Source of the DNA: a bacterium OM1 bin76
GTDB taxonomy: Bacteria; Actinomycetota; Acidimicrobiia; Spongiisociales; ZC4RG35
Assembly (NCBI GenBank): GCA_002238785.1
Contig: MPNA01000003.1
Span: forward strand, 7,368 to 71,367
Reading direction: 5' to 3'
Length of the DNA: 64,000 nt
Both the position numbers and the translations under genes were made by a program. The notes below the pieces were generated by a model that searched no databases, was not told where the DNA came from, and was given only the letters and a program-made list of their open reading frames with translations. The first letter of the stretch is position 1; the number at the start of each line of letters is the position of its first letter. Positions 1 through 64,000 of this stretch are shown one piece after another.

Positions 1-618
1 GCACATGTCGATTGCCTGCCAACCGGTCCGGCACCCGGCGGGTGGCCAAAGTCATGTCCACCAGGTCCGGGCGCAGGTGGAGCATCAGCGATGTCTCGTC
101 ATGGCCTCCATGGACTCCCATCCCCAGTTCGCCGGACGGGGCCGTAGCCGACCTCCCGCCGTGATCGGGGGGAAGGAACGGATGGAGCAGGAAGGTCTGC
201 ATGCCTGCGGCCAGTCGCGCCTCCCGGCAGGCGACCACCAGTAGGGCCGTGTTTCCACCGTGGGAGTTGAGAAAGACCAGACGCCGGGCACCGGTGGCGG
301 CCGCCGAGGCAGCGATGTCGTTCACCACCGAAAGGAGGGTGGTAGCTTGCAGCCACAGCGTCCCCGGCGCCCAAGCGTGCTCGTTGGCCTTGGAGACCGC
401 CAGGGTCGGCAGCAGCCACAGATCGAGTTCCTCTCCACACCGGGTCCCCACCTCCCTGGCTGCTTCGCGGGCGATCAGATGGTCCGTTGTGAGAGGAAGG
501 TGCGGGCCGTGCTGCTCCACCGATCCGATCGGAAGCAAAAGGATCGATGACGGTCCGATCATCTCCTTTACCTGGGGAAGGGTCAGATCCTCGAGTCGTC
601 GGGAACCGCGGGCAGCCA
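1..618 (-). CDS. creatininase-family amidohydrolase (partial, 3-prime end runs off window start)
   Basis: My own minus-strand translation starting at the ATG at 616-618 gives MAARGSRRLEDLTLPQVKEM...LLLPIGSVEQHGPHLPLTTDHLIA...FLNSHGGN...GVHGGHDETSLML. These are the classic creatininase/creatinine amidohydrolase motifs. The frame is not listed as one ORF in the track because it leaves the window. Confidence 0.6.
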
Positions 619-654
619 TTGCAGATATGGTAAACTGTGCTTACCATCGTCCTG

Positions 655-1977
655 ATGTTGGTGGTCCAAAACGCCCGAGAAGTGTGGACCGGATCCCGAC
701 GGCTTCGGGCCGCATCAGTGGTGTGCGAAGCGGGCAGGATCAAGAAAGTGACATCCGATCCCGTTCTGCCCCCAATCCTGACCCGTTCCGAACGCCTGGA
801 TGGCACCGGCTGCATTGTCATCCCCGGGTTGGTCAACGCCCACCATCATCTTCTGCAAACGGCCTTCCGCACCCTTCCTGGCACCCGGCATCTCTCGATG
901 GGCGCCTGGCTGGCCGCCATGGCCGGCTACTACGAGCGGGCTTCGGTCGATCCCCATCTGGGTGCGGCCGCCGCCGCGGTTGGAGTGGCAGAAGGCCTGC
1001 TGGCGGGGGTGACCACCGTGGCCGACCATCATTTCACCTGGCCTGAGGAGATCTCGCCGACAGATCTGGTGGACGCCACCGTCGGCGCCGCCCGCCGGTT
1101 GGGAGCCAGGCTGGTGTTCGGCTATGGATCGGCGGGGAATTCACCTACAGCCATCGCTGCGGGGCTGGAAGCGGTGATGGACCGGTACCCGGCCCTCAGT
1201 ACCGACGGAATGCTGCAAATGGCGTGCGGTCCGGCGGGAGTCCATTCCGACGGCCCGGAAACTTTCAATGTCTTCGCAGAGGCCGCCCGGCAGTGGGGGA
1301 TTCGTCGGCGAACCCAGGCCAACGAACAGATCGACGTCGAGAGAGCCAACCTCAGACATGGCCGACGCCCCCTGGAACTGTTGGAGGAGTGGGGCTGGCT
1401 GGAACCCGATGTGACCATTGCACATCTCTGCGAGATCTCCGACTCCGAACGGACCCGTATTGCCGCTTCGGGGGCGTCGGCCACCCACGCCCCCGGTTTC
1501 GACGTCCCGATGGGATTGGGGATCTGCAAGGTGGGGGCCCTGATCGACGAAGGGATAACCGTGGGCCTAGGCACCAGCGGCGGCGGGTACAACGATGGCG
1601 GCAACCTTTTGGCCGACGCCCGGTTGGCCCTCCAGGTGGGGGGACTCACGGAACGGTCTCCCACGGCCCTTGAACTACTGACCGCAGCCACCGCGGGGTC
1701 GGCGCAGGGGCTCGGGAGACCTGAGTTGGGCCATCTGGAACCGGGCGCCGCGGCAGACCTGCTCTGCTACGACACAACCGGGCCGGAAGACGCCGGAGTG
1801 GCGGATCCCCTGTCCGGACTGCTGTGGGCCAACCCGGGCCGCCGTCCCCGCCATGTGGTGGTAGCCGGTCGGGTGGTCGTCAGGGACGGGGAACTGCAAA
1901 CCGCCGACGTCTCTGTCCTGGCTGCCCGTCTGCGGGAACTCATGGCGGCCCGCCTGGGTCAGCCCGACTACCCCTAG
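655..1977 (+). CDS. amidohydrolase-family protein (chlorohydrolase/aminohydrolase, SsnA/TRZ-ATZ-like)
   Basis: The 637..1977 ORF contains MLVVQNAREVWTG...IVIPGLVNAHHHLLQTAF, the typical N-terminus and metal-binding HxH motif of the amidohydrolase superfamily. I place the start at the ATG at 655 because that position gives the standard N-terminus. Confidence 0.65.
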   Translation: MLVVQNAREVWTGSRRLRAASVVCEAGRIKKVTSDPVLPPILTRSERLDGTGCIVIPGLVNAHHHLLQTAFRTLPGTRHLSMGAWLAAMAGYYERASVDPHLGAAAAAVGVAEGLLAGVTTVADHHFTWPEEISPTDLVDATVGAARRLGARLVFGYGSAGNSPTAIAAGLEAVMDRYPALSTDGMLQMACGPAGVHSDGPETFNVFAEAARQWGIRRRTQANEQIDVERANLRHGRRPLELLEEWGWLEPDVTIAHLCEISDSERTRIAASGASATHAPGFDVPMGLGICKVGALIDEGITVGLGTSGGGYNDGGNLLADARLALQVGGLTERSPTALELLTAATAGSAQGLGRPELGHLEPGAAADLLCYDTTGPEDAGVADPLSGLLWANPGRRPRHVVVAGRVVVRDGELQTADVSVLAARLRELMAARLGQPDYP

Positions 1978-1995
1978 TGCAAGCCCATCGGCTGC

Positions 1996-2592
1996 CTACA
2001 TTTGCTGGCGGCCGGCCAGGGCTCTGCCCAGGGTTATCGCATCGGCGTAGTCCAGATCTCCTCCCACTGGTAGTCCCGAGGCAAGGCGCGTGATCCGCAC
2101 GCCCCTTGACTTGAAAACCCTGGCCAGGTACAGGGCGGTGGCGTCTCCCTCCAGGGTGGGATTGGTGGCCATCACCAGTTCCACGATCCCCTCCGTGTCC
2201 ATCCGCTGCTCCAATTCGGGGATGCGAAGTTGCTCCGGTCCTATGCCCCTCAGGGGTGACAAGGCACCTCCCAAGACGTGATATCCGCCCCGAAACTCGT
2301 TGGTCCGCTCGATCACAGAGATGTCCTGGGGCCGTTCCACCACACAGACCAAGGTGTGGTCCCTGCGGGTGTCCCTGCAGATGGAACACAGTGCCTCGGA
2401 GGTGAGATTGAAGCAGCGACCGCAGTTCTTGACCTTGTCGGTCATTTCCAAGATCGCTTCACCGAGGCGTTCCGCCGCTTCCTTGGGAAGGGACATCAGG
2501 TGAAAAGCCAACCGCTGCGCAGTCTTGGCGCCGATCCCCGGCAATCTGGCGAATTCGTCAATTACCTTCTGAACGGGCGCCTCGAATTTCAT
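1996..2592 (-). CDS. recR: recombination protein RecR
   Basis: MKFEAPVQKVIDEFARLPGIGAKTAQRLAFHLM...CGRCFNLT..C.IC: helix-hairpin-helix plus C4 zinc finger/Toprim, full-length RecR-like at 198 aa. Confidence 0.9.
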   Translation of the reverse strand: MKFEAPVQKVIDEFARLPGIGAKTAQRLAFHLMSLPKEAAERLGEAILEMTDKVKNCGRCFNLTSEALCSICRDTRRDHTLVCVVERPQDISVIERTNEFRGGYHVLGGALSPLRGIGPEQLRIPELEQRMDTEGIVELVMATNPTLEGDATALYLARVFKSRGVRITRLASGLPVGGDLDYADAITLGRALAGRQQM

Positions 2593-2737
2593 ACCTCTCT
2601 CAGGGTATTGACCGACAGGGACAAACCGCGGGAACCCGTGGGGGTCATGCCATCACCCGTAACGGTCAAGCTCGTTGCGGTGAGTGCTGGTTCCCTAACG
2701 GCGGCGAACAGCAGGAGTCATAGGCCGCAAGCGCTGG

Positions 2738-4661
<1,924 letters not shown>

Positions 4662-4752
4662 ATGGTTCGAATGGTATATTCGGCCACTGACATCATGTCT
4701 GAGACCGCATCAAAAACAGTTTGCGGAGGCGACAGCAAAGGGAGGAAAGACC

Positions 4753-5775
4753 GTGAAGCGCCATCGGCCCCAGCCGCCGCTAGGCATCCGGGATCGAATC
4801 CATCGCCAGCAGGCCGAGACGGCGCTATCTCCTGCAGCCACTCGTTCGGCCGACTCCCGGGGAAGGTATCTGCCCGAACCGGATGACGATCTGCTGACCC
4901 CCTTTCAGGTAGATCGGGACCGCCTGCTGTTCTCCAAGGCATTCCGGCGCCTCCGCAACAAGACCCAAGTCTTCCCCGACCCACCGGGAGACCACGTCAT
5001 CACGCGGCTCACCCACACAATCCATGTGGCCCAGATCGGCAGGTCGCTGGCGGTGGCGTTGGGTCTTAACGAAAGCCTCGCCGAGGCGATATGTCTGGGC
5101 CACGACATCGGTCACTCCCCCTTCGGGCATGTCGGAGAGGAGGCCCTCTCTCCCTATGTCCAGGAAGGCGATTGGCATCACGCTGCCCACGGAGTGCGGC
5201 TATTGAACACCCTGGAGCCGCTGAACCTGACCTTTGAGACCCTGGACGGAGTCCGGGCCCACACCTGGCGGATCGACCCGGGACCCTCCACCCCGGAAGG
5301 CATGCTGTGCCGATTCGCGGATCGCATCGCCTATCTGACACACGACCTTGATGATGCCTTCCGTCATAACGCACTCTCCCGCAGCGAGATTCCGGCGGCC
5401 ATGGTTGAGAGGTTCGGGGAACCTCAACAGTGGGTCTCAGCCATGGGCCGGGCCGTGGTCGACCAATCGGCTCGCAGCGGGAAGGTATCCATGGACCCCG
5501 AGGCGTTGTCAGTGATGACCGAATTCCGGACCATGATGTTCGAAAGGGTGTACGAGAGCCCACCGCGGATCAAGGAACACAAATGGGCTGTGGCAGTCAT
5601 CACCCGGTTGGTGGAGCACTTCATCCGCAATCCCGAGGATCTACCGTCGGATTTCGGCTTGGAGAGTGATCCTCCCCAGGTGAGGGCGGTCGACTATGTG
5701 GCCGGTTTCACCGACCGGGCCGCGATGTCCGCGTACCGGAGGCTGTTCGGCGATATACCCGGTTTTCCGGGCTAA
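4753..5775 (+). CDS. dgt: dGTP triphosphohydrolase-like HD-domain phosphohydrolase
   Basis: PFQVDRDRLLFSKAFRRLRNKTQVF...THTIHVAQIGRSLA...GHDIGHSPFGH: the dGTPase-family N-terminus and HD motif. Confidence 0.75.
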   Translation: MKRHRPQPPLGIRDRIHRQQAETALSPAATRSADSRGRYLPEPDDDLLTPFQVDRDRLLFSKAFRRLRNKTQVFPDPPGDHVITRLTHTIHVAQIGRSLAVALGLNESLAEAICLGHDIGHSPFGHVGEEALSPYVQEGDWHHAAHGVRLLNTLEPLNLTFETLDGVRAHTWRIDPGPSTPEGMLCRFADRIAYLTHDLDDAFRHNALSRSEIPAAMVERFGEPQQWVSAMGRAVVDQSARSGKVSMDPEALSVMTEFRTMMFERVYESPPRIKEHKWAVAVITRLVEHFIRNPEDLPSDFGLESDPPQVRAVDYVAGFTDRAAMSAYRRLFGDIPGFPG

Positions 5776-6419
5776 CCGGTCCAGAGAGGCTGTTCAACCG
5801 TCCAGGACACCGGGTTGCCCCATCGCTCAGCGTAGCTCACCTTATGAACCGGGCGACGGGCAGCCAACCCCCACCTCCCCTTCGGGTACCCGCAGGGAAC
5901 CGCGGCTGCCTGCTTCCATCCCCGGTCGGTTGGGACACCCAGCAGTGCCGCAGTCTCCTCCGCTTTGAAGGCTCCCAAGATGGTGGTGAGGCAGGTGCCC
6001 ACGCCATGTCCCCGGGCGGCGAGCATGGCGCTCCACACCGCCGGGTAGATGGATGCGCCCGACTCGTCTCCCCTCGCGTAGAAGAACAGCCACAACGGCA
6101 CCTGCGCGGCGTTGTCGGCCAACCACTGTGCAGACCTGAAGACCCGCAGGGTCCCCTCGTCACCCTCCCGCCGGGCCTTTTCCAATGCCTTGCCGTAAAC
6201 CTCATCCAAGAGAGTGGCGAAAGCCTCCTGATAGAGAGCACCCACGCAAGCGCGGGTGTCAGGGTCGGCGACCGCCACGAATCTCCAGTTCTGCGAATTG
6301 CCTCCCGAGGGAGAACGCACCGCGGCATCCAGCATGGCTTTTATCACAATGGTCGGAATCGGGTCGGGCAGCACTCGCCGCATCGCCCGGGTGGTGTAGA
6401 GAGCCTGTGTGAGATCCAT
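5772..6419 (-). CDS. nitroreductase-family protein
   Basis: MDLTQALYTTRAMRRVLPDPIPTIVIKAMLDAAVRSPSGGNSQNWRFVAV is the classic nitroreductase N-terminus. The start is placed at the internal Met (residue 20 of the 234-aa ORF). Confidence 0.6.
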   Translation of the reverse strand: MDLTQALYTTRAMRRVLPDPIPTIVIKAMLDAAVRSPSGGNSQNWRFVAVADPDTRACVGALYQEAFATLLDEVYGKALEKARREGDEGTLRVFRSAQWLADNAAQVPLWLFFYARGDESGASIYPAVWSAMLAARGHGVGTCLTTILGAFKAEETAALLGVPTDRGWKQAAAVPCGYPKGRWGLAARRPVHKVSYAERWGNPVSWTVEQPLWTG

Positions 6420-6496
6420 ACCTGTCAGAGTAGACGGGTTAGCAGAGTCTGAATCCGCCGGGACTGTGCCTGTCACCCTTCTTCTAAGCTTGTCCT

Positions 6497-7369
6497 ATGA
6501 GCAACTTTGCATCCTCCAAGAACCATGTAGAAGTCCTGGGCAAGCGCATGGCCTACACCGAGGCCGGCGAAGGTGATCCCATCGTGTTGCTGCACGGCAA
6601 CCCGACTTCCTCCTACCTGTGGCGAAAGGTCATTCCTGCGGTGGTCGGGCAAGGTCGTTGCCTGGCGCCCGACCTGATAGGCATGGGGGACTCCGACAAA
6701 CTCGACGATTCGGGTCCCGGTTCCTACCGATTCGTGGAACATCGCCGATACCTGGACGGATGGTTGGAGGCGGTGGGGGCCACCGACAACGTCACCCTGG
6801 TGGGTCACGACTGGGGCGGGGCGCTGGCCTTTGACTGGGCCAATCGTCACCGCGATGCGGTGCGAGGCTTGGTCTATATGGAGACCATCGTGTGCCCCGT
6901 TTCATGGGATGACTGGCCGGGTCCCGCCCGGGGGATATTCCAAGCGATGCGGTCGCCGGCCGGAGAGACGATCGTCATCGAAAAGAACGTCTTCGTAGAG
7001 AGGATCCTCCCGGCTTCGGTGCTTGATCCTCTTTCGGAGGAGGTCATGAGCGAGTATCGCCGACCCTACGTGGAAGGTGGGGAGACCCGCCGCCCCACCC
7101 TCACCTGGCCCAGGGAGATCCCCATTGACGGCGACCCTGCGGACGTGGCCGAGATAGCAGCAGCCTATGGGAAGTGGCTGGCGGAAAGCGATGTTCCCAA
7201 GTTGTTCATCAACGCCAAGCCCGGAACCATCCTGATCGGCAAGCAGCGGGAGATCTGCCGCTCCTGGCCCAACCAGACCGAGAAAACCGTGCGGGGAACC
7301 CATTTCATCCAAGAGGATTCCGGAGAACGGATCGGAGCCTACATCGCCGACTGGATGGCCGGCATCTAG
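6497..7369 (+). CDS. haloalkane dehalogenase (DhaA-type alpha/beta hydrolase)
   Basis: NHVEVLGKRMAYTEAGEG...VLLHGNPTSSYLWRKVIPAVV...DLIGMGDSDK...GHDWGGALAFDWANRHRDAVRG aligns motif for motif with DhaA/Renilla-luciferase-like dehalogenases (HGNPTSSYLWRNI, IHDWGS). Confidence 0.8.
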   Translation: MSNFASSKNHVEVLGKRMAYTEAGEGDPIVLLHGNPTSSYLWRKVIPAVVGQGRCLAPDLIGMGDSDKLDDSGPGSYRFVEHRRYLDGWLEAVGATDNVTLVGHDWGGALAFDWANRHRDAVRGLVYMETIVCPVSWDDWPGPARGIFQAMRSPAGETIVIEKNVFVERILPASVLDPLSEEVMSEYRRPYVEGGETRRPTLTWPREIPIDGDPADVAEIAAAYGKWLAESDVPKLFINAKPGTILIGKQREICRSWPNQTEKTVRGTHFIQEDSGERIGAYIADWMAGI

Positions 7370-7485
7370 CCGCACGGCGGTGACCTGTCCGGTCAAAAAG
7401 GCGGCGGACAATTCGTATGGTGTCACACCCGGGGGACAAACCAGTAGCAGTACATCGGTCATTGGTGGTCTGAAGGGAGGTCCAC

Positions 7486-8214
7486 ATGAACAACCACGGC
7501 AGCATCCGGTACGGCGACACCACCATCACCTATGAGGTGATTCGAAGCGAGCGCCGCAAAAAGACGATTCACACCAAGGTCCGTCTTGATAGCGTGCGAG
7601 TGCTGGCGCCTGCCCGTACCTCTGACCAAGAATTGGAGGACCTGGTCCAAAAGCAAGCGCCCTGGATACTCAAGAAGAGGCAAGTCCTGGCTGACAGGCC
7701 CCCTCCCAAACGGTTCGTTACCGGGGACACGATGCCGTACCTTGGTAAGGACCATCTCCTGGTGGTTGACACCGACAGTTTCATGCGGCCCTGGGTCCGC
7801 TTCGAGGACGGGAGTTTTCTGTTCGACGCGCCACCCAGAATGGATGAGGGAGAGCGGCGGGAGTTGATCAGCAACGGATTCAGGGACTGGTACCGGCAGA
7901 GAGCCGAGCAATACCTGCCTGAGCAGGTGGAGTACTGGTTGCCATTTGTGGCCAGCCATCGTGAGCCTCGCATTCTGATCCGTGATCAGAAACGCCGCTG
8001 GGCCAGTTGCTCCTCGGACGGAACTCTGCGTTTCAACTGGCGGGTGATCATGCTTGACCCTGAACTCATCGATTACCTGGTTGTGCACGAACTGACTCAT
8101 CTCACTGTCATGAATCATTCTCCCGCATTCTGGGAGTCGATGCGCTTCGTCATGCCGGACGCCAAGGACCGCAACAAACGACTCGACCAAACAAGCTTGA
8201 GTCTTCCCTTTTGA
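7486..8214 (+). CDS. YgjP-like metal-dependent hydrolase (DUF45/M48-related)
   Basis: C-terminal DYLVVHELTHLTVMNHSPAFWE is the YgjP/SprT-like HExxH...NHS...FW signature. Confidence 0.6.
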   Translation: MNNHGSIRYGDTTITYEVIRSERRKKTIHTKVRLDSVRVLAPARTSDQELEDLVQKQAPWILKKRQVLADRPPPKRFVTGDTMPYLGKDHLLVVDTDSFMRPWVRFEDGSFLFDAPPRMDEGERRELISNGFRDWYRQRAEQYLPEQVEYWLPFVASHREPRILIRDQKRRWASCSSDGTLRFNWRVIMLDPELIDYLVVHELTHLTVMNHSPAFWESMRFVMPDAKDRNKRLDQTSLSLPF

Positions 8215-8230
8215 TGGACCATCATCTCAC

Positions 8231-9247
8231 ATGCCGGCCGGCATGGCGATCAAGACTCCATCGGCAGCCAAAGTCACCATTCAAGAGAAGGCGGGGTGTG
8301 CAGAGTTGATCCTGGTAGCGATCCCGGCTTTGCTGGTCGGCACGGTCAGCCTGCTTGCCTTCCTCGGCAAGTGGATATGGCCGTTAGATCTGGCCACCAG
8401 CTTTCGCCCCCTTTATGCGGTGGGGCTTTTGGCGGCGGGAACCACCCTTTTGTTGGGTAAGTGGCGGCGTCTGGGCTGGGCGGTCGTCATTGTCGGGTTG
8501 CTGAACCTGGCTTTTGTGGCGCCCTTGTTCTGGGGGAAACAGGACATTCCTCCCCAGTCGCCCACGATGCGGGTGATCTCGTTCAATGTCCAGGGGCAGA
8601 ACGAGGAGTACCAGCAGGTGATCGACTTTTTGCGGCGAACAGCGGCCGACGTGGTTTTCCTCCACGAAGCCAACCGGCTCTGGGAAGAAGCCCTTTCAGA
8701 GGCCATTACGGAGGGGGGGTTTGAATACCACCAACACCGCTCTCGCCCCGACCATCTCATCTTCTCCACCCTGACGCTCACCAGGATCCGGCCGGTGGAG
8801 GTCACCAGTCACGGGTGGGCGGAAAGGGAAGCCAGGGCGATGGAGGTAGTGGTTGGTGTGGGCGACACGGAAGTGACGTTGCTGGGAATCCATCCGCTGG
8901 CGCCCACCAATCCCCGCCGAACGGCCCTGCGGGACGCGCAATTCGAATTCGTGGCGAAGTGGGCTGGCGGATCGGGAGGACCGACCGTGGTAACCGGAGA
9001 CTTCAACGCCACTCCCTGGTCCCATGTATTCGTGTCTCTAACTGACGCCGGGCTTCGTAACTCCCAGCGCGGTTACGGGCTCGCCCCCAGCTTCCCCACC
9101 AACGGCAATCTTCTCACCCGCGTCCCCATAGACCATCTCCTTCACTCCCCACACCTGGCGGTGGCGGACCGGTGGCTGGGACCGGACTTGGGCTCCGATC
9201 ACCTGCCACTGGTGGTAGACCTGGCTTTGGTTCCCCCTTCGGGATGA
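8231..9247 (+). CDS. membrane-anchored endonuclease/exonuclease/phosphatase (EEP) family protein
   Basis: Hydrophobic segments at the N-terminus. C-terminal GDFNATPWSHVF...SDHLPLVVDLAL matches EEP catalytic motifs. Confidence 0.6.
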   Translation: MPAGMAIKTPSAAKVTIQEKAGCAELILVAIPALLVGTVSLLAFLGKWIWPLDLATSFRPLYAVGLLAAGTTLLLGKWRRLGWAVVIVGLLNLAFVAPLFWGKQDIPPQSPTMRVISFNVQGQNEEYQQVIDFLRRTAADVVFLHEANRLWEEALSEAITEGGFEYHQHRSRPDHLIFSTLTLTRIRPVEVTSHGWAEREARAMEVVVGVGDTEVTLLGIHPLAPTNPRRTALRDAQFEFVAKWAGGSGGPTVVTGDFNATPWSHVFVSLTDAGLRNSQRGYGLAPSFPTNGNLLTRVPIDHLLHSPHLAVADRWLGPDLGSDHLPLVVDLALVPPSG

Positions 9248-9324
9248 CTTTTTCCAAGTAGTGCGGATGGTGCAGATCTTCTTTATCCTTCGGAGTCAGT
9301 CTTTGTCACAACCAAAGGACTTGA

Positions 9325-10776
9325 GTGGACAGCTTTTTCGCCCGCAACCGGCGACGACTGGCCGAGATGGTCGGTCCTCAGGGTTTGGCAGTGGTGATGG
9401 CCGGTGTCCCGAGTGCCCGAAACCCGGATGTGGAGCACGCCTTCCGCCAGGACTCCGACTTCTTCTACCTCACCGGCTTCAGCGAACCGCGTGCGGCAGC
9501 GGTGATCGCTCCCGACCATTCCCAAGGAGAATTCACGCTGTTTGTCCAGCCCGCAGATCGCCAGAGGGAAATATGGGACGGACCCCGGGCGGGCGTGGAC
9601 GGCGCCAAGGAAATGTATGGCGCCGACGCCGCCTACCCGGTGGCGGAATTCGACAAGCGCCTCACCGGACTGGCGCAGGGACGTTCGCAAGTGTGGCTGT
9701 CCCTGGCCCCGTCCGCCCGGTCCAAACAGGTCATGAACCTGCTGGACAGGGCCCATGCCTTGCGGACCCGACTGGGAGTGGACTTTCCCCGGCGCCTCTT
9801 CGACTTGCGACCGGTCCTCTCCGAGCTTCGGCTGCGCAAGTCTTCCGAAGAGATCCAATGGCTGCGGGAGGCCTGTGATCTCACCATGGAAGGCCACCGG
9901 GAGGCCATGCGCTTTGCCGGGCCCGGCCGCTGGGAGTACCAGGTCCAGGCTGCCATGGAGAACGTGTGGCGGATGGGTGGCTCCCCTCGCGACGGGTACC
10001 CGTCCATCGTGGCTTCCGGACCGAATGCCTGCATTCTCCACTACGTGAACAACAGCCGAAGGATGGAGGACGGAGATCTCTTGCTGGTGGACGCGGCCTG
10101 CGAAGTGAACCACTTCACATCCGACATCACCCGAACCTTCCCTGTCTCGGGCTCCTACACGGCTGCGCAGCTTCGCGTCTACCAAGTGGTTCTGGACGCC
10201 CAAGAGGCTGCGATCGCCGTCTGCCAGCCGGGCAGTCACATCCGGGCGCCCCACGAAGCGGCGGTGGAGGTCCTGGTGGAAGGCATGGTGGAATTGGGGC
10301 TCTTGCCCACCGGGGTCGAGGATGCCATGAACATGCACCTTTACCAGGAGTTCTTCATGCATGGAACCTCCCACTGGTTGGGAATGGATGTCCATGACGT
10401 CGGTGTTTACCGGGTTGGAGAGGCCAACCGCCGTCTGGAACCGGGAATGTCCCTGACGGTCGAACCGGGGTTGTATGTCGACCCCTCCCGCCCCGAGGTG
10501 GAGTTCACCATGCTGGATTTCGATTCCGACCAGTGGGCCAAGGAAAAGATGCTTGACCCCGCGGCTTCAGCCCGCCACAAGCAACTACGGGATGATGCTC
10601 CCAAAGTCACCCACACCGTTCCCCCTGAACTGCTGGGAATCGGGGTCAGGATCGAAGACGACGTGGTAATAACCGATCGGGGCCACGAGGTGCTCACCGC
10701 CGACCTTGCCAAGGCGCCCGACGATGTTGAGCAGTTGTGCCAACAGGCTCCACGACACAACCCGCAACGAAGGTAG
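9325..10776 (+). CDS. pepP: Xaa-Pro aminopeptidase (aminopeptidase P, M24B)
   Basis: N-terminal AMP_N-like region plus HGTSHWLGMDVHDVG and the metal-ligand pattern of M24 peptidases. Confidence 0.8.
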   Translation: MDSFFARNRRRLAEMVGPQGLAVVMAGVPSARNPDVEHAFRQDSDFFYLTGFSEPRAAAVIAPDHSQGEFTLFVQPADRQREIWDGPRAGVDGAKEMYGADAAYPVAEFDKRLTGLAQGRSQVWLSLAPSARSKQVMNLLDRAHALRTRLGVDFPRRLFDLRPVLSELRLRKSSEEIQWLREACDLTMEGHREAMRFAGPGRWEYQVQAAMENVWRMGGSPRDGYPSIVASGPNACILHYVNNSRRMEDGDLLLVDAACEVNHFTSDITRTFPVSGSYTAAQLRVYQVVLDAQEAAIAVCQPGSHIRAPHEAAVEVLVEGMVELGLLPTGVEDAMNMHLYQEFFMHGTSHWLGMDVHDVGVYRVGEANRRLEPGMSLTVEPGLYVDPSRPEVEFTMLDFDSDQWAKEKMLDPAASARHKQLRDDAPKVTHTVPPELLGIGVRIEDDVVITDRGHEVLTADLAKAPDDVEQLCQQAPRHNPQRR

Positions 10777-10784
10777 GAGGCGCG

Positions 10785-12569
10785 GTGAAGACCCTGCGTA
10801 TCGCCAATTGCTCCGGCTTTTACGGTGACCGGCTCGCCGCAGCACGGGAAATGGTGGAAGGAGGTCCCATCGATATTCTCACCGGCGACTATCTGGCTGA
10901 ACTTACCATGGCCATTCTCTGGCGTCTTCGGCGCCGCGATCCCAAGGGCGGGTATGTCCGCACCTTCCTTACCCAGATGGAACAGGTGCTGGGGACCTGC
11001 CTGGATCGGGGGATCAAAGTGGTGTCCAACGCCGGCGGACTCAACCCCGAGGGAATGGCGGAACAGTTGGGAGAACTGGCCGGTAGCCTCGGTCTGCAGC
11101 CCCGGATCGCCTGCGTCACGGGGGACGATCTTTCTGCGCGTGTTGGGGAATTGCAGAAGCTGAACGGACTACGCCACTTTGATACCGGACAGCCCCTGCC
11201 GTCGAGCATCAAACCCCTCACCGCCAACGCCTACCTGGGCGGAACGGGCATTGCCGAGGCGCTTTCCTGGGACGCCGATGTGGTGGTGACGGGACGCGTG
11301 ACGGATGCCGCAGTGGTGATCGGCCCGGGGATGTGGGCCTTCGACTGGGCAGCGGACGACTATGACGCTCTGGCCGGCGCCTTGGTGGCGGGCCACATCA
11401 TCGAATGCGGAGCACAGTGCACCGGGGGAAACTATGCCTTCTTCGATCGGGTGCCTAAACCCGAGCGGGTGGGATTTCCCATCGCCGAGCTGACGGCTGA
11501 CGGCTCGGCGGTAATCACCAAACACCCGGGAACCGGAGGAGTGGTGTCGGTGGGAACAGTGACCGCGCAACTCCTGTACGAGGTGGGAGGGGTGCGGTAT
11601 CACAATCCTGATGTAACCGCCCGCCTGGACACCATCCGGCTCTCCCAGGAGGGACCCGACCGGGTATCGGTCACCGGAGTCCGCGGTGAACCCCCTCCCT
11701 ACACCCTGAAGGTTGCTCTCAACTACCTGGGTGGGTACCGCAACAGCGTCACCATGATGATCACCGGGCTGGATGCCGATCGGAAGGCAGAGTCGGTTAC
11801 CACGGCTCTATGGGAGAGTCTGGGGGGTGCAGAGCAGTTCGAGGAGGCGGCGGTCACCTTCAGCGACACCGGCCATGCCGATCCGACCACCAATGAGGCA
11901 GCCATGTCACAGCTTCGCATCACGGTCAAGGGTCCCGACCCCAACAAGGTTGGCCGACGTTTTTCGCGGGCGGCCGTGGAGTTGGCGCTGGCGCACTATC
12001 CCGGATTCTTCATGACCGCTCCGCCGCAGGGCTCCTCCCCCTACGCCGTTTACTGGCCAACCACCGTGGACGCCTCCGAGGTCGTACAGCAGGTCCGAAT
12101 GGGTGACCGGGAGAGGACAGTGTCCCCGCCGCGGCGATCGGAGCCGGGCATTGCGGAAGACGCCAGTACTGATCCGGTCGAGGTCGATTCCACCCCTTCA
12201 ATAAAACACAGTCGGCGGTGGCAGGACACAGAGACCGTGACGGTACCCCTGGGAAGAGTGTTAGGCGCCCGCTCCGGCGACAAAGGCGGGGACGCCAACG
12301 TCGGGGTTTGGGCAGAGAGTCCGGATGCTTTCGAGTGGATGGTCGAGTTCCTGACCGAATCACGTTTCCGAGAGTTGATATCCGAAGCCGCCGGCTTGGA
12401 GGTCGAACGTCATGTTCTTCCCAACCTGTGGGCCGTCAACTTCGTGGTCAGGGGGCTCCTAGGAGAGGGCGTGTCATCCAATACCCGCACCGACCCCCAA
12501 GCCAAGAGCCTGGGCGAGTACCTGCGGGCCAAATTCGTTCCGCTGCCTGCATCGCTCCTGAAGGGATGA
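10785..12569 (+). CDS. AtuA-like acyclic-terpene-utilisation family protein (DUF1446 with C-terminal extension)
   Basis: VKTLRIANCSGFYGDRLAAAREMVEGGPIDILTGDYLAELTM resembles the DUF1446/AtuA N-terminus. The GTG start at 10785 is 4 nt after a perfect AGGAGG (10771-10780). Confidence 0.5.
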   Translation: MKTLRIANCSGFYGDRLAAAREMVEGGPIDILTGDYLAELTMAILWRLRRRDPKGGYVRTFLTQMEQVLGTCLDRGIKVVSNAGGLNPEGMAEQLGELAGSLGLQPRIACVTGDDLSARVGELQKLNGLRHFDTGQPLPSSIKPLTANAYLGGTGIAEALSWDADVVVTGRVTDAAVVIGPGMWAFDWAADDYDALAGALVAGHIIECGAQCTGGNYAFFDRVPKPERVGFPIAELTADGSAVITKHPGTGGVVSVGTVTAQLLYEVGGVRYHNPDVTARLDTIRLSQEGPDRVSVTGVRGEPPPYTLKVALNYLGGYRNSVTMMITGLDADRKAESVTTALWESLGGAEQFEEAAVTFSDTGHADPTTNEAAMSQLRITVKGPDPNKVGRRFSRAAVELALAHYPGFFMTAPPQGSSPYAVYWPTTVDASEVVQQVRMGDRERTVSPPRRSEPGIAEDASTDPVEVDSTPSIKHSRRWQDTETVTVPLGRVLGARSGDKGGDANVGVWAESPDAFEWMVEFLTESRFRELISEAAGLEVERHVLPNLWAVNFVVRGLLGEGVSSNTRTDPQAKSLGEYLRAKFVPLPASLLKG

Positions 12570-12705
12570 GGAGCCCCAGGCTCGGGTGGCCTGACACCGT
12601 TAACTGGTGGGGTTGCCGTCATATCTATCACCTTGGGGGATCCTCCCCTACCCCGCTCGAATCTCCCCGCGACGATCATTGCAGGCAGGAGGTATCCTCC
12701 TTTCG

Positions 12706-13617
12706 GTGGCTTCTGCTATAAGGGTCAAGAATCTCGTCAAGACATACGGCGAGGTCACTGCGCTCGGTGGAGTGAGCTTTGCAGTGGACGAAGGGGAGGT
12801 GCTGGCATTGCTCGGTCCCAATGGAGCGGGGAAAACCACCGCGGTCGAAATCCTAGAGGGGTACCGGCAGGCAGACTCGGGAGAAATAGACGTGCTGGGC
12901 TTTCGCCCAACCGCCGGTGGACGAGCCTTCCGCGATCGGATCGGCATCGTGCTTCAGGAAACCGGCATCGAACTGGTATTGACCGTTCGGGAGGTGATCG
13001 AACTGTACGGGGTGTCCTACTCTCGTCGGCGCCCGGCCGATGAACTCATCTCGCTGGTGGGGCTGGAGGAAAAGGCCGACGCCCGCATCAAGACTCTCTC
13101 GGGTGGCCAGCGTCGTCGACTCGATCTTGCCCTGGGACTGGTCGGAGATCCTGACCTGGTGTTTTTGGACGAGCCCACCACCGGCTTCGACCCTGCCGCC
13201 CGCCGCAAGTCTTGGGAATTGGTCGAAGGGCTCACCGCCTTGGGCAAGACCATCCTCCTCACCACCCACTACCTGGACGAGGCCCAGCATCTGGCCGATC
13301 GGATAGTGGTCCTGAATGAGGGAAGAATCGTAGCCGAGGGGACGCCCCAATCTCTGGGATCGGCTCAGGCAGTCACCACAGTCCGATTCAGGATGGCCGA
13401 TCCCGCCGGGCTCCCTGCCCTCGGCGACGGTCCCGACATCGAGGACAACCTGGTGACATACCGGGTTACCCAGCCGACCGCCGATCTGTACTCCCTCACC
13501 CGCTGGGCTGTTGAGCGGGGGGTGGAATTGGCCGATCTGGAGGTTACCCGGCCCAGCCTGGAGGACATCTACCTCGACATCATGGATCAGGCGGACAATG
13601 AAAGGCGGCAAGAATGA
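12706..13617 (+). CDS. ABC transporter ATP-binding protein (ABC-2/drug-exporter type)
   Basis: IRVKNLVKTYGEVTAL..LLGPNGAGKTT (Walker A) ... LSGGQRRRLDLALGL ... LVFLDEPTTGFD. The GTG start is inferred at 12706; the M-start track frame begins earlier in leader sequence. Confidence 0.75.
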   Translation: MASAIRVKNLVKTYGEVTALGGVSFAVDEGEVLALLGPNGAGKTTAVEILEGYRQADSGEIDVLGFRPTAGGRAFRDRIGIVLQETGIELVLTVREVIELYGVSYSRRRPADELISLVGLEEKADARIKTLSGGQRRRLDLALGLVGDPDLVFLDEPTTGFDPAARRKSWELVEGLTALGKTILLTTHYLDEAQHLADRIVVLNEGRIVAEGTPQSLGSAQAVTTVRFRMADPAGLPALGDGPDIEDNLVTYRVTQPTADLYSLTRWAVERGVELADLEVTRPSLEDIYLDIMDQADNERRQE

Positions 13618-14396
13618 CGGGCTTGCGAGCCGACCTCCCCTTGCTGTGGCGACAGATCCGCAGCCAGAACCGCACTTTTTGGAGAACACCGGTGGCCGCC
13701 TTCTTCACCTTGGCCCTCCCGGTCTTCTTCCTGGTGTTGTTCAGCGTGCTCTTTGGAAGCGCCGAAGTGGCCGAGGGGTACCGCTTCTCTCAATTCTTCG
13801 CACCCGCCATGGCGGTGTTCGCGGCCGGTTCGGCAACTTTCACCAGCCTGTCGATCGGAACTGCCCTGGCCCGTGACCAGGGCATTCTCAAGCGGGTGCG
13901 GGGCACACCGCTTCCACCCTGGATCTACATGAGTGGGCGGATCGGCTCGGCGGTGTGGATCGCGGTGGTGTCGGTGGTGGTTATGTTTTCCGTGGCATGG
14001 GCCCTGTTCGGCTTCGTCATGCTGTGGGACAACCTGGGCGTAGCCCTGCTGATGTTCGTACTGGGCATGGCTACCTTTTCGGCGCTCGGGTTGTCGGTGT
14101 GTGCGGTCGTCAAGAACGCGGACTCGGTGCCGGCGGTGGCCAATGCCTTCTTTCTGCCGATGGCTTTCATCTCGGGGATCTTTATTCCGCTCGACGACGC
14201 ACCGGGTTGGCTACTTGTCCTGGGAGATGTCTTCCCGCTCAAGCATTTCGCAGAACCCTTCGGCGACTCCTTCAATCCTTTTCACACCGGGCAGGTCCTC
14301 GGTTGGGAGAATCTGGCGATCATGAGCGCCTGGCTGGTGCTTGGGTTGATAATAACCATCCGGTTCTTCAGTTGGGATCCGAAGGGCTCCGGATAG
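13614..14396 (+). CDS. ABC-2 family transporter permease
   Basis: Six hydrophobic segments. The start overlaps the ATPase stop (ATGA). Confidence 0.65.
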   Translation: MTGLRADLPLLWRQIRSQNRTFWRTPVAAFFTLALPVFFLVLFSVLFGSAEVAEGYRFSQFFAPAMAVFAAGSATFTSLSIGTALARDQGILKRVRGTPLPPWIYMSGRIGSAVWIAVVSVVVMFSVAWALFGFVMLWDNLGVALLMFVLGMATFSALGLSVCAVVKNADSVPAVANAFFLPMAFISGIFIPLDDAPGWLLVLGDVFPLKHFAEPFGDSFNPFHTGQVLGWENLAIMSAWLVLGLIITIRFFSWDPKGSG

Positions 14397-14428
14397 GATT
14401 CACAAGCAACCGACCTGCCGACCTGTTC

Positions 14429-15211
14429 ATGACCACACCCTTCACCAGCCTCCTCTACCGCATATACGAGCGACGCCTGTTGGCTCAGATGGACGCCTCC
14501 CGTTTCCCCAGACATGTGGGGGTGATCCTCGACGGTCACCGCCGTTACGCCCGCCAGAGTGGGTTGCCGGCCTACACGGACAGCTACTGGGAGGGCATGC
14601 GGAGGTTCGAGAAGTTCATCGACTGGTCGGCGGAACTACAGATTCCGGCCATAACCGCTTGGGCGCTGTCAAAAGACAATCTCAGCCGCTCCGCTGCTGA
14701 ACTCGATCCTATCTACGAAGTGCTGATCAGCTTCTTCGAACGCATTCCCAAGCGTTGCCGGCAGCACGGAATGGGACTGCGGTTCATTGGAAGCCTCGAT
14801 CTGCTCCCATCCGGGTTGATAACCGCAGCCAAGATCGCCATGGAGCAAACCGGCCCGGGCTCCAGAGACCGCAATCTGACCATTGCGATGGGATATGGCG
14901 GACGTCAAGAGATCGTCGACGCCTGCCGCAACCTGGTGGCTGAACTCGGAGCCACCGTCACCGACCCCGTTCAGTTGGCGGAGAAGATCGATCATGAAGG
15001 ACTGGCCCGTCACATGTACTCCTCGGACCTGCCCGATCCGGACCTGTTGATCAGGACATCGGGAGAGTCCCGGCTGTCGGGTTTCTTGCTATGGCAGTCC
15101 GCCTACGCCGAGTTCGTCTTCGCCGATGTTTACTGGCCGGCCTTCCGCCGGGTCGACTACCTTCGGGCCCTTCGTGACTTCTCGCGCCGGGAGCGTCGCT
15201 ACGGGCGCTGA
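14429..15211 (+). CDS. isoprenyl transferase (cis-prenyltransferase, UppS / Z-prenyl diphosphate synthase family)
   Basis: PRHVGVILDGHRRYARQ...AITAWALSKDNLSRS...ESRLSGFLLWQSAYAEFVF are the UppS family motifs. The start is at the ATG at 14429 (MTTPFTSLLY). The upstream part of the 418-aa track ORF overlaps the permease and is spurious. Confidence 0.7.
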   Translation: MTTPFTSLLYRIYERRLLAQMDASRFPRHVGVILDGHRRYARQSGLPAYTDSYWEGMRRFEKFIDWSAELQIPAITAWALSKDNLSRSAAELDPIYEVLISFFERIPKRCRQHGMGLRFIGSLDLLPSGLITAAKIAMEQTGPGSRDRNLTIAMGYGGRQEIVDACRNLVAELGATVTDPVQLAEKIDHEGLARHMYSSDLPDPDLLIRTSGESRLSGFLLWQSAYAEFVFADVYWPAFRRVDYLRALRDFSRRERRYGR

Positions 15212-15213
15212 GA

Positions 15214-15954
15214 CTATTGGGTCACCTGCTCCGCTGACAGGTGGGTGACATCTCCGAATCTCTCCAGGGCGAACATCACCGCATGGGCCATGGGATAGGT
15301 CCGGAGCATGGAGACAGCAGTGTGTAGGGACCGGAACTTGTGCCAGGCGATGGGGATGGCGCCACATCCCAACAGCGTCTCGTAGATAACCGCGTTGGTG
15401 CCGCCATGGCCCACCAGCACAATTGATTTCTGCTGACCCGCCTGCCATAGGCGCGGCTGGTCGGGCTCCAGCATCTTTACGCCGTAACCCTCCAGTGTGC
15501 GCAGCAGCCCAGCGGCGATTCTCTCCCGAAAGCGATGGTAGGGCTCACCCCTGCGCACTCCTCTCCACAGCCTGTCCAGAGAGGGGGCTCCTTCAAGCTT
15601 GGAGACCCGAGCTTTGACCTGCTGGATCGGCATCCCGTCCCACTCCACGGGGTCCCCGATCTCGTTCATCCAAGGTTGCACCTGAGGCGTCAGGCCCAGC
15701 CTCTCGGCCAGAGGCGCCGCGGTCTCCCGGGCTCGCCGTAGCTCCGAGACCCACAGTTCATCCACCCTGGACCAGGACCGATCCGCCAACTGGTGGGCCT
15801 GGATTGTCCCCAACTCGGTGAGAGCCGGGTTACCGACCATTCGCCCACGGTGGGTCCAAGCGGGCTCGGCGTGCCGGATGAGGGTGAGCTTCATGTCCCT
15901 GAAGGTAACGCCTCTGTCTTTGCATTTGCCAATCGCTTCGCGAATCCGAGGCAC
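15214..15954 (-). CDS. histidine phosphatase family protein (phosphoglycerate mutase-like)
   Basis: LTLIRHAEPAW...G...H (RHG motif) and HGG near the C-terminus. Confidence 0.6.
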   Translation of the reverse strand: MPRIREAIGKCKDRGVTFRDMKLTLIRHAEPAWTHRGRMVGNPALTELGTIQAHQLADRSWSRVDELWVSELRRARETAAPLAERLGLTPQVQPWMNEIGDPVEWDGMPIQQVKARVSKLEGAPSLDRLWRGVRRGEPYHRFRERIAAGLLRTLEGYGVKMLEPDQPRLWQAGQQKSIVLVGHGGTNAVIYETLLGCGAIPIAWHKFRSLHTAVSMLRTYPMAHAVMFALERFGDVTHLSAEQVTQ

Positions 15955-16013
15955 ACTCCGTCAACTTGGGGGAGGCGGTGGGGTATCGTGTATTTCGCCG
16001 CTATTGGGAGAGC

Positions 16014-16589
16014 ATGGAAACAATCACGGTCCACAATTCTTCGCGGCGAGGCTGGCTGATCGTCCTGGTGGGCCTTGTCCTGGTTGCTTTGGCGTTGGAT
16101 CTGCTGGTGTGGAACCGGCTGGTCGCCGATCTGGCCAATAGGGTGTACCAGGGAGAGGAGGTCTTGGAGGCCCGAGAGCGGGTGTGGGCGGGAATCATGC
16201 TGGCGGCCGGAGTGATTCTCGCTTTGTGGGGCGTCGTCTCGTGCATCAGACCCCGCCCGGTGATGATCGTGGCGCCCGCAGGGCTCCATGTTGCTTTGCG
16301 CGGGCCCCTGAAGCCACTCGATTTGTTGCCTTGGGAGTCGATCGAGGCAGTCCTCCCGCAACCGGTGGCCGATGACGGAAGCCTGCTACGGAGTCTCACC
16401 ATCGTATTCCATCCGACGGCCGGCCGGCCCGACCTGCCCCATGATCCGTGGGGCGCCAGATGGACGGGAAGTCGAATCTTGAGGGTGTTGTCCTCCGACT
16501 GGTCGGTCCGGGCCGAGGTAGTGTCCGTTGTGAGCAATCACTACCTGACCCACATGGCAGAACGAGTGGAGGTGAGCAACAGTGTCTAG
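16014..16589 (+). CDS. hypothetical membrane protein
   Basis: Two N-terminal TM-like helices (LIVLVGLVLVALALDLLVW; AGIMLAAGVILALWGVV) followed by a soluble domain. No family recognised. Confidence 0.35.
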   Translation: METITVHNSSRRGWLIVLVGLVLVALALDLLVWNRLVADLANRVYQGEEVLEARERVWAGIMLAAGVILALWGVVSCIRPRPVMIVAPAGLHVALRGPLKPLDLLPWESIEAVLPQPVADDGSLLRSLTIVFHPTAGRPDLPHDPWGARWTGSRILRVLSSDWSVRAEVVSVVSNHYLTHMAERVEVSNSV

Positions 16590-17361
16590 TCCCATGCTGA
16601 TCGGAGCTCACCTGTCTAACAAGATGCCCCTGGAGGAGGCCGGGGCAATCGGCGCCGAAGTGATCCAGTGCTTCTTGTCCAATCCCCAGAGTTGGAAGAA
16701 GCCCCTGCCTCGAGATGACGCCAAGGAGTTGGCGGCGTCACCGATTCCCATCTATGTGCATGCTCCTTACCTGGTGAATGTCGTGGCGAAAGTGCCCAGG
16801 ATCCGAATACCGAGCCGGCGGATCCTGGCCGAGACGTGTGAAGCTGCCTCCGAGATCGGCGCGGCGGGCGTCGTGGTTCACGGCGGGCACGTGACAGGGG
16901 GAGGCGACTTGGGAGAAGCCGCCGAACGCTGGCGCAAGGCTCTGGTGCAACTCGACACCGATGTTCCGGTCTTGATCGAGAACACCGCTTCCGGCGATTT
17001 CGCCGCCGCCCGAAGGCTGGAGGACATCAGGCGGCTTTGGGAGGAGATTGGCGACTTGGAGGTGGGTTTCGTGCTCGACACCTGCCACGCCTGGGCCGGA
17101 GGGGAACCGCTGGAAGGACTAGTGGAGCGGATTCTGGCTGTGACAGGAAGAATCGACTTGGTGCACGCCAACAATTCCCGGGATCGCTTCGATTCGAGGA
17201 GGGATCGCCACGCCAACCTCAAGGACGGGGAGATCCCGCCGGAACTACTCGCCGAGGTGGTCCGCGATGCCGCCGCTCCCGCCGTGGTGGAGACCCCCTC
17301 GGAGGGCCAGGAGGCGGACATCGTCTGGCTGAGAGACCAAGTGCTCCACCCCAACAGATGA
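16582..17361 (+). CDS. nfo: deoxyribonuclease IV (endonuclease IV, AP endonuclease family 2)
   Basis: MLIGAHLS...VHAPYLVNV...VVHGGH...IENTASGDF...VLDTCHAWAGGE...VHANNSRDRFDSRRDRHANLKDGEIP matches Nfo motif for motif. Confidence 0.75.
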   Translation: MSSPMLIGAHLSNKMPLEEAGAIGAEVIQCFLSNPQSWKKPLPRDDAKELAASPIPIYVHAPYLVNVVAKVPRIRIPSRRILAETCEAASEIGAAGVVVHGGHVTGGGDLGEAAERWRKALVQLDTDVPVLIENTASGDFAAARRLEDIRRLWEEIGDLEVGFVLDTCHAWAGGEPLEGLVERILAVTGRIDLVHANNSRDRFDSRRDRHANLKDGEIPPELLAEVVRDAAAPAVVETPSEGQEADIVWLRDQVLHPNR

Positions 17362-17389
17362 TCAACAGGGGCCCCACCCAGGCAAGCGC

Positions 17390-17710
17390 CTAGCGAATCA
17401 CCGACTTCGGAGTAGGGCGGAGTTGCGAGACGACGGATCGCTCCCGGTGGACCATCTCCGACACGGCAGGCAGCATCTGGTGGTTCCAGGTCTCACTCGC
17501 ATACATCGCCTGGTAGATCCGGTCGCGCTCCTCTGGGGAGTCGAACCGTCGTATCCAGACATAGCCGTCGGGGTCTTCCTCGTCTGTGAATGATCCCACC
17601 ACAACCACTCCCTGCGAGACTTGGAAGGGGATCAGTGTTTCCTCCATGAAACGAACGAATTCGTCGCGTTTTCCCGATATGCATTGGTACTGCCTCAGTT
17701 CAAACAGCAT
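17390..17710 (-). CDS. NIPSNAP-family (Dabb-like alpha+beta barrel) protein
   Basis: MLFELRQYQCISGKRDEFVRFMEETLIPFQVSQG...RFDSPEERDRIYQAMYASETW, 106 aa. Confidence 0.5.
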   Translation of the reverse strand: MLFELRQYQCISGKRDEFVRFMEETLIPFQVSQGVVVVGSFTDEEDPDGYVWIRRFDSPEERDRIYQAMYASETWNHQMLPAVSEMVHRERSVVSQLRPTPKSVIR

Positions 17711-17887
17711 TGGATCCTCACTGTCGCCTTCTTCTGTGCTCGGGTTGCCCGAACGATCTGCTCACGGTCAAGGCGTCCCGTCCGATTCCACGGGCTTCAG
17801 ATTAACAACTATGCACACCTGGTACCGCCTGCGCCGCAGTCTCGTCATTCCAAGGGACTAGAACCTAGAACCGATATCATCACAGGT

Positions 17888-18241
17888 ATGGACTTTCTGC
17901 TAGAGACACATTCGGGCCTGCGGTGGCTGGTGCTGGTCGCCTTGATCGCCATGGTGGTGATCGGTTTGGCAAAGTGGAGCAAGGACTCCTCTCATCACCC
18001 TGCCCTGGTAAGCGTTAGCACCATTCTGCTGGACGTCCAGGCTTTACTGGGGATCATCCTGTTGGTGGTCAACGGGACCTGGGATGACCTCTTCCACCCT
18101 GTGGTGATGTTGATTGCCGTGGGATTGTTCAAGATCGGCAAGATCAGGACCGAAAAGGTCGAAGAGCCGACCAGGGGAAAGAGACTCACCGCAGTAACCA
18201 TCCTCACTCTTGTTGTGATTCTCCTGGGCATCTACCTGTAA
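17888..18241 (+). CDS. small integral membrane protein (hypothetical)
   Basis: Starts MDFLLETHSGLRWLVLVALIAMVVIGL and has four hydrophobic segments in 117 aa. Confidence 0.35.
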   Translation: MDFLLETHSGLRWLVLVALIAMVVIGLAKWSKDSSHHPALVSVSTILLDVQALLGIILLVVNGTWDDLFHPVVMLIAVGLFKIGKIRTEKVEEPTRGKRLTAVTILTLVVILLGIYL

Positions 18242-18459
18242 CAGTCCTCTCGCCCTCACCCCACCGGCAACGGCACACACCTGTAAAACCATTCCACAAA
18301 TCTCGGATCTGCGCACCAGGTAGCGGCTTATCATTGAGGGCAGCTAGCCCCCAGGGGGCGGTCGACTCGACTTGCAGCGTGCTGACCCCCGTCACCGGGC
18401 AACCTGAAACCCAAGAACCGATCCCCCAACCCATGGCGGTGGGGAGAGAGGAGCTAAAC

Positions 18460-19323
18460 ATGGCAAAGGTGACTGTTCCGGTCATTCGAGCCCGCAAAGG
18501 CGTCGAGAAGATCGCCATGGTGACTGCCTATGACTTCCCCGGCGCAAAACTGGCCTCAGAAGCAGGCATAGACATCATATTGGTGGGAGACTCCGCCGCC
18601 AACGTCGTACACGGTTTCGACACCACCCTTTCGATCAGCCTGGAGATGATGGCCTTTCATGTGGCTGCAGTCGCCCGGGCGAAACCCCACTCACTGGTGG
18701 TGGGAGACATGCCTTGGATGAGCTTTCACATTTCCCCCGAGGACACGGTTCGCAATGCCGCTACCTTGGTTCGAGCAGGCGCCGAAGCTGTCAAGATAGA
18801 AGGGGGCTCCGAGCGAATTCCCCACATCGAGCGTCTGATTGCGGCGGAGATTCCAGTGATGGGTCACCTGGGACTCACCCCCCAGTCGGTCCATGCCGAG
18901 GGCGGATACCGAGTCCAGGGTCGTCGGCTCGACACTGCCCGACGGATCATCCGTGATGCTCAGGCTTTGGAAGAGGCGGGTATATTCGCCCTTGTTCTGG
19001 AGGGAGTGCCCGAAGCGTTGGCGTCGGTGGTGACCGACCGGATTTCCACTCCCACCATCGGGATCGGCGCCGGTCGTTCAGCGGACGGTCAGGTGCTGGT
19101 CTTCCACGATCTCCTGGGAATGGGATTCGGCCGGTACCCCAAGTTCGTGCGGCAGTATGCCAACTTGAGGGACATCGCCACCGACGCGCTCCGCCGCTTT
19201 CGTGACGACGTCAAGACCGGGAACTTTCCCGGCAAGAAAGAGACCTACCGGGTGGACCCCGGCCTTGAGGAAGCTCTGCAGCTGGAGGAGACACCTTCGA
19301 CCGCAAACGTCTTCTCCTTGTAG
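18460..19323 (+). CDS. panB: 3-methyl-2-oxobutanoate hydroxymethyltransferase
   Basis: MAKVTVPVIRARKGVEKIAMVTAYDFPGAKLASEAGIDIILVGDSAANVVHG are the PanB motifs. The ATG at 18460 is preceded by a GGAGAGAGGAG ribosome-binding site. Confidence 0.85.
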   Translation: MAKVTVPVIRARKGVEKIAMVTAYDFPGAKLASEAGIDIILVGDSAANVVHGFDTTLSISLEMMAFHVAAVARAKPHSLVVGDMPWMSFHISPEDTVRNAATLVRAGAEAVKIEGGSERIPHIERLIAAEIPVMGHLGLTPQSVHAEGGYRVQGRRLDTARRIIRDAQALEEAGIFALVLEGVPEALASVVTDRISTPTIGIGAGRSADGQVLVFHDLLGMGFGRYPKFVRQYANLRDIATDALRRFRDDVKTGNFPGKKETYRVDPGLEEALQLEETPSTANVFSL

Positions 19324-19376
19324 TTCTTCTGACGCTTCCGGCCTGGGCCTGCGGAGAGGTCCAGGTCGCAGACGAC

Positions 19377-20018
19377 GTGGGTGGCGGCAACACAACTGCC
19401 GCTGCCCACCGGGAATCTCCCGGCGACGTTCCTGCAACCGACGCCCCAACGGCGCCTTCGACGACTCTCCCCGAGACTGTCACCACCTCGACATCTACCC
19501 CGCCCACCGCGGCGCCAGACACCGTCACCGAAACCTCTCCTCCTACAACTACCACCTCTCCCGCTACGGCCACCGCTCCCGCCGGCACCTCCACGACGAC
19601 CACCACATCGTCCCCTCTTCTGGAGACCGGAGACGTGGAAGGACTCGAGATCATCACCGCCCGCCTGGGAGAGCGGTCTCTGCTGCTGGCATTGGCAGAT
19701 ACCAACAGCCTGCGCTCCCGCGGTTTGATGGGGGTCCAATCTCTGGGCGACCTGGATGGGATGGTCTTCGCCTGGAAGGATCCCGTTGGAGTCTCCTTCT
19801 GGATGAAGAACACCCTGATACCTCTGGACATCGGGTACTTCGACGAGGACGGCGCGCTTTTCGCAGTGCTGGCAATGGTCCCCTGCACCCAAGACCCCTG
19901 TCCCACCTACCCCTCGGCAACGGCGGTCCGTTTCGCCCTGGAAGCAGTTCCCGGATTCTTCGACGAGGTCCCCTTGGGGGAATCTTTGATCCTAGGTGAG
20001 ACGGTCGCTTGGCCGTGA
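19377..20018 (+). CDS. DUF192-domain protein with Thr/Pro-rich N-terminal linker (probable secreted/lipoprotein)
   Basis: The C-terminal LLLALADTNSLRSRGLMGV...GMVFAW...FWMKNTLIPLDIGYFDEDG matches DUF192 (COG1430). The in-frame upstream codons (19302-19376) encode RKRLLLVVLLTLPAWAC, which looks like a signal/lipobox, but no canonical start codon is present there. Confidence 0.45.
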   Translation: MGGGNTTAAAHRESPGDVPATDAPTAPSTTLPETVTTSTSTPPTAAPDTVTETSPPTTTTSPATATAPAGTSTTTTTSSPLLETGDVEGLEIITARLGERSLLLALADTNSLRSRGLMGVQSLGDLDGMVFAWKDPVGVSFWMKNTLIPLDIGYFDEDGALFAVLAMVPCTQDPCPTYPSATAVRFALEAVPGFFDEVPLGESLILGETVAWP

Positions 20019-20039
20019 GACGGTAGCACCGCGATTCTT

Positions 20040-20062
20040 TAGGTTCCGATCTCCGCTACAAT
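20040..20062 (+). promoter_or_regulatory. possible promoter of the rpsF-ssb-rpsR-rplI operon (TACAAT -10 box at 20057-20062, weak -35)
   Basis: TTCTTT-16nt-TACAAT lies about 100 nt upstream of the rpsF start. Assigned by pattern only. Confidence 0.25.
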
Positions 20063-20159
20063 GATGTTCCGCACCCCCAAAATGCGCTTAGCGCCTGTCC
20101 TGCCCCCAAGGAAGGGGCCTTCTGCTCTCGAAGCGGATGACCAAAGGAGGTGACGCCAC

Positions 20160-20447
20160 TTGCGTCAGTACGAGCTAATGACCATCCATCGCCCGGAGAT
20201 ATCCGAGGCCCAGTACCGAGACAAGGTCCTGGAGTTGAAGGAGTTCCTCACCAATCAAGGGGCTGTGAACCAAACGGTTGACCCGTGGGGAAAGAGGCGG
20301 TTCGCATACAAGATCGATCATGTCTCCGAGGGTTACTACACCGTCAACCGGTTCGAATCGGAGCCGTCCACAGTGGACTCCTTGAGGCGAGTGCTGTCTT
20401 TGGCCGACGACGTGCTACGTCACAAAGTCATCCGTCCCGAGGTTTGA
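20160..20447 (+). CDS. rpsF: 30S ribosomal protein S6
   Basis: (L)RQYELMTIHRPEISEAQYRDKVLELKEFLTNQGAVNQTVDPWGKRRFAYKI... with a TTG start. Confidence 0.9.
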   Translation: MRQYELMTIHRPEISEAQYRDKVLELKEFLTNQGAVNQTVDPWGKRRFAYKIDHVSEGYYTVNRFESEPSTVDSLRRVLSLADDVLRHKVIRPEV

Positions 20448-20483
20448 GTTTGGTTCCCATGAGTAAGGAGAGGAAGAAGAGCA

Positions 20484-20948
20484 ATGGCAAATAACTACAA
20501 CGCGGTGACCGTAGTCGGGAATCTGGTGGAGGATCCCGAACTCCGTTTCACCACCGCGGGAATACCGCGGGCCAATATCCGGGTGGCAGTCAATCGGAGC
20601 TGGCGTGATCCGAACAACGAGTGGCAGGAAGAGACCAGTTTCTTCAGCGGAACCGTCTGGCGTCAATACGCCGAGAATGTCGCCGAGTCCCTTGAAAAGG
20701 GAGCCAGAGTGATCGTTACCGGCCGCCTTCAGCAGCGTCAGTGGGAAACGGCAGAAGGTGAACGCCGCTCGGTGATTGAAATCAGGATCGAGGAAGTCGG
20801 GCCCGCGCTTCGATTCGCGACCGCCGACGTCCGGCGGACAACCCGCGAATCTGGAGGTAGTTACTACGAAGGGTCACAACGGCCCTCCCGTCCTCCAGCT
20901 GCTCCCGCCAAGCCCTCCGCTTACCAACAAAACGAAGAGCCGTTCTAG
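20484..20948 (+). CDS. ssb: single-stranded DNA-binding protein
   Basis: MANNYNAVTVVGNLVEDPELRFTTAGIPRANIRVAVNRSWRD... is an OB fold. The C-terminal tail is Gly/Pro-rich and ends EEPF. Confidence 0.9.
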   Translation: MANNYNAVTVVGNLVEDPELRFTTAGIPRANIRVAVNRSWRDPNNEWQEETSFFSGTVWRQYAENVAESLEKGARVIVTGRLQQRQWETAEGERRSVIEIRIEEVGPALRFATADVRRTTRESGGSYYEGSQRPSRPPAAPAKPSAYQQNEEPF

Positions 20949-20960
20949 GGGAGGAGCGTT

Positions 20961-21227
20961 ATGGCACGCAAAGCATCACCCCGCAGACGCCCCCGTTCGG
21001 GATCGGGCTACCGCAGACTCAAGAAGAGGTCCTGTTACTTCTGCGACAACAAGATCCGCTACGTCGATTACAAGGACATAACGTTGCTGCGCAGATACAT
21101 CTCCGATGCCCGCTGCAAGATCCGGGGAAGACGCTCTACAGGAAACTGCCAGCGGCATCAGAATGCCGTGGCACGAGCCATCAAGAACGCCCGCGAAATG
21201 GCGCTTCTGCCCTACACCAACCTATGA
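20961..21227 (+). CDS. rpsR: 30S ribosomal protein S18
   Basis: [67 protein letters not shown]. Confidence 0.9.
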
Positions 21228-21685
21228 GCGCCCGGCTGATCCTCACCGAGGACATCGCCGGACTCGGCTACAAGGGAGAGGTGGTGGAGGTGGCTCCCGG
21301 GTACGCCCGCAACTACCTGATACCCCGCAGGAAGGCAGTCAAAGCCACTCCCAAGGCCATTGCCCACATACAGGCCCTCAAGCAGGCCAAGCTGGCCGAA
21401 TACCTTCGGAGGAAGACACAGGCCGAACAGGTAGCCACCAGGCTGGTGGGCAAAATGGTGGTGATCGCCGCCCGCGCTTCTGACGCGGGAAACCTGTACG
21501 GTTCCGTGGGCTCCAAAGACGTTGTAGAGGCAGTGCGTCGGGACACCGGATTCCAACTCGAACCCACCCACGTGGTGCTGGAGGCCCCCATCCGCAAGAT
21601 CGGGGCCTTTCCGGTCACCATTCGTCCCCACGAGGATGTCCAATTTCCGATCACGGTGGATGTCTATCCTGCAGAAGACGATTAA
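21224..21685 (+). CDS. rplI: 50S ribosomal protein L9
   Basis: [39 protein letters not shown]...; the start overlaps the rpsR stop. Confidence 0.9.
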
Positions 21686-21697
21686 GGAAAGACTCTG

Positions 21698-22090
21698 ATG
21701 CTGAGTGGATCCAAGAAGCAGGTGCCGTCCAACCGCCCGTGGGACCCGGTGGGCTACTCGAGGGCGGTTCGAGTGGGAAACCTGATCGAGGTGGCCGGCA
21801 CCACGGCCGGGGCGCCGGATGGCTCGGTAATCGCCCCCGACGACATGTACGGGCAGACCAGAGCCTGTCTGGAGATCATCCTGCGGGCACTGGCCAAGCT
21901 GGGAGCCTCGGCCGAGAACGTGATCCGCACCAGGATGTTTCTCACCGATATCTCCCGCTGGGAGGAAGCCGGAAGAGCCCACTCAGAGATCTTCGGCGAT
22001 GTCAAGCCCGCGTCCACCATGCTCGAAGTCTCCAAGTTCTTGGATCCAGGATATCTGATCGAGATCGAAGCCACCGCCGTTTGCGACTAA
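21698..22090 (+). CDS. RidA/YjgF-family reactive-intermediate deaminase
   Basis: EVAGTTAG...MYGQTRACLEIILRALAKLGAS...IRTRMFLTDISRWEEAGRAHSEIFGDVKPASTMLEV. Confidence 0.7.
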   Translation: MLSGSKKQVPSNRPWDPVGYSRAVRVGNLIEVAGTTAGAPDGSVIAPDDMYGQTRACLEIILRALAKLGASAENVIRTRMFLTDISRWEEAGRAHSEIFGDVKPASTMLEVSKFLDPGYLIEIEATAVCD

Positions 22091-22119
22091 CCAGCACAAG
22101 GCAAGAAGCGCCCCGACTC

Positions 22120-23184
22120 TCAGGTTCGGCGGCTTCTGCGAACACCGGGAGGTAGGACCTCCCCCAGCCACGGGGCTGCGGGGAGCAACCCGGTGGCGTT
22201 GTACAGACCCGGCGGCGCCGACAGCACCGAAGGGATACTGTTGACCAGACGGGCAGAAGTTGTCAACACCGCCTGAGTGCCGGGTTGGATGGTGACGTCG
22301 ATGGTGTTCTCCCCTTCGATCCGAATACGGTCCCGGGTCTGGATGCGGACCGAGTCGGGATCCACATGAAGGGACAGGTCAAACCGCAACCACGGTCGAC
22401 CATTCACCGATGCGGTGGCCTCCTGGGTGACTCCGGCAGTCTGACCTGGTGAGATCACGTATTCCCTCAACCGGTAGGACCGATCAGCTATCAGAGGCTG
22501 AACGGTCTCGCTGAAGTGGTCGAGGTCTCGGCCCAGCGCCTCGGCAATGACCTCGGCACTTTCCTCGAAACCGATGTGGCCGCGGATGATTCCCGCCTCT
22601 CGGGCCTCCTCAAAATCCTCCAGAGAGTATCCCACGCCCAGCGAACGATGCACTCGCTGCCCGAAGACCGAGGCGTCCAGCGCCCTGGTCACCGAAATCC
22701 GCTGCACATCCCAGCAAGCCCCGGCGACCACCACCGGCAGGACATCGAATACGAAGCCCGGATTGATCCCGGTGGCGACCACTGCCGCCCCGAAGCGACG
22801 GCAAGCATCCGCTATCTCTTCGCCAGCCGATGCATCCGTAACTTCGGGATAGGCCAACTCCTCGCTGGAAGTGACCACGTTCACCCCCCGGCGCACGCAC
22901 CGGAGGATGTCGTCTTTGACCTCTGCTATAGGGGACCGGGTGGCTATTAGAGCCACCTCCGGCCGGAACCGGTCGAGCAACTGATCGGGGTCGGGGGAAA
23001 GTGCCAGGTCATCGGGGATCTCCCCGGACTTGACTAGCTCCCCAACCGGCGAATTCCCGCCGATCACCGCTGCTACCGGTCGCAGCCACTCTCGGGTCCG
23101 AGCCAGCCGCAGGGCGGCTCGTCCCACGTTTCCCAGACCGAAGTGAATCACTTCCACCGGGCGGCCCTGATGAAGTCCTCTCAT
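22120..23184 (-). CDS. NAD(P)-binding dihydrodipicolinate-reductase-like (amine-dehydrogenase family) protein
   Basis: N-terminal Rossmann motif VIHFGLGNVGRAALRLA and a DapB-like domain arrangement, 354 aa. Confidence 0.45.
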   Translation of the reverse strand: MRGLHQGRPVEVIHFGLGNVGRAALRLARTREWLRPVAAVIGGNSPVGELVKSGEIPDDLALSPDPDQLLDRFRPEVALIATRSPIAEVKDDILRCVRRGVNVVTSSEELAYPEVTDASAGEEIADACRRFGAAVVATGINPGFVFDVLPVVVAGACWDVQRISVTRALDASVFGQRVHRSLGVGYSLEDFEEAREAGIIRGHIGFEESAEVIAEALGRDLDHFSETVQPLIADRSYRLREYVISPGQTAGVTQEATASVNGRPWLRFDLSLHVDPDSVRIQTRDRIRIEGENTIDVTIQPGTQAVLTTSARLVNSIPSVLSAPPGLYNATGLLPAAPWLGEVLPPGVRRSRRT

Positions 23185-23240
23185 GGCAAGTCACTCCTTT
23201 CCCGGCACATTTGCAGATCCCAACTTTCTTGAAACATCGA

Positions 23241-24152
23241 CTACCCGGCGAATAGGCGGCGGGGATTGTCCACCGTCAGCGCGATCGTATCTTCCTCAGT
23301 GATTCCCCGCTCCCTCAACAGCGGAAGGAACCGGGTGATCACATGGTCATACCCCGTCCCGCCATAGGACCTCATGGCGCCTCTCTTCCCTACATCCGTA
23401 GAGAGCAGGATGCGGTCCCGATATCCCTCACCGATCAACCGCGCGATGGCGTCCGCTCTTCTCTCGTCGGTCTGCTTGTCCAGTTGGCCGATAGCATCGT
23501 AAGCAATCCAGACTCCACGCCGGAGCAACTCGATGTGATAGTCGACGTCTGGAGTGGTGTCGACATGCCCGATCACCAGCTTGTCGAGGTTGGCACCGGC
23601 GTCTTCGAACAGCCGCAACTGCTCCATTCCTATCCGCGTGAAGAGAGCGTGGGTTGAGATGGGTACTTCCGTCTCCTGCTGGGCAACGGAGCAAGCCCTA
23701 ATCACCCGCTCCTCGGCGGCAGAGATTCTCCGGTGATGGGTGCCGATCTCCCCCAGGATCCCCGCTCGGATGTCGGTCCCGTAGAACCCCTCAGTCAGAT
23801 CTTTCACCAGCATGGCCACGATGTCGCGGTCGGTCATATCGGTAAGCCAGGGCGGGTGGAATTTCTCCCAGTAGAAGCCCGTCCCTGCAATGATGTTGAT
23901 GCCGACATCTCGCGCCACTTCCCGCAGCGCCACCGGATCGGGCCCGAGCCCATGCACGGTCTGATCGACGATGGTGCTGCCGCCGCTCTGCTTGAAGAAC
24001 CCCAACTCGTAGCGGGCCACCTCCGGGTCGCTCAGAATGAGATGGGAGTTCATGGTTATCTCGTATAGGTCGGAGAACACATGCTCATGCGGCAAGGTCA
24101 AACCCAACTGGTCCGGGGAAATCGGTCCCAGGACGGTCTGGATGGCGTTCAT
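23241..24152 (-). CDS. phosphotriesterase-family (PTE/Php-like) metal-dependent hydrolase
   Basis: GPISPDQLGLTLPHEHVFSDL is the PTE-family HxH metal-ligand motif. 303 aa, typical TIM-barrel size. Confidence 0.7.
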   Translation of the reverse strand: MNAIQTVLGPISPDQLGLTLPHEHVFSDLYEITMNSHLILSDPEVARYELGFFKQSGGSTIVDQTVHGLGPDPVALREVARDVGINIIAGTGFYWEKFHPPWLTDMTDRDIVAMLVKDLTEGFYGTDIRAGILGEIGTHHRRISAAEERVIRACSVAQQETEVPISTHALFTRIGMEQLRLFEDAGANLDKLVIGHVDTTPDVDYHIELLRRGVWIAYDAIGQLDKQTDERRADAIARLIGEGYRDRILLSTDVGKRGAMRSYGGTGYDHVITRFLPLLRERGITEEDTIALTVDNPRRLFAG

Positions 24153-24164
24153 CGGCGACCTGGG

Positions 24165-24938
24165 CTAATACATGACCAGAGCGCCGCTCACATTGATAGT
24201 GGCGCCGCTTACGAAACTGGCGTGTTCGGAGGCCAAGAAGGCAACCACCGTCGCCAATTCCTCGGGATCGCCCATCCGCTGCAGCGGGCACTGGGCGATC
24301 CCGGCTTCAACGATCTCGGGGAGGTTGTCCAAGTGCTGCATGGGAGTGTCGATCTGGCCGGGAGAGATGCAGTTCACCAAAATGTTGTGCGGACCGTATG
24401 CTCGAGCGAAGCCCCTGGTCATGGAGACCACTCCCCCCTTGCTGGCTACATAGACATGACTGCCGTACACCGGTCCGCTCAGCCATGCCCCGGAGGTGAA
24501 GTTGATGATCCGGCCCCCTCTCCCGGTGGCGATCATGGCCTCCCCCACCGCCTTGTTCAAGAAGAAGGACCCTTTCAAGTTCACATCATGTTGAGCGTCC
24601 CAGTCCTCCTCGGTGACATCCCCCAAGTCCTTTCGCCGCAGATAGGCAGCCACATGGGCAAGGGTCCACAAGGGCCCCAACCGCGCCTGTATGTCGGCCA
24701 CCAGCGCCGGCATCGACGCGGAGTCGGCCAGATCGAAAACCACCGGCAAATGTGGACCGGGGCCATCCAGTTCCGACACAACCTCTCTCACCGTTTCCTG
24801 CAGATCCAGTGCGGCGACCCGGGCGCCCAGGGAAGCCATAGTCTGGGCGGTGGCCCTTCCTATCCCGCTTGCCGCCCCGGTTACCAGCACCGCCCGGTCT
24901 TTCAATCCGGCGCCCAGGGACCAGTCCTTTTTGATCAT
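24165..24938 (-). CDS. SDR-family oxidoreductase
   Basis: VTGAASGIGRATA...YVASKGGVVSMTR (YxxxK) ...GATINVSGA. It is a paralog of the SDR at 59698..60477. Confidence 0.8.
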   Translation of the reverse strand: MIKKDWSLGAGLKDRAVLVTGAASGIGRATAQTMASLGARVAALDLQETVREVVSELDGPGPHLPVVFDLADSASMPALVADIQARLGPLWTLAHVAAYLRRKDLGDVTEEDWDAQHDVNLKGSFFLNKAVGEAMIATGRGGRIINFTSGAWLSGPVYGSHVYVASKGGVVSMTRGFARAYGPHNILVNCISPGQIDTPMQHLDNLPEIVEAGIAQCPLQRMGDPEELATVVAFLASEHASFVSGATINVSGALVMY

Positions 24939-24984
24939 GCTTCTCCCGACTCCGTGACCCTGCTTGCTGGTATCCAGCCCCAGA

Positions 24985-27219
24985 TCATTCGGAGGGCATC
25001 CTGAACGGCTGGGGATCCAGGAAACGGTTGAGAACGTTACGACTCACCGCTGCCACATTGTTGTCATACCGGGCGTGGCTGAGACTTCCCGACCAAGCGA
25101 TCGATCCCACCGAGAACACCGCCCCGCCTCCGGGGCTCTCGTAGAACACCATGTCGGCCCGGATACGGTCGGGGTCATCGGGGTTGGTGGGAGGCAGGGA
25201 ATCTACCAGGGAGGTGACCATCAGGTCATAGAGGTTGGAATGGCCCTCCGAGGAGGCCAGTACCAGGGCATGGCGAGGGGTGCCCATGAGAGCGTCGGCC
25301 CGGTCGATCTCGTATCCGGCCGCCCCTCCCATCAGCAACCCGAAGTCGCCGATGAGTTCGTCGTCGACGCCTTGGAAGATGAATGCCGCCCGCTCGTCGT
25401 TGGAGGCCACAGTGCGCCGGTAATAGGAGCACTCGTCAAACCCCTGCGTGATGAAACCCACCCCCAAGAAAGTCTGGGGAGGACGGCCCGCCCAAGACCA
25501 GGTACCCGCCCGCTCACCAGAAAACGACAGATGCCCCTGACTGACATCGGCCGCCCACAACCGGGGAGCATCGGGCCGTCGGACCTCCACAATACCTGAT
25601 CGAGTCGGGTGATAGCCGATCCGCCAGTACCAACCGTTGCCGCCCAGGTACATCATCCGCCCTCCCTGTCTCACATGCTCCTCGGTGGCGTCGAACATCT
25701 CCGTGCTGGTGTACTCGGGATGGGAACTGGAGATGACCACCCGGTATGGCTCCAGGGCCGCCAGGCCTTCCCGGTGCACATCCTCGTCGGTGATCACGTC
25801 AAAGTCATATCCGTCCTCCTCCAGCCACGAGACCAGCAACAGGTCCTGGCAGAACTTGTAGATGCGGCCCTTGGGACGGAAGTTGGTGACCGGGCGGCGC
25901 ATCGAGGAGTAGACCACCGTACTGCCGTCGGTATGGCTGTCGTAGGTGGAGCCACCGATCTCGGGGAACCGCAGCATCAGAAGATCCGTGTCGTCCAGCA
26001 CCGTGAGCCGCCCATGGATCAACTCGTTCCAAGGAAAGACCACCCGCAGACGGAGATTGGCGTAAGCCCCGTAGGTGGCGGTGGACAGCAACAGAACCAC
26101 GTCGGATTCCTTGCCGGATGCGGCTCGCACCACGAATGGAACGTAGAACTCGGCGTCATCTGCCCGCAGGCGGGCGGCATAGCACCCGCTCCTCCAATCG
26201 TCGGGGACGACGAGCGTGAAAGTGGTGCACCAACGGGCGTCATCCACATCGTCGTCGTGGAAGTGGATGGCGCCGTACTGTTCGGTTCCTTGCTGCCAGT
26301 TGTCCGTCTGTCCGGCCCAATTGGAGCCGCCCACCGCCCGGGAGGGGAGGTTGACAGTCTCTCCGTGGCGACCGTTGCCCGACACGTCAGTCACCGACTC
26401 GGTGTCAATTCCGATCGAAAAGTCCCAATCGGCAAATGCGTCCTCCACGGCGGTAGGCCCGGCCACTGCGGATAACGCACCGATGTCTTCTCGGTCTAGT
26501 GTCCGTGCGTAAACCCGGGGCCGCTCGATCCTGCCGTTAAAGCATGCATCGGTGTGCTCCACGCCCCGGTCGTCCACTGCGCGAGCGGCGCCGATGTAGA
26601 GGTTCCCGCTCCCCGTTGAACCGGGTGCCGCCTCTTCCAACCTCTCCCGCGAGGAAAGCTCCACTTCCAAGCGCTGCCGTTCCAGTCCGGCGGCGTGAAA
26701 TTCCACGGTGCCCGTGCCTGGTTCATAGGTGACCGCCACTGCCGTCCAGCGATGCTCGATCACGCTGATGGAACTGGTCACAATGGCGGTGGAATCCCCC
26801 CTCCCCACGGCCAGCGCCAGCGCTCCGTCTTCCAGAATCAGACTTACACCCGAGTCGTCGGTAGCACAGTAGGTACCCACGATGCCCTGCCTACCGGCAG
26901 ACAACAGGGTAGGAAAGACATTGGCGCTCAAGGTGATTCCCTTCCTCAACGGAAGGCCATCGGAAAGCGGAACCCGCACCGCCGAGCCTGGATGGATGGG
27001 CTGCCACTCGGTGGGGTAGTCACTGCAGACTGGGGTATCCAGTTCGATCTCCTTGAAATCGGGGCAGTCGTCTCCCAGACCCACCTCCGGAGCGATGAGT
27101 CGCACGATGTCGACCCGATAGGTCTGCGGCCCCACGCTGCTCACCTTGAACTCGATAGGCTCACCCGGCCGGACGCTTTGCCGGTCGGCATATCCCATGA
27201 CAGCCGCCTTGACGTTCAC
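24985..27219 (-). CDS. N,N-dimethylformamidase large (beta) subunit-like protein
   Basis: 744 aa with an N-terminal LamG/concanavalin-like region and a large C-terminal domain (…SSSHPEYTSTEMFD…GGNGWYWRIGY…). The size and organisation match the DMFase beta-subunit family, but the assignment is from memory, not from a search. Confidence 0.45.
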   Translation of the reverse strand: MNVKAAVMGYADRQSVRPGEPIEFKVSSVGPQTYRVDIVRLIAPEVGLGDDCPDFKEIELDTPVCSDYPTEWQPIHPGSAVRVPLSDGLPLRKGITLSANVFPTLLSAGRQGIVGTYCATDDSGVSLILEDGALALAVGRGDSTAIVTSSISVIEHRWTAVAVTYEPGTGTVEFHAAGLERQRLEVELSSRERLEEAAPGSTGSGNLYIGAARAVDDRGVEHTDACFNGRIERPRVYARTLDREDIGALSAVAGPTAVEDAFADWDFSIGIDTESVTDVSGNGRHGETVNLPSRAVGGSNWAGQTDNWQQGTEQYGAIHFHDDDVDDARWCTTFTLVVPDDWRSGCYAARLRADDAEFYVPFVVRAASGKESDVVLLLSTATYGAYANLRLRVVFPWNELIHGRLTVLDDTDLLMLRFPEIGGSTYDSHTDGSTVVYSSMRRPVTNFRPKGRIYKFCQDLLLVSWLEEDGYDFDVITDEDVHREGLAALEPYRVVISSSHPEYTSTEMFDATEEHVRQGGRMMYLGGNGWYWRIGYHPTRSGIVEVRRPDAPRLWAADVSQGHLSFSGERAGTWSWAGRPPQTFLGVGFITQGFDECSYYRRTVASNDERAAFIFQGVDDELIGDFGLLMGGAAGYEIDRADALMGTPRHALVLASSEGHSNLYDLMVTSLVDSLPPTNPDDPDRIRADMVFYESPGGGAVFSVGSIAWSGSLSHARYDNNVAAVSRNVLNRFLDPQPFRMPSE

Positions 27220-27554
27220 GCTTCCGCTCCGGGGTCGGCGCCGAACATCTCCTCCCAGCGGCGCCGGAAGACAAAAAACTCCGCGTCTTCGATCGATGTG
27301 AAGACATGTTCAGGCAGTGTCTCGGTATTCAGCGGGAAGGTGTCGCTAAAGCGGGCCAGCGTCCATTCCGAGTGAGGGCCGGTCAACTTCAGGAAGTACT
27401 TTCCGGTGATGGGGCCGCCTCGCATGTAGTCCAGGAGAGCCTGCAGGTCTGGCGAATGCTTGCCGAAGGGCTGCCGGTGAAACTCCTCCCATAAGTCGAG
27501 CCGCGACCCGTCAATGCCGGCAGGGAGTCGGGGACGTTTCAAGAAGTCTGACAT
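27216..27554 (-). CDS. small hypothetical protein, candidate DMFase small (alpha) subunit
   Basis: 112-aa ORF whose stop overlaps the start of the large-subunit-like gene (ATGA coupling). No family recognised; the assignment rests on position and size only. Confidence 0.3.
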   Translation of the reverse strand: MSDFLKRPRLPAGIDGSRLDLWEEFHRQPFGKHSPDLQALLDYMRGGPITGKYFLKLTGPHSEWTLARFSDTFPLNTETLPEHVFTSIEDAEFFVFRRRWEEMFGADPGAEA

Positions 27555-27733
27555 GGTGTGCGTCCCCCCATCTTAAACCACATTTACGAGATCGGTCCCG
27601 GGAGAGCAAACATTTTGCAGATTTCCCTCAAAGTTTTCATGGCATAGCAGAGTGGGTTGGCTCGTCGGCTCTTATTCTGCCTTAAACAAGGTTTGTCCGA
27701 CGATTGGACATTCATTACCCCCAAGGAGCTTCT

Positions 27734-29605
27734 ATGAAGAAACTACTTACGCTATTGGCCATCCTGGCCCTGGTTGCCACAGCCTGCGGAGGTGACGACA
27801 CCTCGGCGGCTGATGCGGAGGCGGAAGCGGCCGCACGCGCCGCAGCTGAGGCACAGGCTGCCCAAGCACAGGCAGAAGCAGACGCTGCGGCAGCCGATGC
27901 CGCGGCCGCGGCCGAAGAGGCTGCGGCAGCACAGGCTGCCCTGGACGAAGCCATGGCCGAGTTGGAAGCCACCAAGATGGCCGCCGACGAAGGTGACGAG
28001 GCGGCGCAGGCAGCGTTGGCGGAGGCAGAGGCGAAGGCGGCCGATGCGGAGGCTATGGCAGCCGAAGCCGAAGAAGCAGCGGCCATGGCCCAGCAGGAAC
28101 TGGACGAGGCTGCTATGGCCATGGAAGAGGAAATGTCCCTCCATGGCGGAACCCTGGTCATCGCCCAACCAGGCGACCCGACGGGTCTGCATCCCAACCG
28201 GTTCGGATCCACCAACGACCGCAACATCATCACCAACATGTATGACACGCTGGTGGAGTTCGACCTGAACACCTACGAGATCGTGCCGTCGCTGGCCACG
28301 GATTGGAGCGTGTCCGAGGACGGCCTCACCTGGACCTTCAACCTCCGGGAAGGCGTATCCTTCCACGATGGCTCCCCGTTCGGCGCCGAAGACGTGGTGA
28401 CATCCATGTCCCGGGCGCAGGAACCCGAATCGGGACGCACCGCCTCGCTTCTGACCCGCGTGTCAGAAACTGTGGCGACCGGTGACCTGACCGTGGAGAT
28501 CCGTCTCAGCGAGCCCGACCGCATCCTGGCCAGCACCCTGGTGGATGTGTACATCTCGCCGAGGGATCCCGACATCGATCTGAACGAGACGCCGATCGGC
28601 ACCGGTCCCTTCAAGTTCGTGGAGTGGGAGCGGAACCAGCAGGTGGAAATCGTGCGCAACGATGACTTCTGGATGGAAGGCCTGCCCTACCTGGACGGAA
28701 TCATCTACACCACGGTCCCCGACGGCACGGTGCAGTCGCTGCAGATCCGCACCGGCGAGGTCGACATGCTCGCCTCGACACCTTTGGGAGACATTGGTGT
28801 GTTGCAAAGCGCCGGTGTGCAGATTCTCGGCCCGGCTGCGGGCTTCAACTCGGGGCTCTATCACTTCCATGTGAATACCCGTCGCGACCCGTGGTCGAAC
28901 CCGTTGGTCCGAAAAGCTGTCAGCATGGCCCTGGACCGCCAGGCCTTGCAGCGCAGTTTGTTCGGCTTCATGCAGATACTCTCCAACCCGATGGAAGCCA
29001 ATCCCGCCTTCTTCAACCCGGATGCAGCTTCCTACAACACGCCTGACTTGGAAGGCGCCAAGGCCCTGATGGCCGAGGCCGGCTATCCCGACGGGTTCGA
29101 CGGTGGAGAGATGATCAACTGCAGCCTGGGCTTCCAGTTCGATACCCTCGCTCAGGGAGTTCAGAGCCAGTTGCAGAACCTCGGCATCGAGGTGTCTCTC
29201 AACCTCATGGATGTGGGCACCTACGTGAACCGGACGCTGATTGCCTTCACCCAGGACCCGGACAACTTCGGCAACTTTGACCTGGCACTTTGCGCCATGG
29301 TTCCCAAGCCGGACGAGTACGACCTGATGAACCATCCCTACAACAAGCTTTTCACCGAGACAATGGGATGGATCGACACCAGGCCCGAGTTCTTCGAATT
29401 GCTGACCAATGCCCGGTCCATCGCCTCCGACGAGGAATACACCGAAGCGATGCACCAGTTGCAGATGTGGGCTATGGAGGAACAGCCCCAGATCGTGATC
29501 GGTGGACGGGTGACACCCATTGCGGCGGCCGGCAACGTCCACGGCTTCATCGCCCATACCCAGGGACATCTGTTCCTCACCAATGTCTATAAGACAGACG
29601 GCTAG
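27734..29605 (+). CDS. ABC transporter substrate-binding lipoprotein, family 5 (peptide/nickel/Opp type), copy 1, with ~110-aa Ala/Glu-rich linker
   Basis: MKKLLTLLAILALVATACGG (lipobox), then an A/E low-complexity stretch, then an SBP_bac_5-like domain (TLVIAQPGDPTGLHPNRFGS...YDTLVEF...). AAGGAG ribosome-binding site 5 nt upstream of the ATG. Confidence 0.8.
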   Translation: MKKLLTLLAILALVATACGGDDTSAADAEAEAAARAAAEAQAAQAQAEADAAAADAAAAAEEAAAAQAALDEAMAELEATKMAADEGDEAAQAALAEAEAKAADAEAMAAEAEEAAAMAQQELDEAAMAMEEEMSLHGGTLVIAQPGDPTGLHPNRFGSTNDRNIITNMYDTLVEFDLNTYEIVPSLATDWSVSEDGLTWTFNLREGVSFHDGSPFGAEDVVTSMSRAQEPESGRTASLLTRVSETVATGDLTVEIRLSEPDRILASTLVDVYISPRDPDIDLNETPIGTGPFKFVEWERNQQVEIVRNDDFWMEGLPYLDGIIYTTVPDGTVQSLQIRTGEVDMLASTPLGDIGVLQSAGVQILGPAAGFNSGLYHFHVNTRRDPWSNPLVRKAVSMALDRQALQRSLFGFMQILSNPMEANPAFFNPDAASYNTPDLEGAKALMAEAGYPDGFDGGEMINCSLGFQFDTLAQGVQSQLQNLGIEVSLNLMDVGTYVNRTLIAFTQDPDNFGNFDLALCAMVPKPDEYDLMNHPYNKLFTETMGWIDTRPEFFELLTNARSIASDEEYTEAMHQLQMWAMEEQPQIVIGGRVTPIAAAGNVHGFIAHTQGHLFLTNVYKTDG

Positions 29606-29622
29606 GTCCCGCTAGAGAAACC

Positions 29623-29662
29623 GAGGAGAGAGGAGACGCGTTACAGGGTTCCCTCTCTCCTC
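29623..29662 (+). terminator. stem-loop downstream of SBP copy 1 (GAGGAGAGAGG ... CCTCTCTCCTC), putative intrinsic terminator without U-tract
   Basis: Perfect 11-bp inverted repeat read from the sequence. Confidence 0.35.
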
Positions 29663-29782
29663 CCACACCTTCGTTATAAATTCGCCTCTTTTCTGGAAGC
29701 ATGACCTACACATCGGTTATTCTGACTCCTAGAGGTTTAATGACAGTATGACTAAATGCCCGATGACAAAGGAGCGATCCAG

Positions 29783-31663
29783 ATGAAGAAATTACTCGCA
29801 CTGCTCGCCATTCTGGCCTTGGTTGCAACGGCCTGTGGAGAGGACACCTCGGAAGCTGAGGCCGCAGCCGAAGCCGCGGCCGCAGCCCGCGCCGCCGCCG
29901 AAGCACAGGCAGCCGAAGCCGAAGCGGCAGCCGAAGCAGCCGAAGCCGAAGCCGAAGCCGCGGCCGCGGAAGCTGCCGAAGCGCAGGCTGCCCTGGATGA
30001 GGCCATGGCGGAACTGGAAGACACCAAGATGGCCGCCGAAGAAGGGGACGAAGCAGCCATGGAAGCATTGGCTGAGGCCGAAGCGAAGGCAGCCGAAGCC
30101 GAAGCAATGGCAGCCGAAGCCGAAGCAATGGTAGCCGAAGCCGAGGCGGCAGCCGCCGCGGCCGAGATGGAGTTGGAAGAGGCCACCATGGCGATGGAAG
30201 AGGAGATACCTGTCGGTGGGACTCTCGTCATCGCCCAAAGCGCCGATCCCACTGGTCTTCATCCGAATCGCTACGGATCGACGGCCTCCCGTAACGTCGT
30301 CACCAACATCTATGACACCCTGGTTGAGTTCAACCTGAACACCTATGAGATTGTGCCTTCGCTGGCCACTTCGTGGACCGTCTCAGAAGACGGTCTGTCG
30401 CATGTCTTCAATATTCGTCCAGACGTGATCTTTCACGACGGCTCGGATCTGGACGCCGTTGACGTTGTTCGCTCAATCGAACGCGCGCAGGAGCCTGGAT
30501 CTGGAAGGACAGCTTCCTTGCTGACTCGGGTCGCTGAAGTCGAAGCGATTGACGACCTCACCGTGGAGGTTCGGCTCTCAGAGCCGGATCGCATATTACA
30601 CAGCACGCTGATCGACGTGTATATATCGCCTTCTGAGGACATCGACTTGAACCAGACGCCTACTGGCACCGGCCCGTACAGGTTCGTCTCCTGGGAGAGA
30701 AATCAGCGGGTTGTCATAGAGCGCAACCCCGACTTCTGGGGCGACGCTTACCTGGACAGGATCGAGTACGTCACCGTTCCTGATTTCAGCGTCCAGTCGT
30801 TGCAGCTTCGCTCCGGCGAGGTCCACATGCTGGCCCAGGGTCCGTTGGCCGAGTTGGCAACCCTCAGCGAGGCGGGCATGGTACTCGCCAGTCCAACAGG
30901 GAACACCGGCCTGTATCACTTCCACGTCAACACCCGCCGGGACATCTGGTCGAATCCGTTGGTGCGCCAGGCGACCAGCATGGCGATTGATCGCCCTGCG
31001 CTACAACGAACCCTGCTGGGCCACATGCAGATTCTTTCCAACCCCATGGAGAGCAACGCGCAGTTCTTCAACCCGGACGCGGCCTCATACAACGCTCCTG
31101 ATGTCGACGGAGCGAAGGCCCTTCTCGAGAGTGCGGGGTATCCCGACGGCTTCGACGGCGGGGAAATGATAGTCTGCGATACGGACGACGAACACACCTG
31201 GCTGGCCCAGGCCGTTCAGGAGCAACTGAGATCCAGCTTGAACATCAACATCGAGCTGAACATCATGGATGTGGCAACCTATGTGAACAGAACGCTCCCC
31301 ACCCACACGAGCGACCCTGACCAGCTTGGCCTGTACGACTTGGCCGCGTGCGCAATGGTGCCCAAGCCGGACGAGTACGACTTGCTGAATCATCCCTACA
31401 ACAAACTCTTCGTTGAGACCATGGGATGGATCGACCACAAGCCCGAGTTCTTCGAACTGCTGGCCAGTGCCCGATCCATCGCTTCCAACATTGAGTACAA
31501 GGAAGCCATACACCAGTTGCAGTTGTGGGCCATGGAGGAACAACCCCAGATCGTCCTCGGAGGGCGAATGAACCCCATACCCCACAGTCCCAACGTCCAA
31601 GGCTTCATCTCGCATACTCAAGGGACCCTTTACCTCACCGATGTCTACCTGACAGGGGGCTAA
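29783..31663 (+). CDS. ABC transporter substrate-binding lipoprotein, family 5, copy 2 (tandem paralog) with Ala/Glu-rich linker
   Basis: MKKLLALLAILALVATACGE, an A/E-rich linker, and an SBP domain roughly 70-75% identical by eye to copy 1. Confidence 0.8.
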   Translation: MKKLLALLAILALVATACGEDTSEAEAAAEAAAAARAAAEAQAAEAEAAAEAAEAEAEAAAAEAAEAQAALDEAMAELEDTKMAAEEGDEAAMEALAEAEAKAAEAEAMAAEAEAMVAEAEAAAAAAEMELEEATMAMEEEIPVGGTLVIAQSADPTGLHPNRYGSTASRNVVTNIYDTLVEFNLNTYEIVPSLATSWTVSEDGLSHVFNIRPDVIFHDGSDLDAVDVVRSIERAQEPGSGRTASLLTRVAEVEAIDDLTVEVRLSEPDRILHSTLIDVYISPSEDIDLNQTPTGTGPYRFVSWERNQRVVIERNPDFWGDAYLDRIEYVTVPDFSVQSLQLRSGEVHMLAQGPLAELATLSEAGMVLASPTGNTGLYHFHVNTRRDIWSNPLVRQATSMAIDRPALQRTLLGHMQILSNPMESNAQFFNPDAASYNAPDVDGAKALLESAGYPDGFDGGEMIVCDTDDEHTWLAQAVQEQLRSSLNINIELNIMDVATYVNRTLPTHTSDPDQLGLYDLAACAMVPKPDEYDLLNHPYNKLFVETMGWIDHKPEFFELLASARSIASNIEYKEAIHQLQLWAMEEQPQIVLGGRMNPIPHSPNVQGFISHTQGTLYLTDVYLTGG

Positions 31664-31685
31664 GTCCCGCTAAAGGCAAACTCAG

Positions 31686-31722
31686 GAAGGAGGGGACGTT
31701 CTCCCAGCGTCCCCTCCTCTCC
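31686..31722 (+). terminator. stem-loop downstream of SBP copy 2 (GGAAGGAGGGGACG ... CGTCCCCTCCTCTCC)
   Basis: Near-perfect inverted repeat. Its 3-prime flank (GTCCCGCTA.AG...) is shared with copy 1. Confidence 0.35.
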
Positions 31723-31762
31723 TCCCGCCCAAACGTCGCCCAGCAAAGTATCTTCTATCTCG

Positions 31763-32759
31763 ATGCCAATTCCGTTGCTAACCGTCGAAAACCTTTCGGT
31801 CCGGTTCAAGACCCCTGATCAGGTGATCAATGCCGTCAATGGCGTGAGTTTCTCCCTCAACACCGGGGAGACCCTCGGAATAGTCGGCGAGTCCGGATCC
31901 GGCAAGACGGTGACGGTGCTGAGCATCCTGGGGCTCATCCCCAAACCCCCCGGGGAGATTGCCGGTCGAAGGGCAGGACTTGCTGCCCCTGTCCACGGAA
32001 GCGCTCCGCTCGATCCGGGGACAGGAGATCTCCATGGTGTTCCAGGATCCCATGACCTCGCTGAACCCGGTTATCAAGGTGGGGGAGCAACTGCGGGAAG
32101 CTCTGTGGACCCACAATCCTTCCGATTCCAAGTCCAATCACCGCCGGCGCGGCATCGAGTTGCTGGACATGGTGGGGATCCCGCAACCGGAACGGCGCTA
32201 CAACCAGTTTCCCCACGAGTATTCCGGCGGAATGCGCCAGCGCGCCATGATCGCCATGGCCATGGCCAACCGGCCCAAGCTGCTGATCGCCGACGAACCC
32301 ACCACGGCGCTGGACGTGACCATCCAGGCGCAGGTGATCGAGACCCTCAAGGCAGCCCGCGAGGAGACGGGGGCGGCTTCCATCCTCATCACCCACGACC
32401 TGGGTCTGGTCTCCCAGATTGCCGACCGGGTTATTGTGATGTACGCTGGCCGGATCGTGGAGGAGGGCCGCATCGGCGACATCTTCTCCCGGCCACGGCA
32501 TCCCTACACGATCGGACTGCTGGCTTCCATTCCTTCGATCACTCAAAGGAGGACGAAACTCTACTCCATTCCCGGCCAGCCTCCGGACATGGCCAACGTA
32601 CCCCCGGGCTGCCCCTTCCATCCCCGGTGCGCCGTTGGAGGGGAGCGTTCGGTCTGCCGATCCGACTCTCCTCGGCTGCTGGAGGTGGGATCCGCACAGC
32701 AGGCAGCCTGTCACTTCACCGAGGAGGCGGCATCCTGGTTCACCGAGAGAGCAACATGA
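31763..32759 (+). CDS. oligopeptide/dipeptide ABC transporter ATP-binding protein (OppD/DppD-like), frameshifted near 31960
   Basis: The N-terminus [15 protein letters not shown]...[12 protein letters not shown]...[10 protein letters not shown] is in one frame. It continues in another frame (from 31959) as [10 protein letters not shown]...[14 protein letters not shown]...LSGG-like...HPYT. A few nucleotides appear to be missing between EIAG and VEGQ. Confidence 0.7.
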
Positions 32760-33762
32760 ACACCGACGCCGCCCAGAAGCCGATCCTCGATATCCGGGAT
32801 ATCACCACCAGTTACCACATCCGCCGCAGCGGCGCCCAGAAGGCCACCAGCCTGGTGGCGGTGGAGAACGTCACCCTGTCCATCAAACCCGGTGAGACTC
32901 TGGGCCTGGTGGGAGAGTCGGGGTGCGGCAAGTCCACCCTGGGGAGGACCATCATCCGACTGCTGGAGCCCTCGGCGGGAACGGTCAGCTTTGCGGGACA
33001 GGACATCACCCACTGCGACCACCGACAGATGCGTCCCCTGCGCCAGGAGATGCAGATCGTCTTCCAGGATCCCTACGCCTCCCTCAATCCCCGGTTCAAA
33101 GTCCAACAGATCCTGTACGAGCCCTTCCGTATCCATGGCATCCCCCGGGCGGTGGCCAGCCAAAAGATTCCGGAACTGCTCTCCCTGGTTCAGTTGCCAC
33201 CCGACTCCCTGCGCCGGTTCCCCCACGAGTTCTCCGGCGGCCAGCGACAGCGGATCGCTATCGCCCGAGCCCTGGCCCTGGAGCCCTCTCTTCTGGTGCT
33301 GGACGAACCGGTGTCGGCGCTGGACGTCTCCATCCAGGCCCAGATTCTCAACTTGCTGGAAGACCTGCAAACCGAACTCGGCCTGGCGTATCTGTTCATC
33401 GCCCACGATCTATCGGTGGTGGGCCAGGTCTCCGATCGCGTGGCGGTCATGTACCTGGGCCGCATTGTGGAAGAAGGCCCCCGGGACGCGGTCTTCAACT
33501 CCCCCCAGCATCCCTACACGATCGCCCTCCTGTCGGCGATCCCCGATATCTCCGCCGCCCAGGGTCGACAGACCCGGGAGCGGATAATTCTCACCGGCGA
33601 CCTGCCCAATCCCCTCGATCCGCCATCCGGTTGCCGGTTCAGAACCCGGTGCTGGCGAGGCGACCAACTCTGCGTCGACCAGGACCCTCAATTGGCGCCT
33701 GTCTCCGACAGCCTGGTGGCCTGCCATTACCCGGGCGGGGAAGACCACTCCGGCGCACGATC

Positions 33763-33766
<4 letters not shown>
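32756..33766 (+). CDS. oligopeptide ABC transporter ATP-binding protein (OppF/DppF-like)
   Basis: LVGESGCGKSTLGR...IVFQDPYASLNPR...FSGGQRQRIAIARAL...LVLDEPVSALD. ATGA overlap with the upstream gene. Confidence 0.8.
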
Positions 33767-34710
<944 letters not shown>

Positions 34711-34732
34711 GCAGAGAAGGACCAACCCGGAT

Positions 34733-35590
34733 ATGACATCTACCGCACAGTTCTCGGAGAGACGCAAGATCTGGAGGAGGATCGTCCACAATCCCCTTCA
34801 CCTCTTCACGCTCAGCATGGTGACGCTGCTGGTGCTGATGGCGGTGTTCGCCGATCTCGTGGCGCCTTACGGCGCAATCGAAGTGGTCGCCTATCCCTTC
34901 CAGTTGCCTACCGAACAGTTCTGGCTGGGTACCGACGAGATAGGAAGGGACATCTTCAGCCGGGTCATCCACGGGTCGCGCGTCTCGCTGTACGTGGGCT
35001 TTGCCTCCACGGCCATCGCGGTGATATTCGGGGTGCCGATGGGCGTGGTCAGCGGGTACTTCGGCAAGCTCACCGACACCATAATGATGCGCACCACCGA
35101 CGGCCTGCTGGCTTTCCCTCCCATCATCTTGGCCATGGCCATGGTGGCGGTGCTGGGAACCAACCTGCGGAACACCATCATCGCCATCGGGATAGTGCAG
35201 ATCCCCCGTTTCGCCCGTCTGGTGCGAGGAATGGCCCTCTCCCTCAAAGAGAGCGAATTCATCACCGCCGGCAGAGCCTTGGGCGCCAGTCATGTATATC
35301 TGATGCAACGGTCGCTCCTGCCCAACCTGACCTCGATCATCCTGGTGCAGTTCACTCTCACTTTCGCCACCGCGGTGCTAACCGAGGCCGCCCTCAGTTT
35401 CCTGGGTCTGGGCGCTCAGCCTCCCGCCCCGTCCTGGGGCGCCATGCTCCTCTCCGGAAAGACCCTGATCTCCACCAATCCGTACCTGGCGTTGGGAGCG
35501 GGAAGCGCCATATTCCTCACCGTGCTGATCTTCACCCTGCTGGGCGACACCCTCACCGACCTGCTCAACCCCTACCGCACCGACCGTTAA
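34733..35590 (+). CDS. ABC transporter permease (OppC/DppC-like)
   Basis: Six TM segments and an EAA motif region (ITAGRALGASHVYLMQRSLLPN). Confidence 0.8.
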   Translation: MTSTAQFSERRKIWRRIVHNPLHLFTLSMVTLLVLMAVFADLVAPYGAIEVVAYPFQLPTEQFWLGTDEIGRDIFSRVIHGSRVSLYVGFASTAIAVIFGVPMGVVSGYFGKLTDTIMMRTTDGLLAFPPIILAMAMVAVLGTNLRNTIIAIGIVQIPRFARLVRGMALSLKESEFITAGRALGASHVYLMQRSLLPNLTSIILVQFTLTFATAVLTEAALSFLGLGAQPPAPSWGAMLLSGKTLISTNPYLALGAGSAIFLTVLIFTLLGDTLTDLLNPYRTDR

Positions 35591-35638
35591 AGGACAGGGG
35601 CTTCCCGGTCACGGAGAGACTCCCGAAGCGATCGATCA

Positions 35639-36763
35639 TCACAACTTGTACTTTTGGATGACGCTCTCCTGCACGTCGATGCCCAGACCGGGTCGCTCCG
35701 TGGGGATGCCGACGGTGCCCCGATCATGGACGAAGGGGTTGGTGACCAGTTCATGCTGCATCGGATTCTCGATCGGCTTGAACTCGAACAGCAGACATCG
35801 GTCCGTGCTAAACGACAGCGCCAGGCTGGCCGAGGTCACCACTGCGCTGCTCCACGCATGGGCGTTGAACCACACTCCTGCTTCTTCCACCAGGCGAATG
35901 ATCCGCAGGGAGCCGGTGAGGCCCCCGACGCGACCGGGGTCGACTCCCAACACGTCGGCGTTGCCGGTGCCGATCACCTCGCGGTAGCCGTCCTCGTCCC
36001 ACTCCCGCTCTCCCCAAGCCAGCATGGTGTTCACGGCGCCTCGGAGTCTCTGGTAGTTGATGTACTCGCGGGGCTCGAAGGGCTCCTCCATCCACCGCAG
36101 TCCGTACTGTTCCCATTCGCGGATCAGTCGGATGGCGTGTTCCAGGTCCCAAGTGCAGTTGACACCTCGATCCAGCATGATCCAGGCATCGGGACCCACC
36201 GCCTCCCGGAGCCGGCGCATGAATTCGATGTCCCGTTTGGCATCGTAACCCAGGCGGGTAATCCCCGCCTTGCCCAATCCGATCTTCACCCCCCGGTAAC
36301 CGTCTTCCTGCACCCACCGGCCGTGTTTTTCGATCTCCTCGTCCATGGTCAGGAAGGCGTGGGTGCTGGCAATGGCCGGAAGCGAATCCCGGACGGGGCC
36401 GCCCAGCATCCTGAGAACCGACTGGCCCAAGTCCTTTCCCTTCAGGTCCCACAGGGCCAGGTCGATAGCCGAGAGAGCAAAATGAGAAATCCCGCCCCGA
36501 TATCCATACCACCAGGCGTGCTTGCGCAACTTCCGCCAGATGGCGATGTTGTCAGCCACGTCCCGTCCCAGAATGAGTTCCCCCATCCCTGAGATGATCT
36601 GCTCGGTTGCTCGGCACGCCTCCGGCCACATGGTCACCGACTCTCCCCATCCCACGGTCCCATCGGTGGTCTCGATCCGGCAAAAGGTGAGGTGCCGGGT
36701 GGCGCCCGAGTCGTTGGGCTCGGGATAGGCGACCGAGATTGGAGTTACTTTGGCTATGCGCAT
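35639..36763 (-). CDS. enolase-superfamily enzyme (mandelate racemase/muconate lactonizing/D-galactonate dehydratase-like)
   Basis: MRIAKVTPISVAYP...TDGTVGWGES...SAIDLALWDLKGK...; metal-ligand D/E/D spacing typical of the MR subgroup. Confidence 0.7.
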   Translation of the reverse strand: MRIAKVTPISVAYPEPNDSGATRHLTFCRIETTDGTVGWGESVTMWPEACRATEQIISGMGELILGRDVADNIAIWRKLRKHAWWYGYRGGISHFALSAIDLALWDLKGKDLGQSVLRMLGGPVRDSLPAIASTHAFLTMDEEIEKHGRWVQEDGYRGVKIGLGKAGITRLGYDAKRDIEFMRRLREAVGPDAWIMLDRGVNCTWDLEHAIRLIREWEQYGLRWMEEPFEPREYINYQRLRGAVNTMLAWGEREWDEDGYREVIGTGNADVLGVDPGRVGGLTGSLRIIRLVEEAGVWFNAHAWSSAVVTSASLALSFSTDRCLLFEFKPIENPMQHELVTNPFVHDRGTVGIPTERPGLGIDVQESVIQKYKL

Positions 36764-36903
36764 CACTATCTCCTGTTCCGGGACCACTCAGCCCCTATTT
36801 CTGCAAGAAAGCCCTATGAGGTAATGGTAGAGCACAGACCCTCCGGCGCTCCGATGGGAGAGAGAGTTAAATGACGGGGAGAATCCCCGGGCCGAGGCCG
36901 GTG

Positions 36904-38322
36904 TCAGACCGCCCGGACCTCGAAGCCCATCCACTGCGACATCAACTCCAGGGTTCGGAGGTGATGACCGGGAGTCAGCACACTGTGATGGGTGGCGCCG
37001 GCATTGCAGAATCGTTGGAACGCCTCACGGGCCGGGCCGGAGGAAAAACGGAACATCCCGTTTGGTCCCTCAATCGCCTCGTGCCGGGAGCCGATGATTT
37101 CCCCCTCGCCCACCACCAGCGCCCATCCTCCGTCTGCCCCCGCGATGGGTGACATGCTGAGCAAAGTGGCCGGACCGGTGGGAAGAGAGAAGACGATGGC
37201 GGTGCCCGGACCTCCCACACCCATGTAATGGTCTTCGGGCAAAAGGATGATGGGTCGGGCGGGATCGGCCATCGACACATCGCTCTCACCACCGTTGGCC
37301 AACAACACCCAGTCGCCCTGGAAGTCCACGCCATAGACCTCGCAGTACAAAGACCCTCCCGCTACGGCCTTTCCGATCACTAAGGCGATCCCAGCGGGAA
37401 GGTCGCCGGTGCACGATAGAGGCGTTCCAGATTCGGTCTGACAGGTAACCCCTAGGCAGGCGGTGATCCCGACTTCAGGATTCCAGCGGAACATGTCACC
37501 ATGACAGTTCACCGTCCCGCCTGCCAGGTCGTTCCGTTCGCATATGTCCTGAATGGCCAGAGCCAAGCGGGCCGAACGTTGAAGTGTCCCATCTGGGACT
37601 TTGTCTGTCTCAAAGCGTCCTCGAAGGCTTTCGGCCAGTTTCTGGATGCTCTCCTCTGACGCTCCGGCAAAAGCCGAATTGAGCTCCTCCCTGGACACGG
37701 ACACCATCTCCAGACCCAGCCGTGCCACCTCTTCAGGCGTCGCCTCCACATCCAGATACCCTCCGATCGGAGCGCCGATCGCTCCCACCCGCGATCCCTG
37801 AAGCCGGTTAGCCAGCGCCGCCGCCCGGACCGTTTCCGCCACCTCCGCCGCGAACTCATCCGACTCCAACCGCCCCACCAGGGTGACCATCGGTTTGCCC
37901 TCCCGTGCCAGCACGTTGGTGAACATCACCAGGCCCACCAGGGTACTCCGCTGGGTTCCCTCCTCGGTGGTGTACACGTCGGGTATCGAAGTGAGTTCTT
38001 GAGCGGCCACCGAGATGATCGGAACATCCAGCCCGCAGATAGCCTCCCACCCGTAACTGGGAGGCGCGGCCATCGAAGGAACGAAAACCACCACTTCGAC
38101 CTGCTCAGCCGCGAAGACTCCGCTTGCTCGCCGCCCGGCCTCCTCGGAGTCCACCAGACCCGGATAGACCACGTCTCCCCCAGCAGACAAAAACTCGGTG
38201 AAACGGCGCGCCAGGGCTTCTCGGTCCTGCCGGAACTCCGGCGGCATCGCCTCGTCGAACAATCCGAAATAGACCGACAGTTGGCCGATACGAGGTGGGC
38301 GGTGCAGGGGGGTGCTGCTCAT
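36904..38322 (-). CDS. L-arabinose/L-fucose isomerase-family protein (putative sugar isomerase)
   Basis: About 470 aa. Central FVPSMAAPPSYGWE/…ANGGESD…HHSVLTPGHH resemble the AraA/FucI-like fold. Assignment is approximate. Confidence 0.4.
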   Translation of the reverse strand: MSSTPLHRPPRIGQLSVYFGLFDEAMPPEFRQDREALARRFTEFLSAGGDVVYPGLVDSEEAGRRASGVFAAEQVEVVVFVPSMAAPPSYGWEAICGLDVPIISVAAQELTSIPDVYTTEEGTQRSTLVGLVMFTNVLAREGKPMVTLVGRLESDEFAAEVAETVRAAALANRLQGSRVGAIGAPIGGYLDVEATPEEVARLGLEMVSVSREELNSAFAGASEESIQKLAESLRGRFETDKVPDGTLQRSARLALAIQDICERNDLAGGTVNCHGDMFRWNPEVGITACLGVTCQTESGTPLSCTGDLPAGIALVIGKAVAGGSLYCEVYGVDFQGDWVLLANGGESDVSMADPARPIILLPEDHYMGVGGPGTAIVFSLPTGPATLLSMSPIAGADGGWALVVGEGEIIGSRHEAIEGPNGMFRFSSGPAREAFQRFCNAGATHHSVLTPGHHLRTLELMSQWMGFEVRAV

Positions 38323-38378
38323 CAGTTGGCCTAACTTTAATGGCAACGCCCATCCCGCCAACCAAAGGAACGACCCTC

Positions 38379-39245
38379 ATGCGGCTTTCGTGCGCCGACT
38401 ATTCCTTCCCGCTCCTCCCCTATCAGGTGAACCTCGATCTGATCAAGGGATTGGAATTCGACGCGGTGGACGTGGCGGTCTTCTCAGGCAATCCCAACAA
38501 TTCCGCCGAAGAGGTGATCGCTGACCCGACCGGGGTAGGTCGACGGGTAAAAGGCATGATCCACGACACCGGGTTGGTGGTGGCGGACGTCTTTCCCATT
38601 GTGATAACCGACTTCAGGCCTGTGTTTGACGTGCAGTCGGCAGCGCCCAATAACCCCTCACCCCAGGTGCGCCGCCAGGCTCGAGAAGACTTCCGTCGTT
38701 TCGTCGAGTTCACCCTGGTCTGTGAGTCTCCGGGACTCACCATCCTGCCGGGATGCCCCTTCGAAGGAGGCGACCCCTCCCGGGACTGGGGACTGGCAGT
38801 GCAAGAACTGGCCTGGCGGGTGGACGTGGCCCAGGAAGCCGGCTTGGAACTGGGCTTCGAACCGCACATCGGCTCCATCACAGAGACTCCCGAAACCACC
38901 GCCCAGTTCGTAGCGGAGGTACCTGGCCTCAAGGTGTGCCTCGACTTCGCCCACTTCGTCTACCAGGGCATCTCCCAAGACCGCATCGAAAGGCTGCTGC
39001 CGATATCCCGACACCACCAGGTCCGGCAAGCGGCTGAGGGCGTGATGCAAGCCATCTCCTACGAGGGAACCATCGACATTAAACGGTTGGTGAGGCAGTT
39101 AATCGCGCAGGGTTACGAGGGCTTCATAGCCGCCGAGTATGTGTGGATGCAAAAGTGGGCGTGTGACCGGGTGGACAACCTCTGCGAAACCATCCATGTT
39201 CGCAACCAGATCCGCGAGGCGCTGGCAGATCTGAGTTCAAACTGA
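38379..39245 (+). CDS. sugar phosphate isomerase/epimerase (xylose-isomerase-like TIM barrel)
   Basis: Starts MRLSCADYSFPLL...LEFDAVDV...; ATG at 38379 after an AAAGGAA ribosome-binding site. Confidence 0.6.
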   Translation: MRLSCADYSFPLLPYQVNLDLIKGLEFDAVDVAVFSGNPNNSAEEVIADPTGVGRRVKGMIHDTGLVVADVFPIVITDFRPVFDVQSAAPNNPSPQVRRQAREDFRRFVEFTLVCESPGLTILPGCPFEGGDPSRDWGLAVQELAWRVDVAQEAGLELGFEPHIGSITETPETTAQFVAEVPGLKVCLDFAHFVYQGISQDRIERLLPISRHHQVRQAAEGVMQAISYEGTIDIKRLVRQLIAQGYEGFIAAEYVWMQKWACDRVDNLCETIHVRNQIREALADLSSN

Positions 39246-39290
39246 ATCCGTGCGCCCAAGGTGGGTGAGCCGGTCTCGGTGAGTCGGCGC

Positions 39291-40313
39291 CTACCGGCCG
39301 TGGCGGCGGTCGGCCATTGCGCGGACCGCTTCCTCGGGGAAGTGGTCCCAGACGATGGACAGGGCCGCGGCCGCCCTGGCTGGGAGGGTGGCGATGATTC
39401 CATCTATTTCCTGCAGATCGCTTTCTGACAACTCCCAGTCCTCGGCGCCGGCCATCGCCTCGATGTGGCGCGGCGTCTTGGCCCCTATCAGAGTTGAAGT
39501 AACACCGGGGGTGGCCAGTGTCCAAGCCACGGCCAGTTGCACCAGGCTCCGGTCGTGGTCCCGCGCCCACCCTTCCAGCCGATTCGACAGCCGCGCCCAT
39601 TCCGGATAGACATCGGGCTGAAACCGGGGCAGATAGAAACGCTCGTCATGAGTCGGAAAGGTGCGGTCGGGCGACAATCCGTCGGCAAGCAGACCTCGGG
39701 CGAGGGGGCTGAAGGCGAACACGTGCACTCCATTCTCTCGTGACCAGGGAATGATCGATTCTCCCACCGGCAGGTGGATTCCGTCGTCCGTGCCCATCTG
39801 GTCATAGAGCGACCATAGGTTCTGGGTCGAGAATAGGGAGACGGTGGTGGAAAGCTCCTCCATCAGAGAAACCGGCAGGTTGCAGACACCCACGTTCAGC
39901 ACGTCGCCGCTTTCCACCAACCGCGCCAGGGACTCCCCTACCTCGGCCATGGAAGGTGCGTCATCGAAGGTGATCACCCAGTCCGGCGGGCCGTGCAACT
40001 GGAGGAGGTCGATTCGATCGGTGCGTAGTTTTCTCAGGCTGTTATTCAATGAGACCCGCATGTTCTCGTAGGTGTAGGGCTCGTTGGGAAACACCTTGGT
40101 GGCCAGGAAAACCTGATCCCGCCGACCTGACAGGAACCGGCCCAACCTCACCTCGGAATCGAGGTATCCCTCCGCGGTGTCGAAGAAGGTCCAGCTGGCA
40201 TCCAGGGCCGCGTCCACGGTGGCGCGGGCTGTATCCAGGTCCAGTTCCCCGTATCCACCCCCGAGGGGGTAGCAGCCCAGGGCGAGCTTCGAGAGTCTCG
40301 GATCACTCATCAT
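39291..40313 (-). CDS. aldo/keto reductase
   Basis: LALGCYPLGGGYGELDLDTARATVDAALDASWTFFDTAEGY...IDLLQLHGPP. Confidence 0.75.
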   Translation of the reverse strand: MMSDPRLSKLALGCYPLGGGYGELDLDTARATVDAALDASWTFFDTAEGYLDSEVRLGRFLSGRRDQVFLATKVFPNEPYTYENMRVSLNNSLRKLRTDRIDLLQLHGPPDWVITFDDAPSMAEVGESLARLVESGDVLNVGVCNLPVSLMEELSTTVSLFSTQNLWSLYDQMGTDDGIHLPVGESIIPWSRENGVHVFAFSPLARGLLADGLSPDRTFPTHDERFYLPRFQPDVYPEWARLSNRLEGWARDHDRSLVQLAVAWTLATPGVTSTLIGAKTPRHIEAMAGAEDWELSESDLQEIDGIIATLPARAAAALSIVWDHFPEEAVRAMADRRHGR

Positions 40314-41524
40314 CAACCTCCTTGAGGTTCGAAAGACCATGCGGGCGTCACGGGCGATTGGGGATCGAAAAAGTAGAGACGGCTGTCCTGATTCGGGACG
40401 ATGTGCGTTTCCTTGCCGGCGCCAACCGGACGATCGCCGCTCAGCTTGATGACGAACCGGCTCTCCTCAGCCGTCTCCAACTGACTCAACACCGTGTCAT
40501 CAATGTCCTGGGCAATCTCACGAAGACCTTCGGTGACGACGGTGGGCGCCGCCACATCGACATGCACCAGTGTCTCCGAACCCAACACCTCCGAGAACCG
40601 CACCTTCACGGGTATGCCCTGATCCGATCCGTTGCCGGCAAATGTGAGATGTTCGGGACGAACACCGAGGATCACTTCTTTGCCATGAACATCGGAGCGC
40701 GGAGGGCCAGCCAGCAAACGAGATGGCAGTTCGAATATCTTTCCTTCCCCGTACACCATATGCACCCGGTCACCAACCACCTGCAGCCGTCCCTGGAGGA
40801 GGTTCATGGCCGGGGAGCCGATGAAGTCGGCCACGAACAGGTTGGCGGGTTCCCAATACAGTTCTCGGGGCGTTCCCACCTGTTGCAGCACCCCCCGCCT
40901 CAATACCGCGATGCGGTCCGCCATGGTCATCGCTTCCACCTGATCGTGCGTCACATAGATCATGGTCGAACCGAGGCGGCGTTGGAGTTGGCGAACTTCG
41001 GTGCGCATCTGGGTGCGCAATTTGGCGTCCAGATTCGAAAGCGGCTCATCCAGCAGAAAGACCCGCGGATCTCGCACCATGGCGCGTCCCATGGCCACCC
41101 GTTGGCGCTGGCCTCCGCTCAGTTGAGCCGGTTGCCTTTCCAATAGTTCACTCAGACTCAGCACATTGGCGGTTTCGCCAACCACCCGCTTCCGGACCGC
41201 TCTGGCCACATGCTGAAGCCTCAGGCTGAAACCCATGTTCTCCGCTACGGTCATGTGCGGGTACAGGGCGTAGTTCTGAAAGACCATGGCGATGTTGCGC
41301 TTGTCCGGGGAGACATCGTTCACCAGTTCCCCTCCGATGTGCAGGGAACCGGCCGATATCTCTTCAAGACCGGCGATCATTCTGAGAATGGACGACTTTC
41401 CACAGCCCGACGGCCCCACCAGCACCATCAACTCCCCCTCCTCGACGGTTAGATCCAAGCTGTCGACCGCCACCGTTCCGTCGAGGTAAACCTTCCATAC
41501 GTTTTCGAGAGTTACAAAAGTCAT
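40313..41524 (-). CDS. sugar ABC transporter ATP-binding protein (MalK/UgpC/MsmX type, with C-terminal TOBE domain)
   Basis: LVGPSGCGKSSILRMIAGLE...MVFQNYALYPHMTV...LSGGQRQRVAMGRAMV...FLLDEPLSNLDAKLR. Confidence 0.85.
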   Translation of the reverse strand: MTFVTLENVWKVYLDGTVAVDSLDLTVEEGELMVLVGPSGCGKSSILRMIAGLEEISAGSLHIGGELVNDVSPDKRNIAMVFQNYALYPHMTVAENMGFSLRLQHVARAVRKRVVGETANVLSLSELLERQPAQLSGGQRQRVAMGRAMVRDPRVFLLDEPLSNLDAKLRTQMRTEVRQLQRRLGSTMIYVTHDQVEAMTMADRIAVLRRGVLQQVGTPRELYWEPANLFVADFIGSPAMNLLQGRLQVVGDRVHMVYGEGKIFELPSRLLAGPPRSDVHGKEVILGVRPEHLTFAGNGSDQGIPVKVRFSEVLGSETLVHVDVAAPTVVTEGLREIAQDIDDTVLSQLETAEESRFVIKLSGDRPVGAGKETHIVPNQDSRLYFFDPQSPVTPAWSFEPQGG

Positions 41525-42246
41525 GTGGATACCCCCAGAGGCTTATCGAAAGAGGCGACGCTCTCGTCAACCTCCCGGCGAACGTAGTTGAGGCGACGAT
41601 CCCATTTCAACGAATCTGCCACGATTCGGTCTATGAACCGTGCGGTCAGATCAGGCGCCCTGGGCTGATCCAACTCCACCAAGACGACGCGATTGCCAGG
41701 AGAGTTGTAATACTGAACGGGCAGTCCCCGCACCGCTTTACCCCATTGGGCCCACTGACATCCGGGAATGCTGCGCAGCGCCGGCAGGTGCCTACGAATC
41801 ACCCAATCATCAAACTCCTTCTTTTGATCATCAGGTACCTCGAATCGTTGCATGAGCAAACATCCCTCCAATAATGGTTCTGGGTCCCCGGGCCACCGGG
41901 GCCCGAGCTGGTAGACATTTCCTGTGTAGGTGCTGTCATCCAATTCGTTGAACGAATCGAAGAATTGGCTTCCGTCTTCAATGGCCTCTGACAAGCCGGG
42001 ATCCTGCATCCACCGTTTGATCCCGGGGAGATCCTCGGCCCAGTAAGCCGCCATGCGGTTGCCGCTTCCCTGCCAGGCTTGTGGGATGCCGCACGTTCGG
42101 GTGGCGTAGTAACTAACCCGTTGGATTCCAGGCAAGGCCACCAGATCGACCAGATGCTTGGTTTGCTGCCACCGATCGAACTCCGAGAGGGCGTGCTGTT
42201 GCGGCCACGCCCGTGCTACCAACAAGGCGCCGAGGTGCGGTGTCAT
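41521..42246 (-). CDS. hypothetical protein, paralog of 45587..46369 (possible tandem Dabb/EthD-like alpha+beta-barrel domains)
   Basis: Lies between the permease and ATPase genes and is coupled by 1-nt overlaps. Shares QRFEVPDDQKKEFDDWVIRRHLP... and ...ADSLKWDRRLNYVRREV with the 45587 protein. Confidence 0.4.
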   Translation of the reverse strand: MTPHLGALLVARAWPQQHALSEFDRWQQTKHLVDLVALPGIQRVSYYATRTCGIPQAWQGSGNRMAAYWAEDLPGIKRWMQDPGLSEAIEDGSQFFDSFNELDDSTYTGNVYQLGPRWPGDPEPLLEGCLLMQRFEVPDDQKKEFDDWVIRRHLPALRSIPGCQWAQWGKAVRGLPVQYYNSPGNRVVLVELDQPRAPDLTARFIDRIVADSLKWDRRLNYVRREVDESVASFDKPLGVST

Positions 42247-43139
42247 CAGCGTCCTCCCAATCCTGAGAACAGGAATCCCTGTTTGAACCGCCTCTGCGCC
42301 AGAACGAACACCACCGCAACCGGCAGCACCATCAGCACCGTGGACATCATGAACAGAGCCCACTGAGGATCCCAGGTCGCCTGGTAGTTGGAGAGAATGC
42401 CCTGGGGAAGGGTCTTGCAAACCCTTGTTTGGCAGAACACCAGGGGCCCCAGCAGATCATTCCAGAAGTAGGCGAAATGCAGCATCCCCAGGGCCACCAG
42501 CACCGGAACCGCTTGGGGCATCAGCACCAACCACATGGTCCTCCATGGACCTGCGCCGTCGATCAGGGCGGCCTCGTCGAACTCTCGGGGAATGGTGAGG
42601 AAGAACTGGCGCATGAGGAATATCCCGTAGGGGGACCCTCCGAACCACCAGGGAAGGATCAGCGCCCAGTAGGTGTCCACCAGCCCGATCTTGCTGAACA
42701 ACAGGAACTTGGGGATGATGGTCGCCACGAACGGCATGATCAGCATGCCAACCGTGAGCGCGAAAATGACGTTCCGACCGGGAAAACGCATCCGCGCCAG
42801 CGCGAAGCCTGCCATTGATTCGGCTACCAACGCTCCCAGCGTGCCCAACCCCGCGTACAGAATGCTGTTCTTGGCAAAACCCCACAGCGGAGTGGCGGTT
42901 CCTTCCGGTGCCCGCGCAATGTTCTCGAATTTGATGGGGTCCGGTATCAACCCGGGTGGGAACACGAATTCCTTCCCGAGTTCCGAAAACGCCAGATAGA
43001 TCATGTAATAGACGGGAAGGATCATGACCAGAGCGATGAAAAGCATGCTCAGGTACCACAGGATCTTGCGTCGCTGCTGCAGGCTTTGAGCCAGGTTTCC
43101 AGTTGGGATCGGACGCGCCTTGGTTCGCAGGGCTGTCAT
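42246..43139 (-). CDS. carbohydrate ABC transporter permease (MalG/UgpE-like)
   Basis: Six TM segments and the EAA loop (…DEAALIDGAGPWRTMWLVLMP…). Confidence 0.8.
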   Translation of the reverse strand: MTALRTKARPIPTGNLAQSLQQRRKILWYLSMLFIALVMILPVYYMIYLAFSELGKEFVFPPGLIPDPIKFENIARAPEGTATPLWGFAKNSILYAGLGTLGALVAESMAGFALARMRFPGRNVIFALTVGMLIMPFVATIIPKFLLFSKIGLVDTYWALILPWWFGGSPYGIFLMRQFFLTIPREFDEAALIDGAGPWRTMWLVLMPQAVPVLVALGMLHFAYFWNDLLGPLVFCQTRVCKTLPQGILSNYQATWDPQWALFMMSTVLMVLPVAVVFVLAQRRFKQGFLFSGLGGR

Positions 43140-44098
43140 CTGGATCTGCCTTCGTAGTGGACCCACCAGCGCGACGTGCGAAAGATCAGGCCCGTGACGC
43201 AGGCGACAACTATGAATAGCACCCAGGACAGCGCCGAAGCATATCCCATCTCAAAGTCTTGGAAGGCGCGCCGGAAGATCAACAGCACCCAGAAAAGTGT
43301 GCGATTTGCCGGACCTCCGTCGGTCAGAACCCAAGCAATGTCGAACACCTGGAATGAGAGCACGATGCCAATGATGAGGTTGAACAAGATCACCGGGCTC
43401 AGCATCGGCAGGGTAACGTGCCAGAACCTGCGAACCGCCGATGCCCCATCCACCGTGATCGCTTCATACAGGTGAGTCGGGATCGACTGAAGTCCCGACA
43501 GGTAAACCAGAAAAGCCGATCCGATCGACCAGAACGTCAACATTCCCACCAAGGGCAATGCCTGCTGAGGACTTTGAAAAAACCCTTGTCGGGGGAGGCC
43601 CATCTCCTCCAGCAGGTAGTTGATCAGGCCAAAATCGGTGTTGAAGATCCACCCCCACAGCACGGCCGCCGCGAACAGCGGGATCAGGGACGGCAGGAAG
43701 ACGATCAGCCTGAACAAGCCCGATCCTCTCCCTGGCCGGTTGGCCAGCATCGCGACGAACAGCGACAGAACCACGTACATCAACAGGAAGAATGCCGTGT
43801 AATAAAGAGTCACCTTCAGAGCTTGGACAAACTCCCCGTCGGTGATCATCTTCTCGTAATTGTCAAAACCGGTGAACTCCGCCGGTGAGATGATGTTGTA
43901 ATCGGTGAACGACAGAATCGCCGAGGTTGCCACCGGCCCTAGGTAGAAAACCACCAGGCCGATGATCCATGGCGCAAGGAATGCATAGGCCACCAGGGTG
44001 CTCTTGCGCCTCCAGCGCAGCCTTGGTCTCTTGAATGCGGGGGACTCGGCCTGCGAGTCCCCCGCGTCCGCTCTGACAGTTTCTGTATTGGTGATCAT
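43136..44098 (-). CDS. carbohydrate ABC transporter permease (MalF/UgpA-like)
   Basis: …YEAITVDGASAVRRFWHVTLPML… EAA motif. Start placed at MITNTET (the upstream part of the track ORF is leader sequence). Confidence 0.8.
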   Translation of the reverse strand: MITNTETVRADAGDSQAESPAFKRPRLRWRRKSTLVAYAFLAPWIIGLVVFYLGPVATSAILSFTDYNIISPAEFTGFDNYEKMITDGEFVQALKVTLYYTAFFLLMYVVLSLFVAMLANRPGRGSGLFRLIVFLPSLIPLFAAAVLWGWIFNTDFGLINYLLEEMGLPRQGFFQSPQQALPLVGMLTFWSIGSAFLVYLSGLQSIPTHLYEAITVDGASAVRRFWHVTLPMLSPVILFNLIIGIVLSFQVFDIAWVLTDGGPANRTLFWVLLIFRRAFQDFEMGYASALSWVLFIVVACVTGLIFRTSRWWVHYEGRSR

Positions 44099-44114
44099 CG
44101 TCACCCGGGGCGGA

Positions 44115-45494
44115 TCAGGCCAGCGCTTCCGTGATTCTGTTCGCCGCGTCCTGGGTCGCTTCCTCCGCAGTAGCCTCACCGGCCCACAGCAGATCCAACG
44201 CTGCCCCGGCGGCGGTGTCCACCGCGAAGCCCTTGGTCGTGAACGGAGTCCACGTTCCGGCCTCGACCATGGCAACGGCATCCTTCTTCCACTGGACGTC
44301 GTTGAAGCCGGCAATCTCCAGGGAACTGCGCCGAGTCGGTGTGGCAACCTGGCTCCATATTTCAAGACCCCTGGTGTCCGTGATGGTCTTGGTGAAGGCC
44401 CACGCAGCTTCGGGATTCTCTGACTGGGAAGAAATCGAGATGGTTCCCAACTCGAGTTTTCCAGCCCTAACGCCGTTGAAACTGGGAAGAGCCGTCACGT
44501 CATAGTCGAAATCGACCGTTCCCGCCAGGGCGCCATACCACCATGGGCCCATCAGGTACATACCGGTCTGCTGGTTGCGGAAGGCCTCCAGGTGAGTTCC
44601 TCCGGCCACCACCGGGTTGGGCGACTTGCCGTCCTCGATGAGCTTGGCGAAGTAGCCCAGCATCTGGGGACTGGCGCCCTGATGGATGGTTGGCTCAAGG
44701 GCCTCGTTGATGATGGTCCCGCCACCCATGAAGCAGAAGGTGTCGTAGTTCCACGACTCGAAGGAGACCCCGAAACGCATGCCGTTGCCGATCAGCGCGT
44801 CGATCGAATTGGTGAAGGCCTCTTCATTCCACTCGCCGTTTTGGAAGAGCACCTGAGGGTCTTCCAAGCCTGCCGCCGAGAAGGCATCGCGGTTGTAATA
44901 GATCACATAGGGCTCGGTGTTGTCGGGCATTCCGTACGCCTTGCCGTTGACCAAGGTGCCCTCGACCGTGGTGGGAATGAAGTCACCCATGTCAAGCTCT
45001 TCAGCGTCCCGTGCGATGTAATCGTCGATTTGCAGGAGTGCTTCGCCTTCCGCGGTCAGCTGAGTCAACTGGAAGTTGAGCATCCGCATCACGTCCGGCG
45101 CGTTACCTGCCGCAAACCTGGCCAGCAGTTGCGGGTACTCCTCGTAACCGTTGGCGGCCAGCGGCTCCCAGTTGACTTGGACATTCGGATACTTGGTGTT
45201 GAAGTAGTCAATGCGCTGCTGGATTACCTCACCTTCCAAGCCGGCGCCCCAGGCCCAGAGCGTGATCTCGCCACCGATGTCGTCGGAATCGGGTGCGGCC
45301 GTGGTCGTAGGTGCGGCCGTGGTGGGCGCAGCAGTGGTCGCCGGGGCGGCCGTCGTGTCGGCGGTGTCATCGCCGCAGGCCGCCAGGAATGCTGCCGCGG
45401 CCGCGGCCGTACCGCCGAGGCGGATGAATTCGCGTCGGGACATTCCGGCCTGCTTGGCCCGCCGGATAATGTCCATTTCCTTGGATAATCGCAT
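44115..45494 (-). CDS. sugar ABC transporter substrate-binding lipoprotein (CUT1 family, Tat-type signal)
   Basis: MSRREFIRLGGTAAAAAAFLAACGDD (RR motif plus lipobox), a TTAAPTTAAP linker, and an SBP_bac_1-like body. Confidence 0.8.
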   Translation of the reverse strand: MRLSKEMDIIRRAKQAGMSRREFIRLGGTAAAAAAFLAACGDDTADTTAAPATTAAPTTAAPTTTAAPDSDDIGGEITLWAWGAGLEGEVIQQRIDYFNTKYPNVQVNWEPLAANGYEEYPQLLARFAAGNAPDVMRMLNFQLTQLTAEGEALLQIDDYIARDAEELDMGDFIPTTVEGTLVNGKAYGMPDNTEPYVIYYNRDAFSAAGLEDPQVLFQNGEWNEEAFTNSIDALIGNGMRFGVSFESWNYDTFCFMGGGTIINEALEPTIHQGASPQMLGYFAKLIEDGKSPNPVVAGGTHLEAFRNQQTGMYLMGPWWYGALAGTVDFDYDVTALPSFNGVRAGKLELGTISISSQSENPEAAWAFTKTITDTRGLEIWSQVATPTRRSSLEIAGFNDVQWKKDAVAMVEAGTWTPFTTKGFAVDTAAGAALDLLWAGEATAEEATQDAANRITEALA

Positions 45495-45586
45495 TTTGTA
45501 TTCCTTTCTTTATTGAGGCTGTGTACTCACTCGAAGCCACTGGGGCACCTGGGAGGCGCCTTGGGCACCCCTACGCTGCTCCAGGT

Positions 45587-46369
45587 TCAGACTGCCGAGG
45601 GAATGTGTGACAGGTCTCGGGCGATGAACTCCTCACACGCTTCACGGGTGATGTAGGGCAATACAGAGTCCCAGCGAAGCGAGTCTCGAAGTATCTTGTT
45701 GTAAGCGGAGTCTCTGACGAACTCTTTGGGATCCATATCCTCCTGCAACTCGCACCAGATCATCCGGTTTCCCTTGCCCAGGTAGCGGTTCCAGGGAAAG
45801 GCATAGTCGGCGGTTCGGTCCGCCCGGCATGTGCGGATCCTGACCCATCCGTCCAACTCTGCGTATCTTGCCAGATGGGGACCCTCGAGCCACTCGTCGA
45901 ACCCCTCGGCGTGCTCAGCACCGACCTCGAAGCGTTCGACCACACAGCCACCGCTGCCGACCTGGTCCCGTCCGATGGCGCCCACCACCTTGGAGACGCT
46001 CATCATCGTTCCGTTGAACGGCTCCTCCTCCAACGTTGGATACTTCGACTCTCGTTCCAGCGTGGGTTCGTCCAGTCCTCCGGTAACTACTTCGCTGCCG
46101 ATCCAAGCGTGCATGTCTGGGATGCTGGTGGCCACATAGGGAATGAAACGGGTGGCCTGGGAAGAGTTGAAGGCCGCTGGAAGACCACTCTCAGGATCGA
46201 AATCGCGAATTATCTTGTAGCTGGAGGCTCCCAGTACTGCATAGTGACGACCGAAGTCGTCGAAGTGCCAGGGGGTCCAACCGTCAAGCTCTTCTTGCAG
46301 AGGGGGAGGACAGTCGACACGACAGACCAGAAGCGGGCGCTCGTCGGGCGGAACACTTGCCATACTCAC
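45587..46369 (-). CDS. hypothetical protein, paralog of 41521..42246
   Basis: Shared C-terminal pattern …RDSLRWDSVLPYITREA… and ERFEVGAEHAEGFDEWLEGPHL…. Confidence 0.4.
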   Translation of the reverse strand: MSMASVPPDERPLLVCRVDCPPPLQEELDGWTPWHFDDFGRHYAVLGASSYKIIRDFDPESGLPAAFNSSQATRFIPYVATSIPDMHAWIGSEVVTGGLDEPTLERESKYPTLEEEPFNGTMMSVSKVVGAIGRDQVGSGGCVVERFEVGAEHAEGFDEWLEGPHLARYAELDGWVRIRTCRADRTADYAFPWNRYLGKGNRMIWCELQEDMDPKEFVRDSAYNKILRDSLRWDSVLPYITREACEEFIARDLSHIPSAV

Positions 46370-46638
46370 CTGCCTTTTTGCAACATTCGATCATTAGATG
46401 ACCGATCACTTAATGATCCATGCTAGGTTGAGTTACCGTTCACCGACTGCCGTAGGCTCGGTTTTTTTATCGATGAAGGTCGTCATTAGGTCGGCCGACT
46501 CCAAGTCAACAGGATGGCAGACCAGGGTTTCCCATTCACCACCCCACCTCTCGCCAGGATCAGGGGAACCTGCAGGGAAGACACCAAGACCGTTTGGCGT
46601 TGTTCTCAGATGAAACCGTGGTGGTCTAAGCCGCCTGC

Positions 46639-47730
46639 CTAGTCCAGCCGGACGCCGCTGGCTTCGGCTTCCGCCACCGCCGAAGAAACCTGCTCGGCAC
46701 GGCGAGTCCGCGCCGAGCGGAGGCCGGCTTCGATCACCGCGATCCCTAAAGCAGAGGGGACCGGGTCTCCATGATTCACTGCATTCGGGTAACCGAGAGC
46801 CAGATCGCAGAAACCATGCACCGGGAGAGTTCCCGGATAGAGAGTGGCGCCGTGCATCAAGGGAAGGGCGAAGTCTTCTCCGTCCTCACGAACCACCTCG
46901 ATGCGGTCCCGCTCCAGGTCAACGATCACGACTCCCTCTGTTCCGAACACCCTCACCTCCATATGGTGACGTTGGGATGTCGGGACCCCCGCTCCACCCG
47001 AGACCGACACCAGGGGACCCTGGCGGGTGGTGGACAGGAATGCGTCAAACAGGTCGCTGCCCGCCGGGCCCGCGGTAACCGCTCCCATTACTTCGGCAGG
47101 AATCAGACCGGTGAGCCAGAACACCAAGGAATAGAGATGGCTCAACTGCCCATAGGCATAGCCGCCGTCATCGCCGACCCAGGTTGACGGTTCCGGCGGA
47201 CTCTCCGCGCCGGGTATGGAGTCCTCCTCGCCAGAGAAAAGGCCTCTAGCAGGAGAGGCCATCTGGGCAACCACATGCTCCAAGCGGCCGATCCGACCTT
47301 CCCTGATCCACTCCCGCGCCGCTGCGGCCTGGGGAAGGAATTGCCATCCGTGCGGAACCAGCAGGACTACACCCTGTTCCTGGGCCCCTCTCACCATGTC
47401 GAAGGCGTCAGCGGCCGTGATGGCCAGCGGCTTCTCACACATTACGTGCAAGCCCCGGTCCAGGGCGGACATGGTTTGCTCGTGGTGAAAACTGTGCGGC
47501 GAGGAAACCACCACCGCATCCAGTTCGTCCCAAGGCAGGTGGTTGTGATCCTCGGTAGCGATAGGGGCGCCGAACCGGTCTGCAACTGCCTTTACCTCAG
47601 CGGCGCCCTTCCGGCAAACAGCCCGGACTTCCACATCAGGACGGGACGCAAGAACCGGAAGGTGGTTCTCCACCGCCCACCACCCGGCGCCGATCACGGC
47701 AACTCTCAGGGGGAATCGGTTCATGCCCAC
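46639..47730 (-). CDS. Gfo/Idh/MocA-family oxidoreductase
   Basis: LRVAVIGAGWWAVENHLPVLASRPDVEVRAVC…EKPLA. Confidence 0.8.
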   Translation of the reverse strand: MGMNRFPLRVAVIGAGWWAVENHLPVLASRPDVEVRAVCRKGAAEVKAVADRFGAPIATEDHNHLPWDELDAVVVSSPHSFHHEQTMSALDRGLHVMCEKPLAITAADAFDMVRGAQEQGVVLLVPHGWQFLPQAAAAREWIREGRIGRLEHVVAQMASPARGLFSGEEDSIPGAESPPEPSTWVGDDGGYAYGQLSHLYSLVFWLTGLIPAEVMGAVTAGPAGSDLFDAFLSTTRQGPLVSVSGGAGVPTSQRHHMEVRVFGTEGVVIVDLERDRIEVVREDGEDFALPLMHGATLYPGTLPVHGFCDLALGYPNAVNHGDPVPSALGIAVIEAGLRSARTRRAEQVSSAVAEAEASGVRLD

Positions 47731-47802
47731 ATGCAGAATTCTACATGGCGTGGGCCGCAGACGCCCTGGCTTCCTGAATTGCCGGTTGGAAGTGAGACTG
47801 CC

Positions 47803-48036
47803 CTAAATGAAGAAGCCGCTGACCAGTTCTGCGAGTACAGCTAGACCGATGGCCCCTCCCACCCATTTCATCCACTGCAAATCATTGTGGAGTACCGCCA
47901 CCGCGGCTTTCAGGTCTTCTCGGGTCGCCAGCAGGTCTTCTCGGGTCGCCAGGGGCTCCAAGGCCATGGCCAGCGCATTTGTCTGAGCCTCGCTGAATCC
48001 CGCCTCTCGGAGAGCCACTCGTTGAGTTGTCTTCAT
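47803..48036 (-). CDS. small coiled-coil protein with C-terminal TM helix (DUF1640-like)
   Basis: MKTTQRVALREAGFSEAQTNALAMALEPLATREDL…KWVGGAIGLAVLAELVSGFFI, 77 aa. Confidence 0.3.
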   Translation of the reverse strand: MKTTQRVALREAGFSEAQTNALAMALEPLATREDLLATREDLKAAVAVLHNDLQWMKWVGGAIGLAVLAELVSGFFI

Positions 48037-48169
48037 TTCCTAACGTCACCTCCCGTGTTCACCCTTCGTCACTTCCAGTCTAACCAGCGCCAGTCCCTCC
48101 CGCCGCCCGAAACAGGATGATTCTCAGAGGTCGAGGTGTCCAAGCCGCCGGTGGCGGACATGGCTCAAC

Positions 48170-48232
48170 GCGGATCCCGACCCTATTGGACCACGGCGAC
48201 GTATTCTGTGATCACCTGCTGGCCAGCAGCCT
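48170..48232. repeat. degenerate direct copy of the add 3-prime end (last ~15 codons plus ~10 nt of 3-prime flank)
   Basis: 48186-48232 (minus) encodes …AAGQQVITEYVAVVQ*, versus the add C-terminus …VALQQEITEYVASVL*. It shares an 18-nt identical core GCGACGTATTCTGTGATC with 53160-53215. Confidence 0.7.
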
Positions 48233-48245
48233 ATCGGGGCTCAGC

Positions 48246-51200
48246 CTACAAGGGGATTGGCAGTTTGAGGAGCTTGGTTTTCTGATGAGAACGGCGAGCA
48301 CTCGCCCATTGGACCACAAGTTGGTCCTGGGTGAATAGGATCACCTGATGGTCGTTAGATGATTGGAGAAGGTATTCCAGCACCTGCTCCTTGCGTTCGG
48401 GGTCGGCATGCACGGTGGGATCGTCAAGTAACACCGGACACGGTTCGTGTCCGTCGGTCAATACCTGAGCGAGAATAATCCGCAACAGTAAGTACACCTG
48501 TTCAGCGGTCCCATGAGATAGGAGTGCCGCCTCCCTGATCATGCCATCCATATGTCGCAGTTTCACCTCAAGCGTCTCTGGGTCGACGAATGCGTCCACA
48601 TAGCGCCCACCTGTGACAAATGGAATCCGCTCCGTCATGAGGGCTTCCAACCTGGGCGCTAGAAGCCGATGGGCGCGCTCAGCAGCTCTTTGCAGGTATT
48701 CCCTGGCCGTGTCTAGGGTACTCTGGAGACGCTGCACCTTTGCCAGCTCACTCTTAGCTTTTTCGACAGTTGCCTTGGCCGTGGCCACATCCACGCGGTC
48801 TGTGCTTATTTGTTCAAGTTGTCCAGCAGCCCTGCTTGCTTCTTTACGAGCTTCTCGCAATTGACGATCACTCCGTTCTAGGACCACCCGGATGTTGTTT
48901 GACCCCAGTAGTTCCCCTTCTAAACCAGCAGACAACTCCTTTGCCTTTCGTCTGAGTTCCCTCGCTTCACGCTTGACGTGGGCGGCGTCGGTCTGCCATT
49001 CTTCTACCGAAAGACCCCCTAACGCCTCTTGAAAACGGCCCCACTCCGCAACGTCCTCTTGTCGCTGCTCCGCCAAACCCTCCAGATGACCCAACAGACC
49101 AACAGCCACCCTCAAGAGCTCACCCTCATCACCAGAACCATCCCCCCCATACGAGACCACAACACTACGCAACTCCTCAAAAGCCTCCTCCCGCGCAAGA
49201 CTCCGCCTCGCTTCCTCCTCATCAAACCGCCTACGCCGCCTGGCTAGCTCCGTAGTCTTCGAATGCTGCGCTTCAATTTCCTCTTTACACATAGGCGCCA
49301 CATCCAAGATGGCTGCCAAAGAATCGGTCTCATCTGCTGCCAACTCAACATCCCGGCGTGCACTCTTTGCCTCCTCCCTCCACTCCTCTATTGATCGACC
49401 CGAGAGTGCCTCTTGAAAACGGCCCCACTCCGCAACGTCCTCTTGTCGCTGCTCCGCCAAACCCTCCAGATGACCCAACAGACCAACAGCCACCCTCAAG
49501 AGCTCACCCTCATCACCAGAACCATCCCCCCCATACGAGACCACAACACTACGCAACTCCTCAAAAGCCTCCTCCCGCGCAAGACTCCGCCTCGCTTCCT
49601 CCTCATCAAACCGCCTACGCCGAAATATCATTTCCTCGGTCACTAGCCTTTCGGCGTCGATTGTCTTCGTTTCTAAGGTTTTACCATGAACCTTGGCGGT
49701 CATTTCCTCCACTCTTCTTCTCGCTAGATCCACATATTGTCTAGAGCTTTCAGCTTCAACTCGCCACGCTTCTACCGAGCGATCCCCCAGCGCCTCCTGA
49801 AAACGTCCCCACTCCGCAACATCCTGCTGTCGCTCTCGCGCCACCCGCTGAAGATCACTCAATAAATACGTGGACTCACCGAGAACCTGGCCTTCATCAC
49901 CAGATGCATCTCCCCCGTATAGAGACAAAACCCTCCGCAGCTCTGCAAAAGCATCCACCCGTTCAGCTTTCCGCTTCGCCTCCTCGTCATCGAACCGCCT
50001 GCGCCGCGCTACCATCTCCTCAAGCCTGCGCCGTTCGGAGGTTTGCTCACTCCAGGCGCGTTCCCTGTTGTAGAACTCGGCTATCGCGGCATCTGGATCA
50101 AGAGGAAGCTCCCACTCGTGAAGGAGACGATGAGCTTCAACCACCCTTGCATCGAAGGTCTCTCGCTCCCGGAGTTGACGCTCCAGAAACTGGAGCGCAA
50201 CCGGTGCAGCTGATCTCTGCTTAGACGGAACGACTCGAAGAAACCCCAATCCCAGAGCTACTAGGACTCCGGCCGAGATTCCATACAGAAGCTCCGTAGT
50301 AACCATCCAGACCCCAGCAGCCGCCACAACACCAAAACCGGTTAACATCGCCACTCTCCAACCCGACAAACCGGTCTCCGTTGGCGCTTGTATGCGACGG
50401 GCCTCCACCACTTGAGATTGCAGTTCCTGCTGTGGAGGAGGGTTTTCTCTTAGGGGAATTACCCACCGCTGGACATCGCCTGGACTAGGGCATGGCTTCG
50501 GGGGTGAGGCGTCGAGCATGCCGATGCGTTCCTCAAGATTGTCGAGAGGATCGAGGTCCGTGAACCCGGATGTTGGCAGACTGTTACACCGGGCAACGGC
50601 TGATGCCATATCGGCAAAACTCATCAGCTCCCGATTGCGTGGGTCCGCATCAAGAAATCGCTGCTCCCATTCTTCCAGACGCTCAACCTTCCGCTCCAAT
50701 TCCTCCGCCCGCCTCTCCGCCTCCTCCAAGTCCTCCAAATCCTCCACTAACTCCTTCTTCAGGCCCAATTCCTCCAAACGGTCCTCAAGGGCCTCCAACG
50801 GATCAAGATCCGTCCCAACAGACTCAGGCGCACTCTGAGCGCGGCGAATAGCAATTACAAGGTCCGCGGTACTGATTTCTTCCAGAGCTCGCGGATTACC
50901 ATCAACAAACCGACGCTCCCACTCCTGCAGACGTTCAACCTCTCTTGTTAGTTCGTCAGCTTGCTTCTCGGTCTCGTCTAGACCCTCAAACGCCTCAACT
51001 AACTCCTGCTGCTGATCCAATTCCCTTAGGCGACCTTCAAGAGCCTCCAACGGATCAAGATCCGTCCCAACAGACTCAGGCGCATTCTGAGCACCACTTA
51101 TGGCAACCACAAGGTCCGCCGTATTCTCCTCCCCTAGGATCCGCGGATCCCCTTCAGGAAACTGCCGCTCCCAGTCTGTCAGTCTGGTTGCTCTTTCTGT

Positions 51201-52013
51201 CAGTTGACTTGCCCTTATTTCAGCTTCGTCACTGGCCAACGACGCCTTCAGCGCTGCCTCCCGATCCTCCAGATCCCGAACCCTTCGACGATACCTGTCC
51301 ACTCGCCTCGCTAATTCCACATATTCTTGGCGGCGTTCCTGTGTTCTGGACAGTTGGCGTTCGGCTCTTTTCACACCATCGATCGCAAGCCGAAGAGGTC
51401 TTCTTGAATTCCTGCGATCAAGTCCTACATTCTCAGTTGAAAACTTCCTTATGCGCTCAATAGCTCCCGCCGCCGTGCCACCTGCGCCACCTGCGGCGGC
51501 CTGAGCGAGACTCTCTTGTAAGGCATCGCGCTCAGTCTTGCGCTCTCGTCTTCTTAGATCGAGGATCGAAAGTATGTCTGCTTGGCTAACCGACGCTGTT
51601 ATCGGAAAGGTTGTCCGATCGAGTCCTAGCCACTTAGAACCGTCGGGACTTCCCTGATTCATCAGGTCATCGGTTACTTTCCTTCCACCCACACCTATAT
51701 CCAGAACCCTGGTACTCGGAACCCTTAGATCGCGATCTATTTCGATAATGCGCCCATCATCCAGCGCTAGCTCCAAGGTGACCTGCCAATGGTCCGGATC
51801 GTCCCAAGGCTGGCGGCGTCTCTTGAAGTCTCTCTCTGCGTTGGTTCGACCACTCCCGTGCCTACGTCCGCACAGAGCTACTACTAGGGCAGCATGCCAC
51901 GTCGATTTGCCAGACTCGTTGGGTCCGTAGACAATGTTGAGAGCCTTACCGAAATTCAAACCCTCGTCGCGCAAGTGCCCGAAGGCCCCAGCGGTAATCT
52001 TGCGGAACCACAT
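48246..52013 (-). CDS. SbcC/Rad50-like SMC-family ATPase (YhaN/SbcE-like) with central transmembrane hairpin and internal tandem repeats
   Basis: N-terminal LNIVYGPNESGKST (Walker A). C-terminal LLSHGTAEQVYLLLRIILAQ plus PVLLDDPTVHAD (signature/Walker B-like). A very long charged coiled coil lies between them. Mid-protein …WRVAMLTGFGVVAAAGVWMVTTELLYGISAGVLVALGLGFLRVV forms two hydrophobic helices. No CxxC zinc hook. Confidence 0.7.
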   Translation of the reverse strand: MWFRKITAGAFGHLRDEGLNFGKALNIVYGPNESGKSTWHAALVVALCGRRHGSGRTNAERDFKRRRQPWDDPDHWQVTLELALDDGRIIEIDRDLRVPSTRVLDIGVGGRKVTDDLMNQGSPDGSKWLGLDRTTFPITASVSQADILSILDLRRRERKTERDALQESLAQAAAGGAGGTAAGAIERIRKFSTENVGLDRRNSRRPLRLAIDGVKRAERQLSRTQERRQEYVELARRVDRYRRRVRDLEDREAALKASLASDEAEIRASQLTERATRLTDWERQFPEGDPRILGEENTADLVVAISGAQNAPESVGTDLDPLEALEGRLRELDQQQELVEAFEGLDETEKQADELTREVERLQEWERRFVDGNPRALEEISTADLVIAIRRAQSAPESVGTDLDPLEALEDRLEELGLKKELVEDLEDLEEAERRAEELERKVERLEEWEQRFLDADPRNRELMSFADMASAVARCNSLPTSGFTDLDPLDNLEERIGMLDASPPKPCPSPGDVQRWVIPLRENPPPQQELQSQVVEARRIQAPTETGLSGWRVAMLTGFGVVAAAGVWMVTTELLYGISAGVLVALGLGFLRVVPSKQRSAAPVALQFLERQLRERETFDARVVEAHRLLHEWELPLDPDAAIAEFYNRERAWSEQTSERRRLEEMVARRRRFDDEEAKRKAERVDAFAELRRVLSLYGGDASGDEGQVLGESTYLLSDLQRVARERQQDVAEWGRFQEALGDRSVEAWRVEAESSRQYVDLARRRVEEMTAKVHGKTLETKTIDAERLVTEEMIFRRRRFDEEEARRSLAREEAFEELRSVVVSYGGDGSGDEGELLRVAVGLLGHLEGLAEQRQEDVAEWGRFQEALSGRSIEEWREEAKSARRDVELAADETDSLAAILDVAPMCKEEIEAQHSKTTELARRRRRFDEEEARRSLAREEAFEELRSVVVSYGGDGSGDEGELLRVAVGLLGHLEGLAEQRQEDVAEWGRFQEALGGLSVEEWQTDAAHVKREARELRRKAKELSAGLEGELLGSNNIRVVLERSDRQLREARKEASRAAGQLEQISTDRVDVATAKATVEKAKSELAKVQRLQSTLDTAREYLQRAAERAHRLLAPRLEALMTERIPFVTGGRYVDAFVDPETLEVKLRHMDGMIREAALLSHGTAEQVYLLLRIILAQVLTDGHEPCPVLLDDPTVHADPERKEQVLEYLLQSSNDHQVILFTQDQLVVQWASARRSHQKTKLLKLPIPL
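49025..50176. repeat. three in-frame tandem 384-bp units inside the SbcC-like gene; copies 1 and 2 share a ~222-bp identical core
   Basis: 49025-49246 equals 49409-49630 (read directly). A third diverged unit starts at 49793. Each unit encodes the 128-aa module RRRRFDEEEARRSLAREEAFEELRSVVVSYGGDGSGDEGELLRVAVGLLGHLEGLAEQRQEDVAEWGRFQEAL…. Confidence 0.85.
50487..51050. repeat. 2.3 tandem 252-bp (84-aa) units inside the SbcC-like gene
   Basis: The module TDLDPLEALE(G/D)RL(R/E)EL…EWE(R/Q)RF(V/L)D…P…SVG is repeated. GGATCAAGATCCGTCCCAACAGACTCAGGCGCA occurs at both ~50800 and ~51052. Confidence 0.8.
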
Positions 52014-52016
52014 AGC

Positions 52017-53123
52017 TCAACCCACGGCTAAGTCGTTGCGGCCCTCAAGAGCACGTAACCCCGTGATAATAACCCTGTGCCGTTCGTCATCATCAAGATC
52101 GGCTGCGATCAAGTCGCGGACGAACTCCCCTCGCACTGTGGACTCCTCCTGTATAGCCGCAACATCATACCCGGGATTCAGGCTGCCTGCACGTACCACT
52201 AAATCCTGCAGTTGGCCTCGGCGTTGGCTGAGTACGGCAAGGTCAAGTTGTACAGCACTAGCCAATTCCCCATGAAGAGTGACTCTGGCTACCCCTTTAA
52301 GAGGCTCCAACGCGGCCTTCATGCGGTCCTGTATTTCTCCGAAATCAACGCATCCGCTCACATCCATTACGAGATCGTGGATCTGCAAGCTTGTAACCCT
52401 ATGCGAAGTGCGTTGAACCGTGCCCCGAGCGTCAAACGACATCTCAACTGCTCCCCCTCTGCCTTGATCCTTGAATGAAAGCGGGGCGGGAGTTCCAGGG
52501 TATGTGTGGGAATCTCCCATGAAAGGACTGTGGTAATGACCGACTATGCAATGAACAAGTCCCGCCGCGGAAATGTCGTCGGCGCGAAACGGTGCATGTC
52601 GTATCTTCTCAGGATGGGATTGCGCTACGCTTGCCCAGCCACCAATCTCCGATCCGTGAAACAACCCTAAGTGCAAAGCATCGCCTTCCACCTCAAATCG
52701 ACTTAGTGGATTCACGGTTTGTGAAGGGTTTCTATGGGCGAAGCCCCACACCCGAACACCGTCAAGGCCATCGTATGGCGTCAGATCACCCGCACCAAAT
52801 ATGTGGACGTTGGGTGACCAGTCTGCCGTCACGTAAATACTTCCTGGTCCATACCAATCGTGATTTCCGGGAGAAATCAAGACCGGAATCGGTGCCACCT
52901 CAGCGAAGAGGCGCTGCAACATCTGAACGGTGTCCGGAGTGTAAAGCTCGTGCTCGTAGAGGTCCCCAGCACACATCAGCATATCCACCTCTAAATGACT
53001 GGCCAATCGAACAATCCTGCTTAAGGTGTTTTTCAATTCGCCACGCCGCAATTGAGACAAGGTGGGCCCTCTCCCAGTAAACGGGGCATCCAAGTGGAGA
53101 TCGGAAAAGGCGAGTACCTTCAA
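52017..53123 (-). CDS. SbcD/Mre11-like calcineurin-type metallophosphoesterase nuclease (YhaO-like)
   Basis: MKVLAFSDLHLD, CAGDLYEH, SPGNHDW and GHYH are phosphoesterase motifs I-IV/V. Its stop is 3 nt from the start of the SbcC-like gene. Confidence 0.75.
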   Translation of the reverse strand: MKVLAFSDLHLDAPFTGRGPTLSQLRRGELKNTLSRIVRLASHLEVDMLMCAGDLYEHELYTPDTVQMLQRLFAEVAPIPVLISPGNHDWYGPGSIYVTADWSPNVHIFGAGDLTPYDGLDGVRVWGFAHRNPSQTVNPLSRFEVEGDALHLGLFHGSEIGGWASVAQSHPEKIRHAPFRADDISAAGLVHCIVGHYHSPFMGDSHTYPGTPAPLSFKDQGRGGAVEMSFDARGTVQRTSHRVTSLQIHDLVMDVSGCVDFGEIQDRMKAALEPLKGVARVTLHGELASAVQLDLAVLSQRRGQLQDLVVRAGSLNPGYDVAAIQEESTVRGEFVRDLIAADLDDDERHRVIITGLRALEGRNDLAVG

Positions 53124-53159
53124 GATTTATGCTCTCTTAGATGATCGTGTCTGGTGCAG

Positions 53160-53215
53160 TTCCCAACCTTAGAGAACAGACGCGACGTATTCTGTGATCT
53201 CTTGCTGGAGAGCAA
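53160..53215. repeat. native add 3-prime end that is duplicated at 48170-48232
   Basis: See the 48170 repeat. Together the two copies bracket the SbcD/SbcC-like module. Confidence 0.7.
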
Positions 53216-54167
53216 CCTTCCGATCCTCCGGTAGGAAGGAAGCGGTGACAGAGTTGCGCGCCAGTTGCGCCAGATCATCGCAGGAGAGATCCAGGGCCGT
53301 GGCGATGGCGAGGTAGTTATCCCCGACGTATCCGCCGAAGTAGGCAGGGTCGTCGGAGTTGACGGTGACCAGAACCCCGGCATCCAGCAACTCCTTGAGA
53401 TTGTGGCAGCGGAGGTCAGGGAACACCTGGAGCTTCTGGTTCGACAGAGGACACATGGTCAGAGGAATCTGCTCTCGGACCAACCGCTCCACCAGAGCGG
53501 GATCATCCGCGGCCCGCACTCCATGGTCGATGCGTTCCACTCCCAATACATCGAGAGCTGACCAGATGTATTCCGCCGGGCCCTCCTCGCCGGCGTGGGC
53601 CACAGGTCTCAGGCCAGCCTCTACAGCCCGGCGGTAAGCCTCGGCAAACAACTCAGGGGGATTACCCAACTCGCCCGAGTCGAGTCCCACCCCTTGGATG
53701 TAAGCAAGGTATGGTCGGGCCTGCTCGAAGACCTCGACAGCCGATTCGGGTGAAAGGTGCCGGAGAAAACAAAGGATCAGGGTCGACGAGACTTCCGCCA
53801 CTCTTTTCTGTCCTCGTGCGAACCCGCGGATCACCGTCCCGATGTCGATCCCCCGCTCGGTGTGCGTTTGAGGATCGAAGAAGATCTCCGCGTGACGCAC
53901 CCCGTCCGACGCCGCTTTCGCAAGGTAGGCAGCCATCAATTGGGCGAAGTCGTTCTCTGTTTGCAGCACCGCGGCAGCTTGGTAATAGATGTCGAGAAAC
54001 GATTGGAGATCGTCGAACTCGTAGGCCGCCGCAACATCCTCGACCGACTGGAACGGCAGTGCCACGCCGTTGCGCTCCCCCATCTCGAACATCATCTCCG
54101 GCTCCAGAGTGCCCTCGATATGAATGTGTAACTCGGTCTTCGGTAGGCCCCGGACGAAACTCTCCAT
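53169..54167 (-). CDS. add: adenosine deaminase
   Basis: LPKTELHIHIEGTLEPEMMFEMGERNG…FF…HAGEEGPAEYIWSALDVLGVERIDHGVRA…TVNSDDPAYF. Confidence 0.8.
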   Translation of the reverse strand: MESFVRGLPKTELHIHIEGTLEPEMMFEMGERNGVALPFQSVEDVAAAYEFDDLQSFLDIYYQAAAVLQTENDFAQLMAAYLAKAASDGVRHAEIFFDPQTHTERGIDIGTVIRGFARGQKRVAEVSSTLILCFLRHLSPESAVEVFEQARPYLAYIQGVGLDSGELGNPPELFAEAYRRAVEAGLRPVAHAGEEGPAEYIWSALDVLGVERIDHGVRAADDPALVERLVREQIPLTMCPLSNQKLQVFPDLRCHNLKELLDAGVLVTVNSDDPAYFGGYVGDNYLAIATALDLSCDDLAQLARNSVTASFLPEDRKVALQQEITEYVASVL

Positions 54168-54282
54168 GTCTCTGCTCCCTTTCATGGACATAGCTCAATA
54201 GGGACGTTGTTACTACGGGTATTTGGAAAAACGAGAGAGCGCACCCAGGCGCTCTCTCGTGAATCCAACTTAGGTGCCTGGG

Positions 54283-55602
54283 TTACAGGAACATCTCGAT
54301 CCAATCGCTGGCAAAGTAGACCAGGCTGGCAATGGAGACGACCCACATCAAGACGTGAATCTCGCTTGACTTGCCCTTCACCACCTTGATCAGGGTGTGC
54401 GTCACAAACCCGGCGGCAATACCGACGGTGATCGAGAAGGTCAACGGCATGAGGATGATCGCCAACAGTGCCGGCAATCCTTCTTCCAAGTCCGTAAAGT
54501 CGATGTGCTTGAGCAGCCCAACCATGAGGAACCCGATCAGGATCAGCACCGGCGCCGTCGCCTGCCCCGGAACAATCCCGGCCAGCGGCGACAGGACGAT
54601 AGCAATCAAAAAGAGGATTCCCGTGACCACGGACGTGAGCCCGGTCCTTCCTCCTTCTGCTACCCCCGCCGAACTCTCGATGTAGCTGGTGTTCGAGCTA
54701 ACTCCGGCCACACCGCCGAAAGCGGCACCCAGCGAGTCCACCAACAGGAGGCTCTTGAGACGACCAATCCCGCCGTCCTTCTTGGTCAACCCGGCTTGCT
54801 CGACGATGGCAGTGGCTGTGCCCATCGTGTCGAAGAAGTCGGCGAGCATCAGAGTGAAAATCGCCAGGATCGCCGACAGGAAGCCGAGTTCTGCAAACGA
54901 GTTGCCCAGGTCGAATCCCCCGAAGGTCTCGAAGTTCACTGATGCCGAGATGGTGTCCGGCACACTGGCGACTCCAGCTATCAGCGCCACGATGGTGGTG
55001 GCCACGATGGTGATGATCATCGCACCCCTCACCTTGCGCGCCACAAGAACCACACCGATCAGCACCCCGATCAAGGTCACGCCCTGGCCGGCCTCGGTGG
55101 GGAACACGAACTCGACGATCGTGCCCCCTTCTCCGTGAACCAGCCCGCCGTTGACCAAGCCGATGAACAGGATGAATAGGCCAATGCCCACCCCGATGGA
55201 GTACTTGAGACTGGTCGGTATCGCTTCCATCACGGCTTCCCGCAGGCCCAGCAAGACGAGTATGGTCACCAACACGCCCTCCCAGACCACGACTCCCATG
55301 GCTCCCTCTATCGAGAGGCCTTGGGCCGTCAAACTATAGGCCACGACCGCGTTGAGCCCCAGACCTGCCGCCATGGCGATCGGGTAGTTGGAGAAAACCC
55401 CCATGGCGATCGTCATGATTGCGGCTACCAACGCTGTACCAGCCGCTACGGCAGTGGGGTCAAGACCCGCGTCGCCAAGAATCAAGGCGTTCACGAACAG
55501 TATGTAGGCCATCACCAAGAATGTGGTGATGCCCGCGCGAACCTCCGTGCCTAACGAGGAGCCCCGCTCTGAAATGCGGAAATAGCTGTCTAAACCTTGC
55601 AC
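54283..55602 (-). CDS. NCS2-family purine permease (AzgA/PbuG-like adenine/guanine/hypoxanthine permease)
   Basis: From the GTG start: VQGLDSYFRISERGSSLGTEVRAGITTFLVMAYILFVN… is the AzgA N-terminus. AGGAGG lies 8 nt upstream of the GTG at 55602. Confidence 0.8.
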   Translation of the reverse strand: MQGLDSYFRISERGSSLGTEVRAGITTFLVMAYILFVNALILGDAGLDPTAVAAGTALVAAIMTIAMGVFSNYPIAMAAGLGLNAVVAYSLTAQGLSIEGAMGVVVWEGVLVTILVLLGLREAVMEAIPTSLKYSIGVGIGLFILFIGLVNGGLVHGEGGTIVEFVFPTEAGQGVTLIGVLIGVVLVARKVRGAMIITIVATTIVALIAGVASVPDTISASVNFETFGGFDLGNSFAELGFLSAILAIFTLMLADFFDTMGTATAIVEQAGLTKKDGGIGRLKSLLLVDSLGAAFGGVAGVSSNTSYIESSAGVAEGGRTGLTSVVTGILFLIAIVLSPLAGIVPGQATAPVLILIGFLMVGLLKHIDFTDLEEGLPALLAIILMPLTFSITVGIAAGFVTHTLIKVVKGKSSEIHVLMWVVSIASLVYFASDWIEMFL

Positions 55603-55625
55603 TATTCCCACCTCCTTCCAAATTT

Positions 55626-55644
55626 GTTGTCTACTGATAGGACA
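55626..55644. promoter_or_regulatory. imperfect palindrome TTGTCTAC-tga-TAGGACAA 24-42 nt upstream of the purine permease start (candidate operator)
   Basis: TTGTC-N9-GACAA core read from the sequence. A 10-bp direct repeat CTATTCCCAC occurs twice nearby (55603 and 55661). Confidence 0.25.
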
Positions 55645-55859
55645 ACTGGCCACTCCTCATGCTATTCCCACAGAGTGGAATTCTGGGGGGCTAACAGTGG
55701 TTTTTTTCCGCACCGACCTCTTAGATTTGCCTTCCCTGGTCCCCTAATCAGCTTTTCGAGGCCAATACCCACACGCGCCACAGGGTTCGGGCCGCCGCGA
55801 CAGATCAGGTCCCGCGACCGCCTCTCCAACTCTCGCGCCGTCGAGACAAACCCAGCCGG

Positions 55860-56096
55860 CTACGTTTCGATAACGCAGATCACCTCGCCGGTGACCACCT
55901 CGGCATCTTCTTCCACCAGGATCTCAATGATCGTTCCAGCCACAGGAGAAGGCACCTCCGTCTCAACTTTGTCGGTTTCCACCAGGGCCAGTTCGGTGTC
56001 CTCATCCACCTCGTCACCCACCTCGACCATCCACTGGAGAAGTACCACCTCGTCGACCGTCTCGCCCAGCCTGGGCATCTTCACCTCAAAAGGCAT
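55860..56096 (-). CDS. stand-alone lipoyl/biotinyl-attachment domain protein (E2-like lipoyl carrier, no catalytic domain)
   Basis: MPFEVKMPRLGETVDEVVLLQWMVEVGDEVDEDTELALVETDKVETEVPSPVAGTI is the lipoyl-lysine motif ETDKV. Only 78 aa. Confidence 0.7.
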   Translation of the reverse strand: MPFEVKMPRLGETVDEVVLLQWMVEVGDEVDEDTELALVETDKVETEVPSPVAGTIIEILVEEDAEVVTGEVICVIET

Positions 56097-56112
56097 TGGT
56101 TGGCACCTCCTT

Positions 56113-57105
56113 CTAAACGGGCGCGTAGATGTTGCGGAACATGGCGTCGACACCAGCCGGAGGACTGGCTTTCACCGTCTCCATCGCCGCCTCGATGCGG
56201 GCTGCGACTTGCCGGTCCACCTCGTCGGCCTGTCCCTCGGCCAGCAAACCTTCGGATTCCAGTCTGGCCCGGAAGGTGTTAATAGGATCCCGCTGGAACC
56301 ATCGCTCGAATTCTCCTTCCGGCCGATACTCGGCCTTGTCGGCGCGGGAATGGCCGGCGTAACGGTAGGTCTTCATCTCCAACAGAGTCGGGCCCTCCCC
56401 CGAACGTGCTCTGTCCAGAGCTTCGCTCACCGCCTTTACCGTGGCATCCGGATCCTGTCCGTCCACCATGATCCCCGGAATCCCGTAGGAGACCGCCCGG
56501 TCGGCCAGATCCTCTATGGGCGTAGTCAGGTTGATCCGGCTGTATTCGCCGTACTGGTTGTTCTCACAAACGAACACCACCGGCAGTTTCCAGATCGCCG
56601 CCAGGTTGAGACCCTCGTGGAAAGCGCCGATGTTGGATGCGCCGTCCCCGAACACCCCGATCGCCGCGTCGTCGGTTCCCTTCACCTGGGCGGTCAACGC
56701 CGCGCCGGCAGCCACCGGAATCCCGGCGCCGATGATGGCAAAAGTGGGCAGCAGGCCCAGTTCCTTATCAACCAGGTGCATGGAGCCGGCGATGCCCCCA
56801 ATGCATCCCATTTCCCGGCCCATGATCTCCCCGAGGATCGATTCGGGGGTCATTCCCAGGGCCAACCCCATTCCATGTCCCCGATAGGTGCAGGTGACCG
56901 TATCAGTCGGGCGGGCCACCGCGGCGATACCCACCGCCACCGCTTCCTGTCCCTGGGCGGTATGGGTGGTGCCATGCACCACTCCCTCGGCAAAGAGACC
57001 CTGTACCCGATCCTCGAAAGCACGGATTTCCACCATCCGCTCGTACCGCGCCACGCGGTCGGCGGCCAGAGCCAAGCGGCGTTCCATTTTCGTTCTGTCG
57101 CCCAT
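56113..57105 (-). CDS. 2-oxoacid (pyruvate/acetoin) dehydrogenase E1 component alpha subunit, TPP-dependent
   Basis: …YRGHGMGLALG…GDGASNIGAFHEGLNLAAIWKLPVVFVCENNQYG… is the TPP-binding motif. Confidence 0.8.
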   Translation of the reverse strand: MGDRTKMERRLALAADRVARYERMVEIRAFEDRVQGLFAEGVVHGTTHTAQGQEAVAVGIAAVARPTDTVTCTYRGHGMGLALGMTPESILGEIMGREMGCIGGIAGSMHLVDKELGLLPTFAIIGAGIPVAAGAALTAQVKGTDDAAIGVFGDGASNIGAFHEGLNLAAIWKLPVVFVCENNQYGEYSRINLTTPIEDLADRAVSYGIPGIMVDGQDPDATVKAVSEALDRARSGEGPTLLEMKTYRYAGHSRADKAEYRPEGEFERWFQRDPINTFRARLESEGLLAEGQADEVDRQVAARIEAAMETVKASPPAGVDAMFRNIYAPV

Positions 57106-58130
57106 CAGACGCGGCTCCCTTCTCCCACCCACCAGGGCTCCGGCACCCGGCCGGTGGCCATCAGTTGATCTATCTGGTCCGTTACATACTCTTTGTTCGG
57201 CATGTATCGCAACTCCAACTCCCGCCCGAACGGCACGGGGACATCGGGGCATGTAACTCGTAGGACCGGCGCCTTCAGTTCACCGAATAGGCGGGAACCG
57301 ACATAGGCGGAGATCTCAGTCCCCCAACCGGAGGTGTAAGGGCTCTCCTCCACGATTACCAGCCGACCGGTCCGCCGCACCGCCGAGACAACCGCGTCAC
57401 GATCCCATGGGATGAGGGTTTGGAGGTCGATGACTTCCGCCGACCAGTTGTCCGAAGACTTGGCGGCGGCCATGGCCACCCGCAACATCGCTCCGGCGGT
57501 AACGATGGTGACATCGTCGCCTTCCCGGACCCGGGCGATCTCTCCCAGCGGAATAATCCCCTCTTCTCCCCTGGTCACCGGACCGCGGCCGCCGTACAGT
57601 GCCCGCGGTTCCAAAACGACCACCGGATTGGGATCGCGGATCGCCGACCGCATCAGCCCGTAGGCAGATTGGGGTCCGGAGGCAACGGCCATCTTCAGGC
57701 CGGGGGCATTGTTCAACCAGTTCTCAAACGTCTGGGAGTGTTGGCATCCAAACCCCAACCCGGCGCCGACCGAAGCCCGAACCACCATCGGACATGTGAA
57801 TACCCCGTTGGAGAGGAAATGGAATTTGGCTGCTTCTGTCACCACCTGGTCGAGCGCCACTCCCAAGAATTCGATGAACATGATCTCGGCCACCGGGCGC
57901 AGTCCCGAAGCGGCGGCGCCAACCGCCATGCCGAGAAATCCCATTTCCGATATCGGAGTGTCTCTCACCCGCAGCGGTCCGAACTCCTCCAGCAGTCCGT
58001 CCGAGGTCTTGAAAGGTCCCCCGGCAGCCGCCACGTCCTCCCCGAATACCACCACCGTGGGGTCTTGGCGCATCTCATCGCCAAGGGCGGCCGCCACCGC
58101 CTGGTTCATCCGCATTCGGGCCATTACCAC
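57105..58130 (-). CDS. 2-oxoacid dehydrogenase E1 component beta subunit
   Basis: …VVVFGEDVAAAGGPFKTSDGLLEEFGPLRVRDTPISEMGFLGMAVGAAASGLRPVAEIMF…. Confidence 0.85.
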   Translation of the reverse strand: MVMARMRMNQAVAAALGDEMRQDPTVVVFGEDVAAAGGPFKTSDGLLEEFGPLRVRDTPISEMGFLGMAVGAAASGLRPVAEIMFIEFLGVALDQVVTEAAKFHFLSNGVFTCPMVVRASVGAGLGFGCQHSQTFENWLNNAPGLKMAVASGPQSAYGLMRSAIRDPNPVVVLEPRALYGGRGPVTRGEEGIIPLGEIARVREGDDVTIVTAGAMLRVAMAAAKSSDNWSAEVIDLQTLIPWDRDAVVSAVRRTGRLVIVEESPYTSGWGTEISAYVGSRLFGELKAPVLRVTCPDVPVPFGRELELRYMPNKEYVTDQIDQLMATGRVPEPWWVGEGSRV

Positions 58131-59563
58131 AACTCCTCCAGCATCTTGACTCCTGCTTCCACCAGGATCGCCTCCGTTTCGGGGGCCACCTGCTCGATCA
58201 AACCGTAACTATGGTGGGCGTAGTCCACCTCGTAACCACCATGAGGGTACTCAGCGGCACTGGGCAGGTAGGAAATGACCCCGTTGGAGTATCCCGAGAA
58301 GATGGTGTTGGCTCGGTCGGTGGGAGACCGATCCCTGATGGCCAAAGCGATCTCGGCAAAAGCCTCTCCGGGGATGGCCACGATGGCGGTTTCCCCAATC
58401 CGGATGGCTTGTATGAAGGCTGGAACCCGGTCGTAGGGGGCTTCCTCCAACTGGGCGATCGCCGCCTCCGCCCAACTGATGTGGTACTGGATGGGGTTGA
58501 GTTCCTCGGGTCCGGCGCCAGCCTCCTTGGCTTCCTCCAAGTTGCCCTGGTAATGGTCCAGTTCAGCCTGAACTTCGGCGATGGTGGGTACCCGCTTGAG
58601 AGGCAGGTCGACCATGGTTGATGCGACAGCCAGTTCCTGAGGCGGCTGGTTGTCGGCCCTCACCACCCGATAGAGCACAATGGGGGTAACCGAACCGTAA
58701 GCGTGGCGCTCGATTTCAGTCTCGAACGTCTCGATGTTGCCCATCGCACGGAGTGCTTCTGCCGCCAGTTTCTCGCCGAACTCCACCTCTGCCCCGGTGT
58801 CGGGGATGAAGGCCTGCAGGGGAAGGACGTTGCCACCTGCGCCTTGCAAAAACACACACATCGCCCCGGTTGCCTCTTCCACGGCGTCTCTCAAAGGCCA
58901 GGGAAAGTCGGGATTGATGGCCGGATCCTCGGGTCCCACCACCACCGGGTGGCAGCCGAAACTAACCACTACTGCCAAGGGTGTGCCGTCCTCGCGGTCG
59001 ACCCTGATAACACCCGCATCGCGATCGATGGGACCGTCGGGGTTCCAGCCCAGAATGGTATTGAGAGACCCCGCCGTTCCCTCAACACCTTGAACCCGTT
59101 CCCTGCGGTTCACCGACAGTCCCTGTACCTCCGTGCTGGTCGACCCCACCCTTACCGGCACCGTGTTCTCCGCCGCGATCAGGGCCGCCGAGACCAACTG
59201 GTGTGGAAGTATCTCCGCATACGCCCGCTCCGACGGCCTGATCTCGTCGAGCCGACCCCCCAGTTTCACCCGTCCCGGCGTGTGAGGCCCGGCATGGGTG
59301 TGGCTTACATTCAGCAGCACCGATTCAGGACGGGTGCCGATGGCCTCAGCTATCTGCTCCCTGATCATGGTGGCGTAATCGGGATTCAGAATGGCCACGT
59401 CAATTCCCAGTATCGCCACCCGCTCGGTTTCGGACTCCAGGACCAGAGCCGTGGCGGTCAGCGGCGCCCGAACTTCTATGGCGGGACGCCACCGTCGAAC
59501 GTAACCGACCAGATCGGCTGGCACGGGCGGGGTTATGTCGGTGCGGCCCACCCCACCGCACAA
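58124..59563 (-). CDS. neutral/alkaline ceramidase-like hydrolase family protein
   Basis: 479 aa with an N-terminal …ILGIDVAILNPDYA…NVSHTHAGPH… pattern resembling the bacterial neutral ceramidase N-domain. Assignment is approximate. Confidence 0.4.
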   Translation of the reverse strand: MCGGVGRTDITPPVPADLVGYVRRWRPAIEVRAPLTATALVLESETERVAILGIDVAILNPDYATMIREQIAEAIGTRPESVLLNVSHTHAGPHTPGRVKLGGRLDEIRPSERAYAEILPHQLVSAALIAAENTVPVRVGSTSTEVQGLSVNRRERVQGVEGTAGSLNTILGWNPDGPIDRDAGVIRVDREDGTPLAVVVSFGCHPVVVGPEDPAINPDFPWPLRDAVEEATGAMCVFLQGAGGNVLPLQAFIPDTGAEVEFGEKLAAEALRAMGNIETFETEIERHAYGSVTPIVLYRVVRADNQPPQELAVASTMVDLPLKRVPTIAEVQAELDHYQGNLEEAKEAGAGPEELNPIQYHISWAEAAIAQLEEAPYDRVPAFIQAIRIGETAIVAIPGEAFAEIALAIRDRSPTDRANTIFSGYSNGVISYLPSAAEYPHGGYEVDYAHHSYGLIEQVAPETEAILVEAGVKMLEELW

Positions 59564-59697
59564 ACTCGTGTTGTTAGCAGTAATGGCGCTCTCCTTGGTT
59601 GTCCTCTGATAGCAAATCCATTTTGTCCCGACTATAGGGAAGCAATCTTCAGGCCGGACCTCGCCTGCCGATGTTTTTTGGGAATGCCTGCGGTCGG

Positions 59698-60477
59698 TCA
59701 GTAGAAGAGCAACCCGCCGCTGACATTGATGGTGGCAGCCGATATGTAGCTTGCGTGGGTGGAGAGCAGAAACACCGCCACTTGGGCGATCTCTTCCGGT
59801 CTGGCCAGCCTTCCCATCGGACAGGAGGCGGCGATCGCATCGAGGTCTTCGGGGGTCAGGCCGACGCCCAGCATGGGGGTGTCAACCACCCCGGGCGCGA
59901 TGGAGTTCACCATTATCCCATGGGGAGCGTAAGCGGTGGAGAGCCCTCGGCACATGGAGACGATGCCTCCCTTCGACGCGGAATAGGCCACCGCCCCATG
60001 GCTTCCGCCCGTCCACCACCCTTGCGAACTGAGGGTGATCATGCGCCCACCCCCGCCGCGGGCCTTCAGCGTCTCGCCAACTGCCTGATTCATGAAGAAG
60101 GAAGCCTTCAGGTTCACGTTGTGCTGGACATCCCATTCCTGGCGGGTCACCTCCGCGGGGCTTGATCGGCGCACCAAGACCCCCGCGCAGTGGACCAGAC
60201 CCCACAGGTCACCGAACTCTTCCAGCACCGCCTCGACCACCGTCTGCGGGGCATCGGCGCCGGTGAGATCAATCTCCACACCCAGGTGACGATCGGGACC
60301 CTTCCATTCCTGCATTTCCTCCCGCAAAGAGGGACCGTTCAAGTCCACGCCACACACCCGCGCCCCACAGGCTGCAGCCAATCGGGCGGTAGCCCGACCG
60401 ATTCCACTGGCGGCGCCGGTAACGATCACACCCCGGCCGCTCAACCCCGCCCCTAGAGATAGATGGTCGTCTGTCAT
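59698..60477 (-). CDS. SDR-family oxidoreductase (paralog of 24165..24938)
   Basis: VTGAASGIGRATA…YSASKGGIVSMCR…ATINVSGGLLFY. Confidence 0.8.
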   Translation of the reverse strand: MTDDHLSLGAGLSGRGVIVTGAASGIGRATARLAAACGARVCGVDLNGPSLREEMQEWKGPDRHLGVEIDLTGADAPQTVVEAVLEEFGDLWGLVHCAGVLVRRSSPAEVTRQEWDVQHNVNLKASFFMNQAVGETLKARGGGGRMITLSSQGWWTGGSHGAVAYSASKGGIVSMCRGLSTAYAPHGIMVNSIAPGVVDTPMLGVGLTPEDLDAIAASCPMGRLARPEEIAQVAVFLLSTHASYISAATINVSGGLLFY

Positions 60478-60558
60478 GGTCTCACCAGGGTAGGGTGAGC
60501 AAAGCCTCTGGAGATCACTTCCGGTAGGGTAAATCTGGCTGCCAATCGGTCACCGACT

Positions 60559-61857
60559 ATGAAATCCCAGTCCTCCAATTCCCATGAGAGCCACCCGTCC
60601 AGACTGGCGCTTGTCCCAGACCTGTTGTGGAACCCGCCGGATCAGGACAGCCAATCCGGGAAGGCGTTGCTGATCTCGGGAGGGCAGATCGATGGAATCA
60701 CTGATGCCAAGGCTCTCCCTGGTGATGTGGACCGGATGACCTTTCCCGGTTGCACCCTGCTCCCTGGATTGATTGATGCTCATACCCACCTGGCCTCGTG
60801 GATGATCCCGGCTCTCCTGGCTGCGGGGGTGACCACCGTGCGGGATATCGGCAACGATCTCGACTGGATCCTGGGGCTGCGCCGGCGACTGGACGCCGAC
60901 CCCCGGCCGACTCCCCGGATTCGGTGCTGCGGGCCGGTCTTGGACGGGGAGCACGTCAACTGGCCTTTGCTGGGAGAACCCCACGCCACCGCGGAGGCTG
61001 TGGATGCGAAGATAGATCTACTGGCTGCTGCCGGGGTTGACGAGATCAAGCTCTACGTTCACCTGAACCTGGAACAGGTGAGAGCGGCGGCAACGGCCGG
61101 TAGGCGAAATCATGTGCCGGTGGTGGCTCACCTGGGTGGGGTGAACGCCTTGGAAGCGGCCCGGGCAGGCGTCGCCGAACTGCAACACTTGAGCGGGATC
61201 ATCGATCCTTTCGACGGCGCCCACCTAGTCGACCTCGAAGTTGCGGCGAAGACCCTGACGGCAGCCGACACCGCTCTGTGCCCCACTGTGGTGGTATGGG
61301 ATCGCCTGGCTCGCCTCAGCCATTTCGTCTCCAGGCCCGACCCGAGGCTTCGTTGGGTGCCAGACGAGGTCAGGCAAGCCTGGGACGCCTTCCCCCATCG
61401 CCATGATCCGGAGGGCTCCCGGGGACGCATGGCAGCCATCGAAGAGATAGAGAGGGTAATTCCCGTCTTCTACAGAGCTGGTGTCTCGATCATCGTCGGC
61501 ACGGACGCGCCTTGGCCATACCTAATCCCTGGCTTCAGCTTCCACGACGAACTGGTGATTTTGCATCGTGCGGGACTCACCCCCGCCCAGGTACTGACCG
61601 CCGCTACCCGAGAAGCGAGCCTGAGACTGGGCGTTGACCATCTCACCGGGACCCTCGAAGAAGGCAAGGCGGCCGATCTGCTGATAGCGGCGGGAAACCC
61701 CCTCTCGGAGATAGAAGACATCCGGCGGGTGCGGGAGGTCTTCCGAGGGGGGCAACGGGTTGATGTGGCCCGATTGGAACCTGGAGAATTCCACCCCGGC
61801 GACCCTGTAAACGCAAGCCTGCTCGCATACGCCGAAGGGATCTCCCGGCCGAAATAA
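60559..61857 (+). CDS. amidohydrolase-family protein
   Basis: …GCTLLPGLIDAHTHLASW… (HxH metal site) …IIVGTDAPW…. Confidence 0.7.
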   Translation: MKSQSSNSHESHPSRLALVPDLLWNPPDQDSQSGKALLISGGQIDGITDAKALPGDVDRMTFPGCTLLPGLIDAHTHLASWMIPALLAAGVTTVRDIGNDLDWILGLRRRLDADPRPTPRIRCCGPVLDGEHVNWPLLGEPHATAEAVDAKIDLLAAAGVDEIKLYVHLNLEQVRAAATAGRRNHVPVVAHLGGVNALEAARAGVAELQHLSGIIDPFDGAHLVDLEVAAKTLTAADTALCPTVVVWDRLARLSHFVSRPDPRLRWVPDEVRQAWDAFPHRHDPEGSRGRMAAIEEIERVIPVFYRAGVSIIVGTDAPWPYLIPGFSFHDELVILHRAGLTPAQVLTAATREASLRLGVDHLTGTLEEGKAADLLIAAGNPLSEIEDIRRVREVFRGGQRVDVARLEPGEFHPGDPVNASLLAYAEGISRPK

Positions 61858-62006
61858 TGCCGCCGAGGGCGCCCCTTCCCGCATAGGCGTGGTTAGGATA
61901 ATTTTGAGCGGAAGGACCGGTTTGTATACCAACATACAAGTGGGTTCGCTCCGGTTGGCGAAGACATCAATCGCCACCATGACGTTGCAAGAAAGAAGGA
62001 CCCAGA

Positions 62007-63089
62007 ATGCCACGCAAACTGATAGTCGGAATCGCAGTCATTGCCTTATTGTTGGCAGCCTGCGGAGACGACGAGGAACAGGCTCCAGCCACCACCGCGG
62101 CCCCGGCGACCACGGCCGCCGCGGTGGAAGAAGCACCGGAGGAAGTCGCAGAGGAAGAGGAGCCTGAAGAGTCCAGCGGTGCTTACGACGCTGTGATCCG
62201 CCCGGCTGAGCAGCGTTGGAAGATCGGGTATGGCGATGGCCTTTCCGGTATTCCGTTCACCGACAGCGTGACCGACAACATCAACGCCATCGCCGAAGAG
62301 ATGGGCGTGGACATTGTCTACTGCGATAACGCCTACGACCAGGAAAAGACCGTGGAGTGCTCCAACCTGCTGGTCACCCAGGAAGTTGACGGAGTGATCT
62401 TCGCCAACTGGATCGCCGGTACCGAAGAACTGATCGCCGGTATCTTCCACGATGCTGGTATCCCGTGCGTCTCCTACGACGGACCCCACCCCGGATGCGT
62501 GGCGTTCGGCCCCGACAACTATGAGGCCGGCGTGGCCGCCGGTCAATACCTGGCCGCCTTCGCCCAAGAACAGGGTTGGGCACCAGAGGACACCGAACTG
62601 TTGTTGGTCTGGACACCGGACGTGCCCGTCCACAAGGCACGCGCCGACGGCGCCACCGACGGCGTGCGGGAATCGTTCGCCATTCCCGACGAGAACATCC
62701 ACGACATCCCCACCGAGGGACTGACCGACACGCTGCCCAACGTCACCACCTGGGCCACCGCCAACCCCAACGCCAAGCACGTGCTCTGCTTCGGACACAG
62801 CGACCAACCCGGCGTGGACTGCGCGCTCGCCCTGGAACAGAGCGGCTACCTGGGACACGCCGCCGCCGTCGGCACCGGAGCCTCCACCGAGGCATTGGTG
62901 GACCTGCGTCAGCGCTCCGATGAAGAATCGGTGTTCAAAGCCACCATCTCCTACTTCCCCGAGCGCTACGGCACCTACCTGGTCCCCGCCATCGTGGACC
63001 TGATCGAAGGAAACACCGTTCCCGAACGGCTCATTCCTTCCGTTTTCCCGGTAACCCGAGACAACGTCTTCGACCTTTACCCGGGGTAG
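62007..63089 (+). CDS. sugar ABC transporter substrate-binding lipoprotein (periplasmic-binding-protein type I, RbsB-like)
   Basis: MPRKLIVGIAVIALLLAACGDDEE (lipobox) plus an Ala/Thr/Pro linker and a PBP1 body. Confidence 0.7.
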   Translation: MPRKLIVGIAVIALLLAACGDDEEQAPATTAAPATTAAAVEEAPEEVAEEEEPEESSGAYDAVIRPAEQRWKIGYGDGLSGIPFTDSVTDNINAIAEEMGVDIVYCDNAYDQEKTVECSNLLVTQEVDGVIFANWIAGTEELIAGIFHDAGIPCVSYDGPHPGCVAFGPDNYEAGVAAGQYLAAFAQEQGWAPEDTELLLVWTPDVPVHKARADGATDGVRESFAIPDENIHDIPTEGLTDTLPNVTTWATANPNAKHVLCFGHSDQPGVDCALALEQSGYLGHAAAVGTGASTEALVDLRQRSDEESVFKATISYFPERYGTYLVPAIVDLIEGNTVPERLIPSVFPVTRDNVFDLYPG

Positions 63090-63177
63090 AGATAACTAGC
63101 AAGTAATGGAGGTGCCCGGCGTCCCCGCCATGGGAAGGACCCCGGGCACCTCCCCCAAGATTTAGTGGTGAAGAGAT

Positions 63178-63951
63178 ATGGATAAAGACAGTCAACAACC
63201 GTTGATGGCGATGTCGAATGTCTCAAAGGCGTTCGGACAGGTTCAGGCTCTGGTCGACGTGAGCTTGAACCTATACCCCGGAGAGGTGGTGGGTCTGCTG
63301 GGCGACAACGGCGCCGGAAAGTCCACGCTGATCAAGATCCTGTCTGGCAACTACCATGCCGACCAGGGAACATTCGAACACCAGGGCCGGTCGGTCACCA
63401 TCAATCACCCCGCTGACGCCCAGGCACTGGGAATAGCCACCGTCTATCAGGATCTGGCGCTGGTGGAGACCCGGTCGGTTGCCCACAACATCTACCTGGG
63501 ACGCGAGCCTCGCCGTTTCGGGTGGTTCATGGACCGCCGCAAGATGGAAAAGGACGCCACGGTGATGCTGGATAGTCTGAACATCCGGTTGCCGTCCCAG
63601 AAAGTCGACGTGGAGTTGCTGTCAGGAGGACAGCGTCAGGCTGTTGCCCTGTCACGGGCCATAGCAATGGGGGGGAGCATCCTGCTGCTCGACGAGCCCA
63701 CCGCCGCCTTGGGGGTTGAACAGACTCAGCAAGTGCACCACCTGATCACCGGCATGCGCCGACAGGACAAGGCAGTGGTGGTGATAACCCACGACCTCAG
63801 TGACATTCTCGACATAACCGATCGAATCGCGGTGCTAAGACAGGGCAAGCTTTGGGCCTACGTCCCCTCCTCGGAGACCACCACCAACCAGATCATCGGA
63901 TGGATAACCGGTGTTGCCCCACCGCAGATCCAGAATGGAGCCGGCCAATGA
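63178..63951 (+). CDS. sugar ABC transporter ATP-binding protein (single-domain)
   Basis: LLGDNGAGKSTLIKIL…LSGGQRQAVALSRAI…LLLDEPTAALGVEQ. Confidence 0.8.
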   Translation: MDKDSQQPLMAMSNVSKAFGQVQALVDVSLNLYPGEVVGLLGDNGAGKSTLIKILSGNYHADQGTFEHQGRSVTINHPADAQALGIATVYQDLALVETRSVAHNIYLGREPRRFGWFMDRRKMEKDATVMLDSLNIRLPSQKVDVELLSGGQRQAVALSRAIAMGGSILLLDEPTAALGVEQTQQVHHLITGMRRQDKAVVVITHDLSDILDITDRIAVLRQGKLWAYVPSSETTTNQIIGWITGVAPPQIQNGAGQ

Positions 63952-64000
63952 TCTCGGCTTTCAAGAGGCAGGACAACTGGACCCTGATCGGTCTGTTCGT
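63948..64000 (+). CDS. ABC permease, 5-prime fragment (continues beyond window)
   Basis: ATGA overlap with the ATPase stop. MISAFKRQDNWTLIGLFV is a hydrophobic start. Confidence 0.35.
   Translation, partial: MISAFKRQDNWTLIGLF

Follow-up and report, generated by a model that had tools for sequence, protein, structure and literature searches.

Two adjacent SBP lipoprotein genes of an uncultured Acidimicrobiia bacterium with a conserved, length-variable Ala/Glu-rich linker predicted to fold as a helical hairpin

Genes of the locus

The window, i.e. the whole stretch of 64 000 nucleotides analyzed here, carries two adjacent family-5 SBP genes, gene 1 (27734-29605, + strand, 623 aa) and gene 2 (29783-31663, + strand, 626 aa). 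Their host is an uncultured Acidimicrobiia bacterium, as judged from titles and names of Acidimicrobiia MAGs. A Shine-Dalgarno-like GGAG precedes each of the two ORFs, which are followed by four genes of a transporter.

27734..27787, + strand: gene 1 signal peptide and lipobox (MKKLLTLLAILALVATAC, Cys18); sequence, regex scan
27788..28144, + strand: gene 1 Ala/Glu-rich linker, residues 19-137; composition, AF2
28145..29605, + strand: gene 1 SBP_bac_5 (cluster C) binding domain and stop codon; Pfam, Foldseek
29783..29836, + strand: gene 2 signal peptide and lipobox (MKKLLALLAILALVATAC); sequence, regex scan
29837..30214, + strand: gene 2 Ala/Glu-rich linker, residues 19-144, with turn EEGDE at 30038-30052; composition, heptads
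30215..31663, + strand: gene 2 SBP_bac_5 binding domain and stop codon; Pfam, 68% identity to gene 1
31763..32759, + strand: OppD-like ABC ATPase, frameshifted in the window (14-bp deletion at ∼31965)
32756..33766, + strand: OppF-like ABC ATPase (ABC_tran and oligo_HPY)
33763..34710, + strand: OppB-like permease (BPD_transp_1_N and BPD_transp_1)
34733..35590, + strand: OppC-like permease (OppC_N and BPD_transp_1)

Both proteins matched the Pfam family SBP_bac_5 (E 1e-80 for gene 1 and 2e-75 for gene 2, residues ∼182-525); a Foldseek search of the PDB with the gene 1 body gave 5u4o, DppA, NikA and AgaA at E ∼1e-38. Each protein opens with MKKLL..LALVATAC, where Cys18 stands in a lipobox-like context, and the SBP body begins with GGTLVIAQ after the linker. 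With the operon order SBP1, SBP2, OppD, OppF, OppB, OppC, the two genes encode SBPs of one Opp/Dpp-type ABC importer, each with a lipoprotein-type signal peptide. No NCBIfam equivalog that would assign a ligand reached its cut-off for the family-5 SBPs of the locus. An initial, sequence-only reading of this DNA had described adjacent family-5 SBP lipoproteins with long, strongly helical Ala/Glu-rich linkers; Pfam, the leader scan and AF2 bear this out.

That reading had also allowed for the Ala/Glu-rich region being an assembly artefact. We found the exact 623-aa gene 1 protein on 14 contigs (ENA, JGI and NCBI assemblies), and positions 27000-32591 of the window are the same as two of those contigs, the single difference being a 14-bp indel that lies outside both SBP genes. 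As the sequence is identical in independent assemblies, the linker is no artefact.

Composition and conserved core of the linker

Following the lipobox Cys, the linker runs for 119 residues in gene 1 (48% Ala, 27% Asp+Glu, 3% Lys+Arg, net charge −29) and for 126 residues in gene 2 (48% Ala, 31% Asp+Glu, net charge −36); across both, Lys+Arg make up 2-3% and Pro/Thr/Ser/Gly about 6%. The exported proteome is acidic overall, and SBP bodies have pI 4.0-4.5. As had been claimed, such linkers are atypical among the SBPs of the window, the others having Thr/Pro-rich tethers: the linkers of the sugar SBP (44115-45476, − strand) and of the Peripla_BP_4 lipoprotein (62007-63089) are Thr/Pro/Ala-rich. 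Searches of Pfam, the PDB and the literature gave no family, solved structure or paper matching the linker. All linker-bearing homologues keep the hydrophobic leader with the lipobox Cys directly behind it.

The middle of the linker holds a conserved core.

27986..27997, + strand: predicted hairpin turn of gene 1, Asp85-Glu-Gly87-Asp88, centre of the conserved core AQAALDEAMAELEATKMAADEGDEAAQAALAEAEA; AF2 helix break, conservation

In 17 orthologues the G, D and E of the turn are invariant and ∼20 residues on either side nearly so, while the bodies are only ∼70% identical. In 61 linkers from several subfamilies a central Gly occurs, at a relative position of 0.52 ± 0.08 along the linker; some linker subfamilies lack it (P0068, P0072, P0083). 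Between genes 1 and 2, too, the core is better conserved than the bodies: its 46 codons comprise 23 identical, 18 synonymous and 5 non-synonymous ones, compared with 47, 58 and 35 in a 140-codon block of the body. These codon counts indicate that the linker core is under purifying selection at the amino-acid level.

Codon repeats and length variation

The codon repeats that the sequence-only reading had seen in the linker DNA are real according to TRF; they are clearest in gene 2, with a second repeat of a 33-bp unit at 29852-29966, and weak in gene 1, where only 6-12-bp units occur.

30077..30144, + strand: 21-bp tandem repeat GCCGAAGCAATGGCAGCCGAA (one heptad, AEAMAAE) in the gene 2 linker; TRF period 21, 3.2 copies, 93% matches, score 115

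Variation in linker length had been predicted from these repeats, and it was indeed observed. In four clusters of at least 90% identity the bodies are 95-100% identical and equal in length within one residue; essentially all length differences fall in the linker (−7, −14, −21, −24 and +30 aa). Orthologues differ at the 21-bp repeat of gene 2 by indels of 7 and 14 residues, the unit sizes of C-arm indels. From these comparisons, the linker arms vary in length by repeat slippage, for which the 21-bp repeat is a substrate.

Paralogues and their 3′ flanks

The identity of the two proteins, put earlier at 70-75%, is slightly lower, 68% over 561 aligned residues; the claim of homologous 3′ flanks (GTCCCGCTARAG...) after both genes stands. 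The flank of gene 1 is homologous to those in gene 2, L004 and L006; the stems differ yet still pair.

29623..29662, + strand: stem-loop 3′ of gene 1, 11-bp arms; −27.1 kcal/mol, z −3.0
31688..31718, + strand: stem-loop 3′ of gene 2, 11-bp arms, 9-nt loop; −32 kcal/mol, z −5.3

Neither stem-loop is accompanied by a T-run. A tandem duplication of gene plus terminator had been proposed; the unit of gene and 3′ stem-loop is homologous, as this idea has it, with the qualification that the copies, at 68% amino-acid identity, are old. Each paralogue has an orthologue group of its own, and relatives L004, L006, L072 and L073 have a single SBP copy at the same locus, with a linker of the same kind.

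The linker in other proteins

Over its first 103 residues, a Bmp/PnrA-family SBP shares 69% identity with the corresponding stretch of a family-5 SBP (P0115). Among the 120 best Bmp orthologues, eight have a 118-135-aa linker of the predicted hairpin type; orthologues with 91-97% identical bodies have linkers of 30-55 aa with no turn, and more distant ones have linkers rich in Pro/Thr/Glu/Met. Likewise, where body identity is 60-73%, family-5 orthologues have Thr/Ser/Pro-rich linkers of 21-63 aa or plain signal peptides. One further genome region (L070) carries another tandem SBP pair with near-identical linkers. These comparisons mark the linker as a discrete, portable module; in at least two unrelated SBP families it has been swapped in and out.

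Predicted fold of the linker

In the AF2 model of full-length gene 1 protein (mean pLDDT 90.4, pTM 0.77), an N-arm helix (residues 23-84, 27800-27985) and a C-arm helix (residues 89-134, 27998-28135) are separated by a break at DEGD, ∼108 of the 116 residues from 19 to 134 being helical. Mean pLDDT per 10-residue block rises from 57 at residues 21-30 up to 93; over residues 41-130 it is 75-93. The model of the linker alone (pLDDT 89.7, pTM 0.70) has helices 5-68 and 72-121, with pLDDT >90 across most of its length. The hairpin fold is an AF2 monomer prediction from a shallow alignment (17 sequences), and in AF2 monomer runs long coiled-coil segments tend to come out folded back on themselves.

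Foldseek superposed the linker model on antiparallel hairpins (MacA 4dk0, the colicin E3/E9 R-domain, FliJ, SipB/IpaB, 5los) over 83-109 aligned columns, more than either helix alone, with rmsd 1.2-2.7 Å and TMq 0.60-0.69; every E-value was >1. The 7/3 heptad harmonic was significant in the linkers of gene 1 (Asp/Glu p 0.005, Ala p 0.006) and gene 2 (p <0.001 for both), and the C-arm of gene 2 spells out an explicit AEAEAxA register (AEAEAKA/AEAEAMA/AEAEAMV/AEAEAAA). Ala occupies recurring heptad positions and Glu most of the flanking ones; with a net charge of about −30, packing of the helices would therefore need counter-ions. In either arm the larger hydrophobic residues are clustered beside the turn, L77 and M82 in one and L95 in the other. 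Arm lengths showed no significant covariation (Spearman 0.23, p 0.07), and natural deletions of 21-24 residues are located within the supposedly paired part of the N-arm.

Interpretation

We propose that the linker, which connects the lipidated Cys to the binding domain, would fold as two long helices, of ∼62 and ∼46 residues, meeting at the invariant Gly-Asp-Glu turn to give an antiparallel, Ala-cored (‘Alacoil-like’) helical hairpin. Its stalk would be paired over ∼7 nm, and the N-arm would overhang it by roughly 16 residues, ∼2-3 nm. As such a hairpin would send the chain back towards the anchor, the binding domain would stay no more than a few nm from the membrane, where it could still dock on OppBC. 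The module would stand in for the usual disordered Pro/Thr-rich tether. Rigid and polyanionic, it would project into the wall zone, where we infer a role as strut or bumper; the fact that close orthologues function without the module counts against this role. The joint explanation, in which importer SBPs bear a portable linker that folds as a hairpin, keeps the domain near the membrane and acts as strut or bumper, seems to us evenly poised between right and wrong.

The sequence-only reading had favored a single helical spacer holding the binding domain ∼15 nm out. One continuous α-helical rod of ∼110 residues (∼16-17 nm), with the domain far out, e.g. across the cell wall, would suit the extremely helix-prone composition, the nearly complete helicity of residues 19-134 in AF2, the subfamilies without a central Gly and the uncorrelated arm lengths. 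Against it stand the invariant mid-linker G-D-E break, where the helix is interrupted in both AF2 models, and the superposition of the linker model on hairpins. Known single α-helices are stabilized by an i/i+4 Glu-Lys/Arg salt-bridge network, which is missing here; with Lys+Arg at only 2-3%, the linker is not a single α-helix of the E/K type. Moreover, an SBP has to reach the membrane surface to dock on its permease. For Mtb DppABCD, stable docking of the cluster C SBP on the translocator requires its lipid anchor as well as its N-terminal region (PMC10954201), and this dependence on tethering and N-terminal recognition also speaks against a remote domain. We consider the rod unlikely and the spacer claim not upheld. 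Just as unlikely, in our view, is pairing of the helices between molecules, which would make the linker an oligomerization domain clustering SBPs at the translocator as a homo- or hetero-oligomer or an Lpp-like bundle. Self-association is disfavored by Glu at flanking heptad positions and by the net charge (−29 to −36 in each chain), single-copy relatives retain the same linker, a parallel bundle leaves the conserved turn unexplained, and the AF2 monomer hairpin is already confident. These points have to be set against the heptad periodicity with its Ala-rich core, the conservation of the linker core above that of the bodies between paralogues, the near-identical linkers of the L070 pair and, as the weakest possible hint, a profile match to an Lpp-56 variant.

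Strain-level length polymorphism, the finding that orthologues may have or lack the linker even when their bodies are >90% identical, its substitution by Pro/Thr-rich tethers in relatives and the acidity of the whole exported proteome would all fit a functionally neutral or largely unstructured low-complexity expansion by codon-repeat slippage, serving as a generic flexible acidic tether. This is less probable still, given the 18 synonymous versus 5 non-synonymous changes in a core that is nearly invariant where bodies are not, the heptad periodicity with indels in heptad units, and the high pLDDT along most of the linker. Removal of the region as a pro-segment once the protein is exported, which would leave the mature protein without this tether, could draw on the many Ala-x-Ala motifs within the linker; we rate it as very improbable, since in every linker-bearing homologue a lipobox-type Cys comes directly behind the hydrophobic segment, and Ala-x-Ala sites tens of residues away from a membrane-spanning h-region are not known as normal substrates of signal peptidase I.

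Comparison with known systems

The two proteins are ordinary nutrient-binding lipoproteins on an unusual tether, a conserved, very acidic module whose length differs among near-identical strains. They share SBP_bac_5, fold and lipobox leader with the cluster C SBPs of Opp/Dpp/Nik importers (Mtb DppA, Bacillus anthracis 5u4o), as well as an operon that encodes OppB/OppC-type permeases together with two oligo_HPY ATPases; those SBPs have short linkers, whereas here an acidic Ala/Glu module of 119-126 residues, predicted to be structured, connects anchor to body. The Pro/Thr/Ser-rich tethers of Actinobacteria are disordered lipoprotein linkers. In E. coli, roughly every second outer-membrane lipoprotein has a disordered N-terminal linker (bioRxiv 10.1101/2021.01.05.425367). 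Linkers of this sort occupy the same position after the lipidated Cys, presumably do the same anchor-to-domain job and are used by orthologues of these very proteins; the present one differs in its low Pro/Thr/Ser/Gly content, fully helical prediction, conserved core motif and heptads.

Antiparallel hairpins with ‘Alacoil’ packing (the MacA/AcrA α-hairpin, the colicin E3/E9 receptor-binding domain, FliJ) resemble the AF2 linker model in shape and in Ala at recurring heptad positions, but are not related in sequence (Foldseek E >1, no Pfam or PDB sequence match); the linker is also far more acidic, has hardly any large hydrophobic residues in its core and serves to tether a lipoprotein. E/K(R)-rich SAH domains and engineered (EAAAK)n linkers are likewise Ala/Glu-rich, helix-prone spacers between protein parts; there Lys+Arg amount to roughly a third, against 2-3% here, and in the present linker a conserved turn interrupts the helix. 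Braun's lipoprotein Lpp, a 58-residue parallel trimer with a peptidoglycan-linked Lys at its end, sets envelope spacing. It is likewise a lipid-anchored, Ala-rich, heptad-patterned helical rod of the cell envelope, although the profile match (Lpp-56 variant, PDB 1jcc, E 1.3) is non-significant, and in our proteins, from a monoderm lineage, a 486-residue binding domain follows the helices.

Two binding proteins of one importer

The two adjacent genes encode family-5 substrate-binding proteins (SBPs) and are followed by genes of an Opp/Dpp-type importer:

27734-29605 (+): gene 1, family-5 SBP, 623 aa, GGAG ribosome-binding site upstream, Pfam SBP_bac_5 E 1e-80
29783-31663 (+): gene 2, family-5 SBP, 626 aa, GGAG ribosome-binding site upstream, Pfam SBP_bac_5 E 2e-75
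31763-32759 (+): OppD-like ATPase
32756-33766 (+): OppF-like ATPase
33763-34710 (+): OppB-like permease
34733-35590 (+): OppC-like permease

The pair scored 272 and 254 bits against PF00496 (SBP_bac_5), with a gathering score of 32.4. The leader of both proteins, MKKLL..LALVATAC, combines a basic n-region with a hydrophobic core, followed by a lipobox-type Cys18; MKKLLTLLAILALVATAC matches a PROSITE-PS51257-like lipoprotein pattern with Ala, not Leu, at position -3. Encoded with both SBPs, at 31763-35590, are OppBCDF-type permeases and oligo_HPY ATPases. As predicted from their sequences, the products of genes 1 and 2 are proteins with lipoprotein-type leaders, the family-5 SBPs of one Opp-type importer.

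The SBP body starts with GGTLVIAQ in both proteins, which are 68% identical across 561 aligned residues. The AlphaFold2 (AF2) model of gene 1 (72-sequence alignment) had a mean pLDDT of 90.4 and a pTM of 0.77, with the body mostly >90. In PDB, Foldseek matched it to SBPs of cluster C (B. anthracis 5u4o, DppA, NikA, AgaA and GbpA) with E ~1e-38; the body has the two-lobe cluster C fold seen in DppA, OppA and NikA, with 5u4o at E 3e-38 and TM(target) 0.89. No NCBIfam equivalog came near its cut-off, the best being GsiB and NikA (136 and 126 bits versus cut-offs of ~600). As family-5 SBPs go, the binding domains are ordinary, and the transporter is conventional.

Divergent from the operon and upstream of the SBPs, at 24985-27554 (-), we saw two genes that together make up an N,N-dimethylformamidase-like two-subunit amidase: one for a large subunit of 744 aa (DMFA2_C, E 2e-93) and one for a protein of 112 aa, DMF_alpha in the contig annotation. 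The pair also stands ahead of the SBP operon in the relatives' contigs L072 and L073, and L006 has a 744-aa ORF there. Since the pair neighbours the operon in relatives too, gene context hints that the transporter may import an amide substrate.

Compared with the independent contigs L001 and L002, the oppD-like gene of the window lacks 14 bp (GGAAGGGCTCTCTT) at 31950-31975, flanked by two GAAGGGC copies (a 7-bp direct repeat). The ORF from 31763 is nonsense past ~65 residues, and the true frame resumes as ORF 31959-32759. The gene is whole (336 aa) among the called genes of L001, L002, L072 and L073, and L004 and L006 have a 336-aa ORF in its position; the frameshift is confined to the window and is either genuine, a pseudogene variant made by slippage, or an error in the consensus.

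Paralogue history and 3′ stem-loops

The sequence-only reading had proposed a tandem duplication of gene plus terminator. Gene and 3′ stem-loop do form a homologous unit in both copies: the 3′ flanks (29606-29680 and 31664-31735) carry a conserved GTCCCGCTARAG..AAAC.. followed by a strong stem-loop, and the stem sequences differ yet still pair in gene 1, gene 2, L004 and L006. The copies are old, however, and a recent duplication was set aside in favor of old paralogy, given the 68% amino acid identity and the existence of single-copy relatives. Nucleotide identity is 69-83% by block, and each gene has a separate orthologue group; L006, L072 and L073 have the gene-2 type alone, behind the same upstream genes, the operon's SBP in L004 is of the gene-1 type alone, and in L074 the gene-1 type is located apart.

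Both stem-loops are without a T-run; an intra-operon processing, stabilising or attenuating hairpin is more likely than a classic terminator. Such a stem-loop would be a candidate intra-operon RNA element setting the SBP-to-transporter expression ratio. Rfam, sigma-70 promoter and intrinsic terminator scans of 27200-32000 returned nothing.

An Ala/Glu-rich linker predicted to fold as a helical hairpin

Between the lipobox Cys and the body lie 119 residues in gene 1 and 126 in gene 2. Both linkers are 48% Ala, with 27-31% Asp+Glu and net charges of -29 (gene 1) and -36 (gene 2). Independent assemblies in ENA, JGI and NCBI contain a protein identical to that of gene 1, on 14 contigs in all, and 27000-32591 of the window matches two of these contigs base-for-base, save one 14-bp indel outside the SBP genes; thus, the linker is no assembly artefact, a possibility that the sequence-only reading had kept in view. 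As the linkers are made of GCN/GAR codon repeats, spurious long ORFs appear in other frames on both strands at 27715-28366 and 29706-30262 (e.g. 27715-28272 (-), 27774-28268 (+), 29752-30252 (-) and 29823-30134 (+)); these are not genes.

A disordered Pro/Thr/Ser-rich actinobacterial tether was rejected: Pro+Thr+Ser+Gly make up ~6% of both linkers versus 34-79% in short-linker orthologues, and the linker is predicted to be helical with pLDDT ~90. Two other SBP lipoproteins of the window have Thr/Pro/Ala(/Glu)-rich tethers of ~35-45 residues, indicating that the Ala/Glu linker is gene-specific rather than genome-wide: an SBP_bac_1 protein with a Tat-like leader (44115-45476, -), the sugar SBP for which such a tether had been noted before, and a Peripla_BP_4 protein (62007-63089, +).

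In the full-length AF2 model of gene 1 the linker forms two helices, 23-84 and 89-134, broken at Asp85-Glu-Gly-Asp88; modelled alone, from a shallow alignment of 17 orthologous linkers, it again forms two helices (5-68 and 72-121; pLDDT 89.7, pTM 0.70). Foldseek aligned 83-109 columns of the linker model, more than either single helix (rmsd 1.2-2.7 A, TMq 0.60-0.69), to textbook antiparallel hairpins, namely the hairpin of MacA (4dk0), the receptor-binding domain of colicin E3/E9, FliJ, SipB/IpaB and 5los. With E-values >1 these matches describe the shape of the model and are no evidence of homology. The Gly, Asp and Glu of the turn are invariant in the 17 orthologues, and ~20 residues on each side of it (AQAALDEAMAELExTKMAAEEGDEAAMEALAEAEA) are nearly so, while the bodies share only ~70% identity. 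The linker has few large hydrophobic residues, and these gather beside the turn, on both arms. Among 61 linkers from several divergent subfamilies, the central Gly sits at 0.52 +/- 0.08 of linker length, with turn motifs that include AMEGDEAAQAAL, AEAEGAVDPE and ATAEGNVEAM.

We therefore predict an antiparallel, Ala-cored hairpin. At the standard helix geometry of 1.5 A per residue, its paired part would be about 7 nm long, with the N-arm ~16 residues longer than the C-arm; the SBP body would then lie within a few nm of its anchor, not at 15 nm. Such closeness would suit an SBP, which has to reach its permease for docking; in DppABCD of M. tuberculosis, the cluster C SBP docks stably only if its lipid tether and N-terminal region are present (PMC10954201).

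Heptad pattern and selection

The 7/3 heptad harmonic was significant in both linkers (gene 1: Asp/Glu p 0.005, Ala p 0.006; gene 2: p <0.001 for both), and the period-7 term for Asp/Glu in gene 2 only; no significant 3.5-residue periodicity was found for the large hydrophobic residues. The C-arm of gene 2 reads AEAEAKA/AEAEAMA/AEAEAMV/AEAEAAA, at the DNA level a 21-bp tandem repeat (30077-30144, 93% matches). Ala fills recurring core positions, much as in Alacoil-type packing, and the linkers share with antiparallel, Alacoil-like coiled-coil hairpins both the heptad periodicity and Ala at such positions.

Comparing gene 1 with gene 2, the 46 codons of the linker core split into 23 identical, 18 synonymous and 5 non-synonymous; a body block of 140 codons gave 47, 58 and 35. 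By these counts, the amino acid constraint on the core is at least that on the body. Gene conversion as the cause of the likeness of the two cores was ruled out, because 18 of 46 codons differ synonymously. Judged by its codons and periodicity, the linker appears to be a coiled-coil-like module under selection, not filler.

Length variation among strains

The expectation, drawn earlier from the codon repeats, that linker length may vary was borne out between near-identical strains. In four clusters at >=90% identity the bodies (486, 484, 483 and 482 aa) are equal in length within one residue and 95-100% identical, and nearly all length differences fall in the linker. Homologue P0296 lacks 21 linker residues with a 100% identical body; P0284 has gained 30 as a perfect tandem duplication (body 99% identical); P0263 lacks 24, and the C-arm is shorter by 14 in P0271 and by 7 in P0273. 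Indels comprise heptad units in the C-arm and are less regular in the N-arm. Linkers span 89-139 residues in the orthologue group and 106-173 in distant family-5 subfamilies. Some variants could be repeat collapses in short-read assemblies; several sit on megabase long-read contigs.

Spread across binding-protein families

In orthologues with body identity of 60-73%, of which some are named Ilumatobacteraceae, the linker is rich in Thr/Ser/Pro/Asp and 21-63 residues long, or there is just a plain signal peptide. Ala/Glu linkers of like kind occur on family-5 SBPs with body identity of only ~30%. One distant Opp-type operon (L070, 7803-11902, ~30% body identity) opens with a tandem pair of family-5 SBPs, of 620 and 633 aa, whose Ala/Glu linkers have the AEAEGAVDPELMAELEG turn in common.

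The module also crosses family borders. Over leader and linker, its first 103 residues, a Bmp/PnrA-family SBP (PF02608) is 69% identical to the family-5 SBP P0115; the two bodies are unrelated. Eight of the 120 best Bmp orthologues (ENA, NCBI, JGI) have a 118-135-residue linker with the AEAEGAVDPEVVAELEAQLEAAR turn; in others, at 91-97% body identity, the linker is 30-55 residues long and the turn is missing, and linkers of more distant ones are rich in Pro/Thr/Glu/Met. Contigs of matching length suggest that in some genomes a Bmp protein with a Pro/Thr linker occurs together with Ala/Glu-linked SBPs of family 5. Given the close orthologues with short or Pro/Thr-type linkers and the mixed linker types, the module is, by sequence comparison, apparently gene-specific, quickly gained, lost or exchanged, and not required for transport as such.

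Most of the Bmp/PnrA SBPs recovered (P0140-P0259; L071, 10001-12200) have ~650-680 aa; L071 and P0169, at least, contain a tandem of two near-identical Bmp domains. The hairpin-linked proteins among the matches listed, at ~430-490 aa, may have one domain only or be cut short at the internal repeat. L071 is a long-read contig at 3x coverage with frameshifts present.

Searching with the linker itself was too insensitive to measure breadth, so the family range is inferred from body-anchored searches. A linker-only phmmer search of 5.8 billion proteins gave two marginal matches, since low-complexity words swamped candidate selection and bias correction dropped even true orthologues; one of the two, P0122, led to the Bmp case. 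A linker profile matched only three of 1.84 billion representatives, and linker searches of Pfam at E<=10 and of PDB by sequence profile gave nothing meaningful.

Alternative readings of the linker

The sequence-only reading had held the linker to be a single helical rod of ~15 nm. Both AF2 models give two helices, the Gly-Asp-Glu break is invariant, and Lys+Arg amount to only 3% (gene 1) and 2% (gene 2) versus 27-31% Asp+Glu, which excludes a Glu/Lys(Arg)-type single alpha-helix domain, a fold that would also need one uninterrupted helix. We consider one extended rod unlikely. The hairpin prediction has its own caveats: coiled-coil stretches may be doubled back on themselves in a monomer run of AF2, natural deletions cut into the would-be paired N-arm, some linker subfamilies are without the central Gly, and covariation of arm lengths, as an independent test of the hairpin, was not significant (Spearman 0.23, p 0.07). 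The heptad pattern could also be read as an intermolecular coiled coil that clusters SBPs; this seems to us improbable to a similar degree.

A functionally neutral low-complexity tether could accommodate the quick gain and loss of the module; with the core constrained as it is, we regard it as quite improbable. A cleaved pro-segment is very hard to credit; the lipobox Cys is kept in every linker-bearing homologue.

The data show a linker that is conserved, strongly acidic and patterned in heptads, varies in length at the strain level and is spread across SBP families. The predicted hairpin might serve as a polyanionic tether or strut, semi-rigid and reaching into the wall zone, that would keep the large binding domain near enough to dock. 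One could speculate further, as a long shot, that it is a portable envelope module specific to Acidimicrobiia-like monoderms: a rigid polyanionic strut on abundant lipoproteins that sets or fills the membrane-to-wall zone, with a conserved tip binding a wall or surface partner, and with strain-level slippage of heptad units tuning its length, or diversifying it under pressure from phages or grazers.

If the hairpin is real, it offers a natural series of rigid tethers of varied lengths with which to probe geometry versus docking on ABC importers. The linker repeats may serve as a strain-resolving length marker, and are a known trap for short-read assembly. We know of almost no structural information on the envelope of Acidimicrobiia, and the module would be a first molecular handle on its architecture.

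Comparison with known systems

Lipoprotein linkers are generally described as intrinsically disordered (bioRxiv 10.1101/2021.01.05.425367); against this string-like view stands a conserved, strongly anionic module, predicted to be structured and helical, in a widespread uncultured actinobacterial lineage, that shifts between unrelated binding-protein families and varies in length among strains. In the literature searched we found no description of helical tethers of the Ala/Glu kind for SBPs; what is new is apparently an undescribed tether variant on ordinary members of a known SBP family. The best PDB profile match to the linker was the Lpp-56 variant 1jcc, non-significant at E 1.3, and a Braun lipoprotein (Lpp)-like trimeric coiled coil was rejected: Lpp has a C-terminal Lys for peptidoglycan linkage, whereas here the helices lead into an SBP domain and that Lys is absent. 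The strut reading would liken the module to Lpp in its spacing role, or make it a protein counterpart of anionic wall polymers.

Follow-up and report, generated by a model that had tools for sequence, protein, structure and literature searches.

A duplicated adenosine deaminase gene end beside a native SbcEF-like operon of Acidimicrobiia is probably an old recombination scar, not an attachment site

In Bacillus subtilis, SbcE (YhaN) and SbcF (YhaO) make up the fourth SMC-like system of Gram-positive bacteria; the gene yhaO is followed downstream by yhaN, and SbcE contains a central hydrophobic domain (PMC2811018). Displaced gene ends are known from other settings. According to PMC13626634, which cites Hill et al. 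1989, the prophage e14 and phage 21 integrate into icd and leave behind icdC, a pseudo-3' end; e14, a prophage of 15 kb, encodes its own integrase and is excised on SOS induction. A second route is homology-facilitated illegitimate recombination (HFIR), defined in PMC3240628. Displacement of this kind has been proposed for type VI secretion (T6SS) and Rhs loci: an allele is anchored in a conserved upstream gene and its other end is joined illegitimately, without an integrase, so that the resident 3' part is pushed downstream as an orphan, and the resulting arrays are later swapped by homologous recombination (PMC5361080).

The locus described here lies in a 64,000-nucleotide stretch of DNA (the window) from an Acidimicrobiia bacterium, and all of its features given below are on the minus strand. 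The first gene of the module (52017-53123) encodes a 368-residue protein resembling the Mre11-family nucleases SbcD and SbcF/YhaO (Pfam Metallophos, 1e-11), in whose translation the phosphoesterase motifs SDLH, GD, GNHD, H and GHYH can be read intact. Its stop lies three nucleotides from the start of the second gene (48246-52013), which encodes an SMC-type ATPase of 1255 residues resembling SbcC and SbcE/YhaN (Pfam AAA_23 and AAA_27), with the Walker A sequence GPNESGKST and a Rad50-like C-terminal lobe. PDB entries for Mre11/SbcD match the nuclease at 2e-8 over its first 93 residues only, the Rad50 C-lobe matches the ATPase at 3e-4 within that lobe only, and AAA_27 (PF13514; 4e-7, 30.3 bits against a cut-off of 22) aligns with residues 1-47 only, the same family being precomputed on most of the homologues listed. 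The NCBIfam SbcD, SbcC and Rad50 models all score far below their cut-offs on the window pair (34 bits against 77.65 for TIGR00619, sbcd; 15-22 bits against 700-1000 for the Rad50 models). A search for the CxxC zinc hook gave no C..C match in the 1255 residues of the ATPase, which include five Cys. At the position where Rad50 and SbcC have the hook, a hydropathy scan finds a central hydrophobic hairpin (residues 553-597; 50223-50357), and a mid-length hydrophobic segment was likewise found in 19 of 20 sampled ATPase homologues; the apex of the coiled coil is thus a hydrophobic hairpin, probably inserted in the membrane, and not a zinc hook. The C-terminal arm holds three tandem units of 384 nt, or 128 residues (48996-50006), the first two 95% identical, and the N-terminal arm two tandem units of 252 nt, or 84 residues (50629-51132), 72% identical to each other. 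In L169, a genome of the same species (99.9% identity), the ATPase is one 128-residue unit shorter (1127 residues).

Like SbcE and SbcF, the pair consists of an sbcD-like gene directly upstream of a long SMC-like ATPase gene, and the ATPase has heads, long helical arms, a central hydrophobic domain and no CxxC hook, YhaN being compared by its description (PMC2811018); the N-terminal AAA_27 match, over 47 residues, may reflect homology to YhaN. Unlike SbcE, it reaches 1255 residues, its arms being enlarged by the 128- and 84-residue units, whose number varies between strains; moreover, the host is an Acidimicrobiia bacterium, and no yhaM-like exoribonuclease gene occurs downstream of the window module. 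Escherichia coli SbcCD and archaeal and eukaryotic Mre11-Rad50 share the phosphoesterase motifs, the ABC head with its Walker A, the Rad50-like C-lobe and the operon order from nuclease to ATPase, but at the apex they differ, the hydrophobic hairpin standing where a zinc hook would be expected. Judged by these features, the two genes would encode an SbcF/SbcE (YhaO/YhaN)-type Mre11/Rad50-like pair, whose most likely role, if B. subtilis SbcEF is a guide, is the processing of DNA ends or double-strand breaks, a biochemical function suggested by homology. Both genes are under purifying selection (dN/dS 0.09-0.13 for the SbcD-like and 0.15-0.24 for the SbcC-like gene).

An earlier note on this DNA had taken the module for horizontally acquired cargo that could act in DNA repair or as a nuclease-based defence; neither the acquisition nor the defence role was supported. 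The module is a native, long-resident operon. In every related Acidimicrobiia genome with the pair, sbcDC lies beside the E1-lipoyl cluster: its orthologues are found immediately to the right of an adh_short-ceramidase-E1-lipoyl cluster in L004, L082, L083 and L167-L174, and the same left neighbours, E1b-E1a-lipoyl, recur in L082, L083 and L167-L174. The orthologues diverge in step with the neighbouring genes (SbcD is 70-81% identical to the window copy, E1b 84-91%). The compositional skew that the earlier note proposed to look for does exist, since the module, at a GC3 of 0.54/0.55 where the median is 0.73, is the outlier within the window, but the deficit is common to L167, L082 and seven of nine distant loci; it is a property of the family and therefore no mark of recent import. 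The sbcD-to-sbcC pairing also recurs in seven of the nine distant loci, those in which the SbcD ORF could be retrieved, and the family occurs widely among actinobacteria as an operon under selection. Module-free relatives, for which the earlier note proposed to look, do exist: L006 and L003 lack the module between add and the Gfo/Idh/MocA gene. In L082 and L083, which fall outside the clades here labelled X and Y and yet possess sbcDC, the module occupies the same backbone position with no repeat of the add end on either side. A Pfam search of the window genes from 44115 to 58130 returned no integrase or recombinase, nor is one annotated in L081-L086 or L167-L174 (8-10 kb of flank per side), which extends to the flanks the earlier observation that the insert contains none; a recombinase encoded farther away and acting in trans would have escaped these searches.

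Defence models returned generic P-loop and SMC matches on the ATPase, with no defence partner gene nearby. The PADLOC model for LmuB matched partially (2e-18), GajA, AriA and other defence models matched the P-loop only (residues 1-60), and the nuclease partner matched PDC-S10 alone, at 0.003. Lamassu-type and other SMC/OLD-type defence was rejected: the LmuA and LmuC partners are absent, and the neighbours are add and the small gene sm77.

The gene add (53169-54191; 340 residues) encodes adenosine deaminase (Pfam A_deaminase, 1e-88; NCBIfam NF006850, 1e-150). Its working 3' end, comprising the last 16 codons, the stop and 13 nt of flank (copy B, 53156-53218), recurs in decayed form at 48170-48232 (copy A: about 16 final add codons, the stop and about 13 nt of 3' flank). 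The two align without gaps over 63 nt with 47 identities (75%), at an offset of 4986 nt, a multiple of 3, and have in common an exact 18-nt core, GCGACGTATTCTGTGATC. With up to three mismatches, this core is found in the window only at 48196 and 53182, where 0.05 matches are expected, and none of 100 shuffles gave two or more. The add end scores 49 against its own 10-kb downstream region in the window; in 15 related loci, serving as an empirical null, the corresponding scores are 21-28. Translated on the minus strand, copy B gives VALQQEITEYVASVL, the add C-terminus, and copy A gives AAGQQVITEYVAVVQ; the stop of copy A (48183-48185) falls in register with that of add (53169-53171). Copy A is non-coding, stands in the sbcC frame between closing stops at either side, and its upper end lies 13 nt from the stop codon of the SbcC-like gene (48246-48248); between the copies there are two ORFs only, those of the nuclease and the 1255-residue ATPase. 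Just 3' of the relic, the segment 48146-48164 (GCCATGTCCGCCAC.GGCG) is homologous to the sequence downstream of the intact add in L006 (z = 7.1, a score reached in none of 500 shuffles). The evidence thus supports copy A as the displaced, decaying end of add and copy B as the functional one. The copies have diverged by 25%, and copy B as it now stands is not the source of copy A. What the earlier note had read from the letters, namely a duplication of the add end with its 18-nt core, placed directly after the SbcC-like stop and enclosing just two genes, with a replacement end and a displaced old one, is confirmed in each of these respects.

Its account of the surroundings requires one correction, in that sm77 (47803-48036), a 77-residue membrane-protein gene with a C-terminal hydrophobic segment, sits between copy A and the Gfo/Idh/MocA oxidoreductase gene (46639-47730). 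This small gene carries a perfect 21-nt tandem duplication (47911-47952) and matches no Pfam family above threshold; in L003, L007 and L011, which lack the module, it comes directly after the intact add, whereas in the window, L169, L171 and L172 it comes after the relic. The oxidoreductase gene forms the right border, and a xanthine/uracil-family permease gene (perm, 54283-55653) the left border, of a variable perm-to-Gfo segment. In some relatives, IS transposases lie between lipoyl and perm. The 45-nt spacer between add and sbcD (53124-53168), the sbcD leader, is homologous to the leaders of L004, L005, L167, L170, L171 and L172, and also to those of L082 and L083, where no add gene precedes it.

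A stub lies 3' of sbcC in every relative with the sbcDC-Gfo order (L167-L174). In L169 it is in the same place as, and identical to, the window relic; in L171 and L172 it matches the add consensus at 43 of 46 positions (z = 22) and the window relic at z = 18. The clade-Y stub spans 91 nt with 74% identity to the add-sbcD junction of L005 (E = 5e-11; z = 22-24) and includes GGGTGCTCGCTCTTTCCGACCTTCAT, the start of sbcD. Of add it retains some 7 codons and the stop, and these are followed by the sbcD leader and roughly 10 sbcD codons; the window stub holds about 16 add codons with the stop and 13 nt, and neither the sbcD leader nor a 5' piece of sbcD is detectable in it (z = 0). The clade-Y stubs have lost the 18-nt core, and the L172 stub carries it in altered form. 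Comparison of the window and L170 stubs was not significant (z = -0.2), and those of L172 and L173 match (z = 5.1) on GTCGC.TCCGTTCT only. Direct similarity between the window-type and clade-Y stubs is confined to add-derived bases, and it is therefore their equal position, at most 20 nt from the sbcC stop, from which we infer a single origin. The bases ACAGAATAC in the window stub are common to clade Y and copy B, with ACCGA(T/C)TAC in L003 and clade Z (the add-sm77 order), which suggests that the window stub arose after the split from Z. Because the clade-Y stub holds the leader and sbcD codons, sbcD was already beside add in that clade when the copy arose.

The region has been exchanged, and the module lost, among close relatives. 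L006, without sbcDC, and L167, with it, are near-conspecific and cluster at 100% bootstrap; their flanks are 99.3% and 98.3% identical, with perm-add at 92% and Gfo at 78%, so that the difference is a replacement of the whole perm-to-Gfo segment. L005 retains only SbcD residues 1-58; in L001 and L002, what remains of the sbcD leader behind add is its first 17 nt (z 5-7), and L001 differs by just 3% from L004, which has the module. L003, which groups as sister with the window genome at 100% bootstrap, is without the module, and the C-terminus of its add is aberrant. In L171 and L172, perm-add appears to have been deleted, as indicated by a weak match (z = 3.3) between the lipoyl-sbcD spacer and the sequence upstream of perm and by a microhomology, CCGTTT, that was spotted by eye. 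After add, clade Z shows no trace of leader or stub, and it could therefore represent a never-occupied ancestral state; a candidate trace of sbcD' in L006 falls short of significance (z = 2.1). Since segments were swapped by recombination, parsimony on the species tree is unreliable here.

How did the relic arise? Chance similarity or convergence of unrelated sequences might be entertained for a region of 63 nt in a GC-rich genome, but is scarcely credible given the twofold occurrence of the core, the score relative to its null, a peptide and stop codon in register, and homologous stubs in seven other loci. Site-specific integration, the att-like signature proposed by the earlier note, would have an integrase-less cassette (attP as the add 3' end, plus sbcD-sbcC) target the add 3' end through a recombinase encoded elsewhere, the clade-Y stub marking a second, tandem integration beside a decayed earlier copy. 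The window alone, its stub having neither leader nor sbcD piece, is compatible with naive insertion into add-sm77: two genes and no others stand between direct repeats of the add 3' end, the repeats share a core without mismatch, the replacement end is intact, and native downstream sequence follows the displaced one. Module-free genomes exist, and the left junction (add stop plus leader) is identical in arrangement in clades X and Y. The e14/icd precedent is similar in that a working 3' end is supplied by inserted DNA and the old end persists as a direct-repeat pseudogene fragment. Unlike e14, the locus has no integrase or phage genes, in any annotated region, and repeats that are 25% diverged, and the displaced piece in sister genomes includes the start of the 'cargo' gene. 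The duplicated unit of clade Y, which spans the add-sbcD junction, is thus unlike the att site of a naive integration; stub boundaries are unequal (about 16 codons before the add stop in the window, about 7 in clade Y), the core is not conserved as a site would be, and L082 and L083 have the module without any add-end repeat. Furthermore, the sole within-species presence/absence pair differs by a larger segment with divergent perm-add and Gfo, and the family is a widespread operon under selection. Site-specific integration is on balance quite unlikely. Bolder still, and very doubtful, is the idea of an integrase-less add'-sbcD-sbcC cassette that targets the add 3' end and is moved by a recombinase in trans or by its own nuclease-ATPase, possibly integrating in tandem; if true, it would explain the fixed-position stubs after sbcC in several lineages, and repair-type nuclease operons would have a means of spreading not described before.

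Tandem duplication followed by decay could by itself account for the junction-spanning stub of clade Y. The ancestor of the whole group, Z included, would then have had add-sbcDC-stub, and all module-free states, including add-sm77 and add-Gfo, would derive from deletion between the direct repeats or nearby. Recurrent partial deletions in L005, L001/L002 and L003, and the presence of sbcDC in L082 and L083, accord with this scheme, but clade Z shows no leader or stub trace, ACAGAATAC suggests an origin after the split from Z, and the L006 trace is not significant; we regard it as unlikely. The probable explanation, in our view, is that copy A is an old recombination or duplication scar beside a native SbcEF-type operon, in a segment that has been exchanged and from which the module has been lost repeatedly. 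In an ancestor within the Acidimicrobiia group, part of the left end of add-sbcD-sbcC would have come to stand a second time, downstream of that stretch. Two routes could lead there: tandem duplication of a unit of about 5 kb that extends from the 3' end of add as far as the sbcC stop, or displacement by HFIR, in which a homologous allele entered the locus, was anchored through homology in perm-add and formed an illegitimate junction immediately upstream of the add end already in place. By either route, what lay downstream would have decayed until only a stub was left. Related genomes trade the whole perm-add-(sbcDC)-(sm77)-Gfo segment through homologous recombination in conserved flanks, and deletions have removed the module time and again. 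As in the Rhs and T6SS loci, there is an orphan 3' end downstream, no integrase is needed and homologous segment exchange follows; unlike them, the genes are a repair-type nuclease-ATPase pair and not toxin-immunity genes, one orphan stub replaces the array, and the mechanism is inferred here.

A gene-end duplication around a compact module resembles an att footprint, and integrase-free recombination, by displacement or tandem duplication, at a locus swapped among relatives can give the same pattern. The scar is an ordinary but informative finding, and the case amounts to a caution and a small case study, not a new class of system. It documents, in an uncultivated and probably sponge-associated Acidimicrobiia lineage, an SbcEF-type Mre11/Rad50-like operon that is probably membrane-anchored and is under purifying selection where present, together with its repeated loss among related genomes and with ATPase arms whose tandem units differ in number from strain to strain.

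Every gene of the region from the permease to the oxidoreductase lies on the minus strand: a xanthine/uracil permease (perm, 54283-55653), adenosine deaminase (add, 53169-54191), a 368-aa SbcD-like metallophosphoesterase (52017-53123), a 1255-aa SbcC-like ATPase matching AAA_23/AAA_27 (48246-52013), a 77-aa small membrane protein (sm77, 47803-48036) and a Gfo/Idh/MocA oxidoreductase (46639-47730). Beginning 13 nt past the sbcC stop, a segment at 48170-48232 (copy A) aligns without gaps to the working add 3' end at 53156-53218 (copy B), over 63 nt at 75% identity and at an offset of 4986 nt, a multiple of three. The add C-terminus encoded by copy B is VALQQEITEYVASVL, followed by the stop; the corresponding reading of copy A is AAGQQVITEYVAVVQ, and its stop codon falls in register. 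The 18-mer GCGACGTATTCTGTGATC, with up to three mismatches allowed, was found at copies A and B only (0.05 matches expected), and the add-end search that scored 49 in the window scored 21-28 across 15 related loci. The repeated add end described in the earlier note is thus real and non-random, chance similarity being excluded, and in copy A we see a pseudo-3' end of add undergoing decay. At sites changed in copy B, copy A retains the ancestral bases (TAG stop, CAG, GCC) and it also bears the clade-typical ACAGAATAC; the split is therefore old, of an age similar to that of the divergence between these species (dS 0.6-1.5). A promoter and terminator scan gave no signal at the junctions. In the perm-add gap, a 20-nt inverted repeat at 54223-54268 (TTGGAAAAACGAGAGAGCGC / GCGCTCTCTCGTGAATCCAA; 85% complementary, 6-nt loop) may form a hairpin or serve as an operator.

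The related loci share a backbone of adh_short, ceramidase-like, E1b, E1a and lipoyl genes, then a variable interval, then AP_endonuclease and arabinose-isomerase-like genes. Where present, the sbcD-sbcC module (sbcDC) always follows the E1-lipoyl cluster closely on its right, separated from it by perm-add in most genomes. The interval reads perm-add-sbcDC-stub-sm77-Gfo plus a sugar-transport cluster in the window and in L169, a JGI metagenome contig of the same species (99.9% identity), the stub being the short add-derived piece after sbcC. It reads perm-add-sbcDC-stub-Gfo in L167, L168, L170, L173 and L174; perm-add-sbcD-sbcC up to the contig end in L004; sbcDC-stub-sm77-HNH-Gfo, without perm-add, in L171 and L172; and sbcDC alone in L082 and L083, where no add relic was found up- or downstream of the module. 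L006 has perm-add-Gfo; L003 has perm, an add with altered C-terminus, sm77, a gene X, a second sm77 and Gfo; L005 has perm-add followed by sbcD codons 1-58 only; and L001 and L002 have add, 17 nt of sbcD leader and then rearranged core genes, for example a PanB-like one (by eye from translation). Among the clade Z loci, perm-add is followed by sm77 and then other genes in L007 and L011, and by other genes without sm77 in L008-L010; no trace of the sbcD leader was found after add in this clade. The two large genes that follow add in L012/L014, considered as a distant sbcDC, are actually NAD-epimerase and Mfd.

The closest species representatives are Acidimicrobiia metagenome-assembled genomes (add 84-89% identical in amino acids), and more distant relatives carry the label Candidatus Spongiisociaceae. 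A 13.4-kb contig of GCA_026713945.1 has an SbcD gene identical to that of the window, with seven further fully covered window proteins and the retained part of SbcC also 100% identical; it breaks off within the SbcC-like gene, at residue 844. The lipoyl-perm gap, where the variable segment begins on the left, has received independent insertions of three IS types (IS605 OrfB/TnpB-like, IS481-like and DDE_Tnp_1), situated at L167 4681-5604, L168 932-1957 and L173/L174 2705-4094. Small genes for nucleases or DNA-binding proteins also adjoin the module in some relatives: an HNH endonuclease after sm77 (L171 11472-11996, L172 10744-11337), a HIRAN-domain gene after sbcC (L083 13618-14019) and, in a distant genome, an AbiEi_4/MTES_1575 gene (L086 13711-14625).

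The stub of L171/L172 is the same relic as that of the window: 43 of its 46 aligned positions agree with the add consensus (z=22), and its alignment to the window relic includes the short post-sbcC spacer (z=18). In neither locus does an add gene precede sbcD; perm-add has apparently been deleted, as suggested by a weak resemblance between the lipoyl-sbcD spacer and the region upstream of perm and by a CCGTTT microhomology seen by eye. An add-derived origin of the L172 spacer was rejected, the match to the perm upstream region (z 3.3) being about as weak as that to the add end (z 2.8). In clade Y, the clade of L167, the stub after sbcC is a composite of 91 nt (74% identity; E 5e-11, z 22-24): some 7 codons from the add end and the stop are followed by an sbcD leader of ~45 nt and by the opening ~10 codons of sbcD. 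Since this piece spans the add-sbcD junction, sbcD was already beside add when the copy arose. Either tandem duplication of a unit running from the add end to sbcC or an incoming allele that displaced a resident copy would leave such a stub; integration of an element into a naive add would leave none. The window stub shows no trace of the sbcD leader or the sbcD 5' end, and its similarity to the clade Y stub beyond add-derived bases is not significant; we infer a single origin of the two from their equal position, which sequence does not prove. A putative stub of the sbcD 5' end in the L006 intergenic region (z=2.1) is suggestive only.

In a neighbour-joining tree built on ceramidase, E1b and E1a, bootstrap values were 100% for the window with L003, 80% with L171/L172 added (clade X), 100% for clade Y including L006 and 97.5% for X and Y together. 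L003 thus sits within stub-carrying genomes; the absence of the module from it and the abnormal C-terminus of its add are consistent with secondary, imprecise loss. That terminus (about 10980-11017) ends in DYIISSWPGSTQG before the stop, and in L010 (about 10987-11062) an apparent 1-nt deletion gives add a long abnormal C-terminal tail; the add 3' end is therefore a recurrent breakpoint. The L003 tail was also considered as a hybrid with the relic, and showed no significant similarity except at the sm77 leader. Between L006 and L167 the two flanks agree at 99.3% and 98.3%, but identity falls to 92% for perm-add and 78% for Gfo, and sbcDC is missing from L006. Their difference is a whole-segment allelic replacement by homologous recombination in conserved flanks, and so offers a direct example of presence/absence exchange without an integrase. 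As to possible mosaicism within perm-add of the window, a maximum chi-square test placed a shift near 54553-54580 (p<0.0005, permutation), and outgroup-polarised quartets were mixed (X 12, Y 5, Z 13).

The GC3 of sbcD (0.54) and sbcC (0.55) is low against the window median of 0.73. The same deficit occurs in the L167 and L082 orthologues and in seven of nine distant loci; it is therefore a family property, arising for example from weak codon bias, and is no evidence for recent import. Two long ORFs, 55597-57168 (+), which overlaps E1 alpha, a gene of the other strand, and 33810-34736 (+), have no Pfam family or an atypical GC3 (0.44) and are most likely shadow ORFs, not genes.

The best-supported reading is an integrase-free recombination scar next to a native SbcEF-type operon. 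The scar would have been made either by tandem duplication followed by decay or by displacement through homology-facilitated illegitimate recombination, as proposed for Rhs and T6SS loci (PMC5361080; PMC3240628). The picture in the window also resembles integration of the e14/icd-icdC type (PMC13626634), but departs from it in three defining features: the annotated regions hold no integrase, the repeat extends beyond the gene targeted, and conservation of the core is lacking. The proposal that the repeat is an att-like footprint of recently acquired, possibly defensive cargo is largely unsupported. As no more than 8-10 kb are visible per side and clade Z could represent a never-occupied state, the e14-type model retains a small probability.

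The small conserved protein sm77 has a C-terminal hydrophobic segment, the motifs ALREAGF.EAQTNALA and LRWMKWVGGAIG, and a conserved leader, TGAACACGGGAGGTG. Its gene contains a perfect 21-nt tandem duplication (47911-47952), is present in two copies in L003, and carries short internal repeats (LATREDL, or VE.LR.D heptads) whose number differs in every orthologue. A Pfam search of sm77 and a 260-aa neighbour gave nothing above threshold, and a CCDC90-like match of sm77 is only faint (E 0.05).

The SbcD-like nuclease has the full set of Mre11 phosphoesterase motifs and a Pfam Metallophos match, and Thermotoga maritima Mre11/SbcD structures match its first 93 residues. In the SbcC-like ATPase, a Walker A motif is present, the C-terminal lobe matches Rad50, the CxxC hook is absent, and a hydrophobic segment of ~45 residues lies at mid-length, with a comparable one in 19 of 20 sampled homologues. 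This architecture matches that of Bacillus subtilis SbcE (YhaN), which lacks CxxC, has a hydrophobic central domain and is encoded downstream of the sbcD-like gene for its partner SbcF (YhaO); functions in double-strand-break repair and competence are described for this pair (PMC2811018). For the SbcD-like family there are more than 1500 matches, some labelled by their sources Micromonosporaceae or Kineosporiaceae, and its members are normally followed by a partner of 790-1050 aa; in a metagenome scan with SbcD all matches, on JGI and other contigs, were at most 50% identical, and so show family breadth, not junctions. With dN/dS of 0.09-0.13 for sbcD and 0.15-0.24 for sbcC, both genes are under purifying selection. 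The helical arms encoded by the SbcC-like gene consist of tandem units, 3 x 384 nt (48996-50006, copies 1 and 2 being 95% identical) and 2 x 252 nt (50629-51132). The L169 ATPase (1127 aa) has one 128-aa unit fewer and orthologues range from 776 to 1255 aa, so arm length varies within and between species. Split sbcD and/or sbcC frames in L171 (6251-10874) and L172 (7109-10238), of 97+142, 158+745 and 195+957 aa, could reflect pseudogenisation or assembly indel errors. The suggested defence role finds little to sustain it, since the PADLOC matches of the pair (LmuB, mad3, GajA and others) are partial or confined to the P-loop and no defence partner gene adjoins it. The sequence evidence is sufficient to place the pair in its family, and the locus belongs to kinds already known, an SbcEF-type operon and a recombinational displacement scar.

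What the first reader, a model, noticed from the sequence alone, without database searches (positions are those of the whole stretch)
48246..52013. SbcC/Rad50-like ATPase with a central transmembrane hairpin in place of a zinc hook
The head domains are canonical: Walker A GPNESGKST at the N-terminus and a signature/Walker B-like LLSHGTAEQ…VLLDDPTVHAD at the C-terminus. The middle of the coiled coil, however, carries two consecutive ~20-residue hydrophobic helices (VAMLTGFGVVAAAGVWMVT / LLYGISAGVLVALGLGFLRVV) preceded by a Pro-rich stretch, and there is no CxxC hook. That predicts a membrane-anchored Rad50-like machine paired with an Mre11-like nuclease (52017..53123, start 3 nt downstream). 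Working from memory, this architecture resembles Bacillus YhaN/YhaO (SbcE/SbcF) more than canonical SbcCD, and it is poorly characterised.
Basis: partly seen in the sequence, partly recalled or inferred. Interest (0 to 1): 0.7.

Follow-up and report, generated by a model that had tools for sequence, protein, structure and literature searches.

The report
Membrane-hairpin Rad50-like ATPase (SbcE/YhaN family)
This gene pair encodes an Mre11-like nuclease and a Rad50-like ATPase whose coiled-coil tip carries a predicted membrane hairpin instead of a zinc hook; that is the normal design of the widespread, little-studied SbcE/SbcF (YhaN/YhaO) family, and here the arms are lengthened by matched repeats.

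Summary
ORF 48246..52013 (-) encodes a 1255-aa Rad50/SMC-like ATPase. It has Walker A at aa 30-38, a signature motif at aa 1164-1172 and Walker B at aa 1194-1204. There is no CxxC. Two uncharged hydrophobic helices (aa 554-573 and 575-592), separated by one Glu, sit near the middle.

An Mre11/SbcD-type metallophosphoesterase gene (52017..53123, -) ends 3 nt before the ATPase start.

- Pfam AAA_27 scores above its cut-off.
- The profile matches Bacillota genes in yhaO-yhaN-yhaM synteny (hhalign E 6e-55).
- The nuclease lies directly upstream in 76 of 82 loci.

The hairpin is a family trait, not a peculiarity of this gene. It is present in 98 of 116 and 135 of 140 sampled homologs across at least 12 phyla, and none has a central CxxC. 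The family has about 12,800 clusters at E<=1e-30.

Membrane insertion is predicted, not shown.

New here: both arms carry tandem modules (84 aa x3 and 128 aa x3), and their copy numbers co-vary among relatives (1:1, 2:2, 3:3).

The heads are not fully canonical: Walker B is D-D and the H-loop residue is Gln.

Verdict: a new member of a known, under-studied kind. Interest is moderate.

The parts
52017..53123 (-). SbcF/YhaO-like Mre11/SbcD-type metallophosphoesterase, 368 aa, TTG start. Motifs are DLHLD, GDLYE, GNHD and GHYH.
   Evidence: Pfam Metallophos 1.2e-11. TIGR00619 sbcd 2.2e-8, below cut-off. Best solved relative is T. maritima Mre11 3qg5_C, 2e-8, with aligned DxH, GD and GNHD motifs. 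An ortholog lies directly upstream of the ATPase in 76 of 82 related loci.
48246..52013 (-). SbcE/YhaN-family Rad50-like ATPase, 1255 aa. Its ATG lies 3 nt after the nuclease stop codon.
51900..51926 (-). Walker A / P-loop GPNESGKST (aa 30-38).
   Evidence: N32, E33 and K36 are invariant in 110 homologs.
50409..51185 (-). Three tandem N-arm modules of about 84 aa (aa 277-359, 360-443, 444-535). The third, next to the hairpin, is the most diverged.
   Evidence: DNA direct repeat with a 252-nt period. Alignment A1. HMM domain hits of 127-141 bits each.
50415..50513 (-). Pro-rich linker (aa 501-533, 9 Pro) inside the third N module, just before the hairpin.
   Evidence: Sequence. The equivalent region in relative P0014 is predicted with low confidence and as non-helical.
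50238..50354 (-). Predicted membrane helical hairpin: VAMLTGFGVVAAAGVWMVTT - E - LLYGISAGVLVALGLGFL (aa 554-592). Arg flanks both sides, and helix 2 carries a GxxxGxxxA motif.
   Evidence: The only segment with a Kyte-Doolittle 19-residue mean of 1.6 or more. Conserved position and length across homologs. Helix-break-helix in the AF2 model of relative P0014.
48885..50036 (-). Three tandem C-arm modules of 128 aa (aa 660-787, 788-915, 916-1043). Copies 2 and 3 are 95% identical in DNA over 243 nt.
   Evidence: TRF period 384 nt, 2.2 copies. Repeat family D1. Alignment A2. HMM hits of 214-221 bits each.
48498..48524 (-). ABC signature-type motif LLSHGTAEQ (aa 1164-1172). The family consensus is S-x-G-T-x-E-Q.
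48402..48434 (-). Walker B and D-loop VLLDDPTVHAD (aa 1194-1204). The residue after the Walker B Asp is Asp, not the usual catalytic Glu.
   Evidence: D in 93 of 110 homologs, E in 16 of 110.

Best explanation
The two genes encode an SbcF/SbcE (YhaO/YhaN)-type nuclease-ATPase pair, a bacterial offshoot of Mre11-Rad50/SbcCD. Shown here: the head is a Rad50-like ABC ATPase, and the partner is an Mre11/SbcD-type metallophosphoesterase encoded directly upstream with a 3-nt spacer. The protein has long helical arms, and in place of the CxxC zinc hook there is a roughly 40-residue uncharged helix-turn-helix flanked by basic residues. Inferred: the hairpin inserts into the cytoplasmic membrane with both arms on the cytoplasmic side and only the T-T-E turn facing out. 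This would tether the nuclease head to the membrane at the end of a long stalk. Small-residue motifs (GxxxGxxxA) may let two hairpins pack in the bilayer, which would take over the arm-joining role of the hook. The complex would then bind and process DNA ends or hairpins near the membrane, for example broken chromosomal DNA or incoming DNA. This fits B. subtilis SbcE, which acts in double-strand-break repair and transformation and gathers at the poles of competent cells. The D-D Walker B and the Gln at the H-loop position suggest a slow, switch-like ATPase. In this lineage each arm carries three tandem modules (N 84 aa, C 128 aa). Their copy numbers change together among relatives, so an N module most likely pairs with a C module in the folded antiparallel arm, and each pair lengthens the stalk by one unit.
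For: Family identity:
- Pfam AAA_27, AAA_23 and SMC_N hits.
- hhalign of this clade against Bacillota YhaN proteins: probability 100%, E 6e-55.
- BLASTP to a YhaN encoded in yhaO-yhaN-yhaM-prsA synteny: 6e-15.

Operon:
- The nuclease lies directly upstream in 76 of 82 loci.
- The spacer is 3 nt.

Hairpin:
- It is the only hydrophobic segment in the protein.
- It is present at relative position 0.44-0.52 in 98 of 116 homologs, with a median core of 47 aa. K/R exceeds D/E on both flanks: 3.4 vs 1.9 and 3.2 vs 1.9.
- It is present in 135 of 140 further cluster representatives, none of which has a central CxxC.
- It occurs in at least 12 phyla.
- The AF2 model of relative P0014 has H366-382 and H384-402 over the hydrophobic stretch, between flexible linkers.
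- Some lineages carry a single Arg-striped amphipathic helix at the same place, which also looks like a membrane binder.
- The E. coli SbcC control shows a hook and no hydrophobic centre.

Modules:
- Repeats are seen at DNA and protein level.
- Counts among relatives are 1:1, 2:2 and 3:3.
- Paralog divergence is matched between arms: 64% vs 67% in the window, 80% vs 79% in P0002.
- N-arm and C-arm repeats co-occur in 14 proteins against 1 and 5 with repeats in one arm only; Fisher p = 8e-13. This involves at least 3 clades with different periods.

Biology:
Against: - No experiment shows membrane insertion in any family member. PMC2811018 reports SbcE-YFP foci on the nucleoid and never calls the central domain transmembrane.
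- The window's two helices are only moderately hydrophobic (Kyte-Doolittle 1.85). They are short (20 and 18 aa), Gly-rich, and joined by a one-residue break. A rough position-independent sum on the Hessa scale, recalled from memory, gives +1.4 and +2.4 kcal/mol.
- AF2 on the closest relative (P0001) left this region unstructured with pLDDT below 50. In P0014 the pLDDT there is only about 60.
- No dedicated transmembrane predictor was available.
- The Fisher test is not corrected for phylogeny.
- P0001, from a contig 100% identical to the window, has 3 N and 2 C modules. I read this as short-read repeat collapse, but it could be real.
Confidence: 0.78

Rival explanations
1. The hydrophobic helix-turn-helix is not in the membrane. 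It is a greasy, soluble dimerisation or tetramerisation hinge: two hairpins form a four-helix bundle that joins the arms in the cytoplasm, doing the zinc hook's job by other means.
For: - B. subtilis SbcE-YFP forms foci on nucleoids, and its central domain is insoluble when overproduced. Both would also fit an exposed hydrophobic oligomerisation surface.
- The window's helices are only moderately hydrophobic and are Gly/Ala-rich.
- AF2 confidence in this region is low.
Against: - About 40 residues without a single charge in a protein that is 34% charged.
- Many family members have much more hydrophobic hairpins, with 19-residue means of 2.5-3.0.
- Basic residues are enriched on both flanks, as the positive-inside rule predicts.
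- The core length clusters at about 47 aa, which is two membrane spans plus a turn.
- Some lineages carry an Arg-striped amphipathic helix at this position, a typical peripheral membrane anchor.
- SbcE gathers at competent-cell poles, where the DNA-uptake machinery sits (PMC2811018; that this machinery is membrane-embedded is from general knowledge).
Confidence: 0.14
2. The pair is an anti-phage or anti-plasmid defence module of the SMC-like kind (for example Lamassu-like) rather than a housekeeping repair complex.
For: - PADLOC LmuB models hit the ATPase at 2e-18, and GajA, AriA and mad models hit more weakly.
- Structure searches also list Lamassu, Wadjet and retron ATPases.
Against: - The PADLOC hits cover only generic ABC/SMC head regions, and no model of a partner protein matches.
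- Rad50 heads score best in both sequence and fold searches.
- The locus sits among metabolic genes (adenosine deaminase, purine permease, oxidoreductase, sugar ABC transporter). It is syntenic in a 71%-identical relative, with no mobile-element signature around it.
- The family is very broadly and regularly distributed, with a fixed two-gene layout.
Confidence: 0.04
3. It is simply a divergent canonical SbcCD, and the hydrophobic centre is a lineage-specific insertion or an annotation or assembly artefact.
For: - The general Rad50/SbcC architecture and an SbcD-like partner.
- The region is repeat-rich, and another assembly of the same DNA differs by one repeat unit.
Against: - No CxxC anywhere.
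- NCBIfam SbcC and Rad50 models score 15-22 bits against cut-offs of 700-1000.
- The hairpin is conserved in hundreds of independent sequences from many phyla.
- The hairpin DNA is identical in the independent JGI contig.
Confidence: 0.02

Closest known systems
B. subtilis SbcE/SbcF (YhaN/YhaO), Pfam PF13514 AAA_27 family
   Same: - The same N-terminal AAA_27-type head, and homologous C-terminal head (hhalign E 6e-55).
- A nuclease gene directly upstream.
- No CxxC.
- A central hydrophobic domain. The Alkalibacillus YhaN ortholog has KWIVLLLATILAGAMWSGLFGDISVFWPFVVIGTGGLLSYGL at mid-length. PMC2811018 describes a hydrophobic, insoluble central domain with a conserved Pro.
   Different: - Only about 29% identity, confined to the heads.
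- There is no yhaM-like gene downstream.
- The window protein is about 270-290 aa longer because each arm carries three tandem modules.
- The organism is an uncultured, high-GC bacterium. The closest genome representative is a MAG labelled Acidobacteriota, not a Firmicute.
- The published work did not interpret the central domain as a membrane hairpin.
E. coli SbcCD and archaeal/eukaryotic Mre11-Rad50
   Same: - ABC-type head split by long antiparallel helical arms.
- An Mre11-type phosphoesterase partner encoded next to it.
- Best fold and profile matches are Rad50 heads.
   Different: - The apex is a CxxC zinc hook in SbcC and Rad50 (CPLC at relative position 0.48 in E. coli SbcC). Here it is an uncharged two-helix hairpin.
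- Walker B is D-D instead of D-E, and the H-loop His is Gln.
- The curated SbcC, Rad50, SbcD and Mre11 models are all far below their cut-offs.
Mycobacterial Rv1277/Rv1278-type pair (named from memory; not retrieved here)
   Same: A Mycobacterium MAG locus (L031) has the same nuclease-ATPase pair and a strongly hydrophobic central hairpin, with a 45-residue mean of 2.21.
   Different: - I did not have the H37Rv sequences, so identity with Rv1278 itself was not tested.
- Papers that mention Rv1277 or Rv1278 in the library only list them.

Membership tests
SbcE/YhaN family (Pfam PF13514 AAA_27 SMC-like ATPases) | N-terminal AAA_27-type P-loop domain above Pfam's gathering score | tested here: met
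   AAA_27 scores 30.3 bits against a cut-off of 22, although only aa 1-47 align. Relative P0014 scores 40.5 bits over aa 1-219, and the Alkalibacillus YhaN scores 88.3 bits.
SbcE/YhaN family (Pfam PF13514 AAA_27 SMC-like ATPases) | Homology to YhaN proteins identified by yhaO-yhaN-yhaM synteny in Bacillota | tested here: met
   L078 has the order yhaO-like, 984-aa ATPase, yhaM-like, prsA-like. BLASTP gives 6e-15 and 3e-9 for the two head halves. hhalign of A4 against A5 gives probability 100% and E 6e-55.
SbcE/YhaN family (Pfam PF13514 AAA_27 SMC-like ATPases) | Mre11/SbcD-like phosphoesterase (YhaO/SbcF) encoded directly upstream | tested here: met
   Gene at 52017..53123 (-) with a 3-nt spacer. 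The same layout is found in 76 of 82 loci.
SbcE/YhaN family (Pfam PF13514 AAA_27 SMC-like ATPases) | Unique hydrophobic central domain between the two arms, with no CxxC | tested here: met
   aa 554-592. Family-wide. The literature description is in PMC2811018.
SbcE/YhaN family (Pfam PF13514 AAA_27 SMC-like ATPases) | Role in double-strand-break repair or transformation, and physical complex with the nuclease | not testable with these tools
   Known only for B. subtilis (PMC2811018).
Canonical SbcC/Rad50 | CxxC zinc hook at the coiled-coil apex | tested here: not met
   No CxxC in the protein. None is central in 116 + 140 homologs. The positive control, E. coli SbcC, has CPLC.
Canonical SbcC/Rad50 | Curated SbcC or Rad50 model above its cut-off | tested here: not met
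   Rad50_Sulf scores 22.1 bits against a cut-off of 1000. PRK03918 scores 15.3 against 700.
Canonical SbcC/Rad50 | Complete ABC ATPase motif set: Walker A, Q-loop, signature, Walker B D-E, H-loop His | tested here: inconclusive
   Walker A, the Q-loop Gln and an SxGTxEQ signature are conserved. Walker B is D-D in 93 of 110 homologs, and the H-loop position is Gln in 76 of 110.
Rad50/SMC superfamily (fold level) | Split ABC head with long antiparallel helical arms | tested here: met
Lamassu and other SMC-like defence systems | System-specific partner proteins and a defence-island context | tested here: not met
   Only generic head hits to LmuB and others, with no partner model hits. The neighbours are metabolic genes conserved in a relative.
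Integral membrane helical-hairpin proteins (N-in/C-in) | Two hydrophobic spans with a short turn and basic cytoplasmic flanks | tested here: inconclusive
   Hydrophobicity, charge-free length and flank charges all fit, and the relative's model has helix-break-helix. However, no dedicated topology predictor or experiment was available, and the spans in the window protein are short (20 and 18 aa).

The most novel reading that the evidence does not exclude
Across at least a dozen bacterial phyla, an Mre11-Rad50-type machine is permanently tethered to the cytoplasmic membrane by a hairpin that replaced the zinc hook. The length of its stalk is tuned by concerted duplication or loss of matched N-arm and C-arm modules, with a C period about 1.5 times the N period in at least three independent clades. 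If so, the distance between the membrane and the nuclease head is itself under selection. That points to a dedicated membrane-proximal DNA-end surveillance or processing pathway that has not been described mechanistically.
Probability: 0.4. Interest if true: 0.65.

Novelty: new member of a known kind. Interest (0 to 1): 0.5.

Why it matters
Rad50 and SbcC are thought to need their zinc hook to join arms and bridge DNA. A very large sister family replaces the hook with what looks like a membrane anchor: about 12,800 clusters at 50% identity score E<=1e-30.

This raises a concrete, testable question: why would cells fix a DNA-end-processing nuclease to the membrane? Possible reasons are handling of incoming DNA, breaks near membrane-attached chromosome regions, or control of nuclease access.

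The only functional study found in the searchable library is from 2009 and did not recognise a membrane hairpin.

The matched arm-module duplications seen here offer a natural experiment on how coiled-coil arm length is kept in register and adjusted.

For annotation, genes like this should be named SbcE/SbcF-like rather than 'AAA family ATPase' or 'SbcC'.

Tried and rejected
- **AF2 on the closest relative (P0001, 110-sequence and 2827-column alignment).** It gave no structure for the hairpin, with pLDDT below 50. I treat this as uninformative rather than negative, because a cleaner alignment for the one-module relative P0014 gave helix-break-helix.
- **Model coordinates.** They are not exposed, so I could not measure arm contacts or N-C module pairing.
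- **The afdb50 fold library.** It was unavailable, so no direct structural link to UniProt YhaN or Rv1278 entries was made.
- **BLASTP self-comparison.** It returned only the identity hit. I replaced it with HMMs of the modules and a diagonal-masked Smith-Waterman.
- **Literature searches.** Searches for SbcE with 'transmembrane', for membrane-anchored Rad50 or SMC-like proteins, for Rv1277/Rv1278 and for PF13514 found nothing that describes the hairpin.
- **PADLOC.** Only generic head similarity was found, so the defence reading was rejected.
- **Promoter and terminator scan.** Nothing above background.
- **tRNA and Rfam scans of the window.** Both were empty.
- **The small ORF downstream of the ATPase.** It has no Pfam match and is not conserved in the relative, so I did not count it as part of the system.

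Full report
**1. What is in the sequence**

The minus strand carries a 1255-aa ORF at 48246..52013 and a 368-aa ORF at 52017..53123. The upstream ORF ends TGA. Three bases later (GCT) comes the ATG of the long ORF. So in transcription order the nuclease gene comes first, and the two are probably translationally coupled (inference).

The long protein has these features:
- GPNESGKST at aa 30-38.
- LLSHGTAEQ at aa 1164-1172.
- VLLDDPTVHAD at aa 1194-1204.
- Five cysteines and no CxxC.

A Kyte-Doolittle 19-residue mean of 1.6 or more occurs only at aa 553-597. Read directly, the core is R553-VAMLTGFGVVAAAGVWMVTT-E574-LLYGISAGVLVALGLGFL-R593. These are runs of 20 and 18 uncharged residues in a protein that is 34% D/E/K/R. 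A segment with 9 Pro (aa 501-533) precedes it.

As a control, the same scan on E. coli SbcC finds the CPLC hook at relative position 0.48. It finds no hydrophobic centre (maximum 45-residue mean 0.64) and a D-E Walker B.

**2. What the proteins are**

*Nuclease.* The upstream protein is a calcineurin-like phosphoesterase (Pfam 1.2e-11). Its best solved relative is T. maritima Mre11 (2e-8), and the DxH, GD and GNHD motifs align.

*Head motifs.* The heads are not entirely canonical. Over the family:
- Walker A, the Q-loop Gln and an S-x-G-T-x-E-Q signature are conserved.
- The residue after the Walker B Asp is Asp in 93 of 110 (Glu in 16).
- The H-loop position is Gln in 76 of 110 (His in 15).

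By analogy with other ABC ATPases, this suggests slow hydrolysis. That is an inference from general knowledge of the Walker B Glu and the H-loop His.

**3. Family membership**

A search of 5.8 billion proteins returned 115 homologs, nearly all carrying PF13514 (AAA_27).

A scan of one genome per species found 315 relatives. The 80 kept come from Chloroflexota, Actinomycetota (including Mycobacterium and Micromonospora), Acidobacteriota, Gammaproteobacteria, Dormibacterota, Eremiobacterota, Bacillota, Bacteroidota, Armatimonadota, KSB1, Deferribacterota and Binatota.

In 76 of 82 loci a homolog of the window's nuclease lies immediately upstream of the ATPase.

Locus L078 (Alkalibacillus flavidus) shows a phosphoesterase, a 984-aa ATPase, a 312-aa protein and a PrsA-like protein in that order. 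I recognise this as the B. subtilis yhaO-yhaN-yhaM-prsA neighbourhood from my own knowledge of that genome. Its ATPase has AAA_27 at 88 bits. It matches the window protein in both head halves (6e-15 and 3e-9). A profile of six Bacillota members matches the profile of the window's wider clade at hhalign probability 100% and E 6e-55.

A full HMMER scan of 1.84 billion cluster representatives found 12,798 at E<=1e-30 and 32,199 at E<=1e-10. The family is very large.

**4. The hairpin is a family trait**

- Among the window protein and its 115 homologs, 98 have a 45-residue window with mean hydropathy of 1.3 or more. The charge-bounded core has a median of 47 aa and sits at relative position 0.44-0.52.
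- Both 15-residue flanks carry more K/R than D/E (3.4 vs 1.9 and 3.2 vs 1.9). This fits both arms lying in the cytoplasm.
- None of these proteins has a central CxxC.
- Among 140 further representatives, 135 have the central hairpin and none a central CxxC.
- ORFs translated from genome loci show the hairpin in all the phyla listed above.
- The Alkalibacillus YhaN carries KWIVLLLATILAGAMWSGLFGDISVFWPFVVIGTGGLLSYGL at mid-length.
- AlphaFold2 on the one-module relative P0014 (86-sequence alignment, mean pLDDT 83.8) predicts H366-382 and H384-402 over the hydrophobic stretch. Low-confidence linkers flank it, and pLDDT over the helices is about 60.
- The model of the closest relative, P0001, left this region unstructured. 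I attribute that to the very gappy alignment.

A subset of the family lacks the two-helix element: several Chloroflexota (L004, L005, L007) and proteins P0034, P0049, P0053 and P0059. At the same position they have one hydrophobic helix with an Arg stripe, for example GGLFATLFRAIRAFFAALLRLF, with a hydrophobic moment of about 0.7. That pattern is typical of peripheral membrane anchors (inference). A few members (P0040, P0046, P0060, P0109, P0115) show neither element.

**5. What the literature says**

The one functional study in the library is PMC2811018. It describes SbcE as SbcC-like without CxxC. Its 'unique central domain' is conserved, rich in hydrophobic residues in its first half, contains a conserved Pro, and is completely insoluble when overproduced. 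SbcE interacts with YhaO/SbcF in two-hybrid data, contributes to double-strand-break repair and transformation, gathers at the poles of competent cells, and forms foci on nucleoids in about 10% of growing cells.

That paper does not call the domain transmembrane. A two-hybrid survey lists SbcE as a partner of the transmembrane kinase YabT and of SpoIIE (PMC4205851).

No paper retrieved describes a membrane hairpin in this family. From memory, unverified here, UniProt's automatic annotation marks B. subtilis YhaN as a two-pass membrane protein.

**6.

*In the window.* The N arm holds three tandem modules of about 84 aa (aa 277-359, 360-443, 444-535). The C arm holds three of 128 aa (aa 660-787, 788-915, 916-1043). 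They are visible in DNA as 252-nt and 384-nt periods. C2 and C3 are 95% identical in DNA over 243 nt.

*In relatives.* HMMs of the two modules count:
- 1 N and 1 C in about 20 relatives of 776-813 aa.
- 2 and 2 in P0003, P0004 and P0006.
- 3 and 3 in the window and in P0002.

P0002 and P0003 are 97-98% identical in their hairpin-proximal N module and last C module, yet differ by one N module and one C module. P0003's first C module is a C1/C2 chimera.

*Divergence.* Paralog divergence is matched between arms: N1/N2 64% against C2/C3 67% in the window, and 80% against 79% in P0002. This fits an antiparallel arm in which N3 pairs with C1, N2 with C2 and N1 with C3.

*Across the family.* A diagonal-masked self-alignment of each arm in 111 homologs gives scores of 100 or more in both arms for 14 proteins, in the N arm only for 1, in the C arm only for 5, and in neither for 91. 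Shuffled arms of the window protein reach at most 71 (N) and 88 (C). Fisher's test gives p = 8e-13, not corrected for relatedness. The repeats fall in at least three clades with different periods: 84/120-128, 75-85/114-136 and about 120/181. In each clade the C period is roughly 1.5 times the N period, which I cannot explain.

*In the models.* Each N module is a low-confidence segment of about 37 aa plus a helix of about 47 aa. Each C module is a partly helical segment of about 45 aa plus 75-80 aa of helix. The distal arm is therefore not a plain two-stranded coiled coil.

*The one exception.* P0001 has 3 N and 2 C modules. It comes from a JGI contig that is 100% identical to the window over 7.3 kb, except that it lacks exactly one 384-nt unit. 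This is most simply a collapsed repeat in a short-read assembly.

**7. Context**

The pair sits between an adenosine deaminase and purine permease on one side and a Gfo/Idh/MocA oxidoreductase and sugar ABC transporter on the other. The same order is kept in a 71%-identical relative.

PADLOC gives only generic SMC-head similarity, with LmuB at 2e-18. I therefore read the pair as a chromosomal housekeeping function and not a defence island.

The lower GC (0.56) and strong negative GC skew over 48-52 kb follow from the purine-rich Glu/Arg/Asp/Ala coding strand lying on the minus strand.

**8. How it most likely works**

Shown:
- A Rad50-like head.
- An Mre11-like partner.
- No hook.
- A conserved, uncharged helix-turn-helix with basic flanks.
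- Modular arms.

Inferred:
- The hairpin inserts into the cytoplasmic membrane with both arms inside the cell.
- Two hairpins may pack through small-residue faces (G578-x3-G582-x3-A586 in helix 2).
- The nuclease-ATPase head hangs from the membrane on a stalk.
- In this organism the stalk is two module pairs longer than in the one-module relatives. If each pair adds a helix of about 47 residues, that is very roughly 14 nm.
- The complex processes DNA ends or hairpins close to the membrane.

The main rival is a soluble hydrophobic hinge, which I rate at about 0.14. It would explain the nucleoid foci. It fits poorly with the complete absence of charge, the flank charges, the two-span length, and the amphipathic-helix substitutes.

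**9. Novelty and verdict**

The gene is a new, divergent member of a known family, SbcE/YhaN (PF13514). The hairpin-for-hook architecture is ordinary within that family, though essentially unstudied. It is not described as a membrane anchor in the literature I could search.

The concerted N-arm and C-arm module expansion appears to be a new detail.

I score interest as moderate (0.5). The finding is correct, and it points at an open mechanistic question in a very large family. It is not a new kind of system.

Noticed in passing
window 47803..48036 (-): A 77-aa ORF lies 207 nt downstream of the ATPase stop, with GGAGG just before its ATG. It has a duplicated LATREDL motif and a C-terminal hydrophobic tail (WVGGAIGLAVLAELVSGFFI), so it looks like a small tail-anchored membrane protein. 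It has no Pfam match. It is called as a gene in the identical JGI contig but is absent from the 71%-identical relative's locus.
   Followed up: partly
window 48885..50036 vs locus L083: A JGI metagenome contig (sample 3300027532) is 100% identical to window 47001-54300, except that it lacks exactly one 384-nt C-arm repeat unit. It therefore encodes a 1127-aa protein rather than 1255 aa. This is probably short-read repeat collapse, but real copy-number variation in the population is not excluded.
   Followed up: partly
homologs P0034, P0049, P0053, P0059; loci L004, L005, L007: Some family members, mostly Chloroflexota, have a single Arg-striped amphipathic helix at mid-length in place of the two-helix hairpin (for example GGLFATLFRAIRAFFAALLRLF, hydrophobic moment about 0.7). 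A few others show no hydrophobic centre at all.
   Followed up: partly
window 48402..48434 and family alignment A3: Walker B is followed by Asp rather than the catalytic Glu in 93 of 110 homologs. The H-loop His position is Gln in 76 of 110. This suggests a weak or switch-like ATPase.
   Followed up: partly
homologs P0040/46/49/60 and P0064/67/73: Independent clades also have internal repeats in both arms. In each clade the C-arm period is about 1.5 times the N-arm period (75-85/114-136 and about 120/181, compared with 84/128 in the window). The reason for this ratio is unknown.
   Followed up: partly
window 48001..52000: GC falls to 0.56 from about 0.61 elsewhere, and GC skew reaches -0.26. 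This is explained by the Glu/Arg/Asp/Ala-rich, purine-rich coding strand lying on the minus strand. It is not evidence of foreign origin, because the locus is syntenic in a relative.
   Followed up: yes
locus L001 2681..3604 (relative), corresponding to window about 55.7 kb: The 71%-identical relative carries an IS605 OrfB/TnpB (Cas12f-like) gene between the lipoyl-domain protein and the permease. The window has no such gene at that spot.
   Followed up: no
window 44000..58000, both strands: Many long ORFs (100-520 aa) lie antisense to, or overlap, the real genes, for example 55597..57168 (+) at 523 aa. These are typical spurious ORFs of high-GC DNA.
   Followed up: no
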